Shown here piece by piece: positions 1 to 64,000 of a stretch of 64,000 bases of DNA. The stretch is from a virus. The notes under the pieces were generated by a model, which was not told the origin of the DNA, ran no database searches, and saw nothing but the letters and a program-made list of their open reading frames with translations. How positions within the stretch are numbered: the stretch's first letter is position 1; each line of letters begins with the position of its first letter. The translations under genes and the position numbers were made by a program. The stretch covers positions 64,001 to 128,000 of IMG/VR virus record IMGVR_UViG_3300045988_179268. One strand, 5' to 3'.

Positions 1-20
1 AGTCTGTTGTTGCGTCGGCG

Positions 21-1265
21 GTGGCTGGCTGTGTCGGGTCTACACTTTTCTTCACTGGGTGGGGTGTTCATTTAGGTGATTCTACCTATCTGACTCGCAC
101 ATATGGGGTTGTGGGTTCTGCCGCTGATGGCATGTATAGTGGACTGGATGACTTTTTCGGGTTTAAGGCTCAGATTAAAGGGGATGATGGGCGAGGTGGC
201 GTTGTCACTTATGCTGGTAGCGACAGCATGGGCGTGACGGATAAGGGGTTGCTGTACGCCCCTAAGCCTTCCACTGAGTTTAAGAATGAGTCATGCCCTA
301 CATACCCGGCAGGCGTGAATGGCTCCTCTGCTGATGCACCTAAAAGTGTGGGGGATAGGGTGGCGGGGTGGTGGGCTCCGTCGTTAAGGTCGAGGACTCA
401 GGTTGTTCAGGGTGCCCAGGTTACGCCTTCGGGGTTCAGTAATAATGCTGTGACGTTGCCTGCCGCGCCCAATGGTGTCTGGTATGCCTCCGGGTCGCCG
501 TTAAGTTCTAATGAGGGTGCTTCCATTCTTGCTGGGCATATTAATCTCAACGATGGTTCATTGTCGCCGTGGGGTTATTTGCATAGGCTTGATAAGTGTT
601 CCCATATTTATATGAATGACGAGCATGGTAATCGTCATGAGTTTGTTGTGACCGGCATGTACCTAGTGAAGCAGGAAGATTTAGCTTCACATAGTGAGCT
701 GTGGCGTAAAGACGGTGATAAGAAAGCGTATTTCATCACTTGCTCCGGCAGTTCTGTTGGTACTGACGGTACGCAGGAAGCGTCCTCAACTTTCTTATTC
801 AATTACGAATATAATTTGGTTGTTGAGGGCACCCCGGTTGATGGTTCTTACCCGAAGCCTACCGCTTCCCCTAGCGCTACAACTCGCACACCTGTTGTGA
901 CTGAGGTCCCAGCTACGGTTACTGAAACTCCTAGTGCCTCTCCGTCGCACACTGCTGAACCTAGTACGCAGGCTCCCGCTCCTGCAACCGAAGCCCAGCC
1001 TCCTGCTGAGTCTGCGCCTGTAGTGACGAGTGACCCGGCGGCTGTTCCTCATGTTGAGGCTACACCGGCGGTTGCGGCTAACAATAACGCGGATAAGAGT
1101 TCGAGTTCTAACGCGGCAGTTGCGCCCATCACAAGGGATACTGCTACTGCTAAGCCTGCTCCGGCGGCTACACGTTCAACGTCCACTGCAACACCTAATA
1201 ATAAGCCTTCCGCTTCGGCATCGCCAAGCCCTAAGCCTTCTGCTTCTAAATCGGCTAACCGTTAA
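21..1265 (+). CDS. Sortase-fold (class F-like) protein with a long Pro/Ala/Thr/Ser-rich C-terminal tail; probably 5'-truncated by the window edge
   Basis: The frame is open back to nt 3. N-terminal stretch is hydrophobic. SILAGHIN (His) and AYFITCSG (Cys) are spaced and flanked like the sortase His / TLxTC core. I could not find the usual downstream catalytic Arg (..YNLVVEG). The last ~140 aa are low complexity. Confidence 0.5.
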   Translation: MAGCVGSTLFFTGWGVHLGDSTYLTRTYGVVGSAADGMYSGLDDFFGFKAQIKGDDGRGGVVTYAGSDSMGVTDKGLLYAPKPSTEFKNESCPTYPAGVNGSSADAPKSVGDRVAGWWAPSLRSRTQVVQGAQVTPSGFSNNAVTLPAAPNGVWYASGSPLSSNEGASILAGHINLNDGSLSPWGYLHRLDKCSHIYMNDEHGNRHEFVVTGMYLVKQEDLASHSELWRKDGDKKAYFITCSGSSVGTDGTQEASSTFLFNYEYNLVVEGTPVDGSYPKPTASPSATTRTPVVTEVPATVTETPSASPSHTAEPSTQAPAPATEAQPPAESAPVVTSDPAAVPHVEATPAVAANNNADKSSSSNAAVAPITRDTATAKPAPAATRSTSTATPNNKPSASASPSPKPSASKSANR

Positions 1266-1340
1266 AAGTTGGGGTTAGATAAGCCACCTAACGCTATGTC
1301 TTTAGAAAGTATCTTTAGACCGTTAGGTGGTTTTTTCTTT

Positions 1341-2138
1341 ATGGCACATGAACAGATTGCGTTGCTGGATGCTAACGATAAGGTTGAGATTGCTCAGAGG
1401 CAGTTCGTGAAGAATCGTGAGCCTCGTTGCCCTGTTGTGATGATTTATGACTGCTCTCATTCTATGTTTATGGGTGACCGCCCTATGATTGATGAGTTGA
1501 AGCGCGGGCATGAGCTGTTACAGGTTGAGCTTCTTGAGGATGTTGTTGCGTCTGAGCGTGCTGACATGTCTTACATTATGTATGGTACTGAGGTTGCTCC
1601 GCCTACTATGTTCGCTACCCCTGGTGAGTGTGATGATGCCACTCAGGAGAAGGACAGGTTTAATAAGCTTGATTTTCAGGACATGGAGTTTACGTCTACA
1701 AATAAGGCGATTTTAGCGGCTATTGATGCTGTGGAGGAACGTCTCAAGCATTACGGCAACAGTGTCCCTCATTATGCGCCGATGATTTTCTTGATTACGG
1801 ATGGTCAGAGCAATGATGATAACGACATGTATGAGCCGGATGTTACGATGCGTCAGGCGGCAGTGAACGCTCTCCGTAGTAGGGTTGCACCGAATGGTAA
1901 GTGGACGTTTATGCCTATCTATATTTCTACGGGTTCCGCGTCGGTTGATGCTGAGATTCGTGATTCGTTGTCGATTTACCCGGTGGCTCCTGCGCCTCAG
2001 CCTGTGGCTTTGAAGCCTGGTAGTTTGATGGAGTTTTTCAGGTGGGTTTCTGCGTCTATGCAGAAGCGTTCGGCTTCACGCACTGAGGAAGCGGTGGCGT
2101 TCCCTGATGCTTCAAGTTGGGTTATGCCGGGAGCATAA
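1341..2138 (+). CDS. TerY-like cytosolic von Willebrand factor A (vWA) domain protein
   Basis: MIDAS-like DCSHSM (DxSxS) follows the hydrophobic strand VVMIY; later IFLITDGQSNDD. No signal peptide or LPXTG. Start moved from TTG 1269 to ATG 1341 (MAHEQ..). Confidence 0.7.
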   Translation: MAHEQIALLDANDKVEIAQRQFVKNREPRCPVVMIYDCSHSMFMGDRPMIDELKRGHELLQVELLEDVVASERADMSYIMYGTEVAPPTMFATPGECDDATQEKDRFNKLDFQDMEFTSTNKAILAAIDAVEERLKHYGNSVPHYAPMIFLITDGQSNDDNDMYEPDVTMRQAAVNALRSRVAPNGKWTFMPIYISTGSASVDAEIRDSLSIYPVAPAPQPVALKPGSLMEFFRWVSASMQKRSASRTEEAVAFPDASSWVMPGA

Positions 2139-2184
2139 GGTATCCTTGACTGAATTGTTCTGTGTATTTTGGAAGGCGTGATTT

Positions 2185-3069
2185 ATGAGTGATGCGTTTT
2201 TGTATGACTGGTGTTTAGTGTCTGGTCGTTCCGTCCCGAAGCCTGTTTATCATGACGAGGAAACTAACCAGGATGCTTATGGTTCGTGGTGTGATGAGGC
2301 TGGGCGTGCTGTGATTGTTGCATGTGATGGGGCTGGTTCGTTGGCTAAGTCTCGCATTGGGGCACGCATTGTCGCTGACACTATTGTTTCTGAGGGGCGC
2401 GCCGCGCTTGAGAGGTTCACCCCTTCGGGTGATGCCTCTGAGGATGCTGAGGCTTTACGTGAGAGTATTCTTGCCGCGCTTGCTATGGCAATGAACACGG
2501 TGTGGGGTGCGCAGGATTCCGATGAGATGGGATGTACTGTTGCGGCGGCTATGTTCTGCGAGGGCGCATTTGCGTATGTAACTTTGGGCGATGCGTTTGT
2601 TCTGGTTGGCGATTATGCTGGTTCTACCCCTAAGTATCAGTCTCATGTCGAGATGTGGGATGCTCCAAATATTACGACGTTTACCACATCTGATAACCCG
2701 TACATATTAGTGTCCTGTGGTACGGGCGCTACTTGGTGTATGGTTGCTTCGGATGGGATGAAGAATCCTTTGGTTCGGGCGGCGACAGCTGACAGTGATG
2801 AGGCTATTGAGGAATCGTTGTTCCGTGAGGGTGATGATGGCGAACCTCCTCTGTATCTGGTGTTGTTCTCTTCAAAGCATACTGACGACTTTTTAGCCCA
2901 TTTGGAGCGTGAGAAGTATCTTGACGATGATACTACGTTTGTTATGGCTGGTTGTTTGAATAAGCCTGCTGATGGGTCTTTAAGGATGATTACTGAGTCT
3001 GCTAAGGCGAAGCTTGTCCCTGGTGATTATGGGTTCGTTGAACGTCTCCAGCTGGGCTTAGATAGTTAA
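2185..3069 (+). CDS. PP2C-family Ser/Thr protein phosphatase
   Basis: Motifs VIVACDGAGS, MVASDGMKNPL and LDDDTTFVMA match the PP2C metal-binding motif order (DGxG ... SDG ... DNxT-like). Confidence 0.7.
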   Translation: MSDAFLYDWCLVSGRSVPKPVYHDEETNQDAYGSWCDEAGRAVIVACDGAGSLAKSRIGARIVADTIVSEGRAALERFTPSGDASEDAEALRESILAALAMAMNTVWGAQDSDEMGCTVAAAMFCEGAFAYVTLGDAFVLVGDYAGSTPKYQSHVEMWDAPNITTFTTSDNPYILVSCGTGATWCMVASDGMKNPLVRAATADSDEAIEESLFREGDDGEPPLYLVLFSSKHTDDFLAHLEREKYLDDDTTFVMAGCLNKPADGSLRMITESAKAKLVPGDYGFVERLQLGLDS

Positions 3070-3151
3070 TTTTTGTCATGAGGGTGCTCACCTGTTCTAC
3101 CTTTCCGGTGGGCAGGGTGGGTACCCTCATCTTTTTTGAGGGGAGTTATTT

Positions 3152-5086
3152 TTGGCTGATTATATTGCCCGCTTAGCGGATGGGAAATCTTTCCCTGTTA
3201 GGCTGGAAGATTCACCGTTAGGTCGTGGTGGTGAAGGCGCTGTTTATGCCGTAAGTTCTGTAGGTTCTTCAACGTTGGGGTCTGCACATGATTTGGTAGG
3301 GAAGATTTACCACCATGACGAGTCTAAGCACGCACAGCGTGAAGCTAAGTGTTTGGCGATGGTTGCGAGTGTACCTCAGACTGATTCGATTGTGTGGAAC
3401 TTAGGTAACTTGTATGACACGAATGGCGAATTTGCGGGCTTCTTAATGAAGAGGTTGCAGATGGATGTTTACCGTAGTTTCATGGAGGTAGCTCATACTC
3501 GACATAGGCGCAAACGTTTCCCCGAGTGGTCTGTTATGCACGCCCTTCTTATGGCTAGAAACCTCGCTGTAGCTATTGACGCTGTACATACTGCCGGGCA
3601 TATGGTTGGCGATGTGAACGAGTCGAATGTTCTTGTGGCTAAGGACGCTACTGTGCGTATCGTGGACGCGGATAGCGTTCAGATTAGCGCGGGGGATAAG
3701 GTGTACCCCTGCGTGGTGGGTAAGCCTGAGTTTACTGCGCCTGAGATTGGCGAGGGTAGTTATGCGGAGGAACGCAACCGTAGAACTGTCGCTACGGACA
3801 TGTTCGCTTTTGTGGTGATGCTCTTTAATGCTTTAATGGGTAGGGCTCACCCAACAACTTGTAATTACAAAGGTGAGCATAAGGATGTTACAACGCTGAT
3901 TGATATGGGGGTTTACCCTACCTTTGTTCCAAAGTTACCGCGTGGTTTTTCGAAGTTGGATGAGCTGGAGTATGAGGCTATCCCGAGTAGGGTTCATGAC
4001 GTGATTGGGCGGGGTTTGTCTAGTGACCCTGCTAAGCGTCCAAGTTTCGATGAAGTTATCGCTGTTTTTGACGAGTTGTTTAAACGTGACGATGATGGGT
4101 ATGTTAATCTAACGCAGTGTTCTGTGTCGCCTTTGCATTGGTGGGATGCGCGTGATGGGGCTTCTTGTCCTATGTGTCGTTTCGCTTCCCGTAAGCCGGG
4201 CGCTGACATTTGGGGTGAGGATAAGTCTGCTGAGGACATGTCAGCTATTCTAGCTAAGGCTGAGAAGAAGCAGGCGAAGCGGAAAACAAAGTCAGCTAAG
4301 ACCACCCCTGGTGTTCAAGCACCTGGTTTGAAGGCTGTCCTCGCGAGGAAGAAAACTGTTGCCCCGCCAATACCAACGGGGCAAGGTACTCAAGGTCAGC
4401 CTTATCAGGGTGCTACACCTGTTCAAGGTGCTACCCAGCAGTCGGGTGCATCTCAGGGGAATACGGCGGCGGGTAGGTTGCCTGGCGCGCCACCAGATGT
4501 GCAGAAAGTGTCGGGCAAGCTTGCTGTCCTTGATGAAGATGGAAATTTGGTTGCCCGACCACCTATCTTAACTCTGGTTAAAGGTGATTCTTACCGTATT
4601 GCTTTTGATGCTTTGTCTGCTGAGAATCCCCGTATTATGCCGTGGGTGTCCTCGTACCGGGCGGTGCCTATTTGGTGGGTGGCGCTCCTTGCGTGTGTTG
4701 TTGCTTCGTTGGCGTGGTGGTTTGCCGCGCCGGGGATTACGGCATGGGTGGTGGCGGCTATTTTTGATGGCGGGGTTCCTGCCCATATCCTGCCTATTGT
4801 TGCGGGTGTCCAGTTTGCGATATGGGCTTTACCTGCGATAGCCGTTGGTTTGAGGTTCTTAAGTGGTCTGGTGTTATGGTGGCGGCGTGCCCGAGAGGTG
4901 AAGGAGAATGGTTATGGGGCGGTCGTTTTTGAGTCTGCCGGTCAAACTATTTTAAGTGTGGCACTTACGTCGCTGGTGTCTGGTATTCTTTTACCTGCAT
5001 TGTTACTCATTAATGTGCTTTTGAAGATAATCTATGAGATAATTTATAGTATCTTTTACTCAGGCGACTCTGCCAACAGGCGTTAG
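3152..5086 (+). CDS. Ser/Thr protein kinase fused to a Cys-rich (zinc-ribbon-like) segment, a Gln/Gly/Pro linker and a C-terminal polytopic membrane domain
   Basis: Kinase motifs: G-loop GRGGEGAVYAV, Lys in VGKIY, catalytic loop GDVNESNVLV, DFG-equivalent IVDADS, APE in EFTAPE. CSVSPLHWW..CPMCR follows the kinase. About 5-6 hydrophobic helices lie in the last ~190 aa. TTG start is preceded by GAGGGGAG. Confidence 0.8.
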   Translation: MADYIARLADGKSFPVRLEDSPLGRGGEGAVYAVSSVGSSTLGSAHDLVGKIYHHDESKHAQREAKCLAMVASVPQTDSIVWNLGNLYDTNGEFAGFLMKRLQMDVYRSFMEVAHTRHRRKRFPEWSVMHALLMARNLAVAIDAVHTAGHMVGDVNESNVLVAKDATVRIVDADSVQISAGDKVYPCVVGKPEFTAPEIGEGSYAEERNRRTVATDMFAFVVMLFNALMGRAHPTTCNYKGEHKDVTTLIDMGVYPTFVPKLPRGFSKLDELEYEAIPSRVHDVIGRGLSSDPAKRPSFDEVIAVFDELFKRDDDGYVNLTQCSVSPLHWWDARDGASCPMCRFASRKPGADIWGEDKSAEDMSAILAKAEKKQAKRKTKSAKTTPGVQAPGLKAVLARKKTVAPPIPTGQGTQGQPYQGATPVQGATQQSGASQGNTAAGRLPGAPPDVQKVSGKLAVLDEDGNLVARPPILTLVKGDSYRIAFDALSAENPRIMPWVSSYRAVPIWWVALLACVVASLAWWFAAPGITAWVVAAIFDGGVPAHILPIVAGVQFAIWALPAIAVGLRFLSGLVLWWRRAREVKENGYGAVVFESAGQTILSVALTSLVSGILLPALLLINVLLKIIYEIIYSIFYSGDSANRR

Positions 5087-5165
5087 AGTGGCTTACGGGT
5101 TTCCAGCTAAGTTGGGGGTTGCTTGAGTTTTTAAGTGACCCCCAACTTTTTGTAAGGAGTTAATA

Positions 5166-8266
<3,101 letters not shown>

Positions 8267-8303
8267 CGAAGCGCCATTACTTACTGACAAGCCAATATTT
8301 TTG

Positions 8304-8336
8304 AAGGCTGGAAGTTTGCTGTGAACTTCCAGCCTT
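8304..8336 (+). terminator. Hairpin terminator after ligA
   Basis: aaggctggaagtt (8304-8316) pairs perfectly with aacttccagcctt (8324-8336). A T-containing tail follows. Confidence 0.65.
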
Positions 8337-8357
8337 TGCTATATTTATCAAACCGGG

Positions 8358-8386
8358 TTGCAAACATCAGCAATTTTCGGTATAAT
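8358..8386 (+). promoter_or_regulatory. Near-consensus sigma-70-type promoter
   Basis: TTGCAA (8358-8363), 17-nt spacer, TATAAT (8381-8386), in an AT-rich gap. It would start a ~700-nt leader before rpf. Confidence 0.45.
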
Positions 8387-9091
8387 TAACCTTTAATCCA
8401 ACTTGTGCAAGATTGTATGTTTCTGTCATCTATTGTTGCAAAACTTGACGGCTTGTATCATACTATAAGTACAGGCGAGGATGAATCTGATGTAGTTATA
8501 CATTATGCTAATCCAAGCCAATAATCGAATCAATGCTAAAGCATAGTCACTACTACCAGCCCCCCCCTTACAAGACATTTAAATCCATCCACCGTCCTGG
8601 TTGCAATTTTTGTAACCGCCCCATATTTTTTTTTGACGAGATGCAGATTTGAACCGTCTTTACAGGGCATTGAGGCTGGGAGAAGGATTGCCTTAGATAC
8701 TTGGTTCAACTATATATGTAACCCTAAGCGTTCCGCGAGGGGCTAGAGGTGCTGTAGGGTGCCTATAACAGGTTTTGCCTGTTATGAATTAAATGCAATA
8801 TTTAAACCTATCTTATCTCAGTGGTTGTTCCTTTGATTAGGTTCAGCCCGTGTATCTGAACTCATTTCTGAGGAGGATACACTCGGTTCTTCTTCACGCC
8901 CCCACAGTTGGGGATGCACTCTGATTAGCTAATTCATAGAATGGCTGGTCACTTCAAGGGTGTATCGGATTCTGTGGTGAGCCGCCCACGAAGTTGAACT
9001 AGAAATTTAGCCCACTTTACACAAGAAGGGCGGGCGGAGGCGCGTTTGAGCTCTGGGGACGGGGCGAGCGAGGGCACCCTTAAGGAGTATT

Positions 9092-9892
9092 ATGAAGAAC
9101 ATTTCCATTCGTCGTGCCGCTGTAGCTCTTGCACTTGGTGGTCTTTCCGTTGGGGCGCTTGCTGTTCCTTCGGCTAACGCCGCTGATTTGGCTACTTGGG
9201 AAAAACTCGCTCAGTGTGAGTCGGGTGGTAATTGGTCTATCAATACTGGCAACGGTTTCTACGGCGGTTTGCAGTTCACTCAGCAGTCGTGGAATGGTGT
9301 TGGTATGAGTGGTTCGCCGCATACGGCTTCGAAGGAAGCTCAGATTGAAGCGGGCGAACGTCTTCTTGCTTTGCAGGGTTGGGGCGCATGGCCCGCCTGC
9401 ACAGCTAAATATGGTCTTTCTGGCGCGGCAACACCTACGTACACTGATACTGGTGTAGCAAAGTCTGCCGCTTCTACTTCGGCGGTATCTAGCGCCGCTG
9501 TTGTTGCTCCTCAGAGCAATACTCAGACTCCGGTTACTCAGCCGCAGGCTCCTGTGGCTGTTCAGGCTCCAGCTGTTGCTGAGTCCACGCCGGTTGCACA
9601 GGAACCTGTTGTTGAGGCTCCGGCTGTCACTTCTGCTGATGCGGCTTCTACTGCCGCTGTTGAATCCGCACCTGTAACCCCTGTGGTTGAGCCTGCCCCT
9701 GTTGAGACGGTTAAGGCTCCTCGTGTAGCTTCTTCTACTTATCAGGTTGTTGCTGGTGATACGCTGTCTCTTATTGCTAACCGTCTTGGTGTAGCTGGAG
9801 GCTATCAGGCTATTGCGGATGCTAATGTTGATGTAATTTATGATGTGAACCTTATTTTCCCCGGTCAGGTTTTGACTATTCCGGGACAGTAG
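9092..9892 (+). CDS. rpf: Secreted resuscitation-promoting factor (Rpf transglycosylase-like domain) with Ala/Pro/Val-rich linker and C-terminal LysM
   Basis: Signal peptide ending ..PSANA. Rpf core ATWEKLAQCESGGNWSINTGNGFYGGLQFTQQSW. LysM YQVVAGDTLSLIANRLGV..IFPGQVLTIP. RBS AAGGAG. Confidence 0.9.
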   Translation: MKNISIRRAAVALALGGLSVGALAVPSANAADLATWEKLAQCESGGNWSINTGNGFYGGLQFTQQSWNGVGMSGSPHTASKEAQIEAGERLLALQGWGAWPACTAKYGLSGAATPTYTDTGVAKSAASTSAVSSAAVVAPQSNTQTPVTQPQAPVAVQAPAVAESTPVAQEPVVEAPAVTSADAASTAAVESAPVTPVVEPAPVETVKAPRVASSTYQVVAGDTLSLIANRLGVAGGYQAIADANVDVIYDVNLIFPGQVLTIPGQ

Positions 9893-9979
9893 GGTACAAT
9901 ATTTATATAACATATTTTTGTCCGACTTAGTAAAAATTATATGTTGAGTAGGCGGCTAAGGTTAGTCTACTTTCTCACA

Positions 9980-10023
9980 ACTTGTGCCCCTGAGTTATCG
10001 CAAGGTATCTCAGGGGCACAAGT
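9980..10023 (+). terminator. Hairpin after rpf
   Basis: 15-bp perfect stem: acttgtgcccctgag (9980-9994) with ctcaggggcacaagt (10009-10023). Confidence 0.6.
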
Positions 10024-10066
10024 GTGTTTAAAAGCCATTTCGCGGGCTTTCCATATGAACACGCAC

Positions 10067-10115
10067 AGAGGGTGCCCACCAGAAACTTGCAACGGTTTTC
10101 TGGTGGGCACCCTCT
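10067..10115 (-). terminator. Hairpin after the minus-strand RepA-like gene
   Basis: 17-bp perfect stem: agagggtgcccaccaga (10067-10083) with tctggtgggcaccctct (10099-10115). It lies just downstream of the stop at 10135 on the minus strand. Confidence 0.6.
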
Positions 10116-10134
10116 AGTTATGGAAGCCCTGCTT

Positions 10135-12750
10135 TTAGTAGTACATGATGGGGTACTCATCAGTAGGCTCAGGCTTAGGGTTCATGATACCGTCCAGGAC
10201 GGGTTTCCTGTCCTTAGCGCCATTTACCCATTTAAGGATAGCGGCGCGCGCCTCAGCTTCCTCATCATTACTGACAGGAGGTAGAGATGCTTCATCAATG
10301 ACTTCTGATTCTACCGGGTCAGCGTTAAAGTTCGCCAGGTACCCATCAAGGGTTTCTTCGGCATCGACATACTTGTAGTGTGCGTCCACTCTATCCCACG
10401 GCGCTAGAGTGGACGCGACGTTCTTAGGCATGTTGGTGCAAATTTCACGCTTCGCAGTGTGGGCAGGGGTGTCCTGACGCGGCGCAGTATCGCTGACGGT
10501 AGTGACAGGCTTCTCCGAAGCAGGGTTCACTACAGGGCGGGCAGGCTCATGTGTGACAGTTTCTTTTACTACCTTAACGTGACGCACAGGCTGAGGCTCG
10601 GGAACACTAACAGGCACCTCGGTGACACTCTTGGGTTTTGCCGGGCGGGTAGCGCGGGTTTCAGCAATGGTGCGCTTGATGTCCTTGCCAAAGTCTTCGG
10701 TGTAGAGGACGCGGCAGTAGTAGTCGTCACCCTTGGTGTATCGGCTTCCTTCGTTGGGGTACATGTACCCGCCGGAGGGTAGCTTAATGCGGACAGGCGG
10801 GAACTTAACACCCTTCTTCCACTCATTGTAATTATTGACGGGGATGATACCAGCCTGGAGTGCGTCAGAGTATGCGTAGTGTTCCGGGGTGTCCGCGTTC
10901 AGGGTAATGATGTAGTCCTCGTCCATGTACTTCTTGAGGAAGTCTTCATCGAGAAGGTCGAAGTTAGCTACAGCAGGGTTCCTGAGTAACGCCTCAGACA
11001 TGTAAACGGTGGAGGGTGCGCCGAAGTTACTGTCCTTACGTTTCGCAGGCTCAGTCTTCGGGGTAGCTTCACTGTTAAGGCGGGGGAGTCCGTCAGTGGC
11101 TACGTGAGGCTCACTCACGGGCTTGTCCTGGTTGGAGGTGTTGTTCTGTACGGCAGGCTCCTGGATAGCGCGTGCGGGGCGTACAGTAACCGGGGTTTCC
11201 CTCGGGGTATCCATGATAGACGGCTGGTTCTTAATGGAAGCTTCCACATAAGCCTGCCAGCTATTAACCTTCTTCATGTTGCCGTTGCGTGCGGAAGCGG
11301 CGTACCTGTCAATAATAGTATCGACAATACGCTCCCAGTCTTCACTAATTGCAGGAAGATAAACGCCAACAGCGCCACTAATCTTAGTAGATAGTAACGC
11401 AAGGTCTACAGCACGGTAAATATTGCCCTTACGGGGTGCGCGGATAGGGATAAGAACCTGCTCATCCTTAGCGGCAGACTCATTCAAAGTCTCACGAGAC
11501 ACAGCGCTACGAACAGCCTTCGAAAGAGTGTCACCTTTCTTCACCGCATGAGGGCGAACAGCCTTAACACCAGAACGATACGCCTGAACCATAAAGCCAG
11601 CAAAGCCCTTACGACCTTTGCCGCCGACAAGGGACACAACATCCTCAGCACCCTCAACCATCAGCAAAGAACGCACCGCATTCACCGCATTACGGTAAAC
11701 ACTACGCATCTTATGAACAGAGGAAGAGAACACGGCGAACTGGCGTGCTAAATGCGACCACGCAACCCACACCTTCGAAGTCTTAATGTTACCGCTACGC
11801 AACGAAGCCGCACGCGCCAACACAAGCGCCAACACATCCAAAGCAACAGCCGAAGAACGAACCAGCTTACTACCCCACATACCAGCAGGAACAGCAACCA
11901 CATTACCACTGTTCACATAGTCAAAGAACTCATCCGAAACACGAACAACCATGAACCCAGACTCATTACCCTCCAAGCTATACATGATGCCCATCGAAGA
12001 ATCCTCAACATCAGCGGCAACACTGAACGCATGAAGAAGCTCCCCACGCCCACCCTCCTGCGCACGCTCAAAAACAGCAGAACGCAAACCAAGGCACATA
12101 CGGAAAGTATCAGCAAAATGGCGGTACCCCTCAGCAGATAAAGCAGGCACACCAGCCAGGCGCGCCAAAGCACGCGGCTGAGAAGGAACCACAAACTCAG
12201 CAGAACCCGTCTCCAACACGCGAGAAGCAATAAACGCTAAGATACGGCGAGCCATAACACCCGAAGGCATCTCCAGAACCTCACCACCGCTAACGCTAAG
12301 AACAGGCGAAGGGACATGCTGTACAACACGTGCCAGCGAAGAACGCTCCCACACACCCTGCTCATTAAAAGCAGAACCAGCAGAGACAGAACGCGCAGAC
12401 ACCGGCAAACCACCATGCACATAAGCAAGCGGCAACATCCAAGCATCACGCTCAACATCTACACCAAGAACATCCTCAACAGACGCAGAATCCGGTAACA
12501 GGCAACCGTCAGAGTCTACAACACCATACGGACTGTAAGAACTACCCTGTTCACGCTTATTCTCAGCATGAGCAAGAACAGCGTCCTTACGTGCCCTCAG
12601 ATACAAAGAATCACCCGTGAAAGTCTTAGCAGACTGCACAGGCACAAAAACAGACGCAGACTCAGGTTCAACAGGAACCATCACCGCGTCTTCAAAATTC
12701 TGAGAGCCCGCCTTAGCGATATTCACGTGCGCCTCCTTCCAAGGTGCCAT
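10135..12750 (-). CDS. Large chimeric protein. The N-terminal ~440 aa resemble plasmid-encoded RepA-type initiators. The C-terminal ~430 aa form a Pro/Thr/Lys-rich region plus an unknown domain.
   Basis: From memory of the plasmid-encoded RepA family: PSGVMARRILAFIASRVLETGSAEFVVP..ALARLAGV and SSAVALDVLALVLARAASL..VWVAWSHLARQF match its conserved blocks. Start taken at MAPWKEAHV (12750), not the upstream alternative start at 12795. Confidence 0.45.
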   Translation of the reverse strand: MAPWKEAHVNIAKAGSQNFEDAVMVPVEPESASVFVPVQSAKTFTGDSLYLRARKDAVLAHAENKREQGSSYSPYGVVDSDGCLLPDSASVEDVLGVDVERDAWMLPLAYVHGGLPVSARSVSAGSAFNEQGVWERSSLARVVQHVPSPVLSVSGGEVLEMPSGVMARRILAFIASRVLETGSAEFVVPSQPRALARLAGVPALSAEGYRHFADTFRMCLGLRSAVFERAQEGGRGELLHAFSVAADVEDSSMGIMYSLEGNESGFMVVRVSDEFFDYVNSGNVVAVPAGMWGSKLVRSSAVALDVLALVLARAASLRSGNIKTSKVWVAWSHLARQFAVFSSSVHKMRSVYRNAVNAVRSLLMVEGAEDVVSLVGGKGRKGFAGFMVQAYRSGVKAVRPHAVKKGDTLSKAVRSAVSRETLNESAAKDEQVLIPIRAPRKGNIYRAVDLALLSTKISGAVGVYLPAISEDWERIVDTIIDRYAASARNGNMKKVNSWQAYVEASIKNQPSIMDTPRETPVTVRPARAIQEPAVQNNTSNQDKPVSEPHVATDGLPRLNSEATPKTEPAKRKDSNFGAPSTVYMSEALLRNPAVANFDLLDEDFLKKYMDEDYIITLNADTPEHYAYSDALQAGIIPVNNYNEWKKGVKFPPVRIKLPSGGYMYPNEGSRYTKGDDYYCRVLYTEDFGKDIKRTIAETRATRPAKPKSVTEVPVSVPEPQPVRHVKVVKETVTHEPARPVVNPASEKPVTTVSDTAPRQDTPAHTAKREICTNMPKNVASTLAPWDRVDAHYKYVDAEETLDGYLANFNADPVESEVIDEASLPPVSNDEEAEARAAILKWVNGAKDRKPVLDGIMNPKPEPTDEYPIMYY

Positions 12751-13184
12751 AGACAAAAAACTTTTTACTAAAACAGCAATAGTGTAACACACCAACGCAA
12801 AACCACCAAAACTAAGAATGCTCCCTTCATAAGATGCATCCCCAACCTTGGCGACAAAACCCAGGATAACATAGAGCCATCCTCATCAGCAAATCTTGCA
12901 ACTACCGCAACAGGTGACCTTAGCCAGCGATACCTAACCACCACCTACTCTTTGCTCCGTTATTTTTAAAAAACGTCAGCAGACTAACAGCCGCCGCCTA
13001 GAACCAGCAAACCCCACAACGGCAGTGCGTAAATCCTCCAAGCCCCGCCCACAAACAAGCCAAACAATCCTCCAAAAACCGCCACCACGGGATAATCTAA
13101 TCAATAATCTATAGTGAAACCCAACAACAAGACCGCCGAACCCCTTACAGGACAAGGGAACCAGCCGCCCCCCGCACTCGTGAC

Positions 13185-13268
13185 AAACTACCAAAAAGTC
13201 ACTCAAACCCCCAAAAACTACCAAAAAGTCACTACCAAAAAACCACTCAGAAAACCCTAAAAAGTCAC
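13185..13268. repeat. Iteron-like direct repeats in the divergent intergenic region
   Basis: aaactaccaaaaagtcact occurs at 13185-13203 and 13215-13233 (30-nt period), with a partial third copy ctaaaaagtcac at 13257-13268. aaaaaccactcag occurs at 13238-13250 and 13363-13375. Nearby are ataatcta/ataatcta and atatgcgcgca/atatgccgcgca pairs. Confidence 0.5.
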
Positions 13269-13504
13269 AAGAAAAACCTGGTAGTCAAAACCTCACCCAG
13301 ATAACCTAAATAATTCCCTTAAAGCCACCCGTCAGACCCCACTGACCATTCGAATAACAGCAAAAACCACTCAGGTGCCACTTTTGCTATGGCATATGCG
13401 CGCAACAAAAATATGCCGCGCACCTTTCCGCCTTGAATAACTCAGAGTGGAACCACTAAAATGTAAATGTCCCAACAAAATACGTCTAAGGAGAAACACC
13501 GAAC

Positions 13505-13822
13505 ATGGCAACCCCACAGATTACCGTCTACAGCAAGAACAACTGCATCCAGTGCAAGCAGACCGCACGAGTGCTAGACGGTGCAGGAATCACCTATGAC
13601 ACCTACAAGGTAGACGAACAGCCCGAAAAACTGGAATACATTAAGGGACGCTACCCGAACATCATGCAAGCACCCATCGTGACCATTCGTACCGAACACC
13701 CGGAACGCTACCTCAGCCTCCCCGGAGTTAGCCAGCACGAAAGCGACAAGAACGAAATCTGCTTCGCAGGCTTTATCCCTGACGTTCTCAAGGTAGCAAT
13801 CAGCGAATCCAGCGAACAGTAA
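13505..13822 (+). CDS. nrdH: NrdH-like glutaredoxin-fold redoxin
   Basis: ITVYSKNNCIQCKQTARVLDGAGITYDTYKVD...MQAPIV matches the NrdH layout (CxQC active site, ..QAPVV). RBS AAGGAG. Confidence 0.7.
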   Translation: MATPQITVYSKNNCIQCKQTARVLDGAGITYDTYKVDEQPEKLEYIKGRYPNIMQAPIVTIRTEHPERYLSLPGVSQHESDKNEICFAGFIPDVLKVAISESSEQ

Positions 13823-13840
13823 CAGCTCCCCACACATCAC

Positions 13841-13882
13841 ATGCGGCACCCCGAAGCCATCAGGTAGGCAGGGGTGCCGCAT
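13841..13882 (+). terminator. Hairpin after the nrdH-like gene
   Basis: atgcggcacccc (13841-13852) pairs with ggggtgccgcat (13871-13882). Confidence 0.5.
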
Positions 13883-13920
13883 GACTCTCTACGCACACCC
13901 AAAAGAAAGGTTTCGGCATC

Positions 13921-14367
13921 ATGAACAATGTCCCGCCACTCATCCTTGTCGGATACACCGCCCTCACCAACTCCATCAGCAATACCCTCACCTCTATGGC
14001 GGTCACAAACCGCCAAATTGAAGACTGGGCTTCCCAAACCGGGAACGGTAAAAACCGCACCCTTGCCACTAAAGCCGCCGAAGCCACCAATAAGATGAAG
14101 AATCTGCTAGAAGTTACTCAGCCTAAACAGGAAGCCGCCCACCGCGACCACCTGGAGCACGCCTCCCAAGAGCAACAGCAGGAAGACGGAAAGTCCACCG
14201 AAGAACTCATGGTCTTCAACAACCAGTACGACACCATCTTCAACGAATGGAGCCAGGTAGTCGAACAATGGGAAGAAACAAAGAAAGCTAAGCCAGCCAC
14301 GAAAGACGGTCTTCCAGCCCGATTCGGCTACGTCTGCCGACGACATGACTTCGGCACCTACTGCTAA
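13921..14367 (+). CDS. Hypothetical protein; start uncertain
   Basis: ORF with Gln/Glu-rich centre. No motif recognised. Confidence 0.4.
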   Translation: MNNVPPLILVGYTALTNSISNTLTSMAVTNRQIEDWASQTGNGKNRTLATKAAEATNKMKNLLEVTQPKQEAAHRDHLEHASQEQQQEDGKSTEELMVFNNQYDTIFNEWSQVVEQWEETKKAKPATKDGLPARFGYVCRRHDFGTYC

Positions 14368-14410
14368 ACCACCACACTAACCGCCACCCTCCAGTAAAAA
14401 GGAAACGCAG

Positions 14411-16177
14411 ATGCGCTACAGCCAAGAACTCATCCAGAAAGTACGTGAAGCACACGACATCATCGACGTGTTCCAAAACGCCTTCCGCAACACCAAGAAC
14501 ACAGACGTTCAAATGAGTGGCGTAAACGGCAAAGCTCTCTGCCCCTTCCACGATGAAAACACCCCCTCATTCAACCTAAACACCGTAACTGGCACATACC
14601 ATTGCTTCGGATGCGGCGAATCCGGCGACGTTATCAGCCTCATCATGGAAACCAACGGCGGCAACTTCACTGACGCTATTGAGTACCTGGCAGAAACAGC
14701 GCAACCACCTATCGAGCTACCCAAAAGAAACTCCGACGAAGGCAACGTCACCAGCAATCGCCGCCTCAAAGAAATCACCGCCGCCGCATGGGACTTCTAT
14801 GTCAAGCAATACGCTAACCTGCCTGAGAGCCACCCTGCAAAAGCTCAGGTCACTAAGCGCGCCCTCAACCCAAACCTACCTCACTACGGATATGCCCCCG
14901 GCGGTAACGCACTCACCAAACACCTCACCCAAACCTACACTCCCCACGAGCTAACCCTCGCCGGAGTCTGCGCCCAAAACAAAGACACGGGCGAACTTTA
15001 CGACTTCTGGCGTGACCGCTTGATGTTCGCCATAACAGACATGCACGGAACCCCCGTATCATTCACCGGGCGCGCCCTCAACCCGGACGAAGAACGAAAA
15101 TATGTGAACGGACGCGCAACCCCCATCTTCGAAAAAGAAAAACTTCTCTATAACCCTAACATCGCTCACGCCAACCAGACCGCCCGAGCAACAAAAACCT
15201 GCTACATCGTAGAAGGACAGTTTGATGTCATCTCAATGTACGACAACGGATACACCAATGTGTACGCAACCAGTGGTACAGCCATCACCAACCAGCACAT
15301 CAAAACCCTGCAACGACTAACCGGCGAAACGGGGAACATTATCTACATTCTCGACGGCGACAAAGCAGGAATGAAAGCAACCGCCGCCGCATACCACACT
15401 GCCCCACACGCACAAGCGCAGTCGTGGGCAGTAACCATGCCCCCAAACATCGACCCATGCGACTACCTCCAACAATACGGTCAAACCAACTTCACCAAAC
15501 ACCTCAACACCGCAATCCAGCCGCTCACCAGCGCCGCCCTCAACTACTACGCGAACATCTACAGCCCAACCGCGTTCAACACCCAAACCGCGTTCCTCAC
15601 CGAAGCCGCAAAAATGCTCGCCAACACGCCAACACCAGCCATCAAACAACTCATCATCAACACCACCGCCCAATACACCCACACCAACACCTATCAAGCA
15701 GAAAAAACACTCGAACAACGCGCAACCCAAAACCGTAAACCCACAACTGAAATACCATACGAAGGAAGCGACAACACCACTATCACACACCAGTGGAAAA
15801 CACCCAACGACGAAACGGCATACCATACCACCAAAACCCTCATCGATGCGGGTGACAAACAAACCCTCGCCGCCCGCAAACTACTACACCTCGCCCTCTA
15901 CTACGGCGCATCCCAACGACTAATCCAACCAGAATCCTGGCAAGAACTACCCGCAACCATCCACCAGCTATACAACGAAGCCGTGACACTCTACCAAGAA
16001 GGAAAAACACTACACCCCGACAACTTCACTAACCCACCACTAGCAACCCTACTAGTAGCACCCACCCAAGCGGACAGCACCCATCTCACACCTGAACAAG
16101 TCACACGTGAGTTCGACACAACCCTCAAGATGCTGACCCGCGCAAATATCCGCAAACGCAAAACAGTCCAACGCTAA
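14411..16177 (+). CDS. DnaG-type DNA primase (CHC2 zinc finger + TOPRIM) with a Thr/Gln/Asn/Pro/His-rich C-terminal half
   Basis: CHC2 finger CPFHDENTPSFNLN..YHCFGCGESGDVISLI. TOPRIM YIVEGQFDVISMY ... ILDGDKAGMKA. Confidence 0.85.
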   Translation: MRYSQELIQKVREAHDIIDVFQNAFRNTKNTDVQMSGVNGKALCPFHDENTPSFNLNTVTGTYHCFGCGESGDVISLIMETNGGNFTDAIEYLAETAQPPIELPKRNSDEGNVTSNRRLKEITAAAWDFYVKQYANLPESHPAKAQVTKRALNPNLPHYGYAPGGNALTKHLTQTYTPHELTLAGVCAQNKDTGELYDFWRDRLMFAITDMHGTPVSFTGRALNPDEERKYVNGRATPIFEKEKLLYNPNIAHANQTARATKTCYIVEGQFDVISMYDNGYTNVYATSGTAITNQHIKTLQRLTGETGNIIYILDGDKAGMKATAAAYHTAPHAQAQSWAVTMPPNIDPCDYLQQYGQTNFTKHLNTAIQPLTSAALNYYANIYSPTAFNTQTAFLTEAAKMLANTPTPAIKQLIINTTAQYTHTNTYQAEKTLEQRATQNRKPTTEIPYEGSDNTTITHQWKTPNDETAYHTTKTLIDAGDKQTLAARKLLHLALYYGASQRLIQPESWQELPATIHQLYNEAVTLYQEGKTLHPDNFTNPPLATLLVAPTQADSTHLTPEQVTREFDTTLKMLTRANIRKRKTVQR

Positions 16178-16180
16178 AAC

Positions 16181-16237
16181 GCTCAAATGGGGCTGGTCTA
16201 CAAGTAGCTAAAACTTGTAGACCAGCCCCATTTGAGC
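16181..16237. terminator. Bidirectional hairpin between convergent genes
   Basis: 25-bp perfect stem: gctcaaatggggctggtctacaagt (16181-16205) with acttgtagaccagccccatttgagc (16213-16237); 7-nt loop. Confidence 0.7.
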
Positions 16238-16246
16238 GTATAAAAA

Positions 16247-17440
16247 TTAACGCATCAGCTTAGCGACAGCAACAACTGCATCCACATATTCGTCGCCCAA
16301 ACGTCCATACTCGATAGGGCGAACCATGCCAAACCAAGCAGAAGGAGTCTCTAGGAACCTTACGACCTTCTCCGGTGCCCAACTCAACGCAGATAACTCC
16401 TGAATCAGCCGCGCCGCCGCTGGGCAAATCAGCCATGCATCCACAAATCCATCCATCTCATTTAGAATAGGGGAGAAATTGCACCGCGCAAACTCATACT
16501 CACCATCGACAACATTCATAACAAGCAACTCGCCACGGTCACCCATGCGCCTAACCTCATCAACACTTGCCCCTAAAAGGCGAGATACAGTCCTCTCACT
16601 AACCCAACACAAACTCCAATCAGAAGCCTTCCTGCCAGTGTCCTTGGCGCGGCTAAGTAAAACACTTTCCTGCATATGAAGAGCGTCCGCGACCTGCTCA
16701 AAAGCGTAATCATCGAAGCCGCCGCCAGCAGTCTCAACCACCAAAGCGTCAGCGTTAAACCCAGTGCCAACCAACGCCCTAACAATGCCCGGATTCGGGA
16801 CGTTACCCACCGACGTTACCCGCCAACGCCTTACAGATGAATCGGTGTGCCAAGCCAAAATATGCGCATACACATCAGCGATAACCAACGTCCTCAAATC
16901 CTTATCGCCAGACATCAAAAGCTCAGCTGGAGTGAGGAACCCGTAATCATCCTTCGGGTCAAACAAAAACGAAACAGCCTCCGCCACAGGAACGCCACTA
17001 CGAGCCAAAATCTCAGAACACTCAAATAACTCAGGGTAGAAAACCTCCATGCCCTCACCACAACAAGAGAACTGAGCACGAGGAAACACCAAGCCGCCAG
17101 CCTCTTCGCACTCTTTACCAAGGATGCTACCGTCGTGGTACAAGCGCATCACAACATCCTCAGGCACCCCACGCCCCTTCAAACTATCAACAGTCTCAGC
17201 ATATTTAGACAACTCCAACTCAAAACTCCAAGAATGGGCACCGCCACCCCAAGAATCCCTCAAACGAGAGCTAATCCACTCAGCAGGAAGCCCTAACAAC
17301 TCCACAGCAGGCGCAATATTCGCATACTGCCAATCCACGTCCGGCACCTTCACCAGCCCCAAAGAACGCAACCTCAAAATATCCTCAGCCTTAGGGAACT
17401 TAAAACCCTCAATGTTCCTGTTAAAAACGTCATAAAGCAC
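16247..17440 (-). CDS. Hypothetical protein, possibly a DNA-binding regulator (HTH-like segment plus two Xre-antitoxin/DUF2384-like C-terminal-type segments)
   Basis: SERTVSRLLGASVDEVRRMGDRGELLV resembles excisionase/MerR-type HTH. FLETPSAWFGMVRPIEYGRLGDEYVDAVVAVAKLM and FLFDPKDDYGFLTPAELLMSGDKD resemble DUF2384 ends. All weak. Divergent from the T4SS operon. Confidence 0.3.
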   Translation of the reverse strand: MLYDVFNRNIEGFKFPKAEDILRLRSLGLVKVPDVDWQYANIAPAVELLGLPAEWISSRLRDSWGGGAHSWSFELELSKYAETVDSLKGRGVPEDVVMRLYHDGSILGKECEEAGGLVFPRAQFSCCGEGMEVFYPELFECSEILARSGVPVAEAVSFLFDPKDDYGFLTPAELLMSGDKDLRTLVIADVYAHILAWHTDSSVRRWRVTSVGNVPNPGIVRALVGTGFNADALVVETAGGGFDDYAFEQVADALHMQESVLLSRAKDTGRKASDWSLCWVSERTVSRLLGASVDEVRRMGDRGELLVMNVVDGEYEFARCNFSPILNEMDGFVDAWLICPAAARLIQELSALSWAPEKVVRFLETPSAWFGMVRPIEYGRLGDEYVDAVVAVAKLMR

Positions 17441-17555
17441 AGCAAATATCCTCTCAAAACAACAACGTTAAGCCACTCACATTGTACCAAATACGCCATT
17501 CGCGCTATAGGGAAAACAGGATAAGAAATGTCGAAGTAGCGAAAGTAAGGATGGA

Positions 17556-20156
17556 ATGAACCAGGAAGCGCTAAATTACCAACGAGAAGGTAATGAGGTG
17601 CCCAATGATAGTCAGAAACCAGCTGAAAACTCGGCTGTAAACGACTTTGTGGGCAATCTGATATACACGCTCATCAAATGGGCGTTCATTATCATCGCCG
17701 TAGTGCTTTGTAGCCCAGCACTCATCGCCGCCACCATCATCATCAGCTGGTCATACTACTACCTGACCCGAAGGAAAATGATGCAAGCCTCCGAAGTGGG
17801 GTTATATATGGGCGGCACGGCGTTAGGCGGGTTACTTCTCTGGTTCATCTTAGATGTCCCGAAGAAGTTTGCCAGCGCCTTCAACTCACTGATGCAAGCA
17901 CCCGGCGAATACCTCTCACCAACAGGGATATTTGACCTTGTTGGCACTTTCAGTACACCCTTCACCATCGCAGGAATCATCCTGGGCGCGCTACTCGGAT
18001 GGGCACTCGCCGCCAAAATCCAATACGACTACAACCATAACGAAGAACTAAAGTACAATGACTCATTCTGGATGAGTGAGAAGAAATTTAAGTACCGCCC
18101 AACCCCAAAACAGCGCCGCAACCGCAACAAACTCGAAGAGGAAATCAGCGAAGGCGCTAACTTCATCCTGCCCAACGAACGCCCAGACATGTCGCCAGGC
18201 GTAGCATACGGCATCAACGAAGAATCAGGCGAAGGCGTATGGTTCACTGTGCCCGAAATTCCCCGCCACGTCATCAAAGTCGGCGCACCTGGTAGTGGCA
18301 AAACTGCAACCACCGAAAGCGAAATTCGCGCCAACGCAAAACTAGGAATCACAAGCATCCTTGTAAACATGAAAGCCGACCTCGGACTTGCCCGAAAACT
18401 AGCGAACTACGCCGCCGAAGAAAACGTAAACTTCTACCATTTTACACAAGGCAACCCCGCCACCGGCGAATACGATAACGCCTACAACCCCCACGGTCCC
18501 GCATACCTTGACCCATTCGCCGGGCTTAAAACAGCTGAAAAGCTGGACATTGCCATCGGCTTCCAGAAATACCAAGACGAGGCTCAGAAATACAAGAACG
18601 ACGTGTGGGCGACCCTCCAGATACTCCTCAAAGCTCTAGACGAACTAGAGGAATACATGAAGGAAAAAGAACGCACTAACCCCGCCGAATATGTCCTCCT
18701 GGCAGACGAACTAGAGCAAGCTGGAATCCCTTGGCATAACGGCGAGTTTAGGCGATTCTGTGGTGCCCTCATGTCCCCCGAAGTGCTACTCAACCACCTA
18801 CCCGAAGGCAACCTCACGGGCGCTGAACTACGCCGCCGAATCCTTGAAGGTGCAAGCGGTAACGTCAAAACATCCTGGGAAACTCCACGTGGCAACGTCA
18901 GCATCATGCTCAACTCAGCATACGGGCGCTGGCTTGGGCTTCCTCAAAATGGGGAGCCCTACATCGACTTTGACAAAATTGTCGCCCCTAACGCAACGCC
19001 GTCCATTGTACTGCTTGATTTCAATGCTGACTCTGAGGTTGAAGTCAGTACCGGCTTCGGTAAGATGCTTGCAAGCCTCCTCACCAGCATGTCATCACAC
19101 CGCCGCCGCGACGACACCCAAAAGCTGAACGTCATCCAAATTTTCTTTGACGAGTTCCAGACCATTCCGCTAACCAGTATCGCAGGTCTGCTGGAAAAAG
19201 CACGCTCCTCAAATGTTGGTATCTCCCTCGGACAGCAGAACCTTGAACAGCTTTACGAAAAGAACGACCCAGCGGCAGTGAACAGCCTCCTAGTGAATGC
19301 AGATACCCTTGTTGTACTAGGCGGCATGAAGGGTGGCGAAACCGCTAAACGCATCGTCACCCTCGCCGGAACCAAAGAAATTAAACGTTACAAAGTGGAC
19401 TCAAAGCGTGAACGTGTCCTTTGGAAGAACCTTATCCAATGGGACGATAACCGCCGCTACTACAAGTCTGTAGAAAAGGTCACCGTCCCCCGCGTCTCCG
19501 AAGAACAGCTCATTAATCTCCGCCGACCTAACCCAGACAAGGGAACCTTCTATACGGAAGGCATGATTATTCGAAAGACCCCGTACATCGACCCCATCAC
19601 AGGTGAAACCCGTGAAAGGATGGACGGCACCCTAACACACATCATCCTCCCTAAACAGGTACTCGAAAAGCTACCCCGCGTACCGTCCGAACCTGTCGTC
19701 CCACCGACTACCACCTACACCCCCAAACACTACCCTAAGCTAAATAAAAAAATCTCAAAGCCTCAACCTAAAACTAGTACTCATGAACAAACCAAAAAAC
19801 AGCAAGCCCCTAAGGTAAGCCCCCAACCAGCCGTGGTAAAGCCTGCACCTAAAGCGCGTCCAGTGGTCACGCCGCCAACAGCCACGCCGCCACCGCCGCC
19901 ACCACAGCCCACAAAAGCTACCCCGCAACCAGCAGGGAACGCTATGAACAAACCAAAGAAACCGCAACTAACCCAAGCCCCCGCGAAAGGACAAAACAAC
20001 GCACAGCCGAAAAAGCCACGGCTAACCCAACCCGCCAAACCCGCCGAAGAAGCACTCCCACCAGTGCAACTCCAACCACGCATCATGCGCGGAGTAATTT
20101 CTGAAAGCGTCCAGACCCGCAAAACCCAACAGACAAAGAAAGACGAGAACCAATAA
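17556..20156 (+). CDS. Type IV secretion coupling protein (VirD4/TraG/TraD-like) with a Pro/Lys/Gln-rich C-terminal tail
   Basis: N-terminal TM helices. Walker A VGAPGSGKTAT. Walker B IQIFFDEFQTI, followed by RSSNVGISLGQQNLEQL (TraG-D_C-like). Tail has near-repeats KPKKPQLTQAP / QPKKPRLTQPA. Confidence 0.8.
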   Translation: MNQEALNYQREGNEVPNDSQKPAENSAVNDFVGNLIYTLIKWAFIIIAVVLCSPALIAATIIISWSYYYLTRRKMMQASEVGLYMGGTALGGLLLWFILDVPKKFASAFNSLMQAPGEYLSPTGIFDLVGTFSTPFTIAGIILGALLGWALAAKIQYDYNHNEELKYNDSFWMSEKKFKYRPTPKQRRNRNKLEEEISEGANFILPNERPDMSPGVAYGINEESGEGVWFTVPEIPRHVIKVGAPGSGKTATTESEIRANAKLGITSILVNMKADLGLARKLANYAAEENVNFYHFTQGNPATGEYDNAYNPHGPAYLDPFAGLKTAEKLDIAIGFQKYQDEAQKYKNDVWATLQILLKALDELEEYMKEKERTNPAEYVLLADELEQAGIPWHNGEFRRFCGALMSPEVLLNHLPEGNLTGAELRRRILEGASGNVKTSWETPRGNVSIMLNSAYGRWLGLPQNGEPYIDFDKIVAPNATPSIVLLDFNADSEVEVSTGFGKMLASLLTSMSSHRRRDDTQKLNVIQIFFDEFQTIPLTSIAGLLEKARSSNVGISLGQQNLEQLYEKNDPAAVNSLLVNADTLVVLGGMKGGETAKRIVTLAGTKEIKRYKVDSKRERVLWKNLIQWDDNRRYYKSVEKVTVPRVSEEQLINLRRPNPDKGTFYTEGMIIRKTPYIDPITGETRERMDGTLTHIILPKQVLEKLPRVPSEPVVPPTTTYTPKHYPKLNKKISKPQPKTSTHEQTKKQQAPKVSPQPAVVKPAPKARPVVTPPTATPPPPPPQPTKATPQPAGNAMNKPKKPQLTQAPAKGQNNAQPKKPRLTQPAKPAEEALPPVQLQPRIMRGVISESVQTRKTQQTKKDENQ

Positions 20157-21385
20157 TGGCTATTAAACACGAACGCAACAATAAGCGACAGGTAAATCCA
20201 GTACAGCCCACAGACCAACCTATTACCTTCAACGAAGACGAAGACAGTACCCTATACGCCAAGAATAACAACGGCGGCGGCATCTCAGTTCTAGGCGACC
20301 CAAAATACGTGAACCTAAAGGACAAAGAGAAACGTGGACGCATCGTCTCATACGTCCTAGCAGGACTACTAGCCACATGCTTCATCGGGAACAGTGTATA
20401 CCAGTTCACCCTACCTAAACCGCCGAGCGACGCAAAAATTGCTTCCATCGCACGTTCAGCAGTAGGGGAGACGGGGTTCAACAAGCAAGCAGGCGAAGAC
20501 ATTGCAGTAAGCTACGTCAAAGCATACCTAAGCCTCAAAACAGACGAAACAGCTGAAAAACAGCTTGCCTGGTATCTTACAGGCGACAGTCTCTCATCAG
20601 CCAGCGACCCTGGCACATCGGGGAATATCCGAACAAGCACAGCAAACGCCGCACAGCAAGTTATCGGAACACCGCAAGTGACAAGGATTGCAGTACATAA
20701 AAACTCAGCCCTTGCAACATACCGAGTTGTGGCACTCGTCAAACCTGCCGCCACCGGAACTGGAACCACAGTGAAGGACGCGGCAAAAAACAATAACCAG
20801 AACGCGGAACTTAAACAAATCTCCATGTCTGTCACCGTAGCTTTCGACAAGGACACCTCGAAATACTACATCGCCACACCACACCCTTCTATCGTCCCTT
20901 CACTATCAATGGGCAAGTCCCAAGAACTAGTTAAGAGCAAAGGCATCCCTGGCGCAAAAATTCAAAATAGCGCCGACACTGATGCTGTTATTCAGGGCTA
21001 TTTTAAGGCTTATGTATCAGCAACCCTGGAAAAGCCAGGCGACCTATCACAGTATGTCCTTGATATTAAGAAGGCAACGGTTGCAACAACCGGGTTCGGC
21101 GGTCAGTACACCATCAACACCAACAGCATCAGCTACGAGGCATACCGCCAAGAAAACGGCGACATCATCGCCAAGGTGAACCTTGAGCTAATTGACGAAC
21201 TTGGTGGGAGCACTGACACCGACACCAAAGAGAGTGCGAAGCAGAACATCACCTATCCGGTAACTTACAAGGTGACTCTCGCTAAGCAGTCTAACGGTAA
21301 GTATCTTGTGTCTAACCTCGAACCGGACGTTTACGACACAGACGCTACCAACATTACCAAATACAGTTCTAGTACTAGTGAATAA
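20156..21385 (+). CDS. Membrane-anchored conjugation protein, TcpC/ConB-like
   Basis: TAATG overlap with the coupling-protein gene. Single TM (IVSYVLAGLLATCFIG) followed by two repeated ~150-aa modules, each with ..SYVKAYLS.. / ..GYFKAYVS.. motifs as in NTF2-like TcpC domains. Confidence 0.45.
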   Translation: MAIKHERNNKRQVNPVQPTDQPITFNEDEDSTLYAKNNNGGGISVLGDPKYVNLKDKEKRGRIVSYVLAGLLATCFIGNSVYQFTLPKPPSDAKIASIARSAVGETGFNKQAGEDIAVSYVKAYLSLKTDETAEKQLAWYLTGDSLSSASDPGTSGNIRTSTANAAQQVIGTPQVTRIAVHKNSALATYRVVALVKPAATGTGTTVKDAAKNNNQNAELKQISMSVTVAFDKDTSKYYIATPHPSIVPSLSMGKSQELVKSKGIPGAKIQNSADTDAVIQGYFKAYVSATLEKPGDLSQYVLDIKKATVATTGFGGQYTINTNSISYEAYRQENGDIIAKVNLELIDELGGSTDTDTKESAKQNITYPVTYKVTLAKQSNGKYLVSNLEPDVYDTDATNITKYSSSTSE

Positions 21386-21431
21386 AACTCCCTGATATAT
21401 ATACAGGGACAATACTAGTATCTTAAAGAAA

Positions 21432-21728
21432 TTGGAGTATATAACCTTGATTACCTCTATCGTCCTCCCTCTAGCGGCAATTGGTCTTAAGCAATGGATT
21501 TGTGGCATCATCGCAATCGTCGTACTCGCCGTTGCCGCTATCCCAATGATTGATGTCATTAAGCAGAGTAGCGTCAAGAAGGGCGCACTGCTCATCCTCT
21601 GCCTGCTTATGGTTGCGGTTGCTGTGTATGCGGCAATGAACTGGATTATCCCAGATAACGCATTCGTCAATGCCGCCGCCGAAAAGGTGGAGAACTTCGG
21701 TACAGACGCACTAAACCAGACAGCATAG
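21432..21728 (+). CDS. Small polytopic membrane protein (T4SS-associated, function unknown)
   Basis: 98 aa with about three hydrophobic helices. TTG start. Lies within the T4SS operon. Confidence 0.5.
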   Translation: MEYITLITSIVLPLAAIGLKQWICGIIAIVVLAVAAIPMIDVIKQSSVKKGALLILCLLMVAVAVYAAMNWIIPDNAFVNAAAEKVENFGTDALNQTA

Positions 21729-21765
21729 CGCACACCATAAAGAAGCATAACTGCTTCTAAACCAA

Positions 21766-21804
21766 AGAAGCCCCTCACCATGAATCCAATGGTGAGGGGC
21801 TTCT
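21766..21804 (+). terminator. Hairpin
   Basis: 16-bp perfect stem: agaagcccctcaccat (21766-21781) with atggtgaggggcttct (21789-21804). Confidence 0.6.
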
Positions 21805-21868
21805 GATATGAAATATACAGCAAAGAACTAACCCACCAAAGAAAACATTAAAGGAGTAGACAAAACTT

Positions 21869-23380
21869 ATGGCATCTACACTTCCCTTCAACCCACTCAA
21901 GTCACTGCCAGGCGAAAAGAAACTTGCCCGCCCTGAAACTAACACCAAGCCACGAGAACTGGACATCCCCCAGAAAACAATCGCCCGAAACATGGTGTTC
22001 AGCGAAACGGAAGTGTGGGCATTCTACAGAATGTCCAGCGCCCAGTTCGACTTCGAATCAATCGACATGAAGTCAGCACTGCTACACATGTCAGCTGAGG
22101 CATACGCAAGCCTGCTAAACCTTAAAGGCGAATCAGACCCAATCCACATTTTCCCTTTCACCCTGTCTACACCTCTTGACCCTAACGTCTTCCTCGCCAC
22201 ATCCTACAACCAGGCACAGGCGCTAGTGAATCCACAGTACGACAACATCATGAAAATCCAAGCGTCCGTCCTCAAAGACGCTAACATCTCCCTCAAAGAT
22301 GCATACCTCGGTGTGCTTCTTGGGGAACGCAAAAAATTCCAGAAAGTCAGCACGAACTCTGACGAGGAACAAGAAGAGAACAACCTTCAAGACGCAAAGA
22401 AAGCATTCTTCGAAGGTGTTAAGCAAGGCTCAAGATTCCTCAAAGAGAACGCAAAACTGTTCCTCGGCATCTACAGTGAACATGTTTCCGACACCGAAGA
22501 ACGTAACGCCGCTAAACGAGAGAAAGTCATCCAGCGCGCCCTGCGCCACAGCATACTCGCCTGCGAACCTCTCACCCGCGACGAAATCCTACTCGCAACC
22601 AAAAGCCTCGTTCACCCCGGCGCGCCCAGCATCCCCCCGCTAGAAATCGACCCCGGTGAACGAGTCGGAAGCCACCAAATTGCCTACGAATACGCACACC
22701 TCATCGACAACTCTAGGAACACTTGTCTAGTTATCACGCAGGAATACACCAAAGCAACCCTGAAAAAGTACGTTGCAACATTCACCGTGTCACAACTTCC
22801 AGAGGTACTAGAGTTCCCCCGTATGCAACCCTTCGCAGAAATCGCAAACTACGCAGTGCCCAACGCAAGCATTTTCGCTCGCCTAGCAATCGTCCCTAAC
22901 ACCGTCATGGGCGAAGCGTTCAGCTTTGTGCGCCAACAGCACATCCTGGAAGCCGAAGACCTCAAAAAGAGTGACGAAACAATCCAGGAATACGGGCACG
23001 CAGGCGTAACCGAACTACAGAAATCTAACGCCCGCCTCGAAATGCTAATGGACGAGAATGAACGAGTCGGTGCGCCCTGGGTTCGCGGCAGTATCCACAT
23101 CCGCGTGTACGGAGACAGCTACGAAGAGCTAGAAGAACAATTCGAAATACTTAAACAGCAGTACCGAAGCCAAAACATCAGCCTACGCTGGACTCGCAAC
23201 AACCAACTAGAACTATTCATGTCAGCATTCCCCGGCTCAAGCCTCTATGTAGGCGGAATAACGAACAACCACGTTCTCTCGAACCAGTTCACCGGCTACC
23301 TGGGACTCAACTTTGCCGCTAACATCGGTGACGAACTCAAACCGAACGCCCTACGTGACAGCACAGCTCCACGCATCTAA
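21869..23380 (+). CDS. VirB4 N-terminal-domain-like protein without a P-loop (compare actinobacterial SCO6880-family proteins)
   Basis: N-terminus ..MVFSETEVWAFYRMSSAQFDFESID.. and C-terminus ..NQLELFMSAFPGSSLY.. resemble the start and end of VirB4/TcpF N-domains. No GxxGxGK[ST] anywhere in the 503 aa. Confidence 0.4.
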   Translation: MASTLPFNPLKSLPGEKKLARPETNTKPRELDIPQKTIARNMVFSETEVWAFYRMSSAQFDFESIDMKSALLHMSAEAYASLLNLKGESDPIHIFPFTLSTPLDPNVFLATSYNQAQALVNPQYDNIMKIQASVLKDANISLKDAYLGVLLGERKKFQKVSTNSDEEQEENNLQDAKKAFFEGVKQGSRFLKENAKLFLGIYSEHVSDTEERNAAKREKVIQRALRHSILACEPLTRDEILLATKSLVHPGAPSIPPLEIDPGERVGSHQIAYEYAHLIDNSRNTCLVITQEYTKATLKKYVATFTVSQLPEVLEFPRMQPFAEIANYAVPNASIFARLAIVPNTVMGEAFSFVRQQHILEAEDLKKSDETIQEYGHAGVTELQKSNARLEMLMDENERVGAPWVRGSIHIRVYGDSYEELEEQFEILKQQYRSQNISLRWTRNNQLELFMSAFPGSSLYVGGITNNHVLSNQFTGYLGLNFAANIGDELKPNALRDSTAPRI

Positions 23381-23404
23381 ACCATAAGGAAGGAGAGCCG
23401 AGAC

Positions 23405-24286
23405 ATGGCTCAAGGTCAAGGTAAACAATCTGGCGGGGTGGTGAAAACGTTTTTTGTCGCAATCATCCTCATCGCCATGCTCAGTTCGCCGTACTTCTTC
23501 GGCGTGGCGAAGACTGGGAGCTTCGACCCTAAAACAGCGCTAACTTACACGTTCAACGTGTTTGGCAACGCAGGCGGAAACTGCCTTGAAAGCACCCTCC
23601 TCAGTTCCAAGGAATGCAAGCTTGTTGCCCCCGGCGTAGGCGGAGGCAACGTAGGTACAGGCGCAGGCGGTAAGCTACCCGAAGCGGCGCTACCCAACAA
23701 ACCTGCAAACAAAACCGCTGAGGCAGTTACCGCCTACGGAAAAGCTTTAGATACCCTCAAAGTATCTAAAGCCGAAGACGCAGAGTTTAAAACCGAAGAC
23801 TGGAACGTTTGGGCTATTAACAGTGACGGTTGTACCACCCGTGCAGAAGTCCTGAAAACCCAAGGTAAAGATGTCGCAACTAAAGACGGCGACCCTGCCT
23901 CATGTGACATCACCGCCGGAACTTGGGTCGGCGCTTACGATGGGAACACCTTCACCGTGAAGCCAGGCGAAAACCCCACTGAACTACGTAAGCACATTAG
24001 CGTAGACCCTATCATCTCCAACAAATACGCCAACAGCCACGGCGCTAAAGGTTGGGATGCTGATAAGAAAAGTGCCTTCGCCAACGACACCACCCAGCTA
24101 GTCGTCGCATCCACTGAATCTGCAAAGGCTAAAGATGGTAAATCGCCTGCCGAGTATATGCCTCAAGCAAGCGAACAATGCCACTACTCCCAGATGTGGA
24201 TTGATACAGCCACCAAATACAATCTAAGCATCACTCAGTCTGATAAGAATGCCCTCCAAAAGGGGCTACAGACCTGCAACAGCTAA
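23405..24286 (+). CDS. Membrane-anchored/secreted DUF1524 (GmrSD C-terminal, His-Me finger) nuclease homologue with substituted catalytic positions
   Basis: N-terminal TM. DGCTTRAEVL .. C.ITAGTWVGAYDG .. FANDTTQLVVAS .. C..Y .. KYNLSITQSD..L..C follows the secreted actinobacterial DUF1524 layout as I remember it. The IDHVV position reads VDPII and the N..KGD position reads AKAKDG. Confidence 0.5.
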   Translation: MAQGQGKQSGGVVKTFFVAIILIAMLSSPYFFGVAKTGSFDPKTALTYTFNVFGNAGGNCLESTLLSSKECKLVAPGVGGGNVGTGAGGKLPEAALPNKPANKTAEAVTAYGKALDTLKVSKAEDAEFKTEDWNVWAINSDGCTTRAEVLKTQGKDVATKDGDPASCDITAGTWVGAYDGNTFTVKPGENPTELRKHISVDPIISNKYANSHGAKGWDADKKSAFANDTTQLVVASTESAKAKDGKSPAEYMPQASEQCHYSQMWIDTATKYNLSITQSDKNALQKGLQTCNS

Positions 24287-24397
24287 CTTAGGCACTGAAA
24301 CCCGCCATACCCCAACCCGGCGGGTTTCGGTGTTTCTGCTATAACCTAAAGAACCCGAAAAATACGTCTGCTATATGGAAAAGCTCTGGAGAAGCGC

Positions 24398-27300
24398 ATG
24401 GCACTAAACAAAACTGCCCTCAACACGGCATCAAACAGCAAGGATACGCATCTTAAACAGCGCCGCTACACCCCGGCGGCGTTACTTGCCGCCATCGTAG
24501 CGCTTCTCCTGCTGACCATCTACCTAGCTACCGGAGGTTCCAACACTGCTAAAACGGTGACCCTAGCCCCCGGTCCATCGCCAGCTGTAACTATCACCGA
24601 AACCGCAAAAGCAAGCGGTATCGGCATCTTCGGTGGTGCCCAAAATCTTGGGCATGGAATGAACCGCCCAAACGCATGGGAAAACAGTTTCAGCACCATC
24701 CCATTAGACAATAAGCAGGGACGAATCTTCACCCTGAAAGAAGCCGTTGGTGGAAACTTAAAATTCACCAACTATGAGGGGGAAGGTGAAGGTGAAGAAG
24801 GGGTTGTCGCCGCTGACCCAGAACGTATGGAAGGCGCACCCAAAACCATTAGCAAAGACTCCGAAAAGCTCACTAAGCTACGCTCAGTGGGCACTATCCT
24901 CGTGGGCGGCGCACTTAACGGTATCGCAGACACCCTAAACGGCGTTACAGGTCTAACCTACGACCTGACCCAGAATTTCGTCACAGCCGCATTCAACCCT
25001 CACACCGTATGTTCCGACCCTAACGATAAAGACTGCGTATTCAACGTCACTAAGCTAGTCTCAGGCGACGGCAAAAACAATAAAGGCATCATCGGAAACG
25101 TCACCGATAGCGTCTACGCCCCGTTCGCAGGTGCCGCCGCACTCATCATCATCGGTGTGGGCGTGTACATTTACGGGCACAAACACAAAAACTTCATGCG
25201 CGCAAGCCTCAACGGACTCTACGTAGTACTTGCAGGCGTACTGGGCTTCGCCGTTCTCTCCAACGCAGGCTTATTCACCAGTATGCCTGTTAGAGTCATG
25301 CAGGAAGTCGGTGGGGCGGCTATGGGTATCACCACCGCCGCTGGCGACGAAGAAACTGGCGCAAGCAAAGACGGCAATACTTCGACAGCATCCGCAATAT
25401 GCAAGTCTAAAGCAGATAACCTCAGCAACTCAGAAAAAACAGTTCTGAACATCAACGCCATGACTTGCACTATTTGGCGTGTCGTAAGGCTAGACCCATT
25501 CGCCCGCGCCCAGTTCGGACGACCCTTCGCACAGCTGGACGTTAAAGACCCAGAAATGGCTGAAATCATCAAAAAGGCTGAGGTAGACCCGAATACTTTC
25601 TGCGTACCCCTGAAAGTTATGGGCACCCCCGCCGACTACCGCAACAAGACCCTGAAACTGGAGGAAAGCAACCACAAAGTCTGTAACGTCGCCGCATACC
25701 AACTGTACCTACAGACAGACGCACAGTTGGGAGACAAAGCTAATGAACGTAAACACGGTGTAGACCCACGGTGGTACAACATCGTCGCTGTCGCGCACGC
25801 AGACGACAGGCTGTGGGACAACTGGTCTTACAGCTGGACATCCGCGTCCAACCGCTTCATGGTGACCACCATCGCCATGCTGTCCTTCGTGCCTATCGCA
25901 ATTGTGATGCTTCTTTTCTCCATCGCATCACTCATTCAGCTGTTCACCGTAGTAATCATGATGATTCTCCTCCCCTTCATCATGATTGCACTAATGGACA
26001 AAAACCGAGGAATGCAAATCGCTAAACGCTACGGCTCCTTCATGGTCGGCGCAGTACTTAGCTTCATCCTCTACAGCACCATCCTCGCCGTTGGTGTCAT
26101 CATCCTATCCGCAATTATCGACAGCGTGGCAGACCTCGCCCTCGTCATGGTCTTCAACATCATTGTCGCCGCCGCACTATGGAAACAGCGCCGCCAGCTT
26201 ATCAGCCTTGTAGAGAACGCAAACCCCATGAGCAACAACTACATGGGTAGCAAGATTGGAAACGTTCTCGACCGACAGAACGCCGCCGGAACCCTCCGAA
26301 GCGGCATGGTTGGCGCACTTAGCGGCGCAAACCTACGCAGTGCATGGCGTAACCGAAACAACGAGAACGCCGAAGGTAAAAAGCCAGGCTTCCTCCGCGC
26401 AGTCAGTAAGAACATGCGTGAAGCTGGTAAGGTTGCCGCTGAGCAGAACATCCTCAGCCGCAAGCCTAACAGCATGGCGGCAACTTCCATCCGCACTCGC
26501 CAGAAGCTTGAAGCAGATAAGATGCAAGAGCTACAGCACTACAACGCCGCAAAGCAGAGCGAGATGGAGACTGTCAGGAGCGACCGTCAGCTTGCCCACA
26601 ACACTGTGGAATACGGTCAGAACGCAACCACAGCACAAGCAAACATCGAGCAGACCGCTGTTGCAGACGCAAACAACGCCGCAAACGTTATGCGTCGCAC
26701 CAACGAGAACATTCAGCGCCTCGTTCTGGAGTTCGCAACCGGCGGCGACGGCTCCGACCGCTTCCAGCGCGAAACCTTCGCAGACATCTTCCGTGCAGAG
26801 CAAGCTATGCAGGCGGCAAGCCATAAGCGTAAGCTGGCTAACATCGTCGGTGACGAGTATGCCGCAATGCAAGCAAGCGCCGAGTACAACCAGGCACGCT
26901 CCCTCAAGGGTCTTTACGAGGAATCCCTCACCCTGCAAGAACGTAGCGCCTACGGCAACGAACTTAACCGCATGTTCCAGGCAGACCCGCTACTCGCCAA
27001 GAGCAAGAGTGCTATCGAGGATGAGTTCGCTCAGGCACGTCAGCGTGACCTCCAAGCAACCGAAGCTGGTATGCAAACCTACCAGGCAACATCTAACGCC
27101 AACAAGTCGCTCACTGGTCTTCTCGACAAGGAACACCAAGAGAAGGCTATGCACTACGCTACAGACGCACGCAAGCGTGCCGAAAACAGCGAAATTGTGA
27201 AGAAGATGAGCGCCGAGGAAGCAACAGCATTCCTTAACAAGACCCACGATGCCGCACTCAAGGAATACCTTGAGAATAACGCACCTGAACAGCGTGAGGG

Positions 27301-28507
27301 TCTTGCACTCAAGATGCCTGAACTTAACCGCCTCGAAATGCCTGTCCACACTCTGTCCACGCCAGAGGAACATAAACAGCGCCTACTGGATGAGCAGGAA
27401 CGCCTACGTCAGGAAAAGGAACGTCAGGAAAAGGAGGCGCAGGAACGCGCACGCCAGGAAAAGGAACGTAAGGAGCGAGAAGCTAAGCATCAGAGGGAAC
27501 AGCAAGAAAATCAGGCATGGGATAAGGAGTTTGAGAACCTGCTGAACAACTCAGGAAACCCCCTCAACCCGCCCACCCAGACGACTAACGAAGGTAATAC
27601 GTCGCAGTCTTCCACCAAGTCCAATAAGGAAGAGAAGCCACCTGTCACTGTGCCCCTGAAAACAAATCCCAACAACAACCTTAATACCAAGAATCTCAAC
27701 AGCGGCAACACACAGAAAACGGAGGAAACCCCTCTAACGGCAACTCAGCCCAATCCAACACCGCTAAACAACCCCACGAAGGGAGGTAACACCCTCAACC
27801 CAAATCAGGCACACAGCGACAAGGAAGAGGTAACGGCTCCCCAGCCGGTACAACCACCCAAACCAGTAGTAGCACCTACGCCCAACGCAAAGGTGGAAAC
27901 AACTCCGAAGTCAATCACTGAGCCTGAAAAAACTAAAGCGAAGGTAGAACCTCAGCCCGCAGAAAAGGTAACGGAAACCCCGGTAGCCGGGAAACCTGCG
28001 AACGCACCTCTACCTAAACCAGAGCCGCCCCTCAAAAAGGAGAAGCCGACGGTAGGTACCCATTCTTCACAGACATCGCCTAAGCCCGCTGAACCTGTGA
28101 AGAAGGAAGAGCCTCAGTCGAAGCCGTCTCCAGAGCCTAAGCCGGAAGCTGCGCCAAAGAAGCAGGAGAAGGTAAACGTGCCACAACAGCCTAAGCCTGA
28201 ACCAAAGCCTACTGTACAAAAACAGGAAGCACCTCAGGCAAATGCTAAGCCAGTGTCACCGAAGGTAGAAGCGCCTAAACCCGCGTCCCCTAAAGCTGAG
28301 ACAGCGCCCATCCCGAAAGTAAGCCCAACACCCGTAAAGGAGGCACCACAGCCGAGGAACCCCCTCAAGCCACAAACTGAACCCGCTGAGAAACCGAAGA
28401 AAAAATTCTTCCGCGCGGCACCGCAACCAATCCGCCCTCAGCAAGACAACGCTCCCAACACACCGAAATATGAAGCACCCACTAGGAGGGTAGATGACAG
28501 CCAGTAA
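24398..28507 (+). CDS. Giant polytopic membrane protein, VirB6/TcpH/ConG-like role (paralogue 1 of 3), with a coiled-coil and a ~320-aa Pro/Lys/Glu-rich tail
   Basis: N-terminal TM, extracytoplasmic region with CTIWRVVRLDPFARAQFG and VAAYQLYLQ motifs, a cluster of TM helices, QEKER coiled coil, then KPEPK-type low complexity. Confidence 0.6.
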   Translation: MALNKTALNTASNSKDTHLKQRRYTPAALLAAIVALLLLTIYLATGGSNTAKTVTLAPGPSPAVTITETAKASGIGIFGGAQNLGHGMNRPNAWENSFSTIPLDNKQGRIFTLKEAVGGNLKFTNYEGEGEGEEGVVAADPERMEGAPKTISKDSEKLTKLRSVGTILVGGALNGIADTLNGVTGLTYDLTQNFVTAAFNPHTVCSDPNDKDCVFNVTKLVSGDGKNNKGIIGNVTDSVYAPFAGAAALIIIGVGVYIYGHKHKNFMRASLNGLYVVLAGVLGFAVLSNAGLFTSMPVRVMQEVGGAAMGITTAAGDEETGASKDGNTSTASAICKSKADNLSNSEKTVLNINAMTCTIWRVVRLDPFARAQFGRPFAQLDVKDPEMAEIIKKAEVDPNTFCVPLKVMGTPADYRNKTLKLEESNHKVCNVAAYQLYLQTDAQLGDKANERKHGVDPRWYNIVAVAHADDRLWDNWSYSWTSASNRFMVTTIAMLSFVPIAIVMLLFSIASLIQLFTVVIMMILLPFIMIALMDKNRGMQIAKRYGSFMVGAVLSFILYSTILAVGVIILSAIIDSVADLALVMVFNIIVAAALWKQRRQLISLVENANPMSNNYMGSKIGNVLDRQNAAGTLRSGMVGALSGANLRSAWRNRNNENAEGKKPGFLRAVSKNMREAGKVAAEQNILSRKPNSMAATSIRTRQKLEADKMQELQHYNAAKQSEMETVRSDRQLAHNTVEYGQNATTAQANIEQTAVADANNAANVMRRTNENIQRLVLEFATGGDGSDRFQRETFADIFRAEQAMQAASHKRKLANIVGDEYAAMQASAEYNQARSLKGLYEESLTLQERSAYGNELNRMFQADPLLAKSKSAIEDEFAQARQRDLQATEAGMQTYQATSNANKSLTGLLDKEHQEKAMHYATDARKRAENSEIVKKMSAEEATAFLNKTHDAALKEYLENNAPEQREGLALKMPELNRLEMPVHTLSTPEEHKQRLLDEQERLRQEKERQEKEAQERARQEKERKEREAKHQREQQENQAWDKEFENLLNNSGNPLNPPTQTTNEGNTSQSSTKSNKEEKPPVTVPLKTNPNNNLNTKNLNSGNTQKTEETPLTATQPNPTPLNNPTKGGNTLNPNQAHSDKEEVTAPQPVQPPKPVVAPTPNAKVETTPKSITEPEKTKAKVEPQPAEKVTETPVAGKPANAPLPKPEPPLKKEKPTVGTHSSQTSPKPAEPVKKEEPQSKPSPEPKPEAAPKKQEKVNVPQQPKPEPKPTVQKQEAPQANAKPVSPKVEAPKPASPKAETAPIPKVSPTPVKEAPQPRNPLKPQTEPAEKPKKKFFRAAPQPIRPQQDNAPNTPKYEAPTRRVDDSQ

Positions 28508-29981
28508 CAACCCTATAGAGCCGCCGAATACCCCTGAGAAAACCTCAGTAGTGGACAAGGCAGTGAAGACCGCTGAGACGGCTCAAAAAGTCGCCAAGAC
28601 AGCGAAAAATGTTAGTACTGCAACAACAACAACCGTATCAACCCTAACAAACCCCCTTACATGGGTGGTATTAGGTGTTGTAGCCCTCTTTATCATCCTT
28701 CTTGTCACAGGTATCCCAGCCGCCCAGGTGTGGGGTAAAAATGATAATGCGGATGGATGCTACGGAATTAGCCAGCATAGCGGTAAGAGCAAGTCAGGTC
28801 TGAAACACAGTGAAGACCCGGCAGAAAACGTTCAGAATGTCGCAACCTGGCTATCCTCAACCACTTTTGGTGGTGAATGGGGTAACAAGCCTTTCAGTAC
28901 CAAAATGATTGCCGGACTTATGGGTAACTTTGGGCAAGAGTCCGGGTTTAACTCAGAGCTTACCCAGGGCGGTTCAGGACTCAACTCTAAAATGAGTAAC
29001 GATGAAATGCTCGCCCAAGGTGCCGTATACGGTAAAGCTATCGGCTTCGCGCAGTGGGACGGTGAACGCCGTATCCGACTGGTCGAGTTCGCAAAAGCAA
29101 ACGGCACCCACTGGTCTGACCTCGGAACCCAGATGGACTTCCTTAAAGAAGAACTAGAAGGCGCTGAGGGTGCAAACCTACGTGCCAACGGTTTCATGGA
29201 TGACTCAAAGAGCGTCGCTGAGCTTGTTCAAATCTTTAACGATAAGTTCGAACGTTCAGGTACTCCAAACATGCCGAGGCGTGTCGCATTCGGTGAGGAC
29301 TTCATTAAAGACTTCAAACCGGGCATGAAGTCAGGCGGAAGCTCATCCCTGTCTAAGGGCGGCGGTTCCTGCTTCCTCGGTGGCGAGTCAAGCGCTGACA
29401 TGTCTGGCATCGTTGAGCTTGCGAAAAGTATCGCTTGGGACTCAAACAAGCCAGATGAAGCTAAGAAAATTCCCGTGTCACCATCTGACCCTGACGGTGT
29501 AGAAAACGCAAAGCCCGCATACAAGGAAGCTAAGCGCAAGGCAGAAGAGAAAGGTGGCAAAGACACCCATACGGAACGCGCAGGTGCGGAAGCCCTATAC
29601 GCTAGTTGCGACCGCTTCGTAGCGACCGTAGTCAAGAACACGGTAGACCCTAAAGTTCCGTGGGGAGCAACCGGACAGCAGGCGGAATACTACGCTAACT
29701 CATCCGACTGGAAAGACGTAACAGGTAAGCGTTCTGACCTTCAACCTGGAGACATCCTCATCGCAGGCGGTCCTGGTGGCACTGCTGGACACACCGCTAT
29801 CTTTATCGGTGAGCACGACGGCAAGCCATCTGTCGCTCAAGGCTCCTGGCGTAACGAAGTGGGTGCAATCTACCCCATCGAATACCGCTGGAGCGAAGAC
29901 CTGACCGACCTGTTGGGTCAGAAATACAAAGTCTACAGGTATGTAGGTTCCAACAGTGGAACACCAACCGACAAGGCGTAA
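28494..29981 (+). CDS. Bifunctional peptidoglycan hydrolase: lysozyme-like (phage-tail-lysozyme type) + NlpC/P60 or CHAP-like cysteine peptidase
   Basis: N-terminal TM. GLMGNFGQESGFNSE..GKAIGFAQWDGERRIRLVEFA..DLGTQMDFLKEEL. C-terminal YASCDRFVATVV ... GDILIAGGPGGTAGHTAIFIGE (Cys/His dyad). Confidence 0.8.
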   Translation: MTASNNPIEPPNTPEKTSVVDKAVKTAETAQKVAKTAKNVSTATTTTVSTLTNPLTWVVLGVVALFIILLVTGIPAAQVWGKNDNADGCYGISQHSGKSKSGLKHSEDPAENVQNVATWLSSTTFGGEWGNKPFSTKMIAGLMGNFGQESGFNSELTQGGSGLNSKMSNDEMLAQGAVYGKAIGFAQWDGERRIRLVEFAKANGTHWSDLGTQMDFLKEELEGAEGANLRANGFMDDSKSVAELVQIFNDKFERSGTPNMPRRVAFGEDFIKDFKPGMKSGGSSSLSKGGGSCFLGGESSADMSGIVELAKSIAWDSNKPDEAKKIPVSPSDPDGVENAKPAYKEAKRKAEEKGGKDTHTERAGAEALYASCDRFVATVVKNTVDPKVPWGATGQQAEYYANSSDWKDVTGKRSDLQPGDILIAGGPGGTAGHTAIFIGEHDGKPSVAQGSWRNEVGAIYPIEYRWSEDLTDLLGQKYKVYRYVGSNSGTPTDKA

Positions 29982-30035
29982 AGATGTAACCGAACCCAGG
30001 CGGCAAGACGAAGAAAGACAAGGTACCATAGACAT

Positions 30036-31025
30036 ATGGATAAATCTACTAATGACATTAACGACAAGCGCGCTAGTAACCCTTACGCTCGCCGCCTGGG
30101 TCGCCCAGAAAATATTAGCCCCGTAGCCGCACCTGAGGTGCCACCAGGGGGAGAAGGTGATACTGGTAAGACCGAAGGCGAATCCGGCAAGAAGAAGTTC
30201 TCACGCCGCGAAATGTTTCTTGTAGGTGGTGGCGCACTTGCGGCAGTCGCATTACCAGCATTACTTATCGCCCACCCCTGGGAAGCCACAGATAAAGTCA
30301 AAGAGACAGCACCAGCGTCCTTCACTCTCACAGAAGAAGACACCAAGAACGTCACCACGTTCATTGAGTCTTTCCTGAAATCTGCTGGCAACTTTGGTGT
30401 CGATGAGAGTAAGATAACCCCTGCGACTATCCGCAACGTTCGGTACCTCGTAAAGACAAAGAATAGCGGCTATAACGCATATCTGAGAACCCGCGCTGAC
30501 GCATACCGTAGCGTTAGAAGTTCCATCTGGGAAGGTTCACCCGTCTACTACGACGCTGAAACTGTATCCCGATGGAATAAAGAGTCATATTTGGAAGACG
30601 TGCGTATGCCAACTTTCCAAATAAAAGGCGAGGTAAAGGTTCACTTTGAGCCCTCCGGTACGTATTACATTGATAGCGTAGGCACAAGCCACAGAAGGGT
30701 ATCTATAGAGGTTGATTTCACCTCTACCGAAACCGTTCGTGTTCAAGAAGCTGATGGGGTAGGTTCAGATGGTGCTTTCGCTATCTTAGAGAAAGAGCAT
30801 CCTGCTACGGTTAAGATGGAACTCATTGAATCGAACGATAAATGGTACCTCTACTCTCAAAGCGGCACGAAGCAGTACCTTCTAGCTACGTGGGCTGAAT
30901 TTAAGTCTAGCGACTACGCAGAATCCCAAAATGTAGGATTCACTAAAGTTGGCACGATTATCCCAACAGACAGCACGCCTACCCAGCAACCTAGCAGTAC
31001 GCCTTCTAGTACCCCAACGGCATAG
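30036..31025 (+). CDS. Exported or membrane-anchored hypothetical protein with a twin-arginine-like N-terminus
   Basis: FSRREMFLVGGGALAAVALPALLIA resembles S/T-R-R-x-F-L plus an h-region. Ser/Thr/Pro-rich C-terminus. Confidence 0.5.
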   Translation: MDKSTNDINDKRASNPYARRLGRPENISPVAAPEVPPGGEGDTGKTEGESGKKKFSRREMFLVGGGALAAVALPALLIAHPWEATDKVKETAPASFTLTEEDTKNVTTFIESFLKSAGNFGVDESKITPATIRNVRYLVKTKNSGYNAYLRTRADAYRSVRSSIWEGSPVYYDAETVSRWNKESYLEDVRMPTFQIKGEVKVHFEPSGTYYIDSVGTSHRRVSIEVDFTSTETVRVQEADGVGSDGAFAILEKEHPATVKMELIESNDKWYLYSQSGTKQYLLATWAEFKSSDYAESQNVGFTKVGTIIPTDSTPTQQPSSTPSSTPTA

Positions 31026-31037
31026 CTACATAAAATT

Positions 31038-31084
31038 GAAAAGCACCAGCATAGACACGAAACTGTCTAACGCTGGTGCTTTTC
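31038..31084 (+). terminator. Hairpin terminator
   Basis: gaaaagcaccagc (31038-31050) pairs with gctggtgcttttc (31072-31084). T-run at the 3' side. Confidence 0.6.
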
Positions 31085-31224
31085 GCTACACCTTTTCAGT
31101 TCACAACAATGAAAACTTGCATGAAACTAGTATCTAGGCAATTTTACTGACATAAATATTCACTCTAAAGGCGCGCAGTAAGCACTAAAGGTGCCCACGC
31201 AATACCGGAAGAAATACCTTAAAG

Positions 31225-31632
31225 ATGCTAGTCACAGAAAAAGTCTCTAAAAATAAGTTGCGTGCGCCACAATCTACCTTGCATAATGATGAAATGGAAA
31301 ATAATACAACAGTACCCACGCTATACCTAGCAATTGCCAAAGCAAACCCATACGACACCCCATACGCAACCGTTGAAGAATGCGTTAAATCAACAATGGA
31401 AAACCTGAAAGAATCCCCCGGCAATCCACTCGAAGAGCTAGGGGTGCTTGCCCTCAACGAGGAACAAGACACGCTACAAATCACGCAACCGTACCGACTT
31501 GCAGGCAAAGCAAGGAATACAGCAAGCCTTGCCGCACTCAAAGAAATCATCGAAGACCTACGATTCTGTGGCTACAACACCTCCATAACCACAGAAGACA
31601 CACTCACCTCGTACTCCATCCTCAACGCATAA
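31225..31632 (+). CDS. Hypothetical protein (start may be ATG 31294, MENNTT..)
   Basis: ORF only; no motif recognised. Confidence 0.45.
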   Translation: MLVTEKVSKNKLRAPQSTLHNDEMENNTTVPTLYLAIAKANPYDTPYATVEECVKSTMENLKESPGNPLEELGVLALNEEQDTLQITQPYRLAGKARNTASLAALKEIIEDLRFCGYNTSITTEDTLTSYSILNA

Positions 31633-31647
31633 AAGGACGCAACTACA

Positions 31648-33015
31648 ATGGTCGAAAAGTACAACAACTGCCTCATTAACCTCAAGCCGCATTACAGCAA
31701 CGCACAGTTCTATTCATTCCCCATTCAAGAAAGATGGGAGATTCGTATTAGCGACGGAATCTGGATTAACCCACAGAAGCTAGTCGAGACGACTCTCACC
31801 AAAAAAGAGCTTAAAGCAAACCCCGAAATTGTTAAAGAAGCTACTGACTGGCTAGAAAGCCTAGTTGCCAAGAAAAAAGCATACAAATCCCCTAAGGGCA
31901 ACTCATACGCCCTCACGGGGAAAGCAGTGCAAGAGTGGTTCTCCAAAAGACAAGAAAAAGAACCGAAACTACGACTAGGGCTGAAACTGATTGACAAAAA
32001 CCTCCCCACACGACTGTACGGAGGAATTACTGAGACAGAAGGCTTTCAGCTTGCACCCCTTCGCCCAGTAGCAAACCTCACACTCAAAGACGCAAACAAC
32101 CTCTACAAACCAATTCAAGAAGCACTAGCAGGTATTGGTATCGTCACCACCGGACGCGACGGAAGAATTGTAGTACGCGCCGCAACTCCTGAGCCTGCAT
32201 ACAGCATCATGAAGGAAATTGCCGAAAACAATAACGCACCCGAACCAGTTAGGGTTGCATACCCCGTTTTTCGACGCGAAAGCACCGATGTACCCCAAGA
32301 CTTCTACAGTGGGCTCATCGAATTTTACGGAATGTTCGTACAAGGACTCATTTCACCCAGCCACCGCGAAACAGTAAACGTCCTGCTCGGCAAAAGCCCC
32401 GAAGAGCAAGCCGCATACTATGTTGGAATTGCCGCCGAAGGATACTCCAAATACAGCGAATCAGGCGGCGTGCCCTACGCGGCATACCTAGCGTCATCAG
32501 CGCCTAACTGGGTAAATGACCTTCCTACACACATCCTCGGTGCGCCCCTGGCAAACTTTCAACGTAACCGTAAACGCGCAATCAAGGAACTCAACCAAAA
32601 ATACGGCAACCCCCAAGGACACAGGTACACGGATGAAGAGCTTGCTCAGCAGATGAACATGCCGCTGGCTGAATATCTCAGCCATAAAGAATCCAATGAA
32701 AATTGGGTTAAAATGCGTACCGTGGAAGAACTAACGTGGAAAGATAATGGGCAGGAACGTATTACCCACCACCTTGACCCGTCCAAAAACCATGTGCGTG
32801 ACATGGACGCGGCAACCGACATGCTTCTAGCCATCCTAGATACTGGTATCGACCTAAATGATGTAGCCACCACCGAAGAATGCCTCCTCGCACTAACAAG
32901 GAACGGCGGAGCCACAGCCGACCTTATTGAGCTACGAGACATTCCAAACTCATACAAGGGTAAGCTGGTGGAAAACTACAAGGAACGCCGCAAACAGACC
33001 CTAGAAGAAGAGTGA
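31648..33015 (+). CDS. Hypothetical protein whose C-terminal half has a sigma-70 region 2-3-like pattern
   Basis: LIEFYGMFVQGLIS .. YVGIAAEGYSKYSESGGVPYAAYLASSAPNWVNDL .. RKRAIKELNQKYGNPQGHRYTDEELAQQMNMPLAEYLS parallels sigma r2.1-2.4 and the r3 HTH in order and spacing. Weak. Confidence 0.3.
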   Translation: MVEKYNNCLINLKPHYSNAQFYSFPIQERWEIRISDGIWINPQKLVETTLTKKELKANPEIVKEATDWLESLVAKKKAYKSPKGNSYALTGKAVQEWFSKRQEKEPKLRLGLKLIDKNLPTRLYGGITETEGFQLAPLRPVANLTLKDANNLYKPIQEALAGIGIVTTGRDGRIVVRAATPEPAYSIMKEIAENNNAPEPVRVAYPVFRRESTDVPQDFYSGLIEFYGMFVQGLISPSHRETVNVLLGKSPEEQAAYYVGIAAEGYSKYSESGGVPYAAYLASSAPNWVNDLPTHILGAPLANFQRNRKRAIKELNQKYGNPQGHRYTDEELAQQMNMPLAEYLSHKESNENWVKMRTVEELTWKDNGQERITHHLDPSKNHVRDMDAATDMLLAILDTGIDLNDVATTEECLLALTRNGGATADLIELRDIPNSYKGKLVENYKERRKQTLEEE

Positions 33016-33018
33016 CCC

Positions 33019-33345
33019 ATGCAAGCCCAAAAAGATGAGTATCCTCAAATCACATACCGAAGAATGGGGAAAATAGCTTTAACAGCCGTCACAATACTAG
33101 CCGTCACGCCTTTCGTCGTTACAGCTATCGTCTTAACAATTGCACAGCGTTACGAATCACTGCGCGACAGCGGACTCCTAGCCATGTCAGCATCATACGA
33201 TGCCGACCCGACACGTTTGCCCCTGCAAGAGGTATATGACGCAAGGTATGGCATAATAGGTATAGTATTCCTGTTATGCTGGATACTGATACCTGTTATC
33301 ACCACCTTGTCCACCAACCCTACACCTAAAAAGGAAATAAAATAA
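33019..33345 (+). CDS. Small membrane protein (2 TM)
   Basis: Hydrophobic helices IALTAVTILAVTPFVVTAIVLTI and IIGIVFLLCWILIPVITTL. Confidence 0.5.
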   Translation: MQAQKDEYPQITYRRMGKIALTAVTILAVTPFVVTAIVLTIAQRYESLRDSGLLAMSASYDADPTRLPLQEVYDARYGIIGIVFLLCWILIPVITTLSTNPTPKKEIK

Positions 33346-34043
33346 TGGCTAAGACTAATGAACCTGACACACACGTTACACCCGTGGAAGTAGTGAAGCC
33401 ACCACTTATTCGAACAATCGGATTCCTCCTACTTGCCTTCATCCTTGGAGCAACAACCCTGGCTGGTCTTGCATATGGTGGTGTATTGCCAGCCCCACAG
33501 CAGAGCAACAACAACAGCCAAGTAACGACGCAGACCATCGTCCGAACACTAACTGGCAATGACGCAAACACCGACAAGATTGAAGCAACAAACCAGCTGA
33601 CTGAAATCCTTAAGGCTATTGCGGCATCCCCTGACCCCAACGCCATTGGTGCAGAGGTTGCAGAAGGGAACTACGAGCATGTGCCAGAAATTCTTAAAAA
33701 CTCTGTCGTCTACGGCAATGAGGAAAGCCGCCGGGCAACAATGGTTGCAGTTATTTACCTTGCCGCCGGGCTAGGTAACACCCTTGGTGGGGCTGACAAT
33801 ATTAAGCCTATCAGTGAGCAGGCAGTTATCAACTCGGTTGAGGCAATCACCAGCACTGGAACTGTACACATCCCGCAGGCAATCTACACAAAGACCAATG
33901 TCCCTGTCACTGTAACCATGCAATATGACGGTGAAACGAAGAAATGGATGATTGACGGAAATGGTCTTGTGAACATGACGCTCACTGTGGCTCTGTACCA
34001 GACCGCCGCGTCCGCAACTGCATCCGCTACACCAACCCCCTAA
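33345..34043 (+). CDS. Membrane-anchored hypothetical protein
   Basis: TAATG overlap with the upstream gene. Single TM IGFLLLAFILGATTLAGLAYG. Confidence 0.5.
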   Translation: MAKTNEPDTHVTPVEVVKPPLIRTIGFLLLAFILGATTLAGLAYGGVLPAPQQSNNNSQVTTQTIVRTLTGNDANTDKIEATNQLTEILKAIAASPDPNAIGAEVAEGNYEHVPEILKNSVVYGNEESRRATMVAVIYLAAGLGNTLGGADNIKPISEQAVINSVEAITSTGTVHIPQAIYTKTNVPVTVTMQYDGETKKWMIDGNGLVNMTLTVALYQTAASATASATPTP

Positions 34044-34138
34044 ATAAAGTATTTAAATATACCCCTTGTGCGGTACAATAAACAGTACCGGCAAGGGGTA
34101 TATCTACGCCCACAACACGACCTGAGGAGTCTGAAAGA

Positions 34139-36409
34139 ATGAGCGCACTGACCATCAAAACCGTGGAAATCCACAATTTCCGCACCCACAAGAAACTTAC
34201 AGAGTCATTCCCCGAAAGCGCCATCACTCACATCACCGGAGGAAACGGCGCAGGCAAATCAAGTATCGTGAACGCAATCCCCTGGGCACTCTTCGGCACC
34301 CGACCAGCAGGAGTCACAAAAAACCTAGACCTGCGCCGCGAAGGAACCCCGAAAACAACCTCAACCACAGTCAAAGTAACGTACAGTGTAGACAATGAAA
34401 CCTACCTAGCAACACGAACTATGAACCACAGGGGTACAACTCAGGTAACATTAGAGAAAATCGCCCCTGATGGTAATGCTCACCACCTAGCAGGTCCAGC
34501 AGTAGGTGACGGAACAAAAGCTATCATCCGAACTCTCGGAATGGGTGAAGACATCTTCATGAACACCGTCTTCTTCCGCCAAAAAGAAACTGATAGGTTC
34601 ATCAACTCCAAGCCCGAAGTGCGCCGCGACATCATCGAACAGCTGACCGGCATCACCGCCAACTCTCAGGCACTAGAAGAATGTGGCATCCACCGCCGCA
34701 TCAACAAGCGAGAGCTGGATAACAAAACGGTGGATAGGGCAGGAATTGAATCCCACCGTAAGACAGTTGCCACACTATCCGAGCAAGAACGCAAACTCGC
34801 AGAAACACTCGAAGCACAGCGCGACACCTACAGGAAACTTACAGCCGAAAAGAAAATCCTCACAGCACAAGCAAAAGAGACTCGCCAGAATTATCTCACT
34901 CTAACCACTGCAAAAAGCAACCTTGAGAACTGCGAACAGCGCCTCAAGGATGCTAAAGCACGCCTCAAAGAGGCTCAGGAAGCCGCTGAGAGGATTGAAA
35001 CTCGAATCACTAACGGGGAAGGCGTAGCCCTAGATTTTACCCTTGTAGAAGCCGCCTACCAGCAGAAGCTTGAATCACTGCAAGAAGCACGTGTTACGCA
35101 GACAACACTAGAGAACAGCATCTCCCAGCTGACTGAAACCATTAAACAGGGTGAATCGAAGCTTGCCTCAAAAGAAAACCCGTACTCTACATTGGAGGAA
35201 GCGGAATCATCTTATAAAGGAAGTGAAGCGCAAGAGCTAGAACTACATGAAGCCTTGCGTTCACTTAACGAACGTATAAGTATCATTACCCAGGTTAAGC
35301 TTCCCGAAGCTGAGCACAGCTACAACGAAATTGCTAATCTGAGCGGCACATGCCCTACATGCCAGCAAATCATCGCGAACAAAGAGTCCGTGTTAAAGCC
35401 TCTCGGTGAGACTATCTCAGCGCTAAAAGAGGAGCTAACGAAGAAAACGGAGATGCACTCCTCTGCCACAGAAAAGCTGGCAGAGGCGAGGAATGTTTCG
35501 ACAGTAGCTTCTAGCATTATCGAAGCCTACCAATCGGTAGATGAAGCAACCGCGAGCCTTAAGGACGTTAAGAGAAAACTCACAACAGCGAAAAGGAAGT
35601 ACAAAAAAGCGGAGGAAGAGTATAATTCAGCACTCAACGTCTATAACGACGTGAAAGAAATTGAAAACCTCACCCGCGAACTTGAAACTCAGAACCAGGT
35701 AAAGCAAACCGCATTATCAACCATCGCGTCCCTTAACGACGAAATTACCAGAGTGAAAGAGGTTATCAAATCCACCCCAAACGTCACTGAACACGCTGTC
35801 AAAACAGTAGAAGGTAAGCTTGCAACACTGGATGAAAAAATTGCGCAGAACACCACTAGCGGGCATAGCACTAGCGCTGAACATTCGAAAGTGGCGACCG
35901 AACATGCGGCACTCGCAACACGTCTCAAGCAAGAGGAAGCAGACGCAGAAGCATACGCATCTCTTCTCCAGGAAAAAGAAAGCATCCACTATGCCGAAGC
36001 CACGCTAAAAGAGTTCCGCAAAGCTGTCGCGGCGACAACAATCCCACGCCTAACACAGTTTGCGTCCGAACTTATTGCTGGATTCACTAATGGCGCAATT
36101 ATCGGAATCACCATCACTGAGGACTTCAACATTCTCGCACACTTTGCAACAGGCGAAACCCGCGAAGTTCAGCTACTCTCAGGTGGAGAACTTTCTGCCG
36201 TATCATTAGCTATCGGACTTGGCATCGCTAAAGTATTTGGTGGAACTACCAGCGCCCTAATCCTTGATGAGGCATTCACCGCCTACGACCCAAGGAACAT
36301 GGATTCTACCATCAAAACTATCCGTAGTATCATGAACGCCCAGCAGATTATCATCATTGCTCACAATGACACGGTGGAAGCAGTTGCGGATTACCGAGTG
36401 GAACTCTGA
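34139..36409 (+). CDS. Rad50/SbcC-like SMC-family ATPase with central CxxC zinc hook
   Basis: Walker A GGNGAGKSS; Q-loop FFRQKETDRF; long heptad-rich middle with GTCPTCQQ (nt 35351-35362); signature LLSGGELS; Walker B ALILDEAF; H-loop IIIAHN. Confidence 0.8.
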   Translation: MSALTIKTVEIHNFRTHKKLTESFPESAITHITGGNGAGKSSIVNAIPWALFGTRPAGVTKNLDLRREGTPKTTSTTVKVTYSVDNETYLATRTMNHRGTTQVTLEKIAPDGNAHHLAGPAVGDGTKAIIRTLGMGEDIFMNTVFFRQKETDRFINSKPEVRRDIIEQLTGITANSQALEECGIHRRINKRELDNKTVDRAGIESHRKTVATLSEQERKLAETLEAQRDTYRKLTAEKKILTAQAKETRQNYLTLTTAKSNLENCEQRLKDAKARLKEAQEAAERIETRITNGEGVALDFTLVEAAYQQKLESLQEARVTQTTLENSISQLTETIKQGESKLASKENPYSTLEEAESSYKGSEAQELELHEALRSLNERISIITQVKLPEAEHSYNEIANLSGTCPTCQQIIANKESVLKPLGETISALKEELTKKTEMHSSATEKLAEARNVSTVASSIIEAYQSVDEATASLKDVKRKLTTAKRKYKKAEEEYNSALNVYNDVKEIENLTRELETQNQVKQTALSTIASLNDEITRVKEVIKSTPNVTEHAVKTVEGKLATLDEKIAQNTTSGHSTSAEHSKVATEHAALATRLKQEEADAEAYASLLQEKESIHYAEATLKEFRKAVAATTIPRLTQFASELIAGFTNGAIIGITITEDFNILAHFATGETREVQLLSGGELSAVSLAIGLGIAKVFGGTTSALILDEAFTAYDPRNMDSTIKTIRSIMNAQQIIIIAHNDTVEAVADYRVEL

Positions 36410-36597
36410 TATAATAAAAGCATAAAGGAATGAACCCAAGAACGGCTCATCAGATACAAGCAGGGAAGTTGCCAACCAAGCCCCGAAGGGACACCTGAAT
36501 GGTACACTGGGGAATAGAAGCAATAACAACAGCAACAACCTGCTAAGCACTAAGAGCACTCGGCAAAGCTGAATATGGGTCATAACCGAAACACCCG

Positions 36598-36630
36598 AGG
36601 GGCGTACAAGTTACTATCTTGTACGCCCCT
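36598..36630 (+). terminator. Hairpin ~190 nt downstream of the Rad50-like gene
   Basis: aggggcgtacaag (36598-36610) pairs with cttgtacgcccct (36618-36630). Confidence 0.55.
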
Positions 36631-36737
36631 TAAAACATGCCTCAGCCAAAAAGACACACAAAACCACCTTGAACATATAACATGCACCACACTAAAATAT
36701 AACCTGTCACAACCACCAAACATTAAATGAGGCACAA

Positions 36738-37328
36738 ATGGCAACAACGCTAACCCTCCCAATCACACCAATCAAACAAACCATTGACGAAATCTTCGAT
36801 GAAAAGTTTTCCCGCCACAAAGAAAACATCTACCACCTAATCCCGCCACCCCACAAAAGCGATGACCCGCGCCACGACCAAATCTTACGCACAAAAGCAA
36901 TCAAGAAAAACGCGCTAACGCAAGCAGTAGAAGCCCTACGAATCTACAGCAACGACCCAGACCTCACTGCTACCAGCAAAAAGGTTTACATCTCAATCGA
37001 AACCGAGAAACCAGTCGGTACGCAAGATGCTAGTGGGCAACCAGCACCACTCGCATTACCTGGGCTAGAAGAACCAACCTACGAGAATGACAGCCCTCAC
37101 TACATTGTGCATAACCGCACGGAGTGGAAGAAGCTAACGAGGGGGCAGTGGCTCCACTGGAACCATAACACTCTTAACCTCACGGAGAAGAAGCCTGAAC
37201 GCGGCAAAAAATTCATCACACCAGCTGAAAACATTGAACAATTCATAGCCAGTAGAGTCGATGATGCCATTGACTGCGCCATCAAGTACGGGATAACCTC
37301 GTACAAGATTCTCGACCAGAACAACTAG
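36738..37328 (+). CDS. Hypothetical protein
   Basis: ORF only. Confidence 0.45.
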   Translation: MATTLTLPITPIKQTIDEIFDEKFSRHKENIYHLIPPPHKSDDPRHDQILRTKAIKKNALTQAVEALRIYSNDPDLTATSKKVYISIETEKPVGTQDASGQPAPLALPGLEEPTYENDSPHYIVHNRTEWKKLTRGQWLHWNHNTLNLTEKKPERGKKFITPAENIEQFIASRVDDAIDCAIKYGITSYKILDQNN

Positions 37329-37349
37329 GGAAGGAAGGTCTAATCTTCT

Positions 37350-37991
37350 ATGCCACGCAAACGAAACCCCTACGGGTACACTGTTGTCGAGAACGCCATC
37401 CTCAATAACCGTCATAGATGGGAGCCGGAAGCGCCACAGATGGAAGTCCCGCTAGGTGTTCAAAAGATGAACAGTACACAACGCGGAGAATACTACCGTA
37501 TCAAGCATGACGACCTCATGAAAGCCGCCGCAAAGGAAGCCAGCCGCGTAGCCGGAGTGAGTACGGAAGACGCAATCAACGCGATTAGCGCATACAGGAA
37601 CGTGGCTACGGCGCTACTTGCAAACGGCATCAGCGTAGACATGCTAGGAATGGTGGATATACACCGAAGCGAAAGCAAGCATAAACGCCTGACCACAAAA
37701 ATTAAACCCTGGCTATCTGGATTAATTAAACTGGCAGATGAACGACCAGACCTCACATTTACCGCGAACAACTGGTACACTCAGCTTTTTGAATATGGGT
37801 CACATATTCGAAAGACTCCAGGTTGGGACTATAAACGTTATGATGAAGAGCGTGAAGCAGGTAAGAAGCACCGCCGAAATGCACGCACCTACGCAGATGC
37901 GCTACGCGACCTAAAAACAGGCGCGCCTGTGCCAGACACGGCAATGATTCGCCGCCAATCTGAGGCGCAGAGGAAACGTTCTGCTATATAA
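37350..37991 (+). CDS. Hypothetical basic protein
   Basis: ORF only; Arg/Lys-rich ends. Confidence 0.45.
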   Translation: MPRKRNPYGYTVVENAILNNRHRWEPEAPQMEVPLGVQKMNSTQRGEYYRIKHDDLMKAAAKEASRVAGVSTEDAINAISAYRNVATALLANGISVDMLGMVDIHRSESKHKRLTTKIKPWLSGLIKLADERPDLTFTANNWYTQLFEYGSHIRKTPGWDYKRYDEEREAGKKHRRNARTYADALRDLKTGAPVPDTAMIRRQSEAQRKRSAI

Positions 37992-38052
37992 GACATGGTT
38001 AGTTCCCTTTGGTGGGTAGGGCGGGCTTTAATAGTCTGGTTCTCCTAAATGG

Positions 38053-38085
38053 AAGGCGGCGCGCAGTATAGATGCGCGCCGCCTT
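38053..38085 (+). terminator. Rho-independent-type terminator
   Basis: aaggcggcgcgca (38053-38065) pairs with tgcgcgccgcctt (38073-38085) and runs into TTTT. Confidence 0.7.
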
Positions 38086-38139
38086 TTCTGCTATATACAA
38101 ACACAGCTGAAAATTTATAACTCACGGACAGATACGCGA

Positions 38140-41100
38140 ATGGCACGTACATATACAACATGGGGTAAAAGCCCTAACCTAACTCGACCAGCAAGCAACG
38201 GAAACCTCTTCATGAGACTCGTTGCTTCCATCATGCTTGCCCTCCTTATCGCCACCAGCTTCATGCCTGCAAGCGTGAACGTAGCCTTCGCGGACGACGG
38301 CGACAAGAAAACCGTAGAAAAACTTCAAGAAGCACAGAAACAACTAGGGGTAACCGAAAGTGGCGACAAGGGCTTCACTCAAGCTTTAGATAAAGCAAAA
38401 AAGGACGGGTCAAAAACGTCCTTCGCTAAAGTGCTAAACCGCGTACTTACCCCCTCGTATATTTATCAGCACCCAAAGTCAAGCACTGATGGCTATTATA
38501 AAGACAATAAGAAATGGTCATGCGACGCTAACGACCCCAATAAAGGTCTTCTCACATATCATAACTGCGACGTTCCTAACTATATTGCCGATTTGGGTCA
38601 AAATCTGTACAGCGCTGTAGCCCCCGGCGGTATCCAGCGTGGCGGCGCGGAATCTAACAAACTTGATATGCCCTGGCTAGGTCTGCCTACCGGGGTTAAA
38701 AGCGTGCCCGCAACTGCAAGTGCCCGCGTGGAAAAATACACCGCAATGGAGCTTTACGGATACAACCTTAGGGTAACCTACTACAACGGCGAGTTTGACC
38801 ATATTCAGGTGCAAACTGAGGCGCGCCTCATGGGTAATTTCGGTGCATCTCAAACCCTCGCGCTTGGTGTAAGCGCAATCTTTAACGGAGCAACCGAAGG
38901 CGCAAGCGGCGCTGTCCAGGCGTTCAAAGACGAATGGGCGAAAGGTAACCCATTCGGGTCTGTTGCCGCCGCGTTTACTGCTGGTGCCCAGACCTCTGCC
39001 GCCGCCGCAATCGACACTATCCTAGACACCTCAGACGCTAACGTCATGGCGACCCGTGGATACACGCGCGTAGGCATCAACAACACCCTTTACAATGCAC
39101 GCGCCGCAACTAACGCGGAGATGGAACAAGAAATTATCAACACCATCGCCGCCGCAATTGCAGGTAAAACACCCGAAGAAGTTCGCCTACCCGACGACCT
39201 GAAACAGCTTCAAACCCCACCAGCGCAACCCAGCGCAGGTGGCACAACCTGTATCGTCACTAACCCAGACGGAACCAAGAGCACCATCTCTAAACTGGCG
39301 GATGAAAATGCTTGTTCCGAAGCGGCAAAGACTGCCAACATGGAGAATCCTCAATACCAGTGGGACGCATCCGACAAGCAAGCTGAAAGCATTAAAGACT
39401 GGAAGGAGCACAACAAAGGCTGGTTTGAAGCGGCTCAAAAATACAACCTTACCTGTAATGTAGATGAGGACGAAGCGAAACGCGACGAAACCCTGTCCTC
39501 GTTCTACTCCTGCGTGCCCACAGCATACACTGCCGCCGTCCAAAAATACACGAAAGAAAAAGAAGGTGAAGCAGGCAAGAAGCTTGCCGAAACCCTCAAC
39601 CAGCCTGGTTTCTTCCAAGACTTCCTTAAGAAGAACCTAGCCGCAAACTTCAATAACCCTGCAAACCAGTACTATTGTTTAAATATTGACGGCACTGACA
39701 AGCTGGATGCAAACGGTAAGCCCATGAAGCTCTTCACGGCGAACGGTGCTTACAACCCAGACTGTACACCTACCCGCGCACCAATTAAAGGAGGTATCTA
39801 CGGTACGGGGGACGGGGCTATCACTGATACCCGCCGCGAACTTTATGATTCCAACTTAGCGTCCATGCTGTTCAGCTCTGATGGAGTTTTCACCGACTTC
39901 ACTAACGCAGGCATCATGTCTGCCGCCGCTGTAACCCGCTTCGCAAATGCCGCCCTTAACATCGGTATGTCACCACTTTTGCAGACCTTCGGAGTGGACA
40001 ACCTCATTGCTGAACTTATCACCCTGTTCACTAAGAGTGCCTTCTACCCCTTCGGCATCATCGCCGCGCTTATCGGTCTGCTACTTATCGTGCGTGAATC
40101 AATCACGAAGGGTAACCGTGGCATCAAGACATTAGCAATGTTTATCCTTGGACTGCTCGTCATCTCGACCACCGCAACCCTAACCCTCAACAAGCCCCAC
40201 GAAACCATTAAGTTTGTAGACAAGAGCGTAAATGTCCTCGACAGCTTCATCGCTGACGCACTTGTATCCAAGAGTATCGGTGATGAGATTTGTAGCGCCA
40301 CCGGAAATAGTGGCGTTATCAAATACGCTACAAAACGTACAGACTCAGACCCCGCAACTCGTACACTCATGTGTGAGGTCTGGCGAATGAACGTGCTCAC
40401 CCCTTGGAGCTACGCGCAATGGGGTACTGGGTATAATAACTTATACGCAGTGGATGCTAAACGCCCAACAACAGCGCACACCCTGACCAACACCAACAGT
40501 GCGCAGGTCAGCCGCGCGCCTGTCCAGATGGGTGCAGGCATCACTGTTAATAACTGGGCGTTGTATCAGCTGGACTTGATGAGTACGGGCACTACCACAG
40601 AGGATAACCCAAACCGCCCCGCCGGTATCACTAGCCGTGACATGTACCGTATCGTAGATGTCCAAGCTGGTCTTGATAACGGCGCAGGTACGGACTCACG
40701 CTATCTGCAACATTGGGCTGGGCGTGAAGCGATGAGCCGCGCGTCCGTAGGTGCCCTCGCGCCCGTTGCCGCCATTGTTACAGGGTTTGCTGTAGGGTAC
40801 TTTGCAGTCTACAAGGCAATCATCAAAGCCATGCTCCTGCTGATGCTTGTCTTCCTGCCGTTCATCCTCCTTATGGCGCTACTGGGCAAACGCACTAAGC
40901 AAGGTACCATGCGTTACGTAACGACCATCCTTGGATTGTATGCACAGTCGGCAATCTTGACGTTCCTTCTTTGCCTCATGTCAGTGCTACTCATCAATCT
41001 GACTAGCTCCGTCACGGCGTACATCTTCGTATTCATTGCTCAAACCTTGCTGTCGCTACTGCTACTGCTAGGCGCACGCAAGATTATGAAGAAGATTATG

Positions 41101-42162
41101 GGCGGTCACGGAATTGCCGGTACCATCAACATGACCGACAGCAAGCACATCCTGTCGAAGACGAAAGTCGGTAAGCAGGTTGTCAGGTTCTTTGAAACCG
41201 CTCCGGGTAAGGCTAAGCATAACTTCGCTAAGGGCTACGCTGAGAATGGTCTACGTGGTGGCATCACCGAAGCGGCAAAAACTGTCACTCAGCTACCCAC
41301 CATGAACCCCTACAACCGTAAGGGTGCAGTGCGAACTGTCCTTACTGCCCGCTCAACTGGTCTGGAAACTGCCCGCAAGAGCGTTCAAAACATGGACGGA
41401 TTCGATGAAGCAAAGAAAATTGCCCGCGACCTCAACGAAATTAACGCCGCTGAACACGGTGTTAAAGCCTCCGATACCAGCATTGACCGCCTCCGAAGCG
41501 CAAAGGACATCCGCGACGCAAAGAACATGGTCACTGCATTGCAGGAAGCTAAAGCTGAGGAGAAAGCCGCCGCTGAAAAAACCGTCCAGGAACGCTACGA
41601 AGCACAGAAGAACTATGTCGAACGGCTGGGCGGAACATGGCAGGCACCCGAAGGTAAGGAACATGAAGCTAACGTCCAATCCGCACTTGAAGAGCGTAAA
41701 CGTTCCAGTGAAGCCTCACACAGCATGGTTCAAGAAACCGTTGAGAAGCAGTCGGCACAATCCAGAACTCCGAAGGATGAGCGTTTTGACATTCAAAACG
41801 ACATCCGCGTCACCCCCGAAGAGAAAGCTATCCATAAGGTAGCTGGCAAGGAAAACACTCTAAGGTACGCCGCTAAATCTGTTGGGACTCGGGCGGCAAA
41901 CCGATTCCATGAGCGATTCCTCGACAATAGGAATACCGAACGGATAACCGAAGCTTTCCAGAGTGGCTACCTTAACGGGATGCCAGAAGAAGTCGAAAAC
42001 GCGCTAACTCTCACCGAGGAACAGCTGAATGACCGACCTCTGGAAGAGCTTGAGCGCATCCAAACCTGGCTCCGATACCATAAGACCAGCCAATCACCTG
42101 ATGAGCATAAGCGACTTCTTGAGGTACTGGAAAAGCTCATTAGCTATAAGAAGCGTAGGTAA
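38140..42162 (+). CDS. Giant secreted/polytopic membrane protein (paralogue 2 of 3) with a charged coiled-coil C-terminus
   Basis: Signal peptide ..ASVNVAFADD. Motifs MCEVWRMNVLTPWSYAQWG (40373-40426) and VNNWALYQL (40546-40572). TM cluster follows. Confidence 0.6.
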   Translation: MARTYTTWGKSPNLTRPASNGNLFMRLVASIMLALLIATSFMPASVNVAFADDGDKKTVEKLQEAQKQLGVTESGDKGFTQALDKAKKDGSKTSFAKVLNRVLTPSYIYQHPKSSTDGYYKDNKKWSCDANDPNKGLLTYHNCDVPNYIADLGQNLYSAVAPGGIQRGGAESNKLDMPWLGLPTGVKSVPATASARVEKYTAMELYGYNLRVTYYNGEFDHIQVQTEARLMGNFGASQTLALGVSAIFNGATEGASGAVQAFKDEWAKGNPFGSVAAAFTAGAQTSAAAAIDTILDTSDANVMATRGYTRVGINNTLYNARAATNAEMEQEIINTIAAAIAGKTPEEVRLPDDLKQLQTPPAQPSAGGTTCIVTNPDGTKSTISKLADENACSEAAKTANMENPQYQWDASDKQAESIKDWKEHNKGWFEAAQKYNLTCNVDEDEAKRDETLSSFYSCVPTAYTAAVQKYTKEKEGEAGKKLAETLNQPGFFQDFLKKNLAANFNNPANQYYCLNIDGTDKLDANGKPMKLFTANGAYNPDCTPTRAPIKGGIYGTGDGAITDTRRELYDSNLASMLFSSDGVFTDFTNAGIMSAAAVTRFANAALNIGMSPLLQTFGVDNLIAELITLFTKSAFYPFGIIAALIGLLLIVRESITKGNRGIKTLAMFILGLLVISTTATLTLNKPHETIKFVDKSVNVLDSFIADALVSKSIGDEICSATGNSGVIKYATKRTDSDPATRTLMCEVWRMNVLTPWSYAQWGTGYNNLYAVDAKRPTTAHTLTNTNSAQVSRAPVQMGAGITVNNWALYQLDLMSTGTTTEDNPNRPAGITSRDMYRIVDVQAGLDNGAGTDSRYLQHWAGREAMSRASVGALAPVAAIVTGFAVGYFAVYKAIIKAMLLLMLVFLPFILLMALLGKRTKQGTMRYVTTILGLYAQSAILTFLLCLMSVLLINLTSSVTAYIFVFIAQTLLSLLLLLGARKIMKKIMGGHGIAGTINMTDSKHILSKTKVGKQVVRFFETAPGKAKHNFAKGYAENGLRGGITEAAKTVTQLPTMNPYNRKGAVRTVLTARSTGLETARKSVQNMDGFDEAKKIARDLNEINAAEHGVKASDTSIDRLRSAKDIRDAKNMVTALQEAKAEEKAAAEKTVQERYEAQKNYVERLGGTWQAPEGKEHEANVQSALEERKRSSEASHSMVQETVEKQSAQSRTPKDERFDIQNDIRVTPEEKAIHKVAGKENTLRYAAKSVGTRAANRFHERFLDNRNTERITEAFQSGYLNGMPEEVENALTLTEEQLNDRPLEELERIQTWLRYHKTSQSPDEHKRLLEVLEKLISYKKRR

Positions 42163-42182
42163 AAAAGAAGGAAAATGACCTG

Positions 42183-45100
42183 ATGCGTGCGCACACCACA
42201 ATCACAGCTGAATCAGCAGTGACACCCCCTAACACCAATCCGAAAGGCGTTAGGGGGGTGTGGCGCACCCTGCTTGCCCTCCTAACCGCAACACTCCTAG
42301 CGTTTAGCCTCTACCCTGCGTTCAGTGTGAGTAGTGCGAATACTCAGCCTGCCCATGCGCTTGACGTGAATAAGTGGGTGATGTGCGATGCTTTCGGCAA
42401 AGACAGCTTGCCTGCCCGCCTGTACCAATATAGTCAAAGTAACGATTTGCAGTTCATGGCGTTCAGTAAGTCTGCCGCCGCCAGTGGACGCTCTAACCCT
42501 GATAGTGGCGCTAACATGCTACTCAAAGTTGTTGGTGTAGATATTGAGAAAAATAACCAACAACTTGTTATTGGTGGCACTGACGCGACTAACGGGGCTG
42601 GCTTCAACAAAGGTAACAAGCTGAATTTTTTTGATAGGTTCGGGCTGGGTGGCTACCAATTCACTGCCTATACAGGTGAGTGGAATTACTTGCGCATTGA
42701 CGCATGTGCGGCAAAGCCGGAAGCCAAAGACCCCAAAGCTAACCACTACTACGAAACCAGGCTCGACCCTACCGCAACTTGGGATAGGGCAAGTTCCAGC
42801 CTTGACCCGCGCACACAGATTTACGCCACTGGTCAGGGCGCACGCTACGCATCAGCCGCAGGAACCTACATCGGAAACATCCTTCTTGGCGCTACCACCT
42901 GGGTATTGGGGTTTTTCCTAGCACTCCTAGTCCTCAGCTTCAAAGATATTGCTAAGCTGATGGGCTTGACTGACATTCTCGTGGGCAACAACCCAGATGT
43001 ATTGGGCGGTATTTTGCGCCCGCTTCAAGAGAATTTCTTATTCCCATTCGCATCAATCATTGTACTAGGTGGACTACTTTTCCTAGTTAAGGGCATCATT
43101 CAGAATGATGGTGCCCGCGAAAAGTGGAAACGCTTCGGCATCGCCCTTTTCACAGGTATCTTCGCAGTATCATTCATCGCACTATCACCCAAACTACTAC
43201 CCCTCCCTAACCGTGCCGCCGCATGGGTTCAAAGCATCACCATTAAAGCGACCACACAGGAACTAACTAGCATGGGGGAATGGTGCTCCACTGAGGTAGG
43301 TAGTAAAAAGAGCACCTATAAAGCTGAGCAAGAAGGAAAGAGAGACGCATTTGAGACTGTCACAGATGAAGTGGCTCAGGTAGTCAGCGAGAACTATAGC
43401 GAAATTGTGGCTTCCCAGCTATCTTGCACATTCACGAAATTATTCGTCTTTGACCCCTGGGCACAGGGGCAGTTCGGAACTAACCCCAACCACCTGTGGG
43501 CTGAGGGTAAAGAGATTCCAGAATGGGCTAAAGACGGAAAGACCCTCGGCAATCACAACAGCAAGTGGGTTGGTGACGCAGGTGTACCTATGGGCGCTGA
43601 AACCTACCTCCACAACTGGGCAATCTACCAGTTATCAACCCAGACCACAAGCCATCTACAGACTGGCAATGAAACTGCCGGGAGGTCACGTGAAGCCCAA
43701 GGTGTATCTACCGACTGGTGGCGCGTTGTAGACGCACTCAGCAACTACGACGAAAAAGACGTTGAGCTGAAAGTTCCGCAAGCCCGCGACTTGCCAAGTA
43801 ATGTTTCTAATGGTGAGTGGGCGCGCCCTGCCGAAGCCGCAATGACCTCACCCTATGGAAACCGACCTGAACTTGGTGACGTGCATAAGGGTATTGACTT
43901 TGGCGCACAGTGTGGGGCACCCATCTATTCTGCTGGTAATGGCAAAGTGGTGTTCGCTCAGAAAGCGTCTGACGGCGCTAATGGTATCATTATTCAGCAT
44001 GACGGCGTTAGTACGATGTACTGGCACATGCAAGATGGCAGTTTGCAAGTCAAGGTTGGCGACGAAGTGAAAGCTGGACAGCAAATCGCTTCTAGTGGTG
44101 ACACTGGGCACGCATACGGTTGTCACCTTCACTTTGAAGTCCGTCCTGGCACCGACTGGGGTAACCAGGATAATGTTACTGACCCGCAAGCGTGGCTCAA
44201 AGAACGCAATATTGACGTAACCAAAGAGAAAGACGGACTGTCCCCTCATGCCGCCGCCGTCAGTACAGGTAACTCCAGCTCCGCTGTTGAAATTACCCGT
44301 GGCGCACAGGATATGGACTCCAAACCTCTTGCGGCGTGGAACACCTGGGTAGGCTCTTCCAGCGGTGCCCGCGTCGGCGTAGGGCTGTCTGCCCTCATCG
44401 TCGCTATTATCGCTCTTGCAGTACCGTCAATCCTTGCGCTAATGACTGCAATCTTAAGCGTACTGATTCAGCTATACATCCTTGTTGTGCCTTTTGCCGC
44501 ACTTGCCCTAATGACCTCCACTAAGCGAGGCATCGCATTTGCCAAGAAATACGGCAAGATGGCTCTCTACCTGTACTTCGCTAGGATAGGTTTGGGTCTG
44601 CTTCTCACCCTATCGGTGGTATTCGTATTATGGGGCTACAGCATCATGGCGACAGTCGGATTCTGGCAAGGCGTAGTTGTCATAGCCCTACTCTCACTGG
44701 CTCTATGGCTGATGAAAAACCGCATCCTCGCGTTTGCAGAAACTTACGCGGGTGGTCTAGTGCGAAAGCCTATGGAAGCGCTAGACAATATCGGTCTAGG
44801 TTTCAAGAGGCTAACGGGTATCGGTACTGCATCTGTAGTAAGTGGTGTTACAGCTAAGCGTGCAGGTGGTTCATTCCTGCAAGCCGCAAGTATTGCCGCC
44901 GCTGATAAGAAACGCGATATTGCCAATGAATCCAAATTTGGTCGCCTGACACTCCGTGCATCAAACAAAGCTAACGAGTTTGCACCGTCAAGGCTCCTCA
45001 AGCCTCAAGGTCATACCCCTACGGTGGATGACGCTGAGCTACTTGTCTGCTCGAACTGTAAGCGAACCTATAAGCATGGGGAAATGAACATGTTTATGGA

Positions 45101-45662
45101 TAAGCTTACAAAGCGCATGTACTGTCAGAGGTGTAAGTCCGAAGGTCTTATCCCAAATAGTGAGCTACTTGTTCCTATTAAGAATAAGGCTGACGAGGAG
45201 AAAGCTAAGAAACGCATGAAGCCAACTAACGATACGTACCTCACAATGGCACTGGCACAGCCAGAACTGCAACGTGAAAACGTGAAGAGTGACGCTGACG
45301 CTTTCAAAGCTTACAAGACTTTGACTACAGCGGCGGCGGACAGTATGGCAAGGCATCACCGAAGCGCCCTCGATGAACGTCAAAAGAGCGTTATTGTGTA
45401 CGAGTTGCCCGAAGCATTAAAGCCATACTTCAACGTAGACGCATACAACATCGCCCGCGATAACGACGACTTCGAAAAGATGCGCCGCCATTGGGGACTA
45501 GCAATCCACAAATACATCCAGGAAGAACTCGGATACAAAATTAACCGAACCCCGGAAGAAACACTAAACGACATTGTTCGCACAAGTGACGGCTATAGTC
45601 CGTGGTGGATGCTAGACCCAAACGCTAAACGAAATGACGAAGGCAACCAGACGGATGAGTAA
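42183..45662 (+). CDS. Giant polytopic membrane protein (paralogue 3 of 3) carrying an M23/LytM peptidase insert and a C-terminal four-Cys zinc-ribbon-like segment
   Basis: Signal/TM segment. Motifs CTFTKLFVFDPWAQGQFG (43425-43478) and HNWAIYQL (43611-43634). M23 motifs HKGIDFGA ... GDTGHAYGCHLHFEVR (43884-44144). CSNCKRTY..YCQRCK. Confidence 0.75.
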   Translation: MRAHTTITAESAVTPPNTNPKGVRGVWRTLLALLTATLLAFSLYPAFSVSSANTQPAHALDVNKWVMCDAFGKDSLPARLYQYSQSNDLQFMAFSKSAAASGRSNPDSGANMLLKVVGVDIEKNNQQLVIGGTDATNGAGFNKGNKLNFFDRFGLGGYQFTAYTGEWNYLRIDACAAKPEAKDPKANHYYETRLDPTATWDRASSSLDPRTQIYATGQGARYASAAGTYIGNILLGATTWVLGFFLALLVLSFKDIAKLMGLTDILVGNNPDVLGGILRPLQENFLFPFASIIVLGGLLFLVKGIIQNDGAREKWKRFGIALFTGIFAVSFIALSPKLLPLPNRAAAWVQSITIKATTQELTSMGEWCSTEVGSKKSTYKAEQEGKRDAFETVTDEVAQVVSENYSEIVASQLSCTFTKLFVFDPWAQGQFGTNPNHLWAEGKEIPEWAKDGKTLGNHNSKWVGDAGVPMGAETYLHNWAIYQLSTQTTSHLQTGNETAGRSREAQGVSTDWWRVVDALSNYDEKDVELKVPQARDLPSNVSNGEWARPAEAAMTSPYGNRPELGDVHKGIDFGAQCGAPIYSAGNGKVVFAQKASDGANGIIIQHDGVSTMYWHMQDGSLQVKVGDEVKAGQQIASSGDTGHAYGCHLHFEVRPGTDWGNQDNVTDPQAWLKERNIDVTKEKDGLSPHAAAVSTGNSSSAVEITRGAQDMDSKPLAAWNTWVGSSSGARVGVGLSALIVAIIALAVPSILALMTAILSVLIQLYILVVPFAALALMTSTKRGIAFAKKYGKMALYLYFARIGLGLLLTLSVVFVLWGYSIMATVGFWQGVVVIALLSLALWLMKNRILAFAETYAGGLVRKPMEALDNIGLGFKRLTGIGTASVVSGVTAKRAGGSFLQAASIAAADKKRDIANESKFGRLTLRASNKANEFAPSRLLKPQGHTPTVDDAELLVCSNCKRTYKHGEMNMFMDKLTKRMYCQRCKSEGLIPNSELLVPIKNKADEEKAKKRMKPTNDTYLTMALAQPELQRENVKSDADAFKAYKTLTTAAADSMARHHRSALDERQKSVIVYELPEALKPYFNVDAYNIARDNDDFEKMRRHWGLAIHKYIQEELGYKINRTPEETLNDIVRTSDGYSPWWMLDPNAKRNDEGNQTDE

Positions 45663-45747
45663 AAACATCCCCAAATCGGTTCGACCATAAAGTAACCAAC
45701 CGGCTAAACTAAATAAGTAACATAAATTTCTACAGGAAGAGGCACCC

Positions 45748-46314
45748 TTGAGGTCATTTGCCGCACCGCTAACCGTCGTTACTGGCAACACTACCGCACC
45801 AGCAACGTTGAGGACTACCCCTAACGGGCAAAAAGTCCTTAACGTGACGGTTGCAACAACTCCACAGCGCCGCGACCAGCAGACTGGAACCTGGCACGAC
45901 AGGGGTACGTCCCAGTTCTACACTGCTACCTTCTGGAATGATGATGCAGAGGCAGTAGCGCAGACTCTAACCCATAAGGGCATCTCCGTTGTGCTTATGG
46001 GCGACTTGGTGGAAACCGAAGTTGAATCCAAGAAGAACCCTGGCACTATGGTGCGTACCAAGAACATCGAGAACCCGCTTATTGCGCCATTGTCTAATAA
46101 GCGTCAAGCAGTAGTTGTAACCCCTCTCGAATATCAAGGCGGCGGCGCACCGGGACAGTACAGCCAGCAGGCACAGCCTGCGTACCAGAACCAGGGCGCA
46201 CCCGCTCAGGGGCAGAATTACAATAACGGCTGGAACGCTAATCAGCAGGCACAGCCTAGCTACGGTGAGCAGTGGAGCAACACGCCCGCTGGCGAAGATG
46301 CACCTCCCTTCTAA
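45748..46314 (+). CDS. ssb: Single-stranded DNA-binding protein
   Basis: OB-fold pattern LTVVTGNTTAPATLRTTPNGQKVLNVTVATT..WHDRGTSQFYTATFWNDDAEAV..KGISVVLMGDL. Gln/Gly/Asn-rich linker. Acidic tip ..EDAPPF. TTG start follows GGAAGAGG. Confidence 0.8.
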   Translation: MRSFAAPLTVVTGNTTAPATLRTTPNGQKVLNVTVATTPQRRDQQTGTWHDRGTSQFYTATFWNDDAEAVAQTLTHKGISVVLMGDLVETEVESKKNPGTMVRTKNIENPLIAPLSNKRQAVVVTPLEYQGGGAPGQYSQQAQPAYQNQGAPAQGQNYNNGWNANQQAQPSYGEQWSNTPAGEDAPPF

Positions 46315-46346
46315 AACAAGGCGGAGAAGCATAACTTAATATAGGT

Positions 46347-46386
46347 AAGGCACCTGGCATCTGTTTTATTAGATGCCAGGTGCCTT
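46347..46386 (+). terminator. Hairpin terminator after ssb
   Basis: 16-bp perfect stem: aaggcacctggcatct (46347-46362) with agatgccaggtgcctt (46371-46386). Confidence 0.65.
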
Positions 46387-46401
46387 CGCTATGTTTCCTC
46401 T

Positions 46402-47571
46402 ATGGGAAATTATACGATACCGACAATTCTGCTTGTCCTCTACCTCATGCTCCTACCCGCCGTATCTTTTGCTTTGAAACGGTGGGATAAAAGTCGTGAG
46501 ATGAAGCTTATGGTGGACAATAAGGCGAAGAAAAAATCAGACCAGAGCGTATATAACCCAATTCACCCGACCTGGAAAGAGCGTCTAAAATACGCGAATA
46601 GCGACAAGCGCCATGTCGCCTTCAAGTTACATCCCCTTGTTATTAAAATGATGCCTAAGCCAGAGGTTGAAGAGGGTAAAGAGCCTGAGAAGCCGAAAGA
46701 AACTTTTGAGCTACCTCAGGTTCAGCGGCGCATGGTTACCCTTGGGGCACTGCTTTTAGGTGCGGTGTGCGCTTTTGTAGCGGCGCTTACGCCAATTCCG
46801 CATGTCTTGCTTATCTTGTCGCTGGTTCTTTGGGGTGCATACGTCGTAATTTCCCTTATATCCCCACGATGGTTCCTCAGTGAGAAAGCGAAAGTTACAC
46901 GAAAGCTCACTGACGCGGCAGAGAAGAAACTCAAAATCCCCAAGGAACTTGCCCCCGGCTGTTGGACTGTTGAATCATGGGATGACGAGACAAACCTAGA
47001 ACCAACAAAGCTAACCTTCGACATCAGCTCTGGCTTCACGGAAGGCACTGACCAGGCACTACTAAAAAACCTGAACGCAGTGCTCACCAACACCCGAACC
47101 TATGTCCTAGATGATGAAGACGGCAAGAACCCCATCGACCAAAAAGATGGCATCCTTCGCGTCCGCGCGAAACCGCCCATGCCTGTCATGGCAACGTTCG
47201 ACCCATACTATATTTTTGCCCCTGGTATTGAAGCGGGCGCTTTCGCTATCGGATTAGGTGACTCCGGTGGCGCTCAGTTACCCATTAAAGAGGGTAGCGA
47301 CACTATGGTTCAGGTTATCTATGTGAACATGTCTGGTGAAGCCGAAAAATATGCAAGCAAGCACGGCTTAAATATGGTCGCGCCACCAACCCCAATGGTT
47401 CTTATCATGGGTCCTACCGGCTCAGGTAAAGCACAGGCAATCACTGACCTTATCGAACGTACCCAGTTCTACGTATTCATTGACGGCGTTAAGACCATCG
47501 TTGAGGACATTCCTTATGACCCAGACAACCCGACACAACCCAAACCCCAATGGTCACAGGGGCAAGCCTAA
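46402..47571 (+). CDS. Membrane protein ending in the Walker-A portion of an FtsK/HerA/VirB4-superfamily ATPase
   Basis: Three hydrophobic helices, then ..AFAIGLGDSGGAQLPIKEG..PTPMVLIMGPTGSGKAQAI. The ORF stops ~45 aa after the P-loop. Confidence 0.55.
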   Translation: MGNYTIPTILLVLYLMLLPAVSFALKRWDKSREMKLMVDNKAKKKSDQSVYNPIHPTWKERLKYANSDKRHVAFKLHPLVIKMMPKPEVEEGKEPEKPKETFELPQVQRRMVTLGALLLGAVCAFVAALTPIPHVLLILSLVLWGAYVVISLISPRWFLSEKAKVTRKLTDAAEKKLKIPKELAPGCWTVESWDDETNLEPTKLTFDISSGFTEGTDQALLKNLNAVLTNTRTYVLDDEDGKNPIDQKDGILRVRAKPPMPVMATFDPYYIFAPGIEAGAFAIGLGDSGGAQLPIKEGSDTMVQVIYVNMSGEAEKYASKHGLNMVAPPTPMVLIMGPTGSGKAQAITDLIERTQFYVFIDGVKTIVEDIPYDPDNPTQPKPQWSQGQA

Positions 47572-48562
47572 GAAGCGTGTTCGACCGGGCGAAACAATCA
47601 CTATCGGTGGACGAACGCTAACTGTTGCACAGCGCAAGAAACCTAAACCGCCTAAAAAGTTTACCCATATTCCAGGTAGCGCACTTGACCTTGATTTGCG
47701 CATTAACACCGGCAAATTTGCGCCTGCCGGATTCAGCATTGATGTCGTTAGCTCATCATGGGGAGGCGCTAGTGTATTCACGCCAAGCGTAGACCCGCAC
47801 TACGGCATCTTTATTGATGACGAGGAGGAAGTACTTTGCGAAATCATGGAGAACCTTGCTGTTAGCAGAAAAGCGAGGCGGGGCGCTACCACTTGGCAAG
47901 CCCCTGTACGGGTTATCGACTGCACACCTACAGGTGAGTTTAAGAAGCGCAAGTTCCCCACGTCAATTGTCAGTAACACCTACTATGCAGAAGCGGCAAA
48001 TCAAGAGCTGAGAGTTTTAAAGCATCTAGCTACAGCGATACATGCTATCACTGAGAAAAGCATTGCGGCGGGCGCTACAGCACCTCCCAATAGGCATTAT
48101 GACCTCATGCTCTTATGGCTGACACCTGAACAAGCTGAAAACCTTGCGACCCATCACTCAGACCTGCTGGCATATGTAGCTGATACTGGCGGCACCATGC
48201 ACATTCCAGTTATCTTCATGGTGATAGGCGAAGCCCGCAAAGCAGATACATTCACAAAAATGCTTTCGCGAGCAATATTCATTGGCGAAAACAATAAGTC
48301 ATACATCCATGAAACCATCAATCAGCTAGTCGAAAGTGAAACAGGTAAACCTGTCCGCATTATCGACACAACTGCCAACAGATACCCGTTGGGATACGAA
48401 CCTGTATGGAACCCTAAGAGAAATATATTTCAATTAGCCTCGCTTTACACATTCAAGAGTCATGGCGTGTCTCTCAAAGGAACCTACCAGCAAGAAGCTA
48501 AAAACCACAACAAAGACATTTGGGACAGCTTCTTATCCAGTATCAATACCAGTGAACAATAG
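47516..48562 (+). CDS. Protein resembling the post-Walker-A part of an FtsK/HerA-like ATPase fold (degenerate Walker B). It overlaps the upstream ORF in the +1 frame.
   Basis: The track ORF starts at TTG 47480. ATG 47516 has GAGGA 8 nt upstream. VRVIDCTPTGE .. HYDLMLLWLTPEQAENL .. TGGTMHIPVIFMVIGEA .. RAIFIGENNKS follows the FtsK order (strand / Walker B position / GIHlilaTQ-like / ri.f.v-like). Confidence 0.4.
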   Translation: MTQTTRHNPNPNGHRGKPKKRVRPGETITIGGRTLTVAQRKKPKPPKKFTHIPGSALDLDLRINTGKFAPAGFSIDVVSSSWGGASVFTPSVDPHYGIFIDDEEEVLCEIMENLAVSRKARRGATTWQAPVRVIDCTPTGEFKKRKFPTSIVSNTYYAEAANQELRVLKHLATAIHAITEKSIAAGATAPPNRHYDLMLLWLTPEQAENLATHHSDLLAYVADTGGTMHIPVIFMVIGEARKADTFTKMLSRAIFIGENNKSYIHETINQLVESETGKPVRIIDTTANRYPLGYEPVWNPKRNIFQLASLYTFKSHGVSLKGTYQQEAKNHNKDIWDSFLSSINTSEQ

Positions 48563-48575
48563 CTACGGAGAACCA

Positions 48576-49484
48576 ATGCCCACTCAAACAACCGACACTA
48601 AAGAGACTACCCCTGAGCCACCCCGCATCACCTGGGAAGACCTCAATAAGCTACCTCAAAAATACCAGATTCACACTTCAACCGAAGTGGTGACAGTTGG
48701 CGACCTGCGCAAAGGCGACTGGGTACGTGACGATGAGAATAACATCCAGCCAATCCTCCACCTATTCCCAATACACGTACCTGCCCGCCAATTCGAAATT
48801 CAGCTAATCACAGGAGCCAAAGGAAAATACGGCGACACACACCTCATCAAATACACTATGGAAACAGACCGCCACCTATTCCATGAACGCCTCAAACACT
48901 CCCGCCGCGCCCTAAAACAGCTCAGCAAGAAGTCAATTAGCGTCTTAGAATATATGGCTGACCTGCCAAGTGACAAGAACCCACCTTGTACGGCACACAA
49001 CCTATTTATGGCGCTTTCACCGCACACATGGGGAAGTGCCCTATCCTGGAACGGCGCTAACGACACCGCCGATATTGCCAATCTGCGCGTAACCATCAAT
49101 AGGGTACTTGAAGCAATCGGTCCCATCGCGGAAGACACCATCAACTACAGGGATTTTGCGGCTATGTTTTTCCCCGAGACACTGGAAGCCGAAGAAAACC
49201 CCCTTGAGACATCCACCACAGAGGTAGTACGGAGATACGACACACAAAAAGCGGCACAGCAACTACTGCTACTCCTAAATACTCGAAAGTATGCCAAGAA
49301 GTACGCCAAGAAGCTCCCGTGGTACTGGTATATGAACCCCGGAAGGTACAACTATGGCGGCATTGAAATCGGTCACATCGTCACAGCAGAAGAACTCTAT
49401 GAGCTGTCCAAACAACTAAAAGAAGCCGAAACTAATGACAAAGAAGCCGATAATAGCCTAGTGGATATTGAGCTTCCAAATTAA
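48576..49484 (+). CDS. Hypothetical protein (faint Hint-like N-terminal pattern)
   Basis: Start moved to ATG 48576 (GGAG upstream). VVTVGDLRKGDWVRDDENNIQPILHLF is only loosely Hint-like. Confidence 0.4.
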   Translation: MPTQTTDTKETTPEPPRITWEDLNKLPQKYQIHTSTEVVTVGDLRKGDWVRDDENNIQPILHLFPIHVPARQFEIQLITGAKGKYGDTHLIKYTMETDRHLFHERLKHSRRALKQLSKKSISVLEYMADLPSDKNPPCTAHNLFMALSPHTWGSALSWNGANDTADIANLRVTINRVLEAIGPIAEDTINYRDFAAMFFPETLEAEENPLETSTTEVVRRYDTQKAAQQLLLLLNTRKYAKKYAKKLPWYWYMNPGRYNYGGIEIGHIVTAEELYELSKQLKEAETNDKEADNSLVDIELPN

Positions 49485-49573
49485 CCCCCAAATCTAGCAT
49501 GTGGCACTAGCAAGCCGCGTGCTAGACTTGTCTCTGCTAAGTAATTTAAGAGGCACCAGACCATGAGGACGAC

Positions 49574-51010
49574 ATGCGTAACCAAGGAAACGAACTGCAC
49601 AAAAAGTACGTTGAACTACAGCACTGGGTTATTGGGGTAACCCTAGCTGACCCAGAAAACCACGCCCACGCACTCATCAACAAGGTTCACCCTAACGCCA
49701 TTCAAGAACCATCGCTAACACCCATCAGGAACGCGATTAAGCAAATTGTTGAAGATGGAGGAGCACCACCAACAGGTAGCGACGTTGCCCTCTGGTTGCA
49801 AAGATATGACCAGGCGGGCTACAATGCCGCCGGTCAAGAAGCAGGTATTGCAAACCTTGTAGACATGGGCGAGGAAGCCATTGTTGAGCACAATAATATC
49901 TCCATCATCCATGAGACGCTAAACGCCGCCGCATTTCATTCAGAGGTGCAAGACCTCACCAGCCGCTTCTACAACAACATTGAATCGGTTCCATACAGTG
50001 AGCTTTCAAGCTTTGCAGAGCAAGCTATCCAGAAACTTCAAGACCTCCGCGTGTCCTACTCGTCAAACGTTGATGAGTACACACATACGGCGGCTGAAAT
50101 TATGGAAGACCTTGACAAAGAGCTTAAAGAGATTAAAGCTGGTGGAAAGCAACTAGGTATCCCTCTGCGCAACTTTCCGCGTCTCAGCCAATACATTGGT
50201 GGTCTACAGCCAGGCAACCTTACTGTCGTTGCCGCGCGCCCTGCAATCGGCAAGACAACTTTCTGCTGTAACATTATCGCCCCGTTGTGCGAGGCGGGTC
50301 TTAGCGTGCAATTTTTCTCTATCGAAATGGGTTCGAAAGAGATTATGAAAAACATTCTGTCCTGCCGTTATGGAATCCCCCGCCCAGACTTCCATAAAGA
50401 AGAAGGGCTGACCCCTCAGATGGAAGAAGTCTTTGATGCGGCAAAGCCAAAAATCTCGCACTGGAAGTTCAGGACTGTCGAAAAAAGCGGCATCAACGTC
50501 ATGGAAATTCGACAGAAAGCAAAAGAGCTTGCAGAATCCGAAGATGGGCTGGATGTCGTAGTCGTAGACTACATCCAAATCGTTAAGCCTGACCAAGACA
50601 AAGGAACGACGCAGGACAACCTAGCTTACGTAACATACCAACTGAAATTCCTTGCAATGGAACTAGGTGTGCCAGTAGTAGCCACATGTCAGCTTGCTCG
50701 ACCGGCAACGAACGAGAAAGAGCAACCGCCCACAGCGTCCAGTATTCGAGGCTCTGACGCAATCTTCCAAGCGGCGAACCACCTTATTGGTCTGCATCGT
50801 GACCGTGAAGAGATGCCTGACACTACAGACATGCTTATTCTTAAGAACCGCTCAGGTCCCGCCGACATCACTATCCCCGTCGATACAGCGCTAAATATCT
50901 GTTTCTTCGCGGAAGATATGAACGAAATCTTAGCGGCACAGCGACGCGAAGATATTGCCAGCCCAGCACCTATCGAACCATCAAGGGCGTACAGTATTGA
51001 CGACTACTAA
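49574..51010 (+). CDS. dnaB: Replicative DNA helicase DnaB
   Basis: LTVVAARPAIGKTTFCCNI (Walker A), VVVVDYIQIV (Walker B), VPVVATCQLAR, GSDAIFQAANHLIGLHRD. Confidence 0.85.
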   Translation: MRNQGNELHKKYVELQHWVIGVTLADPENHAHALINKVHPNAIQEPSLTPIRNAIKQIVEDGGAPPTGSDVALWLQRYDQAGYNAAGQEAGIANLVDMGEEAIVEHNNISIIHETLNAAAFHSEVQDLTSRFYNNIESVPYSELSSFAEQAIQKLQDLRVSYSSNVDEYTHTAAEIMEDLDKELKEIKAGGKQLGIPLRNFPRLSQYIGGLQPGNLTVVAARPAIGKTTFCCNIIAPLCEAGLSVQFFSIEMGSKEIMKNILSCRYGIPRPDFHKEEGLTPQMEEVFDAAKPKISHWKFRTVEKSGINVMEIRQKAKELAESEDGLDVVVVDYIQIVKPDQDKGTTQDNLAYVTYQLKFLAMELGVPVVATCQLARPATNEKEQPPTASSIRGSDAIFQAANHLIGLHRDREEMPDTTDMLILKNRSGPADITIPVDTALNICFFAEDMNEILAAQRREDIASPAPIEPSRAYSIDDY

Positions 51011-51026
51011 GAGAAAGAAAGAATAA

Positions 51027-51386
51027 ATGCTAGTGCCCGGTATTGACTACCAGCCACTTAAAGAACTTGACGACCCTAAACACCGCACGACGGAACAACG
51101 TCTAGCAATTTTTAAAACAGTCTATGCTGACAGAGTGCGCCCCCAAGCGACCTATGGAAATTATTTCAGGAGATGGGGTCACGGAAGAATCTTCGGCACG
51201 ATTTTCCGAATCTACGAAAAGAAAATTATGCCCCAAAACGAGGTGAAACCCGAAGACTTTTCCGCTATCCTTGAAAGCATGTATAAGAAAGGCGTGCTCA
51301 TTACAGAGCAGTCATACGAAACGTTCCAGCGGGACTACCTAAAGAAGCGTGAAAGTGAGGTTGAATATGGCGACTGGGAAACGTAG
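51027..51386 (+). CDS. Hypothetical protein
   Basis: ORF only. Confidence 0.4.
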   Translation: MLVPGIDYQPLKELDDPKHRTTEQRLAIFKTVYADRVRPQATYGNYFRRWGHGRIFGTIFRIYEKKIMPQNEVKPEDFSAILESMYKKGVLITEQSYETFQRDYLKKRESEVEYGDWET

Positions 51387-52233
51387 CAAAAAGGCTGTAC
51401 ACAGCCTACAGGCTCTAACAGACTCCCTCGCGGCAGAACGCAATAACGCGCCTCACAATGCGGACGGTTTCAATAAGCCCATTTATAGGCATAATGAAAT
51501 CAACTACGACGCGCTTAATAACGTGGTTAATGAGATGGGCGAACGTGGCGGCGAACGCATCAAAGTGAATAACCGTGAACTTATTGAAGCGACTCTTGAT
51601 AAATTCGAGACGACGCTCATGCCTAAGCTTTACCGAGGGAAAAGCAGTCTCGTAACACTTTCAAGAAGTGACCATAACGGCGTTTCGGGCTTGGCTAAGA
51701 AAATAATGAGCACTCTTGATAAAGCGCCTAACCAGCGTGTCCCCTTGTTCATTCACATGCCAGATGTGATGGTCGATGCAAATATGCACGCATGGGGTGC
51801 AATTATGCGGTACGTTGCGAGAGGGCTACTCATCTCTTCACGATTTGTGAAAGTAGATGAGAGTGAGCTTCTTACCAAGAACAGGTCAGGTTTTACCGGC
51901 ACTCAGAAAAACGCGAGCCTTACGGAACAGAAAGCTGACGTGGTACTTTTTTCTGCCGCTGACATTGATGCGTACAACCCAACAGAAGCGGCAACCCTGG
52001 CAATGCTTTTCCGCCACTGGGCTGAGAGTGAAACAGCGGTTATAGTTGTATCGCCTCGACCCTTTGAAACCTGGCTAAGTCGCTTACCTCGCGAGGTTCA
52101 ACCAATGGTTGCTACACTGTTTGCAGGGAACATTATAGAACCCCCACGGAAGGCAAATGGCAACCGTAGGGCAGGCGCTAAATCTCAGGCTTCCACGCAG
52201 GGACTTAACCACGCCGCCCTACAGGGTCTTTAA
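51367..52233 (+). CDS. DnaC/IstB-like helicase-loader homologue with degenerate Walker A and B
   Basis: SSLVTLSRSDHNGVSGLAKKIMSTL sits where G.PGtGKThLA is expected. KADVVLFSAADIDAYNPTEAATLAMLFRHW sits where LLILDDlG....e.lf.li..R is expected. AVIVVSPRPFETWLSRLP parallels tiiTSN...eW. Start moved to ATG 51367. Confidence 0.35.
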   Translation: MATGKRSKKAVHSLQALTDSLAAERNNAPHNADGFNKPIYRHNEINYDALNNVVNEMGERGGERIKVNNRELIEATLDKFETTLMPKLYRGKSSLVTLSRSDHNGVSGLAKKIMSTLDKAPNQRVPLFIHMPDVMVDANMHAWGAIMRYVARGLLISSRFVKVDESELLTKNRSGFTGTQKNASLTEQKADVVLFSAADIDAYNPTEAATLAMLFRHWAESETAVIVVSPRPFETWLSRLPREVQPMVATLFAGNIIEPPRKANGNRRAGAKSQASTQGLNHAALQGL

Positions 52234-52265
52234 CCATATTTCACCCAACTAAGGAGAACTAACCC

Positions 52266-53492
52266 ATGTCCACGAAGATTACCCTCACCGCAACTATTCA
52301 GAACGTATCTACTGCCCTCAAATGGATTCTTGACATGAGGGCTACAAGTGTTACCCTCACCATCGACCCCGACAACAACAAAGCGGAGTTCCGCCACACC
52401 AGTAAAATGGGTGAGCTAATCCCCGGATACCGTGAGCACCCTATCACATGCGAAAAAATTACCGGCGACAGGAAAGTGTCTGTCTACCTCGACAGTCCCG
52501 ACCAGCTGAGCAAGGCATTGAAACTTGCAAACATCGAGAAGACCGATAATAAGCTGTGTACTATTATTGTGAAGCTTACGGACACTGGCTCTGTGGATTC
52601 AGTGAAGATGACCGCAGGCGCGAACAATGCAGTGTTGGACACGTCTAAGCTTTCTCGTTCAAAGAAGCCGCATATCTCTGTTATTGGGTCTGTGCCTAGT
52701 TCCAATATTAATAACAGCATCAGGATTGCGCGTTCTATTAACTATAGGGATGACCCGTCTGGTCGATACGTTATTTTTAAGCTCAATGAGGAAAACCAGC
52801 TTGAGGTGATGACTTCCGCTAGTGTGCCTATGAACTCGGTGGCGCTTATCTACACGGCTCCATTCATTGCGCCTCTAAGCAACACGGACGAAGGGTTGGC
52901 GGCAACAGAAAACCTCAAAGTTGGTATTTCCATCACGCCAGAGCTTCATAACTTCACCGCTGAGCACACTGAGCTTATTTGCGGCTCCAACGAGAACTTC
53001 CTCGCCTTTGGATTCCGAGACACGGAGACTGGCGCTATCGCCCTCTACACTGACCGTGACGTTAAGCCGGAAGCAATTCAGTCGTTCAGGTCATTCTTCA
53101 CGAAGCTGAGCTCCCTTGAGCTTTCCCGTCAGCTGGAGATTGACATGGGGCACCTCAAGGAAACCCTTCTCACTATGTCCTCTGTTAATAACGATGTAAC
53201 GGAAGCAGACATTGACATGTTGGAGGACGGAAAAGTCCTTGTCCGTCTGGGTGACTGGGTGACGGAACTTACTGCAACAAATAAGGATGAGTCTCCAAAG
53301 GCGATTACTGCCCGAGTAGACTACCGCGCCTTCACTCAGTTTGTGACTGCAAGGACTGGCAGGACAGCAACTATTGGATTCCAGCCTACACCGCCCAGCC
53401 CAAGTACAGCCGACCTTGCTATTCATACATCAGATGACGGTGGCGGACACCTCTTCGTTGTAAGCCAGTGCCACAAGGTACAGGATAAGTAG
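52266..53492 (+). CDS. Possible divergent sliding-clamp (DnaN-like) protein
   Basis: ~400 aa. Repeating beta-rich modules, ..RVDYRAFTQFVTA..TATIGFQP.. near the C-terminus, and terminal ..HLFVVSQ resemble the end of beta clamps (..fN.kYl.d.l...v.l.f.. / ..yvimPmr). Sits next to dnaB and the loader-like gene. Confidence 0.3.
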   Translation: MSTKITLTATIQNVSTALKWILDMRATSVTLTIDPDNNKAEFRHTSKMGELIPGYREHPITCEKITGDRKVSVYLDSPDQLSKALKLANIEKTDNKLCTIIVKLTDTGSVDSVKMTAGANNAVLDTSKLSRSKKPHISVIGSVPSSNINNSIRIARSINYRDDPSGRYVIFKLNEENQLEVMTSASVPMNSVALIYTAPFIAPLSNTDEGLAATENLKVGISITPELHNFTAEHTELICGSNENFLAFGFRDTETGAIALYTDRDVKPEAIQSFRSFFTKLSSLELSRQLEIDMGHLKETLLTMSSVNNDVTEADIDMLEDGKVLVRLGDWVTELTATNKDESPKAITARVDYRAFTQFVTARTGRTATIGFQPTPPSPSTADLAIHTSDDGGGHLFVVSQCHKVQDK

Positions 53493-53526
53493 CTCATATA
53501 AGATGCTTTAGGCACCAAGGGATAAG

Positions 53527-54174
53527 ATGACAGCAAATTATAACTATCTGCCAATCATTATCCCTTGGTGCCTTTTCCTTATTAGTGCATTCACTCAGCC
53601 CCCAGAATGGCTGAAACCTCGAAATAAAGCACGTAAACTATGGGTGCAAGCCCACCTGCTTGCCGTTTTACCCGCCACTATAATTGCCGTAGCTTTACAA
53701 ACCCACCCCTGGTATGCCAATAATATTCCAGCTACAGCAGGTGCTTCAATTCTCACCTACATGTACATCCAATCATCTTGGACAGATATGCAGTACCGCA
53801 AAGCAAGCGAATCACACCTTATGCATGGGTGGGCGCTATTTGTTGTTACAGCCGCCCTATACCATGATGCTAACACAGTAGCGTCTTCATTAGCCGCCCT
53901 ATTCCTAACGGCTTTAATGCGCCGATGGTGGGCTGGAGATGCCACGGCACTATGTGTCGCCGTAACCTGCGTTTCCCCAATCCTCATGGCGAACCCTGAC
54001 TCAATGGTAGCGTTTGGGGCATCAATGCTTTTTGTGGTCATTACTGCGCTAATCACGGCGGTACTTTCTTCAAGCAAAAAGCCGATTAAAATACCTCTAA
54101 TACCCATTGCACTTGCGCCTTTCTTGCTCATGCCTGCGATATATATGCTCACCCCTGCTATGGTTCAAGCGTAA
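53527..54174 (+). CDS. Polytopic membrane protein, possibly A24 (prepilin-peptidase-like) family
   Basis: Six hydrophobic helices. SWTDMQYRKAS and RRWWAGDATALCVAV sit where the two Asp motifs of TadV/CpaA-type peptidases occur. Confidence 0.3.
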   Translation: MTANYNYLPIIIPWCLFLISAFTQPPEWLKPRNKARKLWVQAHLLAVLPATIIAVALQTHPWYANNIPATAGASILTYMYIQSSWTDMQYRKASESHLMHGWALFVVTAALYHDANTVASSLAALFLTALMRRWWAGDATALCVAVTCVSPILMANPDSMVAFGASMLFVVITALITAVLSSSKKPIKIPLIPIALAPFLLMPAIYMLTPAMVQA

Positions 54175-54207
54175 ATATGCTAACCCGCTAGTAAGGACGT
54201 GCAACGC

Positions 54208-55113
54208 ATGGTCGAAGTGCCCACCGAAGAAATTGAAGTTGTTAGCAATGGTGATACGGCAGATACCGTAGAGCTTTTTCATAAAGGGGAAGAGCTTACC
54301 GCTGACGACGGCGCAAAACTAACCAAAGCCATCTCTGCAACTTCCGAAGCGCTATGGAGGCTCCTATATCTCGCGCACAGTTCAGAAGTTTACAAGAAGC
54401 AGGGCTTTAAAACGTGGAAAGAATACATTGAAAAGAACTTTAGTGGTTCTTTATCCTCAGCCAATGCTTTAGTGACGCAGGGCGCTGTTATTGAAGGAAT
54501 CACGCAAGCCGCCCCCGAGGGTGTAGACATTCACATCACTCAGGCTCAAGCGCGGAACCTGAAAAAGGTTATTGAAGAAGTTGCCGCTGTAGTTGCTGAA
54601 CGCACAGCAGGTAAAACCGCCGAAGAAGCCGAAGAAATTATCCGCGAAACAGTGGATGAAAAGCTGGAAGAAATTAACGCCGCAAAGGAAGCTGAGAAGG
54701 CGAAAAAAGCCGAAGAGCAAAAGAAAATTGAGGCGGAACAGCAAATGTATGAAGCCGCCGCAACAGAAATTATCCGCCAAGCCGAAGCTGAACATGGCAT
54801 CTACACGGTAGACGGCATAGACGGTGACTCATCCGAAGAACCTGAATACGAATACACCCTGGACGAAGAAGACGACTACGCGCTAGAAGCTGAGACTGAA
54901 CATAAGGCGAAAGCCCTAAAGAACCTTTACACCACTATTGGTAAAGCAAGCTCATTGCCAGACGGTAAAGAAGCGCTAGAACTCATACCGCATGAAAGAG
55001 TCACCAAGACCCACACGGAATTGTCTGAGCTTGAACAGAAAATCCACGACATCATCGTAGCGATTGAAAGCCGCTATGGTAACAGTATCCTGCGCAACAC
55101 TATGAGCAACTAA
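54208..55113 (+). CDS. Acidic coiled-coil protein with an HTH-like N-terminal region
   Basis: ..YKKQGFKTWKEYIEKNFSGSLSSANALVTQ.. followed by a Glu/Lys/Ala-rich helix. The GTG 54199 alternative start was not preferred. Confidence 0.45.
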   Translation: MVEVPTEEIEVVSNGDTADTVELFHKGEELTADDGAKLTKAISATSEALWRLLYLAHSSEVYKKQGFKTWKEYIEKNFSGSLSSANALVTQGAVIEGITQAAPEGVDIHITQAQARNLKKVIEEVAAVVAERTAGKTAEEAEEIIRETVDEKLEEINAAKEAEKAKKAEEQKKIEAEQQMYEAAATEIIRQAEAEHGIYTVDGIDGDSSEEPEYEYTLDEEDDYALEAETEHKAKALKNLYTTIGKASSLPDGKEALELIPHERVTKTHTELSELEQKIHDIIVAIESRYGNSILRNTMSN

Positions 55114-55130
55114 CTAGAGGAGAACCCAAT

Positions 55131-56120
55131 ATGCCACGCATGAACTTTGGTGGGGATAAGCCCGCTGGACGTTACGGTAACCTGTTCAGCAACATGGGGT
55201 CCTATGCGGAAAGTGAAACTCCAGTAGAAGAAGTAATTGAAACGGTTGCTGAGGAAACGGTTGAGCCAGCGGCACCACCTGCGCCTCAAGCAGTACCCAC
55301 AGTAGAAGTAGAGATGCAACAAACCGCTGAGGAGGTGGAAGCTACCGAGGAACAGGTTCTAGCGGCACTGCAAAGCAAGCTGAACGCCCCCACCTCGACT
55401 ACCCCGGAAGATGAAGCCCCCGAACCATTAGACACGGTGGACGAAGAAGAGGAAACCGAGTTTGAAGCTGAACCATCACCTGCTAACGAAGAAGATGCCA
55501 TTGAAACTACATATGGCTATGACCCAGGTGTAGCAGACGAAGATGAAGGCGGAGTTAGCTACACTGCACCCGAAGAGCCTATCTCATCTACCAGCTTTGA
55601 CGAAAGCGATGAAGAAGCTACCATTGCAGAGGTGCCAGGCGAACTTGTAGACGCAGACGAAGAAGCTTCTGAGTCACCCATGACGGAACCTTCGGAGGCA
55701 CCTATCACTCATGGCGTGGTTGCTCTTATTGTTAGCCTCTACGAAGCAATCAGCCCCCTAGAGTCAAACGAGCTAGAGGCTCTTAATATTCTTCTAGGCA
55801 ACCATACGGATACCAGGGTTGTTGAAATCATCGAGAGTATCATTAGTGATACTGACCAAACTAAGAGTCTACTTGATACTGTGGCTCAGCTTTCCGCTGT
55901 AGACACCAGTGACAGCACTAAAGCCGCCGTAAGGTACACCATGCTACTGTTCCGTTATGACGAAACAACTCTTAGGAACCTTGCAACAATACTTGGAGTA
56001 GACGGGCTAGGTGACGACGCAAGCACCGAGGATATTGTCGAAACCCTGGCAACAACTCTTGCAAGCACTCCCGCCGCCGTATTCAACGTCGCGAAAACTA
56101 TTAACAGCATCATTCCATAA
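55131..56120 (+). CDS. Very acidic protein (Asp/Glu-rich N-terminal ~190 aa plus a structured C-terminal domain)
   Basis: For example DTVDEEEETEFEAEPSPANEEDAIE..ADEDEGG..FDESDEEATIAEVPGELVDADEEASE. Confidence 0.5.
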   Translation: MPRMNFGGDKPAGRYGNLFSNMGSYAESETPVEEVIETVAEETVEPAAPPAPQAVPTVEVEMQQTAEEVEATEEQVLAALQSKLNAPTSTTPEDEAPEPLDTVDEEEETEFEAEPSPANEEDAIETTYGYDPGVADEDEGGVSYTAPEEPISSTSFDESDEEATIAEVPGELVDADEEASESPMTEPSEAPITHGVVALIVSLYEAISPLESNELEALNILLGNHTDTRVVEIIESIISDTDQTKSLLDTVAQLSAVDTSDSTKAAVRYTMLLFRYDETTLRNLATILGVDGLGDDASTEDIVETLATTLASTPAAVFNVAKTINSIIP

Positions 56121-56131
56121 AAACCCTTTTA

Positions 56132-56181
56132 AAATATGGGGACAGTAACCAGTAGGAAACTTGGTTACTGTCCCCATATTT
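56132..56181 (+). terminator. Hairpin
   Basis: 19-bp perfect stem: aaatatggggacagtaacc (56132-56150) with ggttactgtccccatattt (56163-56181). Confidence 0.65.
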
Positions 56182-56235
56182 GGTACAATAGAAGGAGTTT
56201 TTTATTACCATAAAGCAGAGCAAAACGGAGCGATT

Positions 56236-58962
56236 ATGACGTTAGAAATTCCCAAAAACTTACCCACCGTGAACCCTGCAACACTTATGCCATACGATGT
56301 CTATGTAGTCATAGACGGAACCGACATTCATCTCACCGCGTCTTCGAATCATAACTTCACAGGTGCGGAATTTCTGCGTTCACTCTACCGCCGTGCATAC
56401 ACTTCCGAAACTATGCGTGTCACCACTAGCGGAACCATCATCACACTCAGCACCACGGCTCTGCACGCCCCAACCATGCACGCACTGGCTGAGCTACTGA
56501 GCTACACGCTGTCAATCCCCGCTATTCGACTAACGGGCGACTCTAAAGCGTTATATAACGTGATGCCCTGGAAGGCGGCGGCTTTCTACGCACCCTCAAC
56601 TACAGAAAAGCATGGCGCAAGCTTCTTCAAAATTGCGCCTCTAAGCCCTCGGGGTGTCAATGATGAGACATTTAAGTATCTGCGTCACCTTGGAGGCTGG
56701 AAATCCGCTGACGATAATACGTGGCGCGTCCCCATGAATAAAATATTTAAGTTCATCCAGAGCAATACTCCCGGCGAACGCGGCATTGCAATTACCCGTT
56801 CCCTAGCAAGCCTGCTAGTGGAACCAATTGGTGCGCCATTTGACGGAAACGTACTCAGCCTCAAAGATACCCCCATTAGCGCACTGCATTTCGCTAAGTA
56901 TGACACACGCCCACAGAATAGTAAGCGCGAAAAAGGTAAAACCCTCGCGGAAAGCCTCACGTCCTTTGGGTATAAGACCATTTTTGATGTTCTATACAAT
57001 CTGCCTCGTAGGTACCTCGACCTCAGCAACCCTGTAACCTCACTGCGTGGACTCGACGCAGGGGAAAACGCATACATTGTTGGTCGAGTTAGCAACTGGC
57101 ACCCTATGAAAGAAAAGAAGGGTGCATGGTGTACCATTAAGACCTCTGAGAGGAACATTAAGGTAGCTTTTTGGGGTCCATACCAGTGGCGAGAAAAGAA
57201 ATTCCCCGTAAGCACGGAAGTTATCGTTGGGGGAAAGGTTACTTTCTACAATGGTCTAACTCTGACCGCTGACTTTATCGACACCCTAGATGTGTCATCG
57301 ACAGACAACCCGTATGTCCCTATCTATGCGCAGTCGCCCGCCCGAGGCATCATGACGAACCTCATCTCAAACCTTGTGCGTGAAGCCTTGACTCGCCTCA
57401 CCATCGACGGAAACCCTGGCATTGAGCAGAACGACTATTGGGCTACTGAAACGCTCCCTGATGGCATCCTGCCCATCAATGAAGCTTTGATGCGCCTACA
57501 CTTCCCTGAAAAAGAAGATGACGTTGTTGAAGCAATCGACTCTTTAGCTTGGTACGAACTTGTGCTTATGCAAGTTATTGTGAAAACCTCTGCCGCCGCT
57601 GGCAAAGATGCAAAAGGCATCAAAAACTCAGGGCGAAAAAGTAACTACGCTCAGCAAGTTATTCAAGGGCTACCATACACCCTGACGAATGACCAGCAGA
57701 CCGCCTACAAAACGCTAACGGAACGCATGGGGGAAAGCGCCCCTATGGATGCGCTACTATCTGCTGACGTGGGCGCAGGCAAGACTATCATCCAGATTTT
57801 AGCCGCACTCACCGCTGTAGATTCGGGGAGACAGGCTGTAATTGTTGCGCCTACAGAGATTCTGGCGCGCCAAATTTATGCCGCCGCGCAGACTGCAATA
57901 GGTGAAGTTGAGGGCTGTGAGCCACTGTACCTGTCTGGCTCAATGAAAGCGGCAGAACGTAAGCAAGCTATCCAAGACATTAAAGACGGAACCGCAAAGC
58001 TGATTATAGGTACCCACACCCTTCTAAACGCAACAGAGTTTCACGATTTAGGGTTTGTGTGCTTTGACGAACAGCAAAAATTTGGCGTAGAACAGCGTGA
58101 CCGACTGCTCAGCGTCCGCCCAGACGGAGCTATCCCCGATTTTCTCCTGGCAACTGCAACACCTATCCCGCGAACCATCGCGCAAATTGAATACGGCGAA
58201 GTGGACTTCATTCAGATGCAAGAAAAGCCTGCTGGTCGTAAGCCTGTCGAAACGGAATGGGTGGAATCTAAATATGACCACCTACTCCATCACCCTAAGC
58301 ACGCCGTATGGCACGACTTGAACAAGGAAATCAAAGCAGGGCACCAAGCATTCATTGTCGCCCCCCTGGTGGAAGAGAATAATGACTTGGAAGCACCCAG
58401 CGTTAAAGAACTTGCAAAAGACCTGCATGGAGTACTCCCCAAGGCTAAAATTGGTGTCCTACACGGCAAAATGAAACCTAAGGAACAAGAAGAAGCAATG
58501 AACTCTTTCCGCTCAGGCGAGACAGACGTTCTTGTCGCATCCACCATCGTAGAAGTCGGCGTAGACGTACCTAACGCTACACGCATCGTCATCATGGGTG
58601 CTGAACGGCTAGGTGCATCATCTCTACACCAGCTAAGAGGACGTGTCGGACGTAGCGACCTTCACGCGAAGTGCTGGCTTGTCAGCCCAGCAGAAACCAA
58701 AAGTGCCCAAGCGCGCATGGAAGCCCTAGTGAACTATGATGACGGATTCACCATCGCAGAAGCAGACACTGACACACGTGGTGAAGGTGACATTCTCACC
58801 AGCACACAGCACGGCATCACCCGCAACAGGTTCCTGCGTCTCAGCAAACACCGCCACATCATCCCTAGCGCCATTGAACACGCGGAAGCTATTGTATCTA
58901 ACCCAGAATACCGTGCCGAAGCACTGCATGACGCAAAAAAGTTCTTTAGCGATATGCACTAG
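56236..58962 (+). CDS. recG: RecG-like branched-DNA helicase with a ~280-aa N-terminal extension
   Basis: Wedge/OB GRVSNWHPMKEKKGAWCTIKTSERNIKVAFWG. Motif I SADVGAGKT. Motif II FDEQQKFG. Motif III ATATPIPRT. VLHGKMKPKEQE..FRSGETDVLVASTIVEVGVDVPNAT. Motif VI LHQLRGRVGRS. Start moved to ATG 56236 because 56161 lies inside the hairpin. Confidence 0.8.
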   Translation: MTLEIPKNLPTVNPATLMPYDVYVVIDGTDIHLTASSNHNFTGAEFLRSLYRRAYTSETMRVTTSGTIITLSTTALHAPTMHALAELLSYTLSIPAIRLTGDSKALYNVMPWKAAAFYAPSTTEKHGASFFKIAPLSPRGVNDETFKYLRHLGGWKSADDNTWRVPMNKIFKFIQSNTPGERGIAITRSLASLLVEPIGAPFDGNVLSLKDTPISALHFAKYDTRPQNSKREKGKTLAESLTSFGYKTIFDVLYNLPRRYLDLSNPVTSLRGLDAGENAYIVGRVSNWHPMKEKKGAWCTIKTSERNIKVAFWGPYQWREKKFPVSTEVIVGGKVTFYNGLTLTADFIDTLDVSSTDNPYVPIYAQSPARGIMTNLISNLVREALTRLTIDGNPGIEQNDYWATETLPDGILPINEALMRLHFPEKEDDVVEAIDSLAWYELVLMQVIVKTSAAAGKDAKGIKNSGRKSNYAQQVIQGLPYTLTNDQQTAYKTLTERMGESAPMDALLSADVGAGKTIIQILAALTAVDSGRQAVIVAPTEILARQIYAAAQTAIGEVEGCEPLYLSGSMKAAERKQAIQDIKDGTAKLIIGTHTLLNATEFHDLGFVCFDEQQKFGVEQRDRLLSVRPDGAIPDFLLATATPIPRTIAQIEYGEVDFIQMQEKPAGRKPVETEWVESKYDHLLHHPKHAVWHDLNKEIKAGHQAFIVAPLVEENNDLEAPSVKELAKDLHGVLPKAKIGVLHGKMKPKEQEEAMNSFRSGETDVLVASTIVEVGVDVPNATRIVIMGAERLGASSLHQLRGRVGRSDLHAKCWLVSPAETKSAQARMEALVNYDDGFTIAEADTDTRGEGDILTSTQHGITRNRFLRLSKHRHIIPSAIEHAEAIVSNPEYRAEALHDAKKFFSDMH

Positions 58963-58989
58963 AAGTAACTACCTGCAAGGAGACAAACA

Positions 58990-59688
58990 ATGGGGAAACT
59001 AGCAGAACGCCTTCAAGATTTTGGAGACTACCTAGACCAGAACCTTGAAGACAGAGGGCGAACACACCTTAGCTTCATCAAAGCAACATGGAACACTAAG
59101 GACAAAAAACAAATCCTCACGTGGGTGACCATCCTCATAGTAGGGCTTATCGCCGGAGTAGCAGTTGATTTAACGTTACCCAACATCCTACTAGTCACTA
59201 TCCCTAAATGGGTGTTTATCGGCGCGCCTGTCATGTACACCGGCGGCACATTAACATACCTTGCCGCATATGCAACAGGTCAGTGGCTCACAGATAAAAC
59301 CGGCGGACAGTGGGTGCCCGTAAAGATGCAACCTTGGGCAAGTCCCAGGCTTAGATTATGGGCAGTAGTCATGTTTGCTGTACTAATGACCGTATGGGTG
59401 TTCTATGCGGCGGCGGCAGACAACCCCTTATGGACTTTCAACGGCTTCCTCCCCATCACATTCATGCTGACCTTCACCTCATTCCTACTAAGGACAGAGG
59501 ACGAAAAAGAAGCTGAATCGTTCGGGATTAGAGACGAGCGAACCCGCGAACATGACGAAGCCGCGAAAAAACGTGCAGAAAAAATAGCTGAACGAAAAGA
59601 AAAAGCGAAAGCTAAAGCCGCTAAACGAGGCTCCTTCACCGACAGGTTGTTAGGAAATCAACCTAACAAAAACACATCAGCAGAATAA
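58990..59688 (+). CDS. Membrane protein (about 4 TM) with a Lys/Glu/Ala-rich tail
   Basis: Hydrophobic helices plus ..EAAKKRAEKIAERKEKAKAKAAKR. Confidence 0.5.
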   Translation: MGKLAERLQDFGDYLDQNLEDRGRTHLSFIKATWNTKDKKQILTWVTILIVGLIAGVAVDLTLPNILLVTIPKWVFIGAPVMYTGGTLTYLAAYATGQWLTDKTGGQWVPVKMQPWASPRLRLWAVVMFAVLMTVWVFYAAAADNPLWTFNGFLPITFMLTFTSFLLRTEDEKEAESFGIRDERTREHDEAAKKRAEKIAERKEKAKAKAAKRGSFTDRLLGNQPNKNTSAE

Positions 59689-59698
59689 ATCTAAGCAA

Positions 59699-59746
59699 TA
59701 TAGCGAGGCACCCCACATGTTTTGAGTTGTGGGGTGCCTCGCTATA
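59699..59746 (+). terminator. Hairpin
   Basis: 19-bp perfect stem: tatagcgaggcaccccaca (59699-59717) with tgtggggtgcctcgctata (59728-59746). Confidence 0.65.
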
Positions 59747-59796
59747 GAAATACTATACACTCCCTAAACTAACCTAAACGCTAAAGGAGAACTAAG

Positions 59797-60711
59797 TTGT
59801 CCCCACCTGAACATGTTTGCTGGACGCACGGGATTACCCAAACCGTCGGTGAACAAGACGACGCGCTGATGGGTCAGGCACACGCCTCAACAGGATTAGC
59901 CGCTTTCCTAGCTTTCCTAGCTTTCGCAGGGAGTGGCGCTGTGAATCTAGTCCTTGGAAATGAGCCTAGCATGGGGCAATACGTGCTTTCAGCCGTAGCG
60001 TTTGTCGCCGGGGCGTTAATTCCAGACTTCGATAACACGTCATCGACAGCGAAGTCGTCTATGGGGATCTTTGGCGGGCCTATCACCTTCGCATTCCGTG
60101 AAAGTTCCAGACTTGTACAGACCATTCATACGAAGCAAGATGCCAAATCCCGCGCTAAGGCACACGATGTCGTACACCGTGGTTTCTGGCACTCGCTGGT
60201 GGGCGCTGTAGCCTTAGCACTTATTGTAAATTTCCTAACGAGTAACCCTCTAATGACGGCAATCACGCTTCCACTCGGGTTTCTAGGAATCGGAAATCTT
60301 GGTGCCCTCATTGCCGCCGTGATTTGCTTAGCGGCGTTACATATCGCAGTTTCAGGTCTTAACCTCGGTGCGTTAAAGGCGGCGAAAAGCACTAAAAATC
60401 TTGGCTCAACGCTCATGTTCTTAGTGTCCGTGGCAGTGACGCTGATGTTCTTTAACAGCATCCCCGCTGGGCAGTACGTGTGGCTAGGATATAGTCTTGG
60501 TATAGGCGCTGTCGTCCATATTATTGGTGACGCATTCACCAAGGCAGGAGTCCCGTTATTCTCCCCAATTATTCCACGCAAAGGTAAATTATGGTACACC
60601 TACAGGTTCGCAACCTTCGAAGCTAAAAGTGAAGCCCTTAATAGTGGCGTGCTGTGGGGGAGTGTCGCAGTCATAGTCATATCGACCCTCATACTACTAC
60701 AACGACTCTAG
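59797..60711 (+). CDS. Membrane-bound metal-dependent hydrolase, DUF457/YdjM-like (start may be ATG 59869)
   Basis: MGQAHASTGLAAF.., ..LIPDFDN.., ..HRGFWHS.., ..HIIGDAFTKAGVPLFSP match the His/Asp motif series of the family. Confidence 0.6.
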   Translation: MSPPEHVCWTHGITQTVGEQDDALMGQAHASTGLAAFLAFLAFAGSGAVNLVLGNEPSMGQYVLSAVAFVAGALIPDFDNTSSTAKSSMGIFGGPITFAFRESSRLVQTIHTKQDAKSRAKAHDVVHRGFWHSLVGAVALALIVNFLTSNPLMTAITLPLGFLGIGNLGALIAAVICLAALHIAVSGLNLGALKAAKSTKNLGSTLMFLVSVAVTLMFFNSIPAGQYVWLGYSLGIGAVVHIIGDAFTKAGVPLFSPIIPRKGKLWYTYRFATFEAKSEALNSGVLWGSVAVIVISTLILLQRL

Positions 60712-60721
60712 GAGTATAAAG

Positions 60722-61210
60722 ATGAACCTTTTCACCAGCGTTATTCTCATTGCTATTACCGTAGCGTCACTTGCATCAGCGTACATTGCCGCCAAGAAGC
60801 TAAACCGCCTCAACGAGGCGCTAGAACTTATCGCGGAGCTGGACGTTTCCATCAACCTATTCATGTGGAAAATTTCAGATAAGGCAGAGAAGAACCTCCC
60901 CTCTGACCCTGACGAGGATGGTAACTACCCAGCGTGGTACACCCTTGCAAACTACCCGTATAGCGCAGGTGGTTCTAGTACTTACGCCCTACACAAGAAC
61001 GCAGTACACACCGTACTGCTGTCCATTAACGATGAGCATCTAACGGGCGACGCTAAGCGTAAGTATGATGAAGAAATCGCACCAGTTATCTTGCAATTCA
61101 AAGAGCAAGTTGAACGTCGCGACCAGCTTGCGCTAGAACTATCGCAAGACCCAGTGATTAGCCGCTTTGTGAAGCATCTGCCTAAGCCCCTCATGCCTCA
61201 GGCGTACTAA
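60722..61210 (+). CDS. Membrane-anchored hypothetical protein
   Basis: Single N-terminal TM. Confidence 0.45.
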   Translation: MNLFTSVILIAITVASLASAYIAAKKLNRLNEALELIAELDVSINLFMWKISDKAEKNLPSDPDEDGNYPAWYTLANYPYSAGGSSTYALHKNAVHTVLLSINDEHLTGDAKRKYDEEIAPVILQFKEQVERRDQLALELSQDPVISRFVKHLPKPLMPQAY

Positions 61211-61241
61211 GCGGTAAAGCTTTTACTTAAGGAACGGATAC

Positions 61242-61862
61242 ATGGCGCAAGCACCTAAAAACAGCGCGAAATCATCAGATAATAAGCCTCCTGCAAGAGC
61301 CTACTATACAGACTATATTGACCCGACAGACGTGGAAGCCGCCCTAGGCCGAAACCCTGACTTAGTGCTATTCTCGGAGATGTCCAAACTTGCACGAAGC
61401 AACGCCATCCGCAAGTTTAAACGCTCCCAAGCAATTAACAAGGAAGCGGTTCTTGACCTCGCTAGGTTGCTCAAATCTGGTGCGCCTGTCCTGTATAACA
61501 CTCGAAAGAAACGTATCGAGATTCCGATTTCAGCGTCCAAAGTTCGAAGCACAGGGCATAGCAACGTCACTATCAGTACAGACCTGACTAAAGCAGGTGG
61601 GTTAGAAGCCGCCGCATCTATCTACCTCTCACATTTGCAAGAGTCGTACACTCCGGCAGAACTTGCTGAGTTCAAAGCTCAGCAAAAAGCTGAGCAGGAA
61701 GCCGCCGCTAAACTTACACAGGCTGAGCTTGAAGCAATCGACAATGCGGAATACGAGCATTGGCTGGGTCTTGAACGTAGCGCAGACGGAGGCGCAGACC
61801 TCATCGCACTTGTTAAAGAAGCACGTCAAGAAGGAAAAGAATATCAGGAGGCAATTAAATAA
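61242..61862 (+). CDS. Hypothetical protein
   Basis: ORF only; RBS AAGGAA. Confidence 0.45.
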   Translation: MAQAPKNSAKSSDNKPPARAYYTDYIDPTDVEAALGRNPDLVLFSEMSKLARSNAIRKFKRSQAINKEAVLDLARLLKSGAPVLYNTRKKRIEIPISASKVRSTGHSNVTISTDLTKAGGLEAAASIYLSHLQESYTPAELAEFKAQQKAEQEAAAKLTQAELEAIDNAEYEHWLGLERSADGGADLIALVKEARQEGKEYQEAIK

Positions 61863-62002
61863 TGGATGGGTTTCAGAACATCATCATTTTCCTGTTTGCT
61901 CTCGTGGTTGTAGCCGCTGTAGGTATCTTGACCCCCTTTGGGCGTGAAATCCTGCACAATTTCCTCATGTTTCTACAAGGGGTTCAGGTCGGAAATTCTT
62001 AA
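61862..62002 (+). CDS. 46-aa hydrophobic micropeptide, not in the ORF track
   Basis: TAATG overlap with the upstream stop. Hand translation: MDGFQNIIIFLFALVVVAAVGILTPFGREILHNFLMFLQGVQVGNS, stop at 62000-62002. A hairpin follows. Confidence 0.4.
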   Translation: MDGFQNIIIFLFALVVVAAVGILTPFGREILHNFLMFLQGVQVGNS

Positions 62003-62016
62003 AATTTAGTATTATT

Positions 62017-62057
62017 TAGCACGCCGGGCGGCACCAAAAAGACTGCCCGGCGTGCTA
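62017..62057 (+). terminator. Hairpin
   Basis: tagcacgccgggc (62017-62029) pairs with gcccggcgtgcta (62045-62057). Confidence 0.6.
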
Positions 62058-62107
62058 TCATTATGGGGTACTAGTGACCTGAATCTATCAAGAAAGCGGA
62101 ATACCGA

Positions 62108-62734
62108 ATGCGCGTATCTATCCAGGGATATGAAGCCCCTGTCTACCAGCCATACAACGGCGACGGCTCCCATAACGCCGCCGCCGGACATGCATCAACA
62201 GCACTCTACACGGGCAATGATATTGAGCGTAAAGTGTTTGAAGTGTTGCCTGATGAGTTGAAAGAAGCAGACACATTCCCAGATGAAACCGTCTACTGCA
62301 TCACCAACGCTTTCATCCAGATTATCGCAGAACTGCAACTTGCCTACCAGTTCTACCTTAATGAAACTCACGCACTTCCCATCACTACAGAACAGCAACG
62401 CGGGTTTAAGACCTCAGTATCTAACATGCGAGTCCAAGCAGTTGTTCGTCAAACTCAGGAACTTTTCTACCCACTGACCTACGACATTATTGAGCCACAC
62501 ATTGTGGAGCATGATATGGAAGCTATCACTGATTGGGTGCAGAAAATTAAGTCACGCGCGAACGTTGCTCTCGGCAGGATAGCCCAGAATTTCAGCCACA
62601 CATTTGCTGGTGTCCCAAGCCCACCCGAAGGGTACTATGTAGGTGAGGATGCTGAACACTATGAAACATTCGTGCAGGGCGAAAATAGCCACGACTATGC
62701 TCCCGTAGAAATCATCTCCCTCAACGCCTTATAA
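62108..62734 (+). CDS. Hypothetical protein
   Basis: ORF only. Confidence 0.45.
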   Translation: MRVSIQGYEAPVYQPYNGDGSHNAAAGHASTALYTGNDIERKVFEVLPDELKEADTFPDETVYCITNAFIQIIAELQLAYQFYLNETHALPITTEQQRGFKTSVSNMRVQAVVRQTQELFYPLTYDIIEPHIVEHDMEAITDWVQKIKSRANVALGRIAQNFSHTFAGVPSPPEGYYVGEDAEHYETFVQGENSHDYAPVEIISLNAL

Positions 62735-62755
62735 TCAGATAGAAAGACAACACAT

Positions 62756-63475
62756 ATGCAAGATAACCCACGGACAATAGATGTAGTTTTGGACATCCCT
62801 ACGCATCTAGTCTTGACCGAGAACTTGCGACTCACCCCTTTTGTGCGTGCCGCAATCGTGAAGTCGCTACGCGGAATAGCGTCTAGTCACGCCTCAAAAT
62901 TTGTTGAAGACAACCCTGAGTTCACCCCATTCAGACATTACATCGTCAGATTCGAAGTCCTGGGAATGAATAAAGGGCTTAGACTCGACCCAACTAACTA
63001 TGCGCCAACGCTAAAGCCCATTATCGACGGCTTCACTGGGCGCTGGTGGGATGATGACGACGCAGGGCACCTACTGGAAACCACATTCGCGTATGGCGGG
63101 CTATGGAAAAGCCCCCCTGAGGAACTTATCAAATATCGAAGGTTCCGAATCCGCATTACCGAGGTAAACCCGGAGCATTACACCGCAGAACCAATAGAGC
63201 GACCGTATCTTGAAGAAATAGCTTCGCAATGGGAGCTAGACCCTGCATATAGCATCCCCAAAGTCCCCCAAGACGGGAAAACAGACCCCAACGACGGAGT
63301 GAAACAATACTTTAAACTTATCACCCGTGAGGAACGGAAAAAGGAAGCGAAGAAACTCAAAACAGCCGCTTCGAAGCTACTCAACGAACCCGAAGAAGAC
63401 TCAGAAATCAAAATTGAAGTAACCATACCGGCACCAGATGAAACACCGCCAGACCCAGTAGAACTTGACTGGTAG
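62756..63475 (+). CDS. RusA-like Holliday-junction resolvase with an acidic/Pro-rich C-terminal extension
   Basis: RLDPTNYAPTLKPIIDGFTGRWWDDDDAGHL parallels the RusA core (D.dN..K...D.l.....w.DD..i). Confidence 0.45.
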   Translation: MQDNPRTIDVVLDIPTHLVLTENLRLTPFVRAAIVKSLRGIASSHASKFVEDNPEFTPFRHYIVRFEVLGMNKGLRLDPTNYAPTLKPIIDGFTGRWWDDDDAGHLLETTFAYGGLWKSPPEELIKYRRFRIRITEVNPEHYTAEPIERPYLEEIASQWELDPAYSIPKVPQDGKTDPNDGVKQYFKLITREERKKEAKKLKTAASKLLNEPEEDSEIKIEVTIPAPDETPPDPVELDW

Positions 63476-63481
63476 CCAGGC

Positions 63482-63546
63482 AAATAGAACCTCTCAGATA
63501 TGTAGTATATAAAGCCTAAATACTACACGCTTGAGAGGTTCTATTT
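63482..63546 (+). terminator. Nested hairpin followed by a T-run
   Basis: Outer 15-bp stem: aaatagaacctctca (63482-63496) with tgagaggttctattt (63532-63546). Inner stem gtagtat/atactac. Followed by TTTTTG. Confidence 0.7.
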
Positions 63547-63548
63547 TT

Positions 63549-64000
63549 GTGCGCATTGAAATAACTAACGCGACCGACGTTTTTGCTCGCGACAACCAAT
63601 TCTGGGAATTTGGCGGCTTCACATTCAGCAAACCCATTACACAGACCCAGTTCATCTGGGTAGGAGGCATACTCGCCGCCGCATATTTCCTATTCACCAT
63701 TCTCGCAAGCGTATTGCTAGGAATGTCTTTCATCATTTCCCTGCTGTGGACATGGGCACCCGCACTCGTCTTAGCCTACCCGCTGGGCAAAAAATTAGGC
63801 GACACATCAGAAAAATTTGACGGCATGACTGCCGGTAAATACCTCCTCGCTAAGCGCCGCTGGAAGAACCAAGCACGCGGATACCTTGACTGCGTAGAAT
63901 ACGACCCTAACGCTAAGCGAATCTACCGAATCGCAAGCGCAATTCAGGTATCAAACCGTGCTGACGACGCATTAGCAGAACTGCGAAAAACCGAAGAAGC
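63549..64000 (+). CDS. TcpE/PrgI-like small conjugation membrane protein, 3'-truncated by the window edge (not in the ORF track)
   Basis: Hand translation from GTG 63549 shows no stop to nt 64000. ..NQFWEFGGFTFSKPITQTQFIWVGGILAAAYFLFTILA..LVLAYPLGKKLGDTSEKFDGMTAGKYLLAKRRW.. fits the TcpE/PrgI layout (soluble lead, two TM, ..dGk....yl....r). GAGAGG lies 10 nt upstream. Confidence 0.5.
   Translation, partial: MRIEITNATDVFARDNQFWEFGGFTFSKPITQTQFIWVGGILAAAYFLFTILASVLLGMSFIISLLWTWAPALVLAYPLGKKLGDTSEKFDGMTAGKYLLAKRRWKNQARGYLDCVEYDPNAKRIYRIASAIQVSNRADDALAELRKTEE

Follow-up and report, generated by a model that had tools for sequence, protein, structure and literature searches.

In E. coli, the yegL-pphC-yegI triad encodes a vWA protein, the PP2C phosphatase PphC and the Ser/Thr kinase YegI (bioRxiv 10.1101/303594, 10.1101/819920). 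Experiments have established YegI as an integral membrane kinase with two passes; it is active and trans-autophosphorylating, with activation kinetics of second order (bioRxiv 10.1101/819920). Anantharaman, Iyer and Aravind (2012) defined the TerY-P system, summarised by Bell et al. 2024 (PMC11090510), as a TerY-like vWA protein, a PP2C phosphatase and a Ser/Thr kinase (STK) with a C-terminal zinc ribbon. The latter paper, citing Anantharaman et al. 2012, carries the hypothesis that TerY-P is a metal-sensing phosphorylation switch. According to PMC7699616 and PMC11090510, Gao et al. (2020) obtained protection against T7-like phages with TerY-P-like triads; in the triads that they tested, the kinase ends in an OB fold instead of a membrane tail (PMC11090510). 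TerY-P / YegLKI triads are widespread and their mechanism is unsolved; they are without a known signal, substrate or effector, even in E. coli.

The window analysed here, the whole 64,000-nt stretch, belongs to a 319-kb uncultivated record filed as a virus in IMG/VR. The original prediction placed a TerY-P-type triad at positions 1341-5086, and three plus-strand ORFs for a vWA protein, a PP2C phosphatase and a Ser/Thr kinase were found at exactly these coordinates, separated by 46 nt (vWA-PP2C) and 82 nt (PP2C-kinase). The vWA gene (1341-2138, +) starts with ATG and encodes 265 aa, the PP2C gene (2185-3069, +) encodes 294 aa, and the kinase gene (3152-5086, +), with a TTG start and a GAGGGGAG Shine-Dalgarno, encodes 644 aa. 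A TTG at 1269, given as the vWA start in the ORF list, is not backed by the N-termini of homologues. Pfam assigns all three proteins to the expected families, and domain content, gene order and homology to E. coli YegL/YegI bear out the prediction. Sequence comparison thus supports placing the triad in the TerY-P / E. coli YegL-PphC-YegI type, a kind of signalling system that is already known.

The vWA protein is TerY/YegL-like and predicted to be cytosolic. Its Pfam VWA score is marginal (26.0 bits against a cut-off of 23.8), and BLASTP gave 34% identity to E. coli YegL (E = 4e-21). The MIDAS site is intact, with D37-x-S39-x-S41, T118 and D154 invariant among homologues. A Ser-rich C-terminal motif (S237, S239, S244, S246) is also invariant and is the best candidate phospho-acceptor. 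The second protein has the features of a PP2C-type Ser/Thr phosphatase (PF13672 PP2C_2, 72.8 bits), and all its metal-binding aspartates (D30, D48-G49, D190-G191, D248-D249) are invariant across eight homologues including E. coli PphC, to which BLASTP detected no similarity.

The kinase begins with a Hanks-type Ser/Thr kinase domain of about aa 1-319 (3152..4108, +; Pkinase, 52.1 bits), containing the G-loop GRGGEGAV, K51, catalytic D154, N159 and D172. As predicted, all catalytic residues are kept: K51, D154, N159 and D172 do not vary among 14 homologues with identities as low as 30%. Foldseek matched the domain to PknA/PknB and eukaryotic kinases. A predicted zinc module of the form C-x5-H...C-x2-C follows (4109..4192, +; alignment and model). 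Fourteen family members all keep its C323, H329, C339 and C342, which align with the C..H..C..C of YegI, and the module was modelled as two short strands and a helix at pLDDT of about 90. Kinase domain and zinc module together showed 27% identity to YegI by BLASTP (E = 2e-28). The sequence is consistent with an STK fused C-terminally to a zinc ribbon. The Cys/His cluster that the original prediction had described is therefore present but is no extension peculiar to one kinase; it is a family-defining feature, since the TerY-P definition in PMC11090510 includes the C-terminal zinc ribbon. The predicted low-complexity Gln/Gly/Pro linker (aa 351-448; 4202..4495, +; model and alignment) begins as a Lys-rich helix and continues as a disordered stretch rich in Q/G/P/A/T, with pLDDT <50 for residues ~380-448 and with length and sequence variable among homologues.

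The C-terminal part of the kinase comprises two modules. Residues 449-497 (4496..4642, +) form a juxtamembrane module of a beta hairpin and two short helices according to alignment and model, with G464, R469, P470, L475 and E491 invariant. The hairpin is weakly similar to the repeat vvDxxGNPvxxPP of unrelated repeat proteins. Residues 498-636 (4643..5059, +) form the membrane tail, in which hydropathy and AlphaFold indicate three long hydrophobic helices (508-537, 544-586 and 596-636; pLDDT 84 for the tail modelled alone). A membrane domain of five to six helices had been predicted; the conserved hydrophobic tail stands, the helix count finds no backing in the model, and three to five membrane passes are possible. 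By hydropathy, the architecture of three hydrophobic blocks recurs in every family member, including those at only 30% identity. Applied to YegI, the hydropathy method recovered the mapped TM segments at 391-437, plus one extra (351-369) outside the mapped region. A positively charged, K/R-rich loop, RRAREVKEN, lies between helices 2 and 3 (R579 invariant) and is compatible with the cytoplasmic side. No homologue of the tail outside the family was found among 1.84 billion representatives, and no match to its fold was found in the PDB. No domain follows the last helix, and HhH was not matched in Pfam. All parts of the triad showed dN/dS of 0.07-0.25 and are under purifying selection.

Relatives were surveyed in 80 related loci from named genomes (L009-L088). 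In 75 of the 80, which span five or more phyla, the kinase gene is immediately preceded by the vWA and PP2C genes in the same order. In at least 74 of the 80, the encoded kinase has the zinc module and, about 90 residues past it, one or more hydrophobic segments. The adjacent, co-oriented linkage is also kept in L003-L006, L008 and L089-L092. Homology extends to all three genes even in distant triads such as L006 and L008; the L008 triad has a DUF4011 helicase-nuclease and a Dam methylase as neighbours, a setting that resembles a defence island. The kinases of the element family described below form a separate clade with 100/100 support; C-terminal membrane segments are not exclusive to it. 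The view that the kinase is unusual in being membrane-embedded finds no support, given the survey and the integral membrane kinase YegI: kinases of this group are as a rule, and not exceptionally, anchored in the membrane past the zinc module. What is new here is only the membrane tail of the kinase.

The triad is flanked, as predicted, by a sortase-domain gene (21-1265, +) and by a gene for a 293-aa protein (5166-6047, +) followed by ligA (6128-8266, +), and the block 1-8000 is co-oriented with a GC skew of +0.11 to +0.24. The 293-aa protein is fast-evolving (dN/dS ~0.4) and had no match in Pfam, NCBIfam or PADLOC profiles. Homologues occupy the same place in L003 (34% identity), L089, L091 and L005, and none is present in L092; since related elements often, though not invariably, carry the gene after the triad, its product is a possible accessory partner. 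FtsK-like ATPase genes lie 6-8 kb upstream of the triad. A TraG/TraD-type coupling protein is encoded at 17556-20156 (TraG-D_C/TrwB match), and a VirB4-like AAA_10 ATPase (118 bits) just past the window end, at G000:C1:128160-129239; models for the HK97 capsid and TerL (PF05065, PF03354) found no match on the 319-kb record. These findings support the view that the triad sits on a conjugative element. Its place in the element backbone is fixed across a family of elements of 90-420 kb seen solely in metagenomes. No McrBC/CoCoNuT, Ter or WXG100 partner adjoins the triad, and no separate effector gene is evident in the block.

Strong hairpins were found between the genes of this block. The first (1277..1340, +; -26.4 kcal/mol, z = -4.0) lies with a U-tract at the junction of the sortase-domain and vWA genes, is terminator- or attenuator-like, and contains the vWA Shine-Dalgarno AGGTGG in its 3' arm. 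The CCACCTAAC...GTTAGGTGG hairpin arms recur at the identical junction in L089 and L091. The second, also with a U-tract (3076..3138, +; -38.3 kcal/mol, z = -5.1), lies between the PP2C and kinase genes; it is kept in L089, has a different sequence in L091 and is absent in L092. Because this strong terminator-like hairpin separates vWA-PP2C from the kinase gene, co-transcription of the three is not assured. A third hairpin with a U-tract follows the kinase gene (5109..5155, +; -31.8 kcal/mol, z = -4.6), and an intrinsic terminator with a 17-bp stem (6064..6101, +) closes the block before ligA.

We consider it probable that the triad is a phosphorylation switch of the TerY-P / YegL-PphC-YegI type in the backbone of a giant actinobacterial conjugative element, working as follows. 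The three long C-terminal helices would hold the kinase at the cytoplasmic membrane, with the catalytic domain, zinc module and juxtamembrane beta module on the cytoplasmic face. A signal, most likely an envelope or invader-associated event, would be sensed either by the membrane tail or by the vWA MIDAS, on binding of a ligand or metal, and would lead to trans-autophosphorylation of the kinase, as in YegI. The active kinase would then phosphorylate the cytosolic vWA protein and/or other targets, and the PP2C phosphatase would reset the switch. Its most likely role would be that of a stress- or invader-sensing switch guarding the element and its host from phage or rival mobile DNA.

Several findings weigh against this explanation: the VWA score barely above threshold, the lack of recognition by PADLOC, the OB fold in the triads tested so far, the lack of an effector gene, the hairpin between the PP2C and kinase genes, and the lack of a known substrate for YegI even in E. 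coli. Within the element family, the triad is also a fixed backbone module beside replication and envelope genes, not part of a variable defence island. PADLOC contains TerY models. Against the profiles of PADLOC-DB 2.0.0, the vWA protein had no match and the PP2C protein matched only at E = 0.025; likewise, none of eight vWA proteins of the clade matched any PADLOC vWA model, nor did a model recognise the PP2C proteins of the clade. The kinase matched generic kinase models only, such as PD-T4-6 and mad6. Its best match (PD-T4-6 PDLC04039, E = 1.4e-14) was confined to the kinase domain (profile positions 19-261 of 458) and appears to reflect generic kinase similarity; by sequence, the kinase is a member of the triad. 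Because these models do not recognise the triad, its anti-phage function is one that we infer.

The same fixed position might instead point to housekeeping of the element, a possible but clearly less likely reading, in which the triad controls envelope-linked functions (for example conjugation timing, display of the sortase-anchored surface protein or Rpf/LysM wall remodelling) in the manner of PknB/Stp-type pairs that control cell-wall processes. All relatives sampled, including those with kinase identities as low as 38-49%, share the gene order sortase - vWA - PP2C - STK - Rpf/LysM - Rep - primase, and the triad is present in all four IMG/VR contigs carrying a Rep homologue (4/4); yet synteny of related elements can be inherited without a functional link. 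A likely sortase substrate lies just upstream (LPAIT motif, TM segment, KNRKRD tail), but strong terminators set the triad apart from the sortase gene and from ligA, the triads of cyanobacteria, proteobacteria and E. coli are without these neighbours, and neither sortase nor Rpf genes accompany those of L006 and L008. Since the kinase lacks an extracytoplasmic domain, it would sense events in or at the membrane, which also fits such control.

A bolder version of the proposed switch, which we regard as rather unlikely, would make the triad an obligatory core of giant (90-420 kb) actinobacterial conjugative elements, with the three-helix module, of a kind not described before, itself sensing envelope breach, mating-pair or phage contact directly in the membrane and gating element replication, transfer or host suicide. 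If true, it would represent a new sensor-kinase class for mobile DNA and go beyond another TerY-P defence cassette.

Transmembrane effectors are common in abortive-infection systems. The activated kinase tail could oligomerise, permeabilise the membrane and kill the infected cell, with PP2C as a safety catch; the missing effector gene, tail helices of 30-46 residues, which exceed the need of a simple anchor, and the faster evolution of the tail than of the kinase domain fit this. However, throughout the clade, chromosomal YegI included (bioRxiv 10.1101/819920), the zinc module is as a rule followed by membrane segments, and therefore a simple anchor explains the tail. The tail also resembles no known pore former in fold or sequence and nothing points to toxicity, so we hold this reading to be improbable. 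Sensing of metal or tellurite-type chemical stress, the original proposal for Ter-linked TerY-P triads, with metal bound at the vWA MIDAS and the phospho-switch tuning a stress response, is very improbable despite the intact MIDAS site and the metal-sensing hypothesis for TerY-P (PMC11090510), since the block and its flanks showed no terC/terD/terZ-type or metal-transport gene and the context is one of replication, conjugation and cell wall.

The phosphorylation switch remains our preferred explanation, and the clade offers a stripped-down triad with membrane helices as its only sensor domain. This pared-down triad, the invariant Ser-rich motif of the vWA protein and the fixed position in the element together provide concrete, testable substrate and sensor candidates.

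Compared with E. coli yegL-pphC-yegI, the triad has the same three families in the same order and a kinase of similar length (644 aa, against 648 aa in YegI). YegI is a membrane kinase with a cytoplasmic catalytic domain and without an extracytoplasmic sensor domain, and the same is predicted for the kinase here. YegI has two membrane passes and then a cytoplasmic helix-hairpin-helix domain, whereas the present kinase has a beta module and three long helices with nothing after them; the catalytic-loop Asn is kept here (N159) and lost in YegI, and the E. coli triad is chromosomal whereas this one is on a mobile element. The triad shares with TerY-P, by its published definition, three components in one co-oriented cassette, often on mobile or defence-linked DNA; a multi-helix membrane tail like the present one is not mentioned in these TerY-P descriptions (Anantharaman 2012; PMC11090510). 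With the anti-phage system of Gao et al. 2020, named Gao_TerY by defence-finder tools, it shares the three-component logic of vWA, PP2C and STK, but in place of a C-terminal OB fold the kinase is predicted to have the zinc module, linker, beta module and three hydrophobic helices. The cyanobacterial, planctomycete and proteobacterial triad kinases of the survey are 30-33% identical to it over kinase and zinc module and share the upstream vWA and PP2C genes and the spacing of the first hydrophobic segment; they differ in having one or two TM segments followed by large TPR, WD40, pentapeptide or HhH domains, and they lie on the opposite side of the 100/100-supported branch. Specific to this locus are the separate kinase clade, the tail module and the fixed backbone place in the 90-420 kb elements; apart from these, the triad does not stand out within a system type that is already known.

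Three co-oriented ORFs on the + strand encode a vWA protein of 265 aa (window 1341-2138), a PP2C phosphatase of 294 aa (2185-3069) and a Ser/Thr kinase (STK) of 644 aa (3152-5086), as originally predicted. The expected placement of all three proteins was obtained with Pfam: VWA matched at 26.0 bits (barely above the cut-off of 23.8), PP2C_2 at 72.8 bits and Pkinase at 52.1 bits. An NCBIfam search of the triad proteins gave kinase and PP2C matches only, far below cut-off. Alignment with homologues down to ~30% identity showed invariant MIDAS residues in the vWA protein (D37-x-S39-x-S41, T118, D154), invariant metal-binding residues in the phosphatase (D30, D48-G49, D190-G191, D248-D249) and invariant K51, D154, N159 and D172 in the kinase. 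Read from the ATG at 1341, the vWA protein has an N-terminus that agrees with those of its homologues, and no hydrophobic segment was seen on reading its sequence. Residues 233-246 form a Ser-rich C-terminal motif, F-x-W-x-S-x-S-x4-S-x-S, which is invariant in every triad vWA protein of the comparison, YegL of E. coli among them, and is a plausible candidate phospho-acceptor for the partner kinase.

Direct comparison was made with yegL-pphC-yegI of E. coli K-12, the sole biochemically studied triad. The vWA protein matched YegL with 34% identity (BLASTP, E = 4e-21), and the kinase matched YegI with 27% identity (E = 2e-28) in an alignment extending through the Cys/His module. BLASTP of the PP2C protein against PphC was not significant, so homology was taken from Pfam and from the invariant metal-binding residues, every one of which the two proteins have in common. 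By the published definition (PMC11090510), a TerY-P triad combines a vWA protein of the TerY kind with a PP2C and with an STK that bears a zinc ribbon at its C-terminus; all four features were found here. Scanning one genome per species (185,579 species) yielded 80 loci with kinase relatives, which are 28-40% identical across the kinase domain and mostly match across the zinc module too. HMMs made from the vWA and PP2C proteins placed both genes directly upstream of the kinase gene, in the same order, in 75/80 loci; among the five loci without a vWA match, at least two (L014 and L018) are truncated by a contig end. The shared domains, the matches to YegL and YegI and the conserved gene order bear out the TerY-P-type reading, and membership of this family is well supported at the sequence level. 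At another locus (L007, 5796-7685), a family member with 33% identity and the same tail has no adjacent vWA or PP2C gene and adjoins a Dam methylase gene, indicating that the kinase is able to exist outside the triad.

The 319,426-bp record, of which the window covers bases 64001-128000, has a 55-bp terminal repeat and is therefore circular. Its genes encode a TraG/TraD-type coupling protein, primase, DnaB, RecG, SbcC, LigA, an M23 peptidase and a lysozyme, with a VirB4-like ATPase just beyond the window end. Pfam models for HK97 capsid and TerL found no match in the 319-kb record, although divergent capsid genes may have escaped. The coupling protein, the VirB4-like ATPase and the lack of HK97 capsid and TerL matches agree with the proposed conjugative element and support this reading over the IMG/VR virus label. 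The gene order sortase-domain gene - vWA - PP2C - STK - (293-aa gene) - (ligA) - Rpf/LysM - Rep - primase is conserved from 85% to about 40% protein identity among related elements, and the triad is present in 4/4 IMG/VR contigs with a Rep homologue, which argues that it is a backbone module and not a cargo island. That the triad controls the element's own envelope-linked functions is conceivable, but we consider it rather unlikely. Divergence of the triad outpaces that of the neighbouring genes: compared with L003, a locus with a related kinase, PP2C is 35%, the kinase 49% and the primase 67% identical. The genes gave dN/dS values of 0.09-0.13, with 0.075 in the kinase domain and 0.23 in the tail; these values are rough since dS is saturated, but the triad is under purifying selection. 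A pseudogene or decaying triad was ruled out by the intact frames and dN/dS well below 1.

Several further features were observed around the triad. An Rfam lysM-Actino RNA at 8873-9091 (155 bits, gathering score 153.8) immediately precedes the gene for the Rpf/LysM transglycosylase (9092-9892); it accounts for the long leader at this gene and points to an actinobacterial host. Over the record, strand composition was seen to flip at about window 10000-12000, from G/T-rich + strand genes at 1-8 kb to C/A-rich + strand genes from 14 kb (skews up to 0.3-0.4), and thus the skew tracks position and not coding strand. A 403-aa Pro/Thr-rich surface protein (record positions 62611-63822, window -1389 to -178) has LPAIT, then a hydrophobic segment and then KNRKRD at its C-terminus, a series that resembles a sorting signal. 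Directly downstream is the sortase-domain gene (window -144 to 1265), whose product has an N-terminal TM segment; the two proteins are likely an element-encoded sortase-substrate pair and possibly a conjugative adhesin. Two FtsK-like ATPase ORFs (record positions 56222-57925) were found 6-8 kb before the window; after them come recX-recA and genes for a CPBP protease and a PD-(D/E)XK nuclease. TerY-P triads elsewhere are reported to adjoin FtsK/WXG100 modules (PMC4978471, PMC11090510).

Hairpins followed by U-tracts were found at the sortase/vWA junction (1277-1340, z = -4.0), at the PP2C/kinase junction (3076-3138, z = -5.1) and 3' of the kinase gene (5109-5155, z = -4.6), while the vWA/PP2C junction had no strong hairpin. 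The first two occur at the same positions in two loci with related kinases (L089 and L091), the second with another sequence, and in both the 3' arm includes the Shine-Dalgarno of the gene that follows. Terminator-like sites over window 1-9200 numbered 15 versus 11.7 +/- 3.1 expected, i.e. chance level; despite this, the three junction hairpins are strong individually. Expression of the co-oriented block may be divided into the units sortase, vWA-PP2C, STK and ORF293 (the 293-aa gene, 5166-6047) with attenuation between them, and the hairpins, as attenuators or translational gates, may fix the ratio of vWA-PP2C to kinase.

After its catalytic domain the kinase carries a Cys/His module, C323-x5-H329...C339-x2-C342, which is invariant in 14/14 aligned family members and for which AlphaFold2 gives a high-confidence model of two short strands plus a helix. 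The cluster noticed originally is thus present and invariant, but it is not an add-on, since it defines the family (PMC11090510). Residues 380-448 are Q/G/P/A/T-rich and disordered (pLDDT <50). They are followed by a small conserved module of a beta hairpin and two short helices (residues 449-497), in which G464, R469, P470, L475 and E491 are invariant. The juxtamembrane beta hairpin LAVLDEDGNLVARPP (window 4535-4630, residues 462-493) is weakly similar to vvDxxGNPvxxPPxxxthdGxnYyayYP, a tandem repeat of which unrelated repeat proteins that lack annotation (P0059-P0063) carry 4-6 copies. Three hydrophobic blocks make up the rest of the kinase and were modelled by AlphaFold as long helices (508-537, 544-586 and 596-636), the same three in the full-length run (pLDDT 78) and the tail-only run (pLDDT 84). 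Hydropathy recovered the same three blocks in every family member; this crude method also found the mapped membrane segments of YegI, with one extra call at 351-369 outside the mapped region. The 5-6 helices first counted are therefore not backed, and three to five membrane passes are predicted. A K/R-rich loop, RRAREVKEN, with invariant R579, joins helices 2 and 3 and is compatible with a cytoplasmic location.

Membrane embedding had been regarded as unusual for such a kinase. The kinase ORF was extracted from 74/80 loci, and all 74 have a C..H..C..C module at residue ~315-320 and at least one hydrophobic segment ~90 residues on, downstream of which the tails vary (TPR, WD40, pentapeptide repeats or helix-hairpin-helix). 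For YegI, PhoA-LacZ fusions demonstrated an integral membrane kinase that crosses the membrane twice and lacks an extracytoplasmic sensor (bioRxiv 10.1101/819920). Anchoring in the membrane downstream of the zinc module is thus the norm in the clade, and the kinase does not stand out by it.

What distinguishes the kinase is its tail. A phmmer search of the 205-aa tail against 1.84 billion representatives returned its own cluster only, plus 30-residue beta-hairpin matches to an unrelated repeat, and yielded no functional lead. Foldseek of the tail model against the PDB found nothing significant; the best match was TolQ at E = 1.9, and a TolQ/ExbB-like identity was dropped. The full kinase model matched generic Hanks kinases only. 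Megablast of window 1-9000 against plasmids gave no match, and tblastn of the kinase against 72,556 plasmids and 50,697 phages gave kinase-domain matches of at most 31% identity. Relatives with the full architecture were absent from the one-genome-per-species set (GTDB); members of the tail family, the kinases that share this tail, all come from metagenome contigs, many 88-420 kb long. In an ML tree of kinase plus zinc module, 20 tail-family kinases (tail presence checked in 16) lie on one side of a long branch with 100/100 support, and YegI, cyanobacterial and other kinases on the opposite side. The suggested separate clade was therefore recovered, but membrane segments themselves are not peculiar to it. 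We conclude that the tail is an undescribed module whose kinases form a distinct clade, and that this clade is fixed within one family of giant conjugative elements. That it is a pore-forming suicide effector appears improbable.

A YegI-like kinase switch is the best-supported mechanism, by analogy. The kinase, predicted to be membrane-anchored, would be activated by trans-autophosphorylation, as in YegI, and the cytosolic vWA partner would bind ligand or metal at its MIDAS site, following the published reading of the family. The invariant Ser-rich motif of the vWA protein, a plausible acceptor, would receive phosphate, and the PP2C phosphatase would reset the switch. Sensing of metal stress by the triad is very improbable.

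Recognition of the triad by PADLOC as a TerY-type defence system was looked for and was not obtained. PADLOC HMMs gave no TerY-type recognition of the triad proteins, of YegL, PphC and YegI, or of 8 vWA and 8 PP2C homologues, and the label of a detected defence system was rejected for this reason. TerY-P-like triads are reported to have protected against T7-like phages (Gao et al. 2020, as relayed by PMC7699616 and PMC11090510), and one distant family member adjoins a DUF4011 helicase-nuclease and a Dam methylase; by this analogy, a defence role is plausible. It is not established, given the PADLOC result, the position of the triad in the core of the element and the difference in kinase architecture: the triads of Gao et al. 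were tested systems with an OB fold where the present kinase has a predicted membrane tail.

Follow-up and report, generated by a model that had tools for sequence, protein, structure and literature searches.

The strand composition of this DNA reverses polarity at a single point inside gene X, which encodes a protein predicted to resemble RepE. Our leading reading, held at a little under even confidence, is that the switch marks a replichore-type, terminus-type boundary where forks converge inside gene X of an element with its own replisome. The window, a stretch of 64,000 nt, belongs to a ~319-kb uncultivated conjugative element (319,371-bp contig; ~51% GC) of human mouth bacteria. Top-strand G+T drops from 0.590 at 1-11,300 to 0.363 at 11,301-24,000 (z=35). 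In 1-kb windows, GC skew lies between +0.07 and +0.26 across 1-11 kb and between -0.11 and -0.39 across 11-23 kb, and AT skew passes from -0.11 to -0.31 over the first range to +0.18 to +0.45 over the second. Both skews reverse sign at one point, beyond chance: the centred cumulative walk has a range of 3410 versus a mean of 605 and a maximum of 1208 in 500 block-shuffled controls. The cumulative keto-amino walk peaks at 11,303, and the 2-log-likelihood support interval places the switch, which has no strand of its own, at 11291..11498, codons ~432-501 of gene X. The original prediction, made from hand counts of 60-nt lines (10 of 12 exact, two off by one), was thus right that strand composition flips near 11.4 kb. 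Its description of the flip as abrupt holds at the kb scale; in detail, the flip is a graded zone of ~0.5 kb whose midpoint depends on the clade, with the full changeover falling between ~11,200 and ~11,600 in 200-nt windows.

The bias is mutational rather than protein-driven, since it is strongest at 4-fold degenerate sites and is also seen in intergenic DNA. Top-strand G+T at 4-fold sites is 0.77 on the left arm, 0.13 in gene X between 11,301 and 12,795, and 0.26 from 12.8 to 20.2 kb; in intergenic DNA it is 0.56 on the left versus 0.34 on the right. The asymmetry therefore persists at the two classes of site where its loss had been named as the observation that would count against it. It is also independent of gene orientation, as had been claimed: the + strand holds nearly all genes on both sides of the switch, and minus-strand genes follow their arm. 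We separated the two influences in a two-term fit to 67 genes, using the ~100 kb of the 319,371-bp contig that we read and on which the count of switches also rests. The fit reached an R2 of 0.83 (arm alone 0.72, strand alone 0.11), with an arm, or positional, term of +/-0.17 and a strand term of +/-0.10. The arm term is step-like and changes sign only at gene X within the ~100 kb examined, polarity being uniform for at least 28 kb leftward and at least 62 kb rightward of the switch. The strand term makes coding strands keto-rich, and this classical sign serves as an internal control for the chemistry.

What, then, of the decay of the bias towards 60 kb that the hand counts had suggested? It proved to be an artefact of mixing the two components. 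The 4-fold score of minus-strand right-arm genes is 0.13 beside the flip and again 0.13 at 45-65 kb away, and minus-strand genes 58-62 kb from the flip, at 0.08-0.12, are as skewed as those beside it. Plus-strand right-arm genes look weaker because a transcription-linked term would oppose the positional term there. A recently inserted IS605/TnpB is far less skewed (0.56). The earlier proposal of an ssDNA- or replication-type mutational asymmetry able to reshape proteins is supported by the maximum at 4-fold sites and by PP2C orthologues, which range from 18% to 54% K/N/T/Q/H/P. The function-unassigned minus-strand gene at 16247..17440 on the right arm (top-strand 4-fold G+T 0.24) obeys the polarity of its arm, so that its own coding strand is keto-rich and its protein contains 37% G/V/F/W/L; the tail of DnaG contains 41% T/Q/N/P/H, and both proteins were correctly described in the original prediction. 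The dnaG gene itself, a plus-strand gene of the right arm, has a 4-fold composition of C 0.51, A 0.31, T 0.11 and G 0.08.

The left domain (1..11300, keto-rich top strand, 4-fold G+T 0.72-0.87 in + genes) extends at least 17 kb past the window start and carries genes for a sortase, VWA, PP2C, a Ser/Thr kinase, LigA and Rpf/LysM. The right domain (11301..64000, amino-rich top strand, 4-fold G+T 0.13-0.5) extends at least 9.5 kb past the window end and encodes NrdH, DnaG primase, SbcC-like, SSB, DnaB and RecG-like proteins, and a T4SS with a coupling protein and TcpC-like, VirB4-like and VirB6-like components. The element-encoded replisome genes comprise a split DnaE, a clamp-loader-like protein, DnaB, DnaG, SSB and LigA. 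Two perfect or near-perfect hairpins with 18-19 bp stems lie at 9980..10115, between the convergent rpf/lysM gene and gene X, and are probably bidirectional terminators; the polarity switch is not located at them but ~1.2 kb further on, inside gene X. No close DNA relatives were found by megablast in annotated phage and plasmid collections, and tblastn of PLSDB with gene X and T4CP gave no matches. An assignment to the 'Inocle' giant oral elements was rejected, as Inocles have 24-32% GC versus ~51% for this element.

Gene X (10135..12795, minus strand, 886 aa, 38 full-length homologues) is the sole long convergent gene in the region. Its product is predicted to be RepE/RepA-like by structure: the top 40 Foldseek matches of the model are all RepE/Rep-iteron complexes (probability 0.99), with a target TM of 0.43-0.47, E ~2e-3 and a model domain pLDDT of 63-82. 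The predicted RepE-like double winged-helix lies N-terminally at ~160-400; helices form a conserved block at 460-530, and 600-720 is a C-terminal domain; wobble positions are ~90% G/T in the N-terminal half and near neutral in the C-terminal half. Searches with the sequence gave no match in Pfam, NCBIfam or the PDB, no membership of a known Rep family, and no relative among 185,579 reference genomes. Iteron-like direct repeats with the core AGTGACTWTTTGGTAG on the gene X strand occupy 13185..13300 (minus strand) in the divergent gene X/nrdH intergenic region and form a putative Rep-binding array. In each clade, the DNA upstream of gene X holds 3-6 repeats that share a conserved core, and throughout the clades these same-core arrays begin or end within 400-700 nt of the gene on that side. 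An AT-richer stretch adjoins the iterons. The switch had originally been placed midway in a RepA-like gene, ~1.8 kb from iteron-like repeats, and the predicted fold and the conservation of the repeats across the family agree with this; the measured distance is 1.4-1.9 kb, and the iterons are well within the right-arm domain, with no switch at them. At the switch itself, we looked for palindromes, inverted repeats, a dif-like site and DnaA boxes and found none, nor was there any excess synonymous conservation as a sign of an embedded cis-element. The 21-nt repeats at 11540 and 11681 were rejected as a cis-element at the switch, as they are not conserved.

Relatives in the 96, 87, 76, 55-60 and 48% groups (clade A) and in clade B also carry the switch within gene X, and it is common to lineages down to 47% protein identity. 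It takes the form of a ~0.5-kb zone with its midpoint at codons ~300-500, shifted by 150-200 codons between clades, while in 47 loci gene order and orientation are unchanged and gene X is uninterrupted and collinear. Clade C, the most distant, has no gene X switch. It features kb-scale blocks in which wobble positions are 0% or 100% G/T next to neutral genes, and, within individual genes, a pair of opposite flips separated by ~1 kb, with third-position G/T going from 0.08 to 1.00 in the sortase gene and from 0.89 to 0.02 in the VWA gene. Wobble saturation in relatives reaches 0/232, the edges of saturated blocks do not coincide with gene boundaries, and orthologous genes show opposite polarity in different relatives. 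Promoter and terminator scans at block edges revealed nothing above shuffles. Two simple accounts of these differences were discarded: the opposite-polarity block of clade C was not imported from a clade-A-like donor, as its third-position identity to clade A is not elevated, and the presence of LigA does not track the polarity regime, as the 48% clade-A group has the switch without LigA. The elements also recombine frequently, as seen in inconsistent regional identities in close relatives and clustered singleton variants.

The recent mutation spectrum, taken from singletons at 4-fold sites on recent branches of six clade alignments, is one of transitions consistent with deamination. On the keto-rich strand, C>T occurs at 0.152 versus 0.065 for G>A, and A>G at 0.160 versus 0.060 for T>C. 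This excess of 2.3-2.7-fold (~2.5) becomes its mirror image where the polarity of the domain is opposite, and neutral regions show a ratio of ~1. These rates imply equilibria of 0.73 and 0.34, whereas 0.88 and 0.18 are observed, and net flux runs towards a weaker skew (p=2e-20 and 6e-11). The recent ~2.5-fold asymmetry is thus too weak to sustain the observed extremes, which are eroding. The sequence context of the forward mutations contains no APOBEC-like TC motif, and context effects are only 2-4-fold and confounded by codon position. Two further approaches were set aside: a parsimony spectrum with a 25%-divergent outgroup was uninformative and biased to common-to-rare calls, and an allele-frequency test of purifying selection against skew-eroding changes was confounded by mis-polarisation.

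From the anatomy of the switch, its sign, step-like extent, mutational nature, transition spectrum and conservation, all directly observed, we infer the fork directions and the cause of a meeting beside the RepE-like gene and its iterons. The standard rule is that the template of the lagging strand, identical in sequence to the leading strand, turns keto-rich. Under this rule, a rightward fork would copy the left arm and a leftward fork the right arm, and the two would converge in gene X. The strand left single-stranded, and hence deaminated (C to U, A to hypoxanthine), would change from top to bottom at the switch. A second, transcription-linked term would make the non-template (coding) strand keto-rich, which would explain why the N-terminal half of gene X, where the two terms add up on one strand, scores 0.13, and the C-terminal half, where they cancel out, ~0.5. 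Long-lived ssDNA or poor repair of deaminated bases under the element's own replisome might account for the extreme size of the bias, and the fork barrier could be Rep-iteron complexes or head-on transcription of gene X. The original sign logic, in which a top strand passing from keto-rich to amino-rich reflects converging forks, is correct and yields the best reading. Its second option, coincident start and end points of unidirectional replication, is not supported, as this by itself gives no sign change and each unidirectional variant that we considered mispredicts one arm. Two further models, resection from a double-strand break or from genome ends and a delayed leading-strand start at an origin, were appealing as long as the right arm appeared to decay; they were dropped when the positional term turned out to be a step. 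By reasoning alone, strand-displacement (mtDNA-like), rolling-circle, protein-primed linear and unidirectional-theta models each mispredict the sign or one arm.

Fork convergence is favoured by the reversal of both skews at one point, by a bias that is positional, step-like, strongest at 4-fold sites and conserved, by the element-encoded replisome, and by the deamination spectrum on recent branches. Several observations count against it. A RepE-like gene with conserved iterons normally marks an origin, and the sign here is the opposite; almost all right-arm genes would be head-on to replication; and the switch has no dif-like site, palindrome or synonymous conservation and moves its midpoint by 150-200 codons. 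No opposite-sign, origin-type partner switch was seen within the ~100 kb examined of the 319,371 bp, and the recent ~2.5-fold asymmetry is too weak for the observed 0.88 and 0.18. The clade C pattern, finally, demands the added assumptions of an origin and a barrier ~1 kb apart and of strong expression effects.

A broader reading, which we would not call likely, is that these elements form a family of ~250-370-kb oral actinobacterial conjugative elements subject to domain-wise, strand-specific deamination hypermutation, a phenomenon undescribed in any bacterial replicon. It would cover the two-letter wobbles (0% or 100% keto), the opposite polarity of orthologues and the remodelled proteins, with walls set by unusual element-encoded replication rather than by ordinary origin/terminus geometry. 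In one version, the RepE-like protein and its iterons would act as a fork trap; in another, a poorly coupled split-DnaE replisome would leave long-lived ssDNA.

Could the switch be independent of forks altogether? This seems unlikely, and it would make gene X a local wall between domains of kb to 100-kb size, each with one strand that stays single-stranded or goes unrepaired over long periods, for instance as the non-template of a dominant sense or antisense transcript or through R-loops, with positive feedback driving the composition to saturation. The wall would stand where transcription of the left-arm operon meets gene X's own convergent transcription, and gene X is indeed the only long convergent gene here. 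Clade C fits such a picture, with blocks saturated in either polarity and single genes that contain flips ~1 kb apart, as do block edges off gene boundaries, a saturation (0/232) that suggests bistability, the graded wall in gene X that is mobile between clades and the clear strand (transcription) term. However, the window's clade shows just one switch over ~100 kb, variance is captured much better by the arm term than by the strand term, and the plus-strand right-arm genes would require >60 kb of dominant antisense transcription. Convincing promoter or terminator signals are missing from the block edges, and the literature searched holds no bacterial precedent for transcription-linked bias this strong.

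More doubtful again is an origin with inverted polarity, i.e. a bidirectional start in or next to gene X with the leading-strand template more exposed or error-prone, perhaps owing to an unusual and poorly coupled element-encoded replisome. Parallels would be lambda O and RepA_N plasmids, where the origin is embedded in the rep gene. Were this a terminus, its position <2 kb from a RepE-like gene and conserved iterons would be hard to put down to chance; the AT-richer stretch by the iterons, the split DnaE polymerase and a fuzzy, clade-variable switch zone, as an initiation zone might be, also agree with an origin. Yet the sign contradicts a near-universal rule while the transcription term in the same DNA has its classical sign, and the encoded DnaB and DnaG imply ordinary exposure of the lagging-strand template. 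The switch has no repeats, DnaA boxes or synonymous conservation, and the iterons at 13.2 kb are deep in the right-arm domain, where no switch occurs.

Exposure of the conjugative T-strand, with one strand repeatedly passed as ssDNA through the T4SS and the discontinuity marking oriT/nic, is very improbable. A Gram-positive-type ssDNA T4SS does begin directly to the right of gene X, and the element encodes a plasmid primase, an SSB and a ligase. In the right arm, as in clades B and C, the transfer genes have the keto-rich strand as their template, an arrangement like that of the F-plasmid T-strand. With one strand exposed around the whole circle, however, the bias should change only in magnitude at nic instead of reversing its sign symmetrically; every variant we worked through mispredicts the left arm, no relaxase was recognised nearby, and the switch has no nic-like inverted repeat. 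The least probable option, the recent inversion or recombination junction between DNA of different histories that had also been suggested, is effectively refuted by comparison with relatives despite the frequent recombination of these elements (inconsistent regional identities, clustered singletons): gene X forms one uninterrupted ORF, has full-length homologues and is collinear in 47 loci of identical gene order and orientation, the switch is common to deep clades down to 47% identity, an inversion would flip gene orientation too, and the opposite block of clade C has no elevated third-position identity to clade A.

Finally, we would like to place the switch into the context of known systems. 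As at a bacterial terminus, both skews change sign at one point with the sign of converging leading strands, and the pattern ignores gene orientation, holds as a step over tens of kb, peaks at synonymous sites and is combined with an additive, classical coding-strand term. Unlike there, the magnitude is far larger (4-fold G+T 0.13 vs 0.77; 0.00-1.00 in relatives), the switch is inside a RepE-like gene beside iterons rather than at a dif or Ter region, genes keep their orientation across it, and relatives disagree on the polarity of orthologues. The bias greatly exceeds that of ordinary bacterial replicons and is similar in size to the heavy/light asymmetry of vertebrate mtDNA, with which it shares C>T and A>G on one strand, an mtDNA-like 4-fold composition of right-arm plus-strand genes, and reshaped proteins; mtDNA, however, shows a gradient with single-stranded time and no sign change, whereas the element is step-like with a sign change. 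Iteron-type initiators (RepE of mini-F; pi, TrfA and RepA types) are matched by the predicted double winged-helix at ~160-400 and the conserved-core direct repeats upstream, but gene X has no sequence-family match, encodes 886 aa with extra domains, and its adjacent switch is of the terminus type. Fork traps place a terminator-protein gene beside its binding sites at the terminus, as for tus/TerB in E. coli and rtp/TerI-II in B. subtilis, and RTP is a winged-helix protein. The element likewise combines a gene for a predicted winged-helix DNA-binding protein, adjacent repeats and a terminus-type skew switch, but its switch is 1.4-1.9 kb from the repeats, graded and mobile, and the predicted gene X fold matches initiators. 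No comparable extreme or blockwise strand bias in plasmids was found in the literature searched.

Strand compositional asymmetry is usually a weak signal for locating origins and termini. Here, it fixes essentially every free codon position and shifts the composition of orthologues two- to three-fold (18% vs 54% K/N/T/Q/H/P), in a large element that is widespread in the human mouth but missing from reference genomes and plasmid databases. If polarity reflects fork direction, the replication architecture of these elements can be read from sequence and has been altered between lineages while the genes kept their arrangement. Otherwise, the alternating saturated blocks point to an unknown local process of ssDNA damage or editing in bacteria. 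Either way, skew-based origin calling would mislabel the element, codon-usage- or composition-based binning and host prediction will be misled, and homology searches will lose sensitivity for its proteins.

The strand-bias switch is genuine, with high statistical significance and a mutational origin. Over 1-kb windows, GC skew ranges from +0.07 to +0.26 in the first 11 kb and from -0.11 to -0.39 at 11-23 kb, and AT skew turns from negative left of 11 kb to +0.18 to +0.45 on the right; at 200-nt resolution, the whole transition is confined to ~11.2-~11.6 kb. The cumulative keto-minus-amino walk (G/T minus A/C) has its maximum at 11,303 (likelihood support interval 11,291-11,498) and a range of 3410 (maximum in block shuffles 1208), with top-strand G+T at 0.590 left of the switch and 0.363 right of it (z=35). 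Because nearly all genes on both sides are on the plus strand, gene orientation is ruled out as the cause. The hand counts behind the original prediction were exact in ten of twelve lines and off by one in the other two, and the asymmetry survives outside constrained coding positions: it is largest at 4-fold sites, with top-strand G+T of 0.77 across the left arm, 0.13 in the part of gene X to the right of the switch and 0.26 between 12.8 and 20.2 kb, and amounts to 0.56 left versus 0.34 right in intergenic DNA.

The switch had been placed in a Rep-like gene near iterons, and this is where it lies. Gene X (10135-12795, minus strand, 886 aa) is a real open reading frame, given its 38 full-length homologues (identity between 96% and ~42%, contigs as long as 440 kb) and conserved blocks spanning the entire length of the protein. 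It has no match in Pfam, NCBIfam or PDB sequences. In a Foldseek search with its AlphaFold model (domain pLDDT 63-88), each of the top 40 hits is a RepE or Rep-iteron/DUE complex (probability 0.99, target TM ~0.45, E ~2e-3), which lends the proposed 'RepA-like' label structural support from a predicted model, short of proof. The direct-repeat array (iterons) lies upstream at 13185-13300, and arrays sharing the core AGTGACTWTTTGGTAG are found 400-700 nt upstream of gene X in every clade. Within gene X, the switch occupies codons ~432-501, part of a conserved helical block, with no repeats, palindromes, dif-like site, DnaA boxes or excess synonymous conservation at this position. Clade C carries a tandem pair of perfect DnaA-box-like nonamers (TGTGGATAA) ~210 nt upstream of gene X (9766-9790 of the clade C locus L004); the window shows no counterpart or enrichment of them.

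The window covers positions 64,001-128,000 of a 319,371-bp contig from JGI metagenome sample 3300053491 and belongs to a large conjugative element; several related loci derive from human oral metagenomes. The left arm encodes a sortase, VWA, PP2C, Ser/Thr kinase, NAD-ligase and Rpf/LysM hydrolase, the right arm NrdH, DnaG primase, the T4SS coupling protein, TcpC-, VirB4- and VirB6-like proteins, cell-wall hydrolases, and SbcC-like, SSB, DnaB and RecG-like proteins. Left of the window lie RecA, RecX, a PD-(D/E)XK nuclease, an FtsK-like protein and a split DnaE-type Pol III alpha. The two genes of this polymerase, ~17 to 11.5 kb before the window begins (flanking locus L058:327-5807), encode a PHP/N-terminal part (503 aa) and a polymerase/finger/HHH part (904 aa) and flank a clamp-loader-like gene. 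Together with DnaB, DnaG, SSB and LigA, this polymerase gives the element a near-complete replisome of its own; the stretches of the element that were read show no proofreading subunit. Right of the T4SS region, AAA_10, ParA/TadZ-like and T2SSE (Tad/Cpa-type) ATPase genes (locus L061:11294-16436, window ~64.0-69.2 kb) suggest a Tad-like pilus locus, and gene orientation starts alternating there. The Rpf/LysM gene is preceded by a lysM-Actino RNA motif (RF03090, 8873-9091, plus strand, 155 bits), an indication of an actinobacterial host. The 64-kb window contains no tRNA genes, and nothing similar turned up in PLSDB, a phage collection or 185,579 reference genomes. Identity with Inocle was rejected, as the Inocle GC content of 24-32% is unlike that of this element.

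How far do the two polarities extend? With the window stitched to same-contig flanking loci and a relative's locus (FtsK-like protein 99% identical), the left polarity is constant over at least 28 kb (4-fold top-strand G+T 0.6-0.8) and the right over at least 62 kb. The decay toward 60 kb originally read from the sequence is not borne out: minus-strand genes at 69-73 kb still have values of 0.08-0.12, as extreme as the N-terminal half of gene X (0.13), so the positional bias is undiminished. In the left arm, the minus-strand recA (0.65) and recX (0.50; locus L056:1821-3635) are more weakly skewed than their plus-strand neighbours (0.72-0.87), a first hint of a separate transcription-linked component. 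Fitted to 67 genes, a weighted linear model has an arm term of +/-0.174 and a strand term (keto-rich coding strand) of +/-0.102, with an R2 of 0.83, versus 0.72 for arm and 0.11 for strand alone: the classical replication-plus-transcription structure, at very unusual amplitude. The two terms sum in the N-terminal half of gene X and cancel in its C-terminal half, which explains the difference between the halves. Two explanations entertained while the right arm seemed graded, a delayed start of the leading strand and resection at a recurrent break, lose their motivation with the step-like positional term. Plus-strand genes at 31225-33015, 48462-49484 and 58990-59688 have values of 0.24-0.34 versus 0.44-0.55 in their neighbours; the block-like heterogeneities in the right arm are possibly tied to expression.

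We recovered 47 metagenomic loci from relatives, grouped by identity. Throughout clade A (the 96, 87, 76 and 55-60% groups and one 48% group), the entire T4SS/DnaG side shares a polarity opposite to that of the sortase-to-Rpf side, and the switch lies within gene X. Clade B retains this internal switch between neutral or blocky flanks, and gene X of clade C (38-43%) has none. Though conserved, the switch is spread over ~0.5 kb as a graded zone with no fixed nucleotide: its midpoint lies at codons ~480-500 in the window and the 87 and 76% groups, at ~460 in clade B, and at ~300-350 in both the 55-60% and the 48% group. LigA (6011-8266), an accessory insertion, has no relation to the switch, and its presence does not track it: the gene occurs in the left arm of the 55-96% groups only and is missing at homologous positions from the 48% clade A group and clades B and C (loci L001-L055). 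Comparing window 1-23500 with the relatives L006, L009, L011 and L012 reveals mosaic relatedness, with nucleotide identity to L006 of 0.96 at 16.2-22 kb and 0.81-0.89 elsewhere, and to L009 of 0.90 at 12.8-16.2 kb versus 0.97 in gene X, which shows that co-circulating lineages recombine often.

In distant relatives, per-gene coding-strand 4-fold G+T is blockwise and saturating. It drops to 0.00 (0/232 sites) in the TcpC-like gene (L004:3206-4447), 0.05 in PP2C (L004:18043-18918) and 0.02 in VWA of a second relative (L003:17559-18362); the T4CP and VirB4-like genes adjoining the TcpC-like gene have 0.43 and 0.63, and the window orthologues of VWA and PP2C 0.85 and 0.77. The proteins of these genes with almost no G or T at 4-fold or third positions are still conserved, and adjacent genes are compositionally ordinary. 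The bias is filtered by selection, saturating the wobble position and remodelling proteins where constraint is weak: G/T falls to 2% at third positions of L004 TcpC, with nothing unusual at positions 1 and 2 or in protein identity (48%), and the weakly constrained PP2C is remodelled (K/N/T/Q/H/P 54% vs 18%), its identity down to 35%. Along the L004 sortase-VWA-PP2C operon, third positions pass from only A/C through mixed to only G/T and through mixed back to only A/C, the G/T-only run covering ~300 codons and including the intergenic spacer. The opposite-polarity block of ~1 kb (L004:19450-21100; VWA N-terminus, spacer, sortase C-terminus; third positions 88-100% G/T, A/C-only flanks) sets two opposite flips within genes at ~1 kb from each other, one terminus-type and the other origin-type, in 7/7 clade C loci. 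A recent import of this block from a clade-A-like donor was rejected. The hottest blocks (TcpC with the T4CP C-terminus; DnaG) are at the same places in clades A and C. Part of clade C also carries two SocA/Panacea-domain genes (toxin-antitoxin-associated) between gene X and the Rpf gene (L004:12156-13603).

One-strand conversion of amino to keto bases (C to T, A to G) is a deamination signature, with the mtDNA heavy strand as its closest analogue. We polarised singleton variants in six within-clade alignments at 4-fold sites with the first two codon positions invariant. On the keto-rich strand, C>T (0.152) exceeds G>A (0.065) and A>G (0.160) exceeds T>C (0.060); these ratios are inverted in opposite-polarity domains and ~1 in neutral regions, and the sequence context of the mutations contains no enzyme-like motif. 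The implied equilibria of 0.73 and 0.34 are milder than the observed 0.88 and 0.18, and on balance the substitutions wear the skew down (p=2e-20 and 6e-11, although rare-base sites may over-represent fast-evolving sites); the extremes were therefore built under stronger asymmetry than that of recent branches, or episodically. A newly inserted IS605-type TnpB found in one relative only (L059:8000-9271) is weakly skewed (4-fold 0.56) versus the surrounding left arm (0.66-0.84), which fits a bias growing with residence time.

On both sides, the keto-rich strand runs 5' to 3' toward the switch. The best fit to the window's clade, which we hold tentatively, is an ordinary terminus-type replichore boundary plus a transcription term of classical sign, in an element with an extraordinary load of ssDNA deamination. 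The main tension for this reading is the RepE-like gene with iterons at the site. The RepE/iteron module would then not be an active origin and could serve as a fork barrier; in known fork traps, terminator genes adjoin Ter sites, a candidate parallel. Clade C could, by conjecture, be covered by the same fork-direction model with an origin and a barrier ~1 kb apart and effectively unidirectional replication. A local mechanism independent of fork direction, which the saturated alternating blocks of clade C and the signs that extremes are relaxing keep in play, seems to us unlikely. We are slightly more doubtful of an origin with inverted polarity, for which the location of the RepE-like gene and its iterons speaks; a canonical bidirectional origin predicts the sign opposite to that observed. 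So do rolling-circle replication, a conjugative T-strand and strand displacement from the site, all of which expose a strand with its 5' end there. Exposure of the T-strand is very improbable, as the transferred strand itself would give no sign change; neither would unidirectional replication, one of the options originally offered. The inversion or recombination junction also offered deserves hardly any credence, being excluded by gene order and orientation that are identical across all loci.

In form, the feature is of a known kind: a transcription skew superimposed on a replichore-type skew switch. We found no earlier description in the literature of such an amplitude, of this placement and sign with respect to the Rep/iteron module, of orthologues that differ in polarity, or of saturated blocks that alternate as they do in the relatives.
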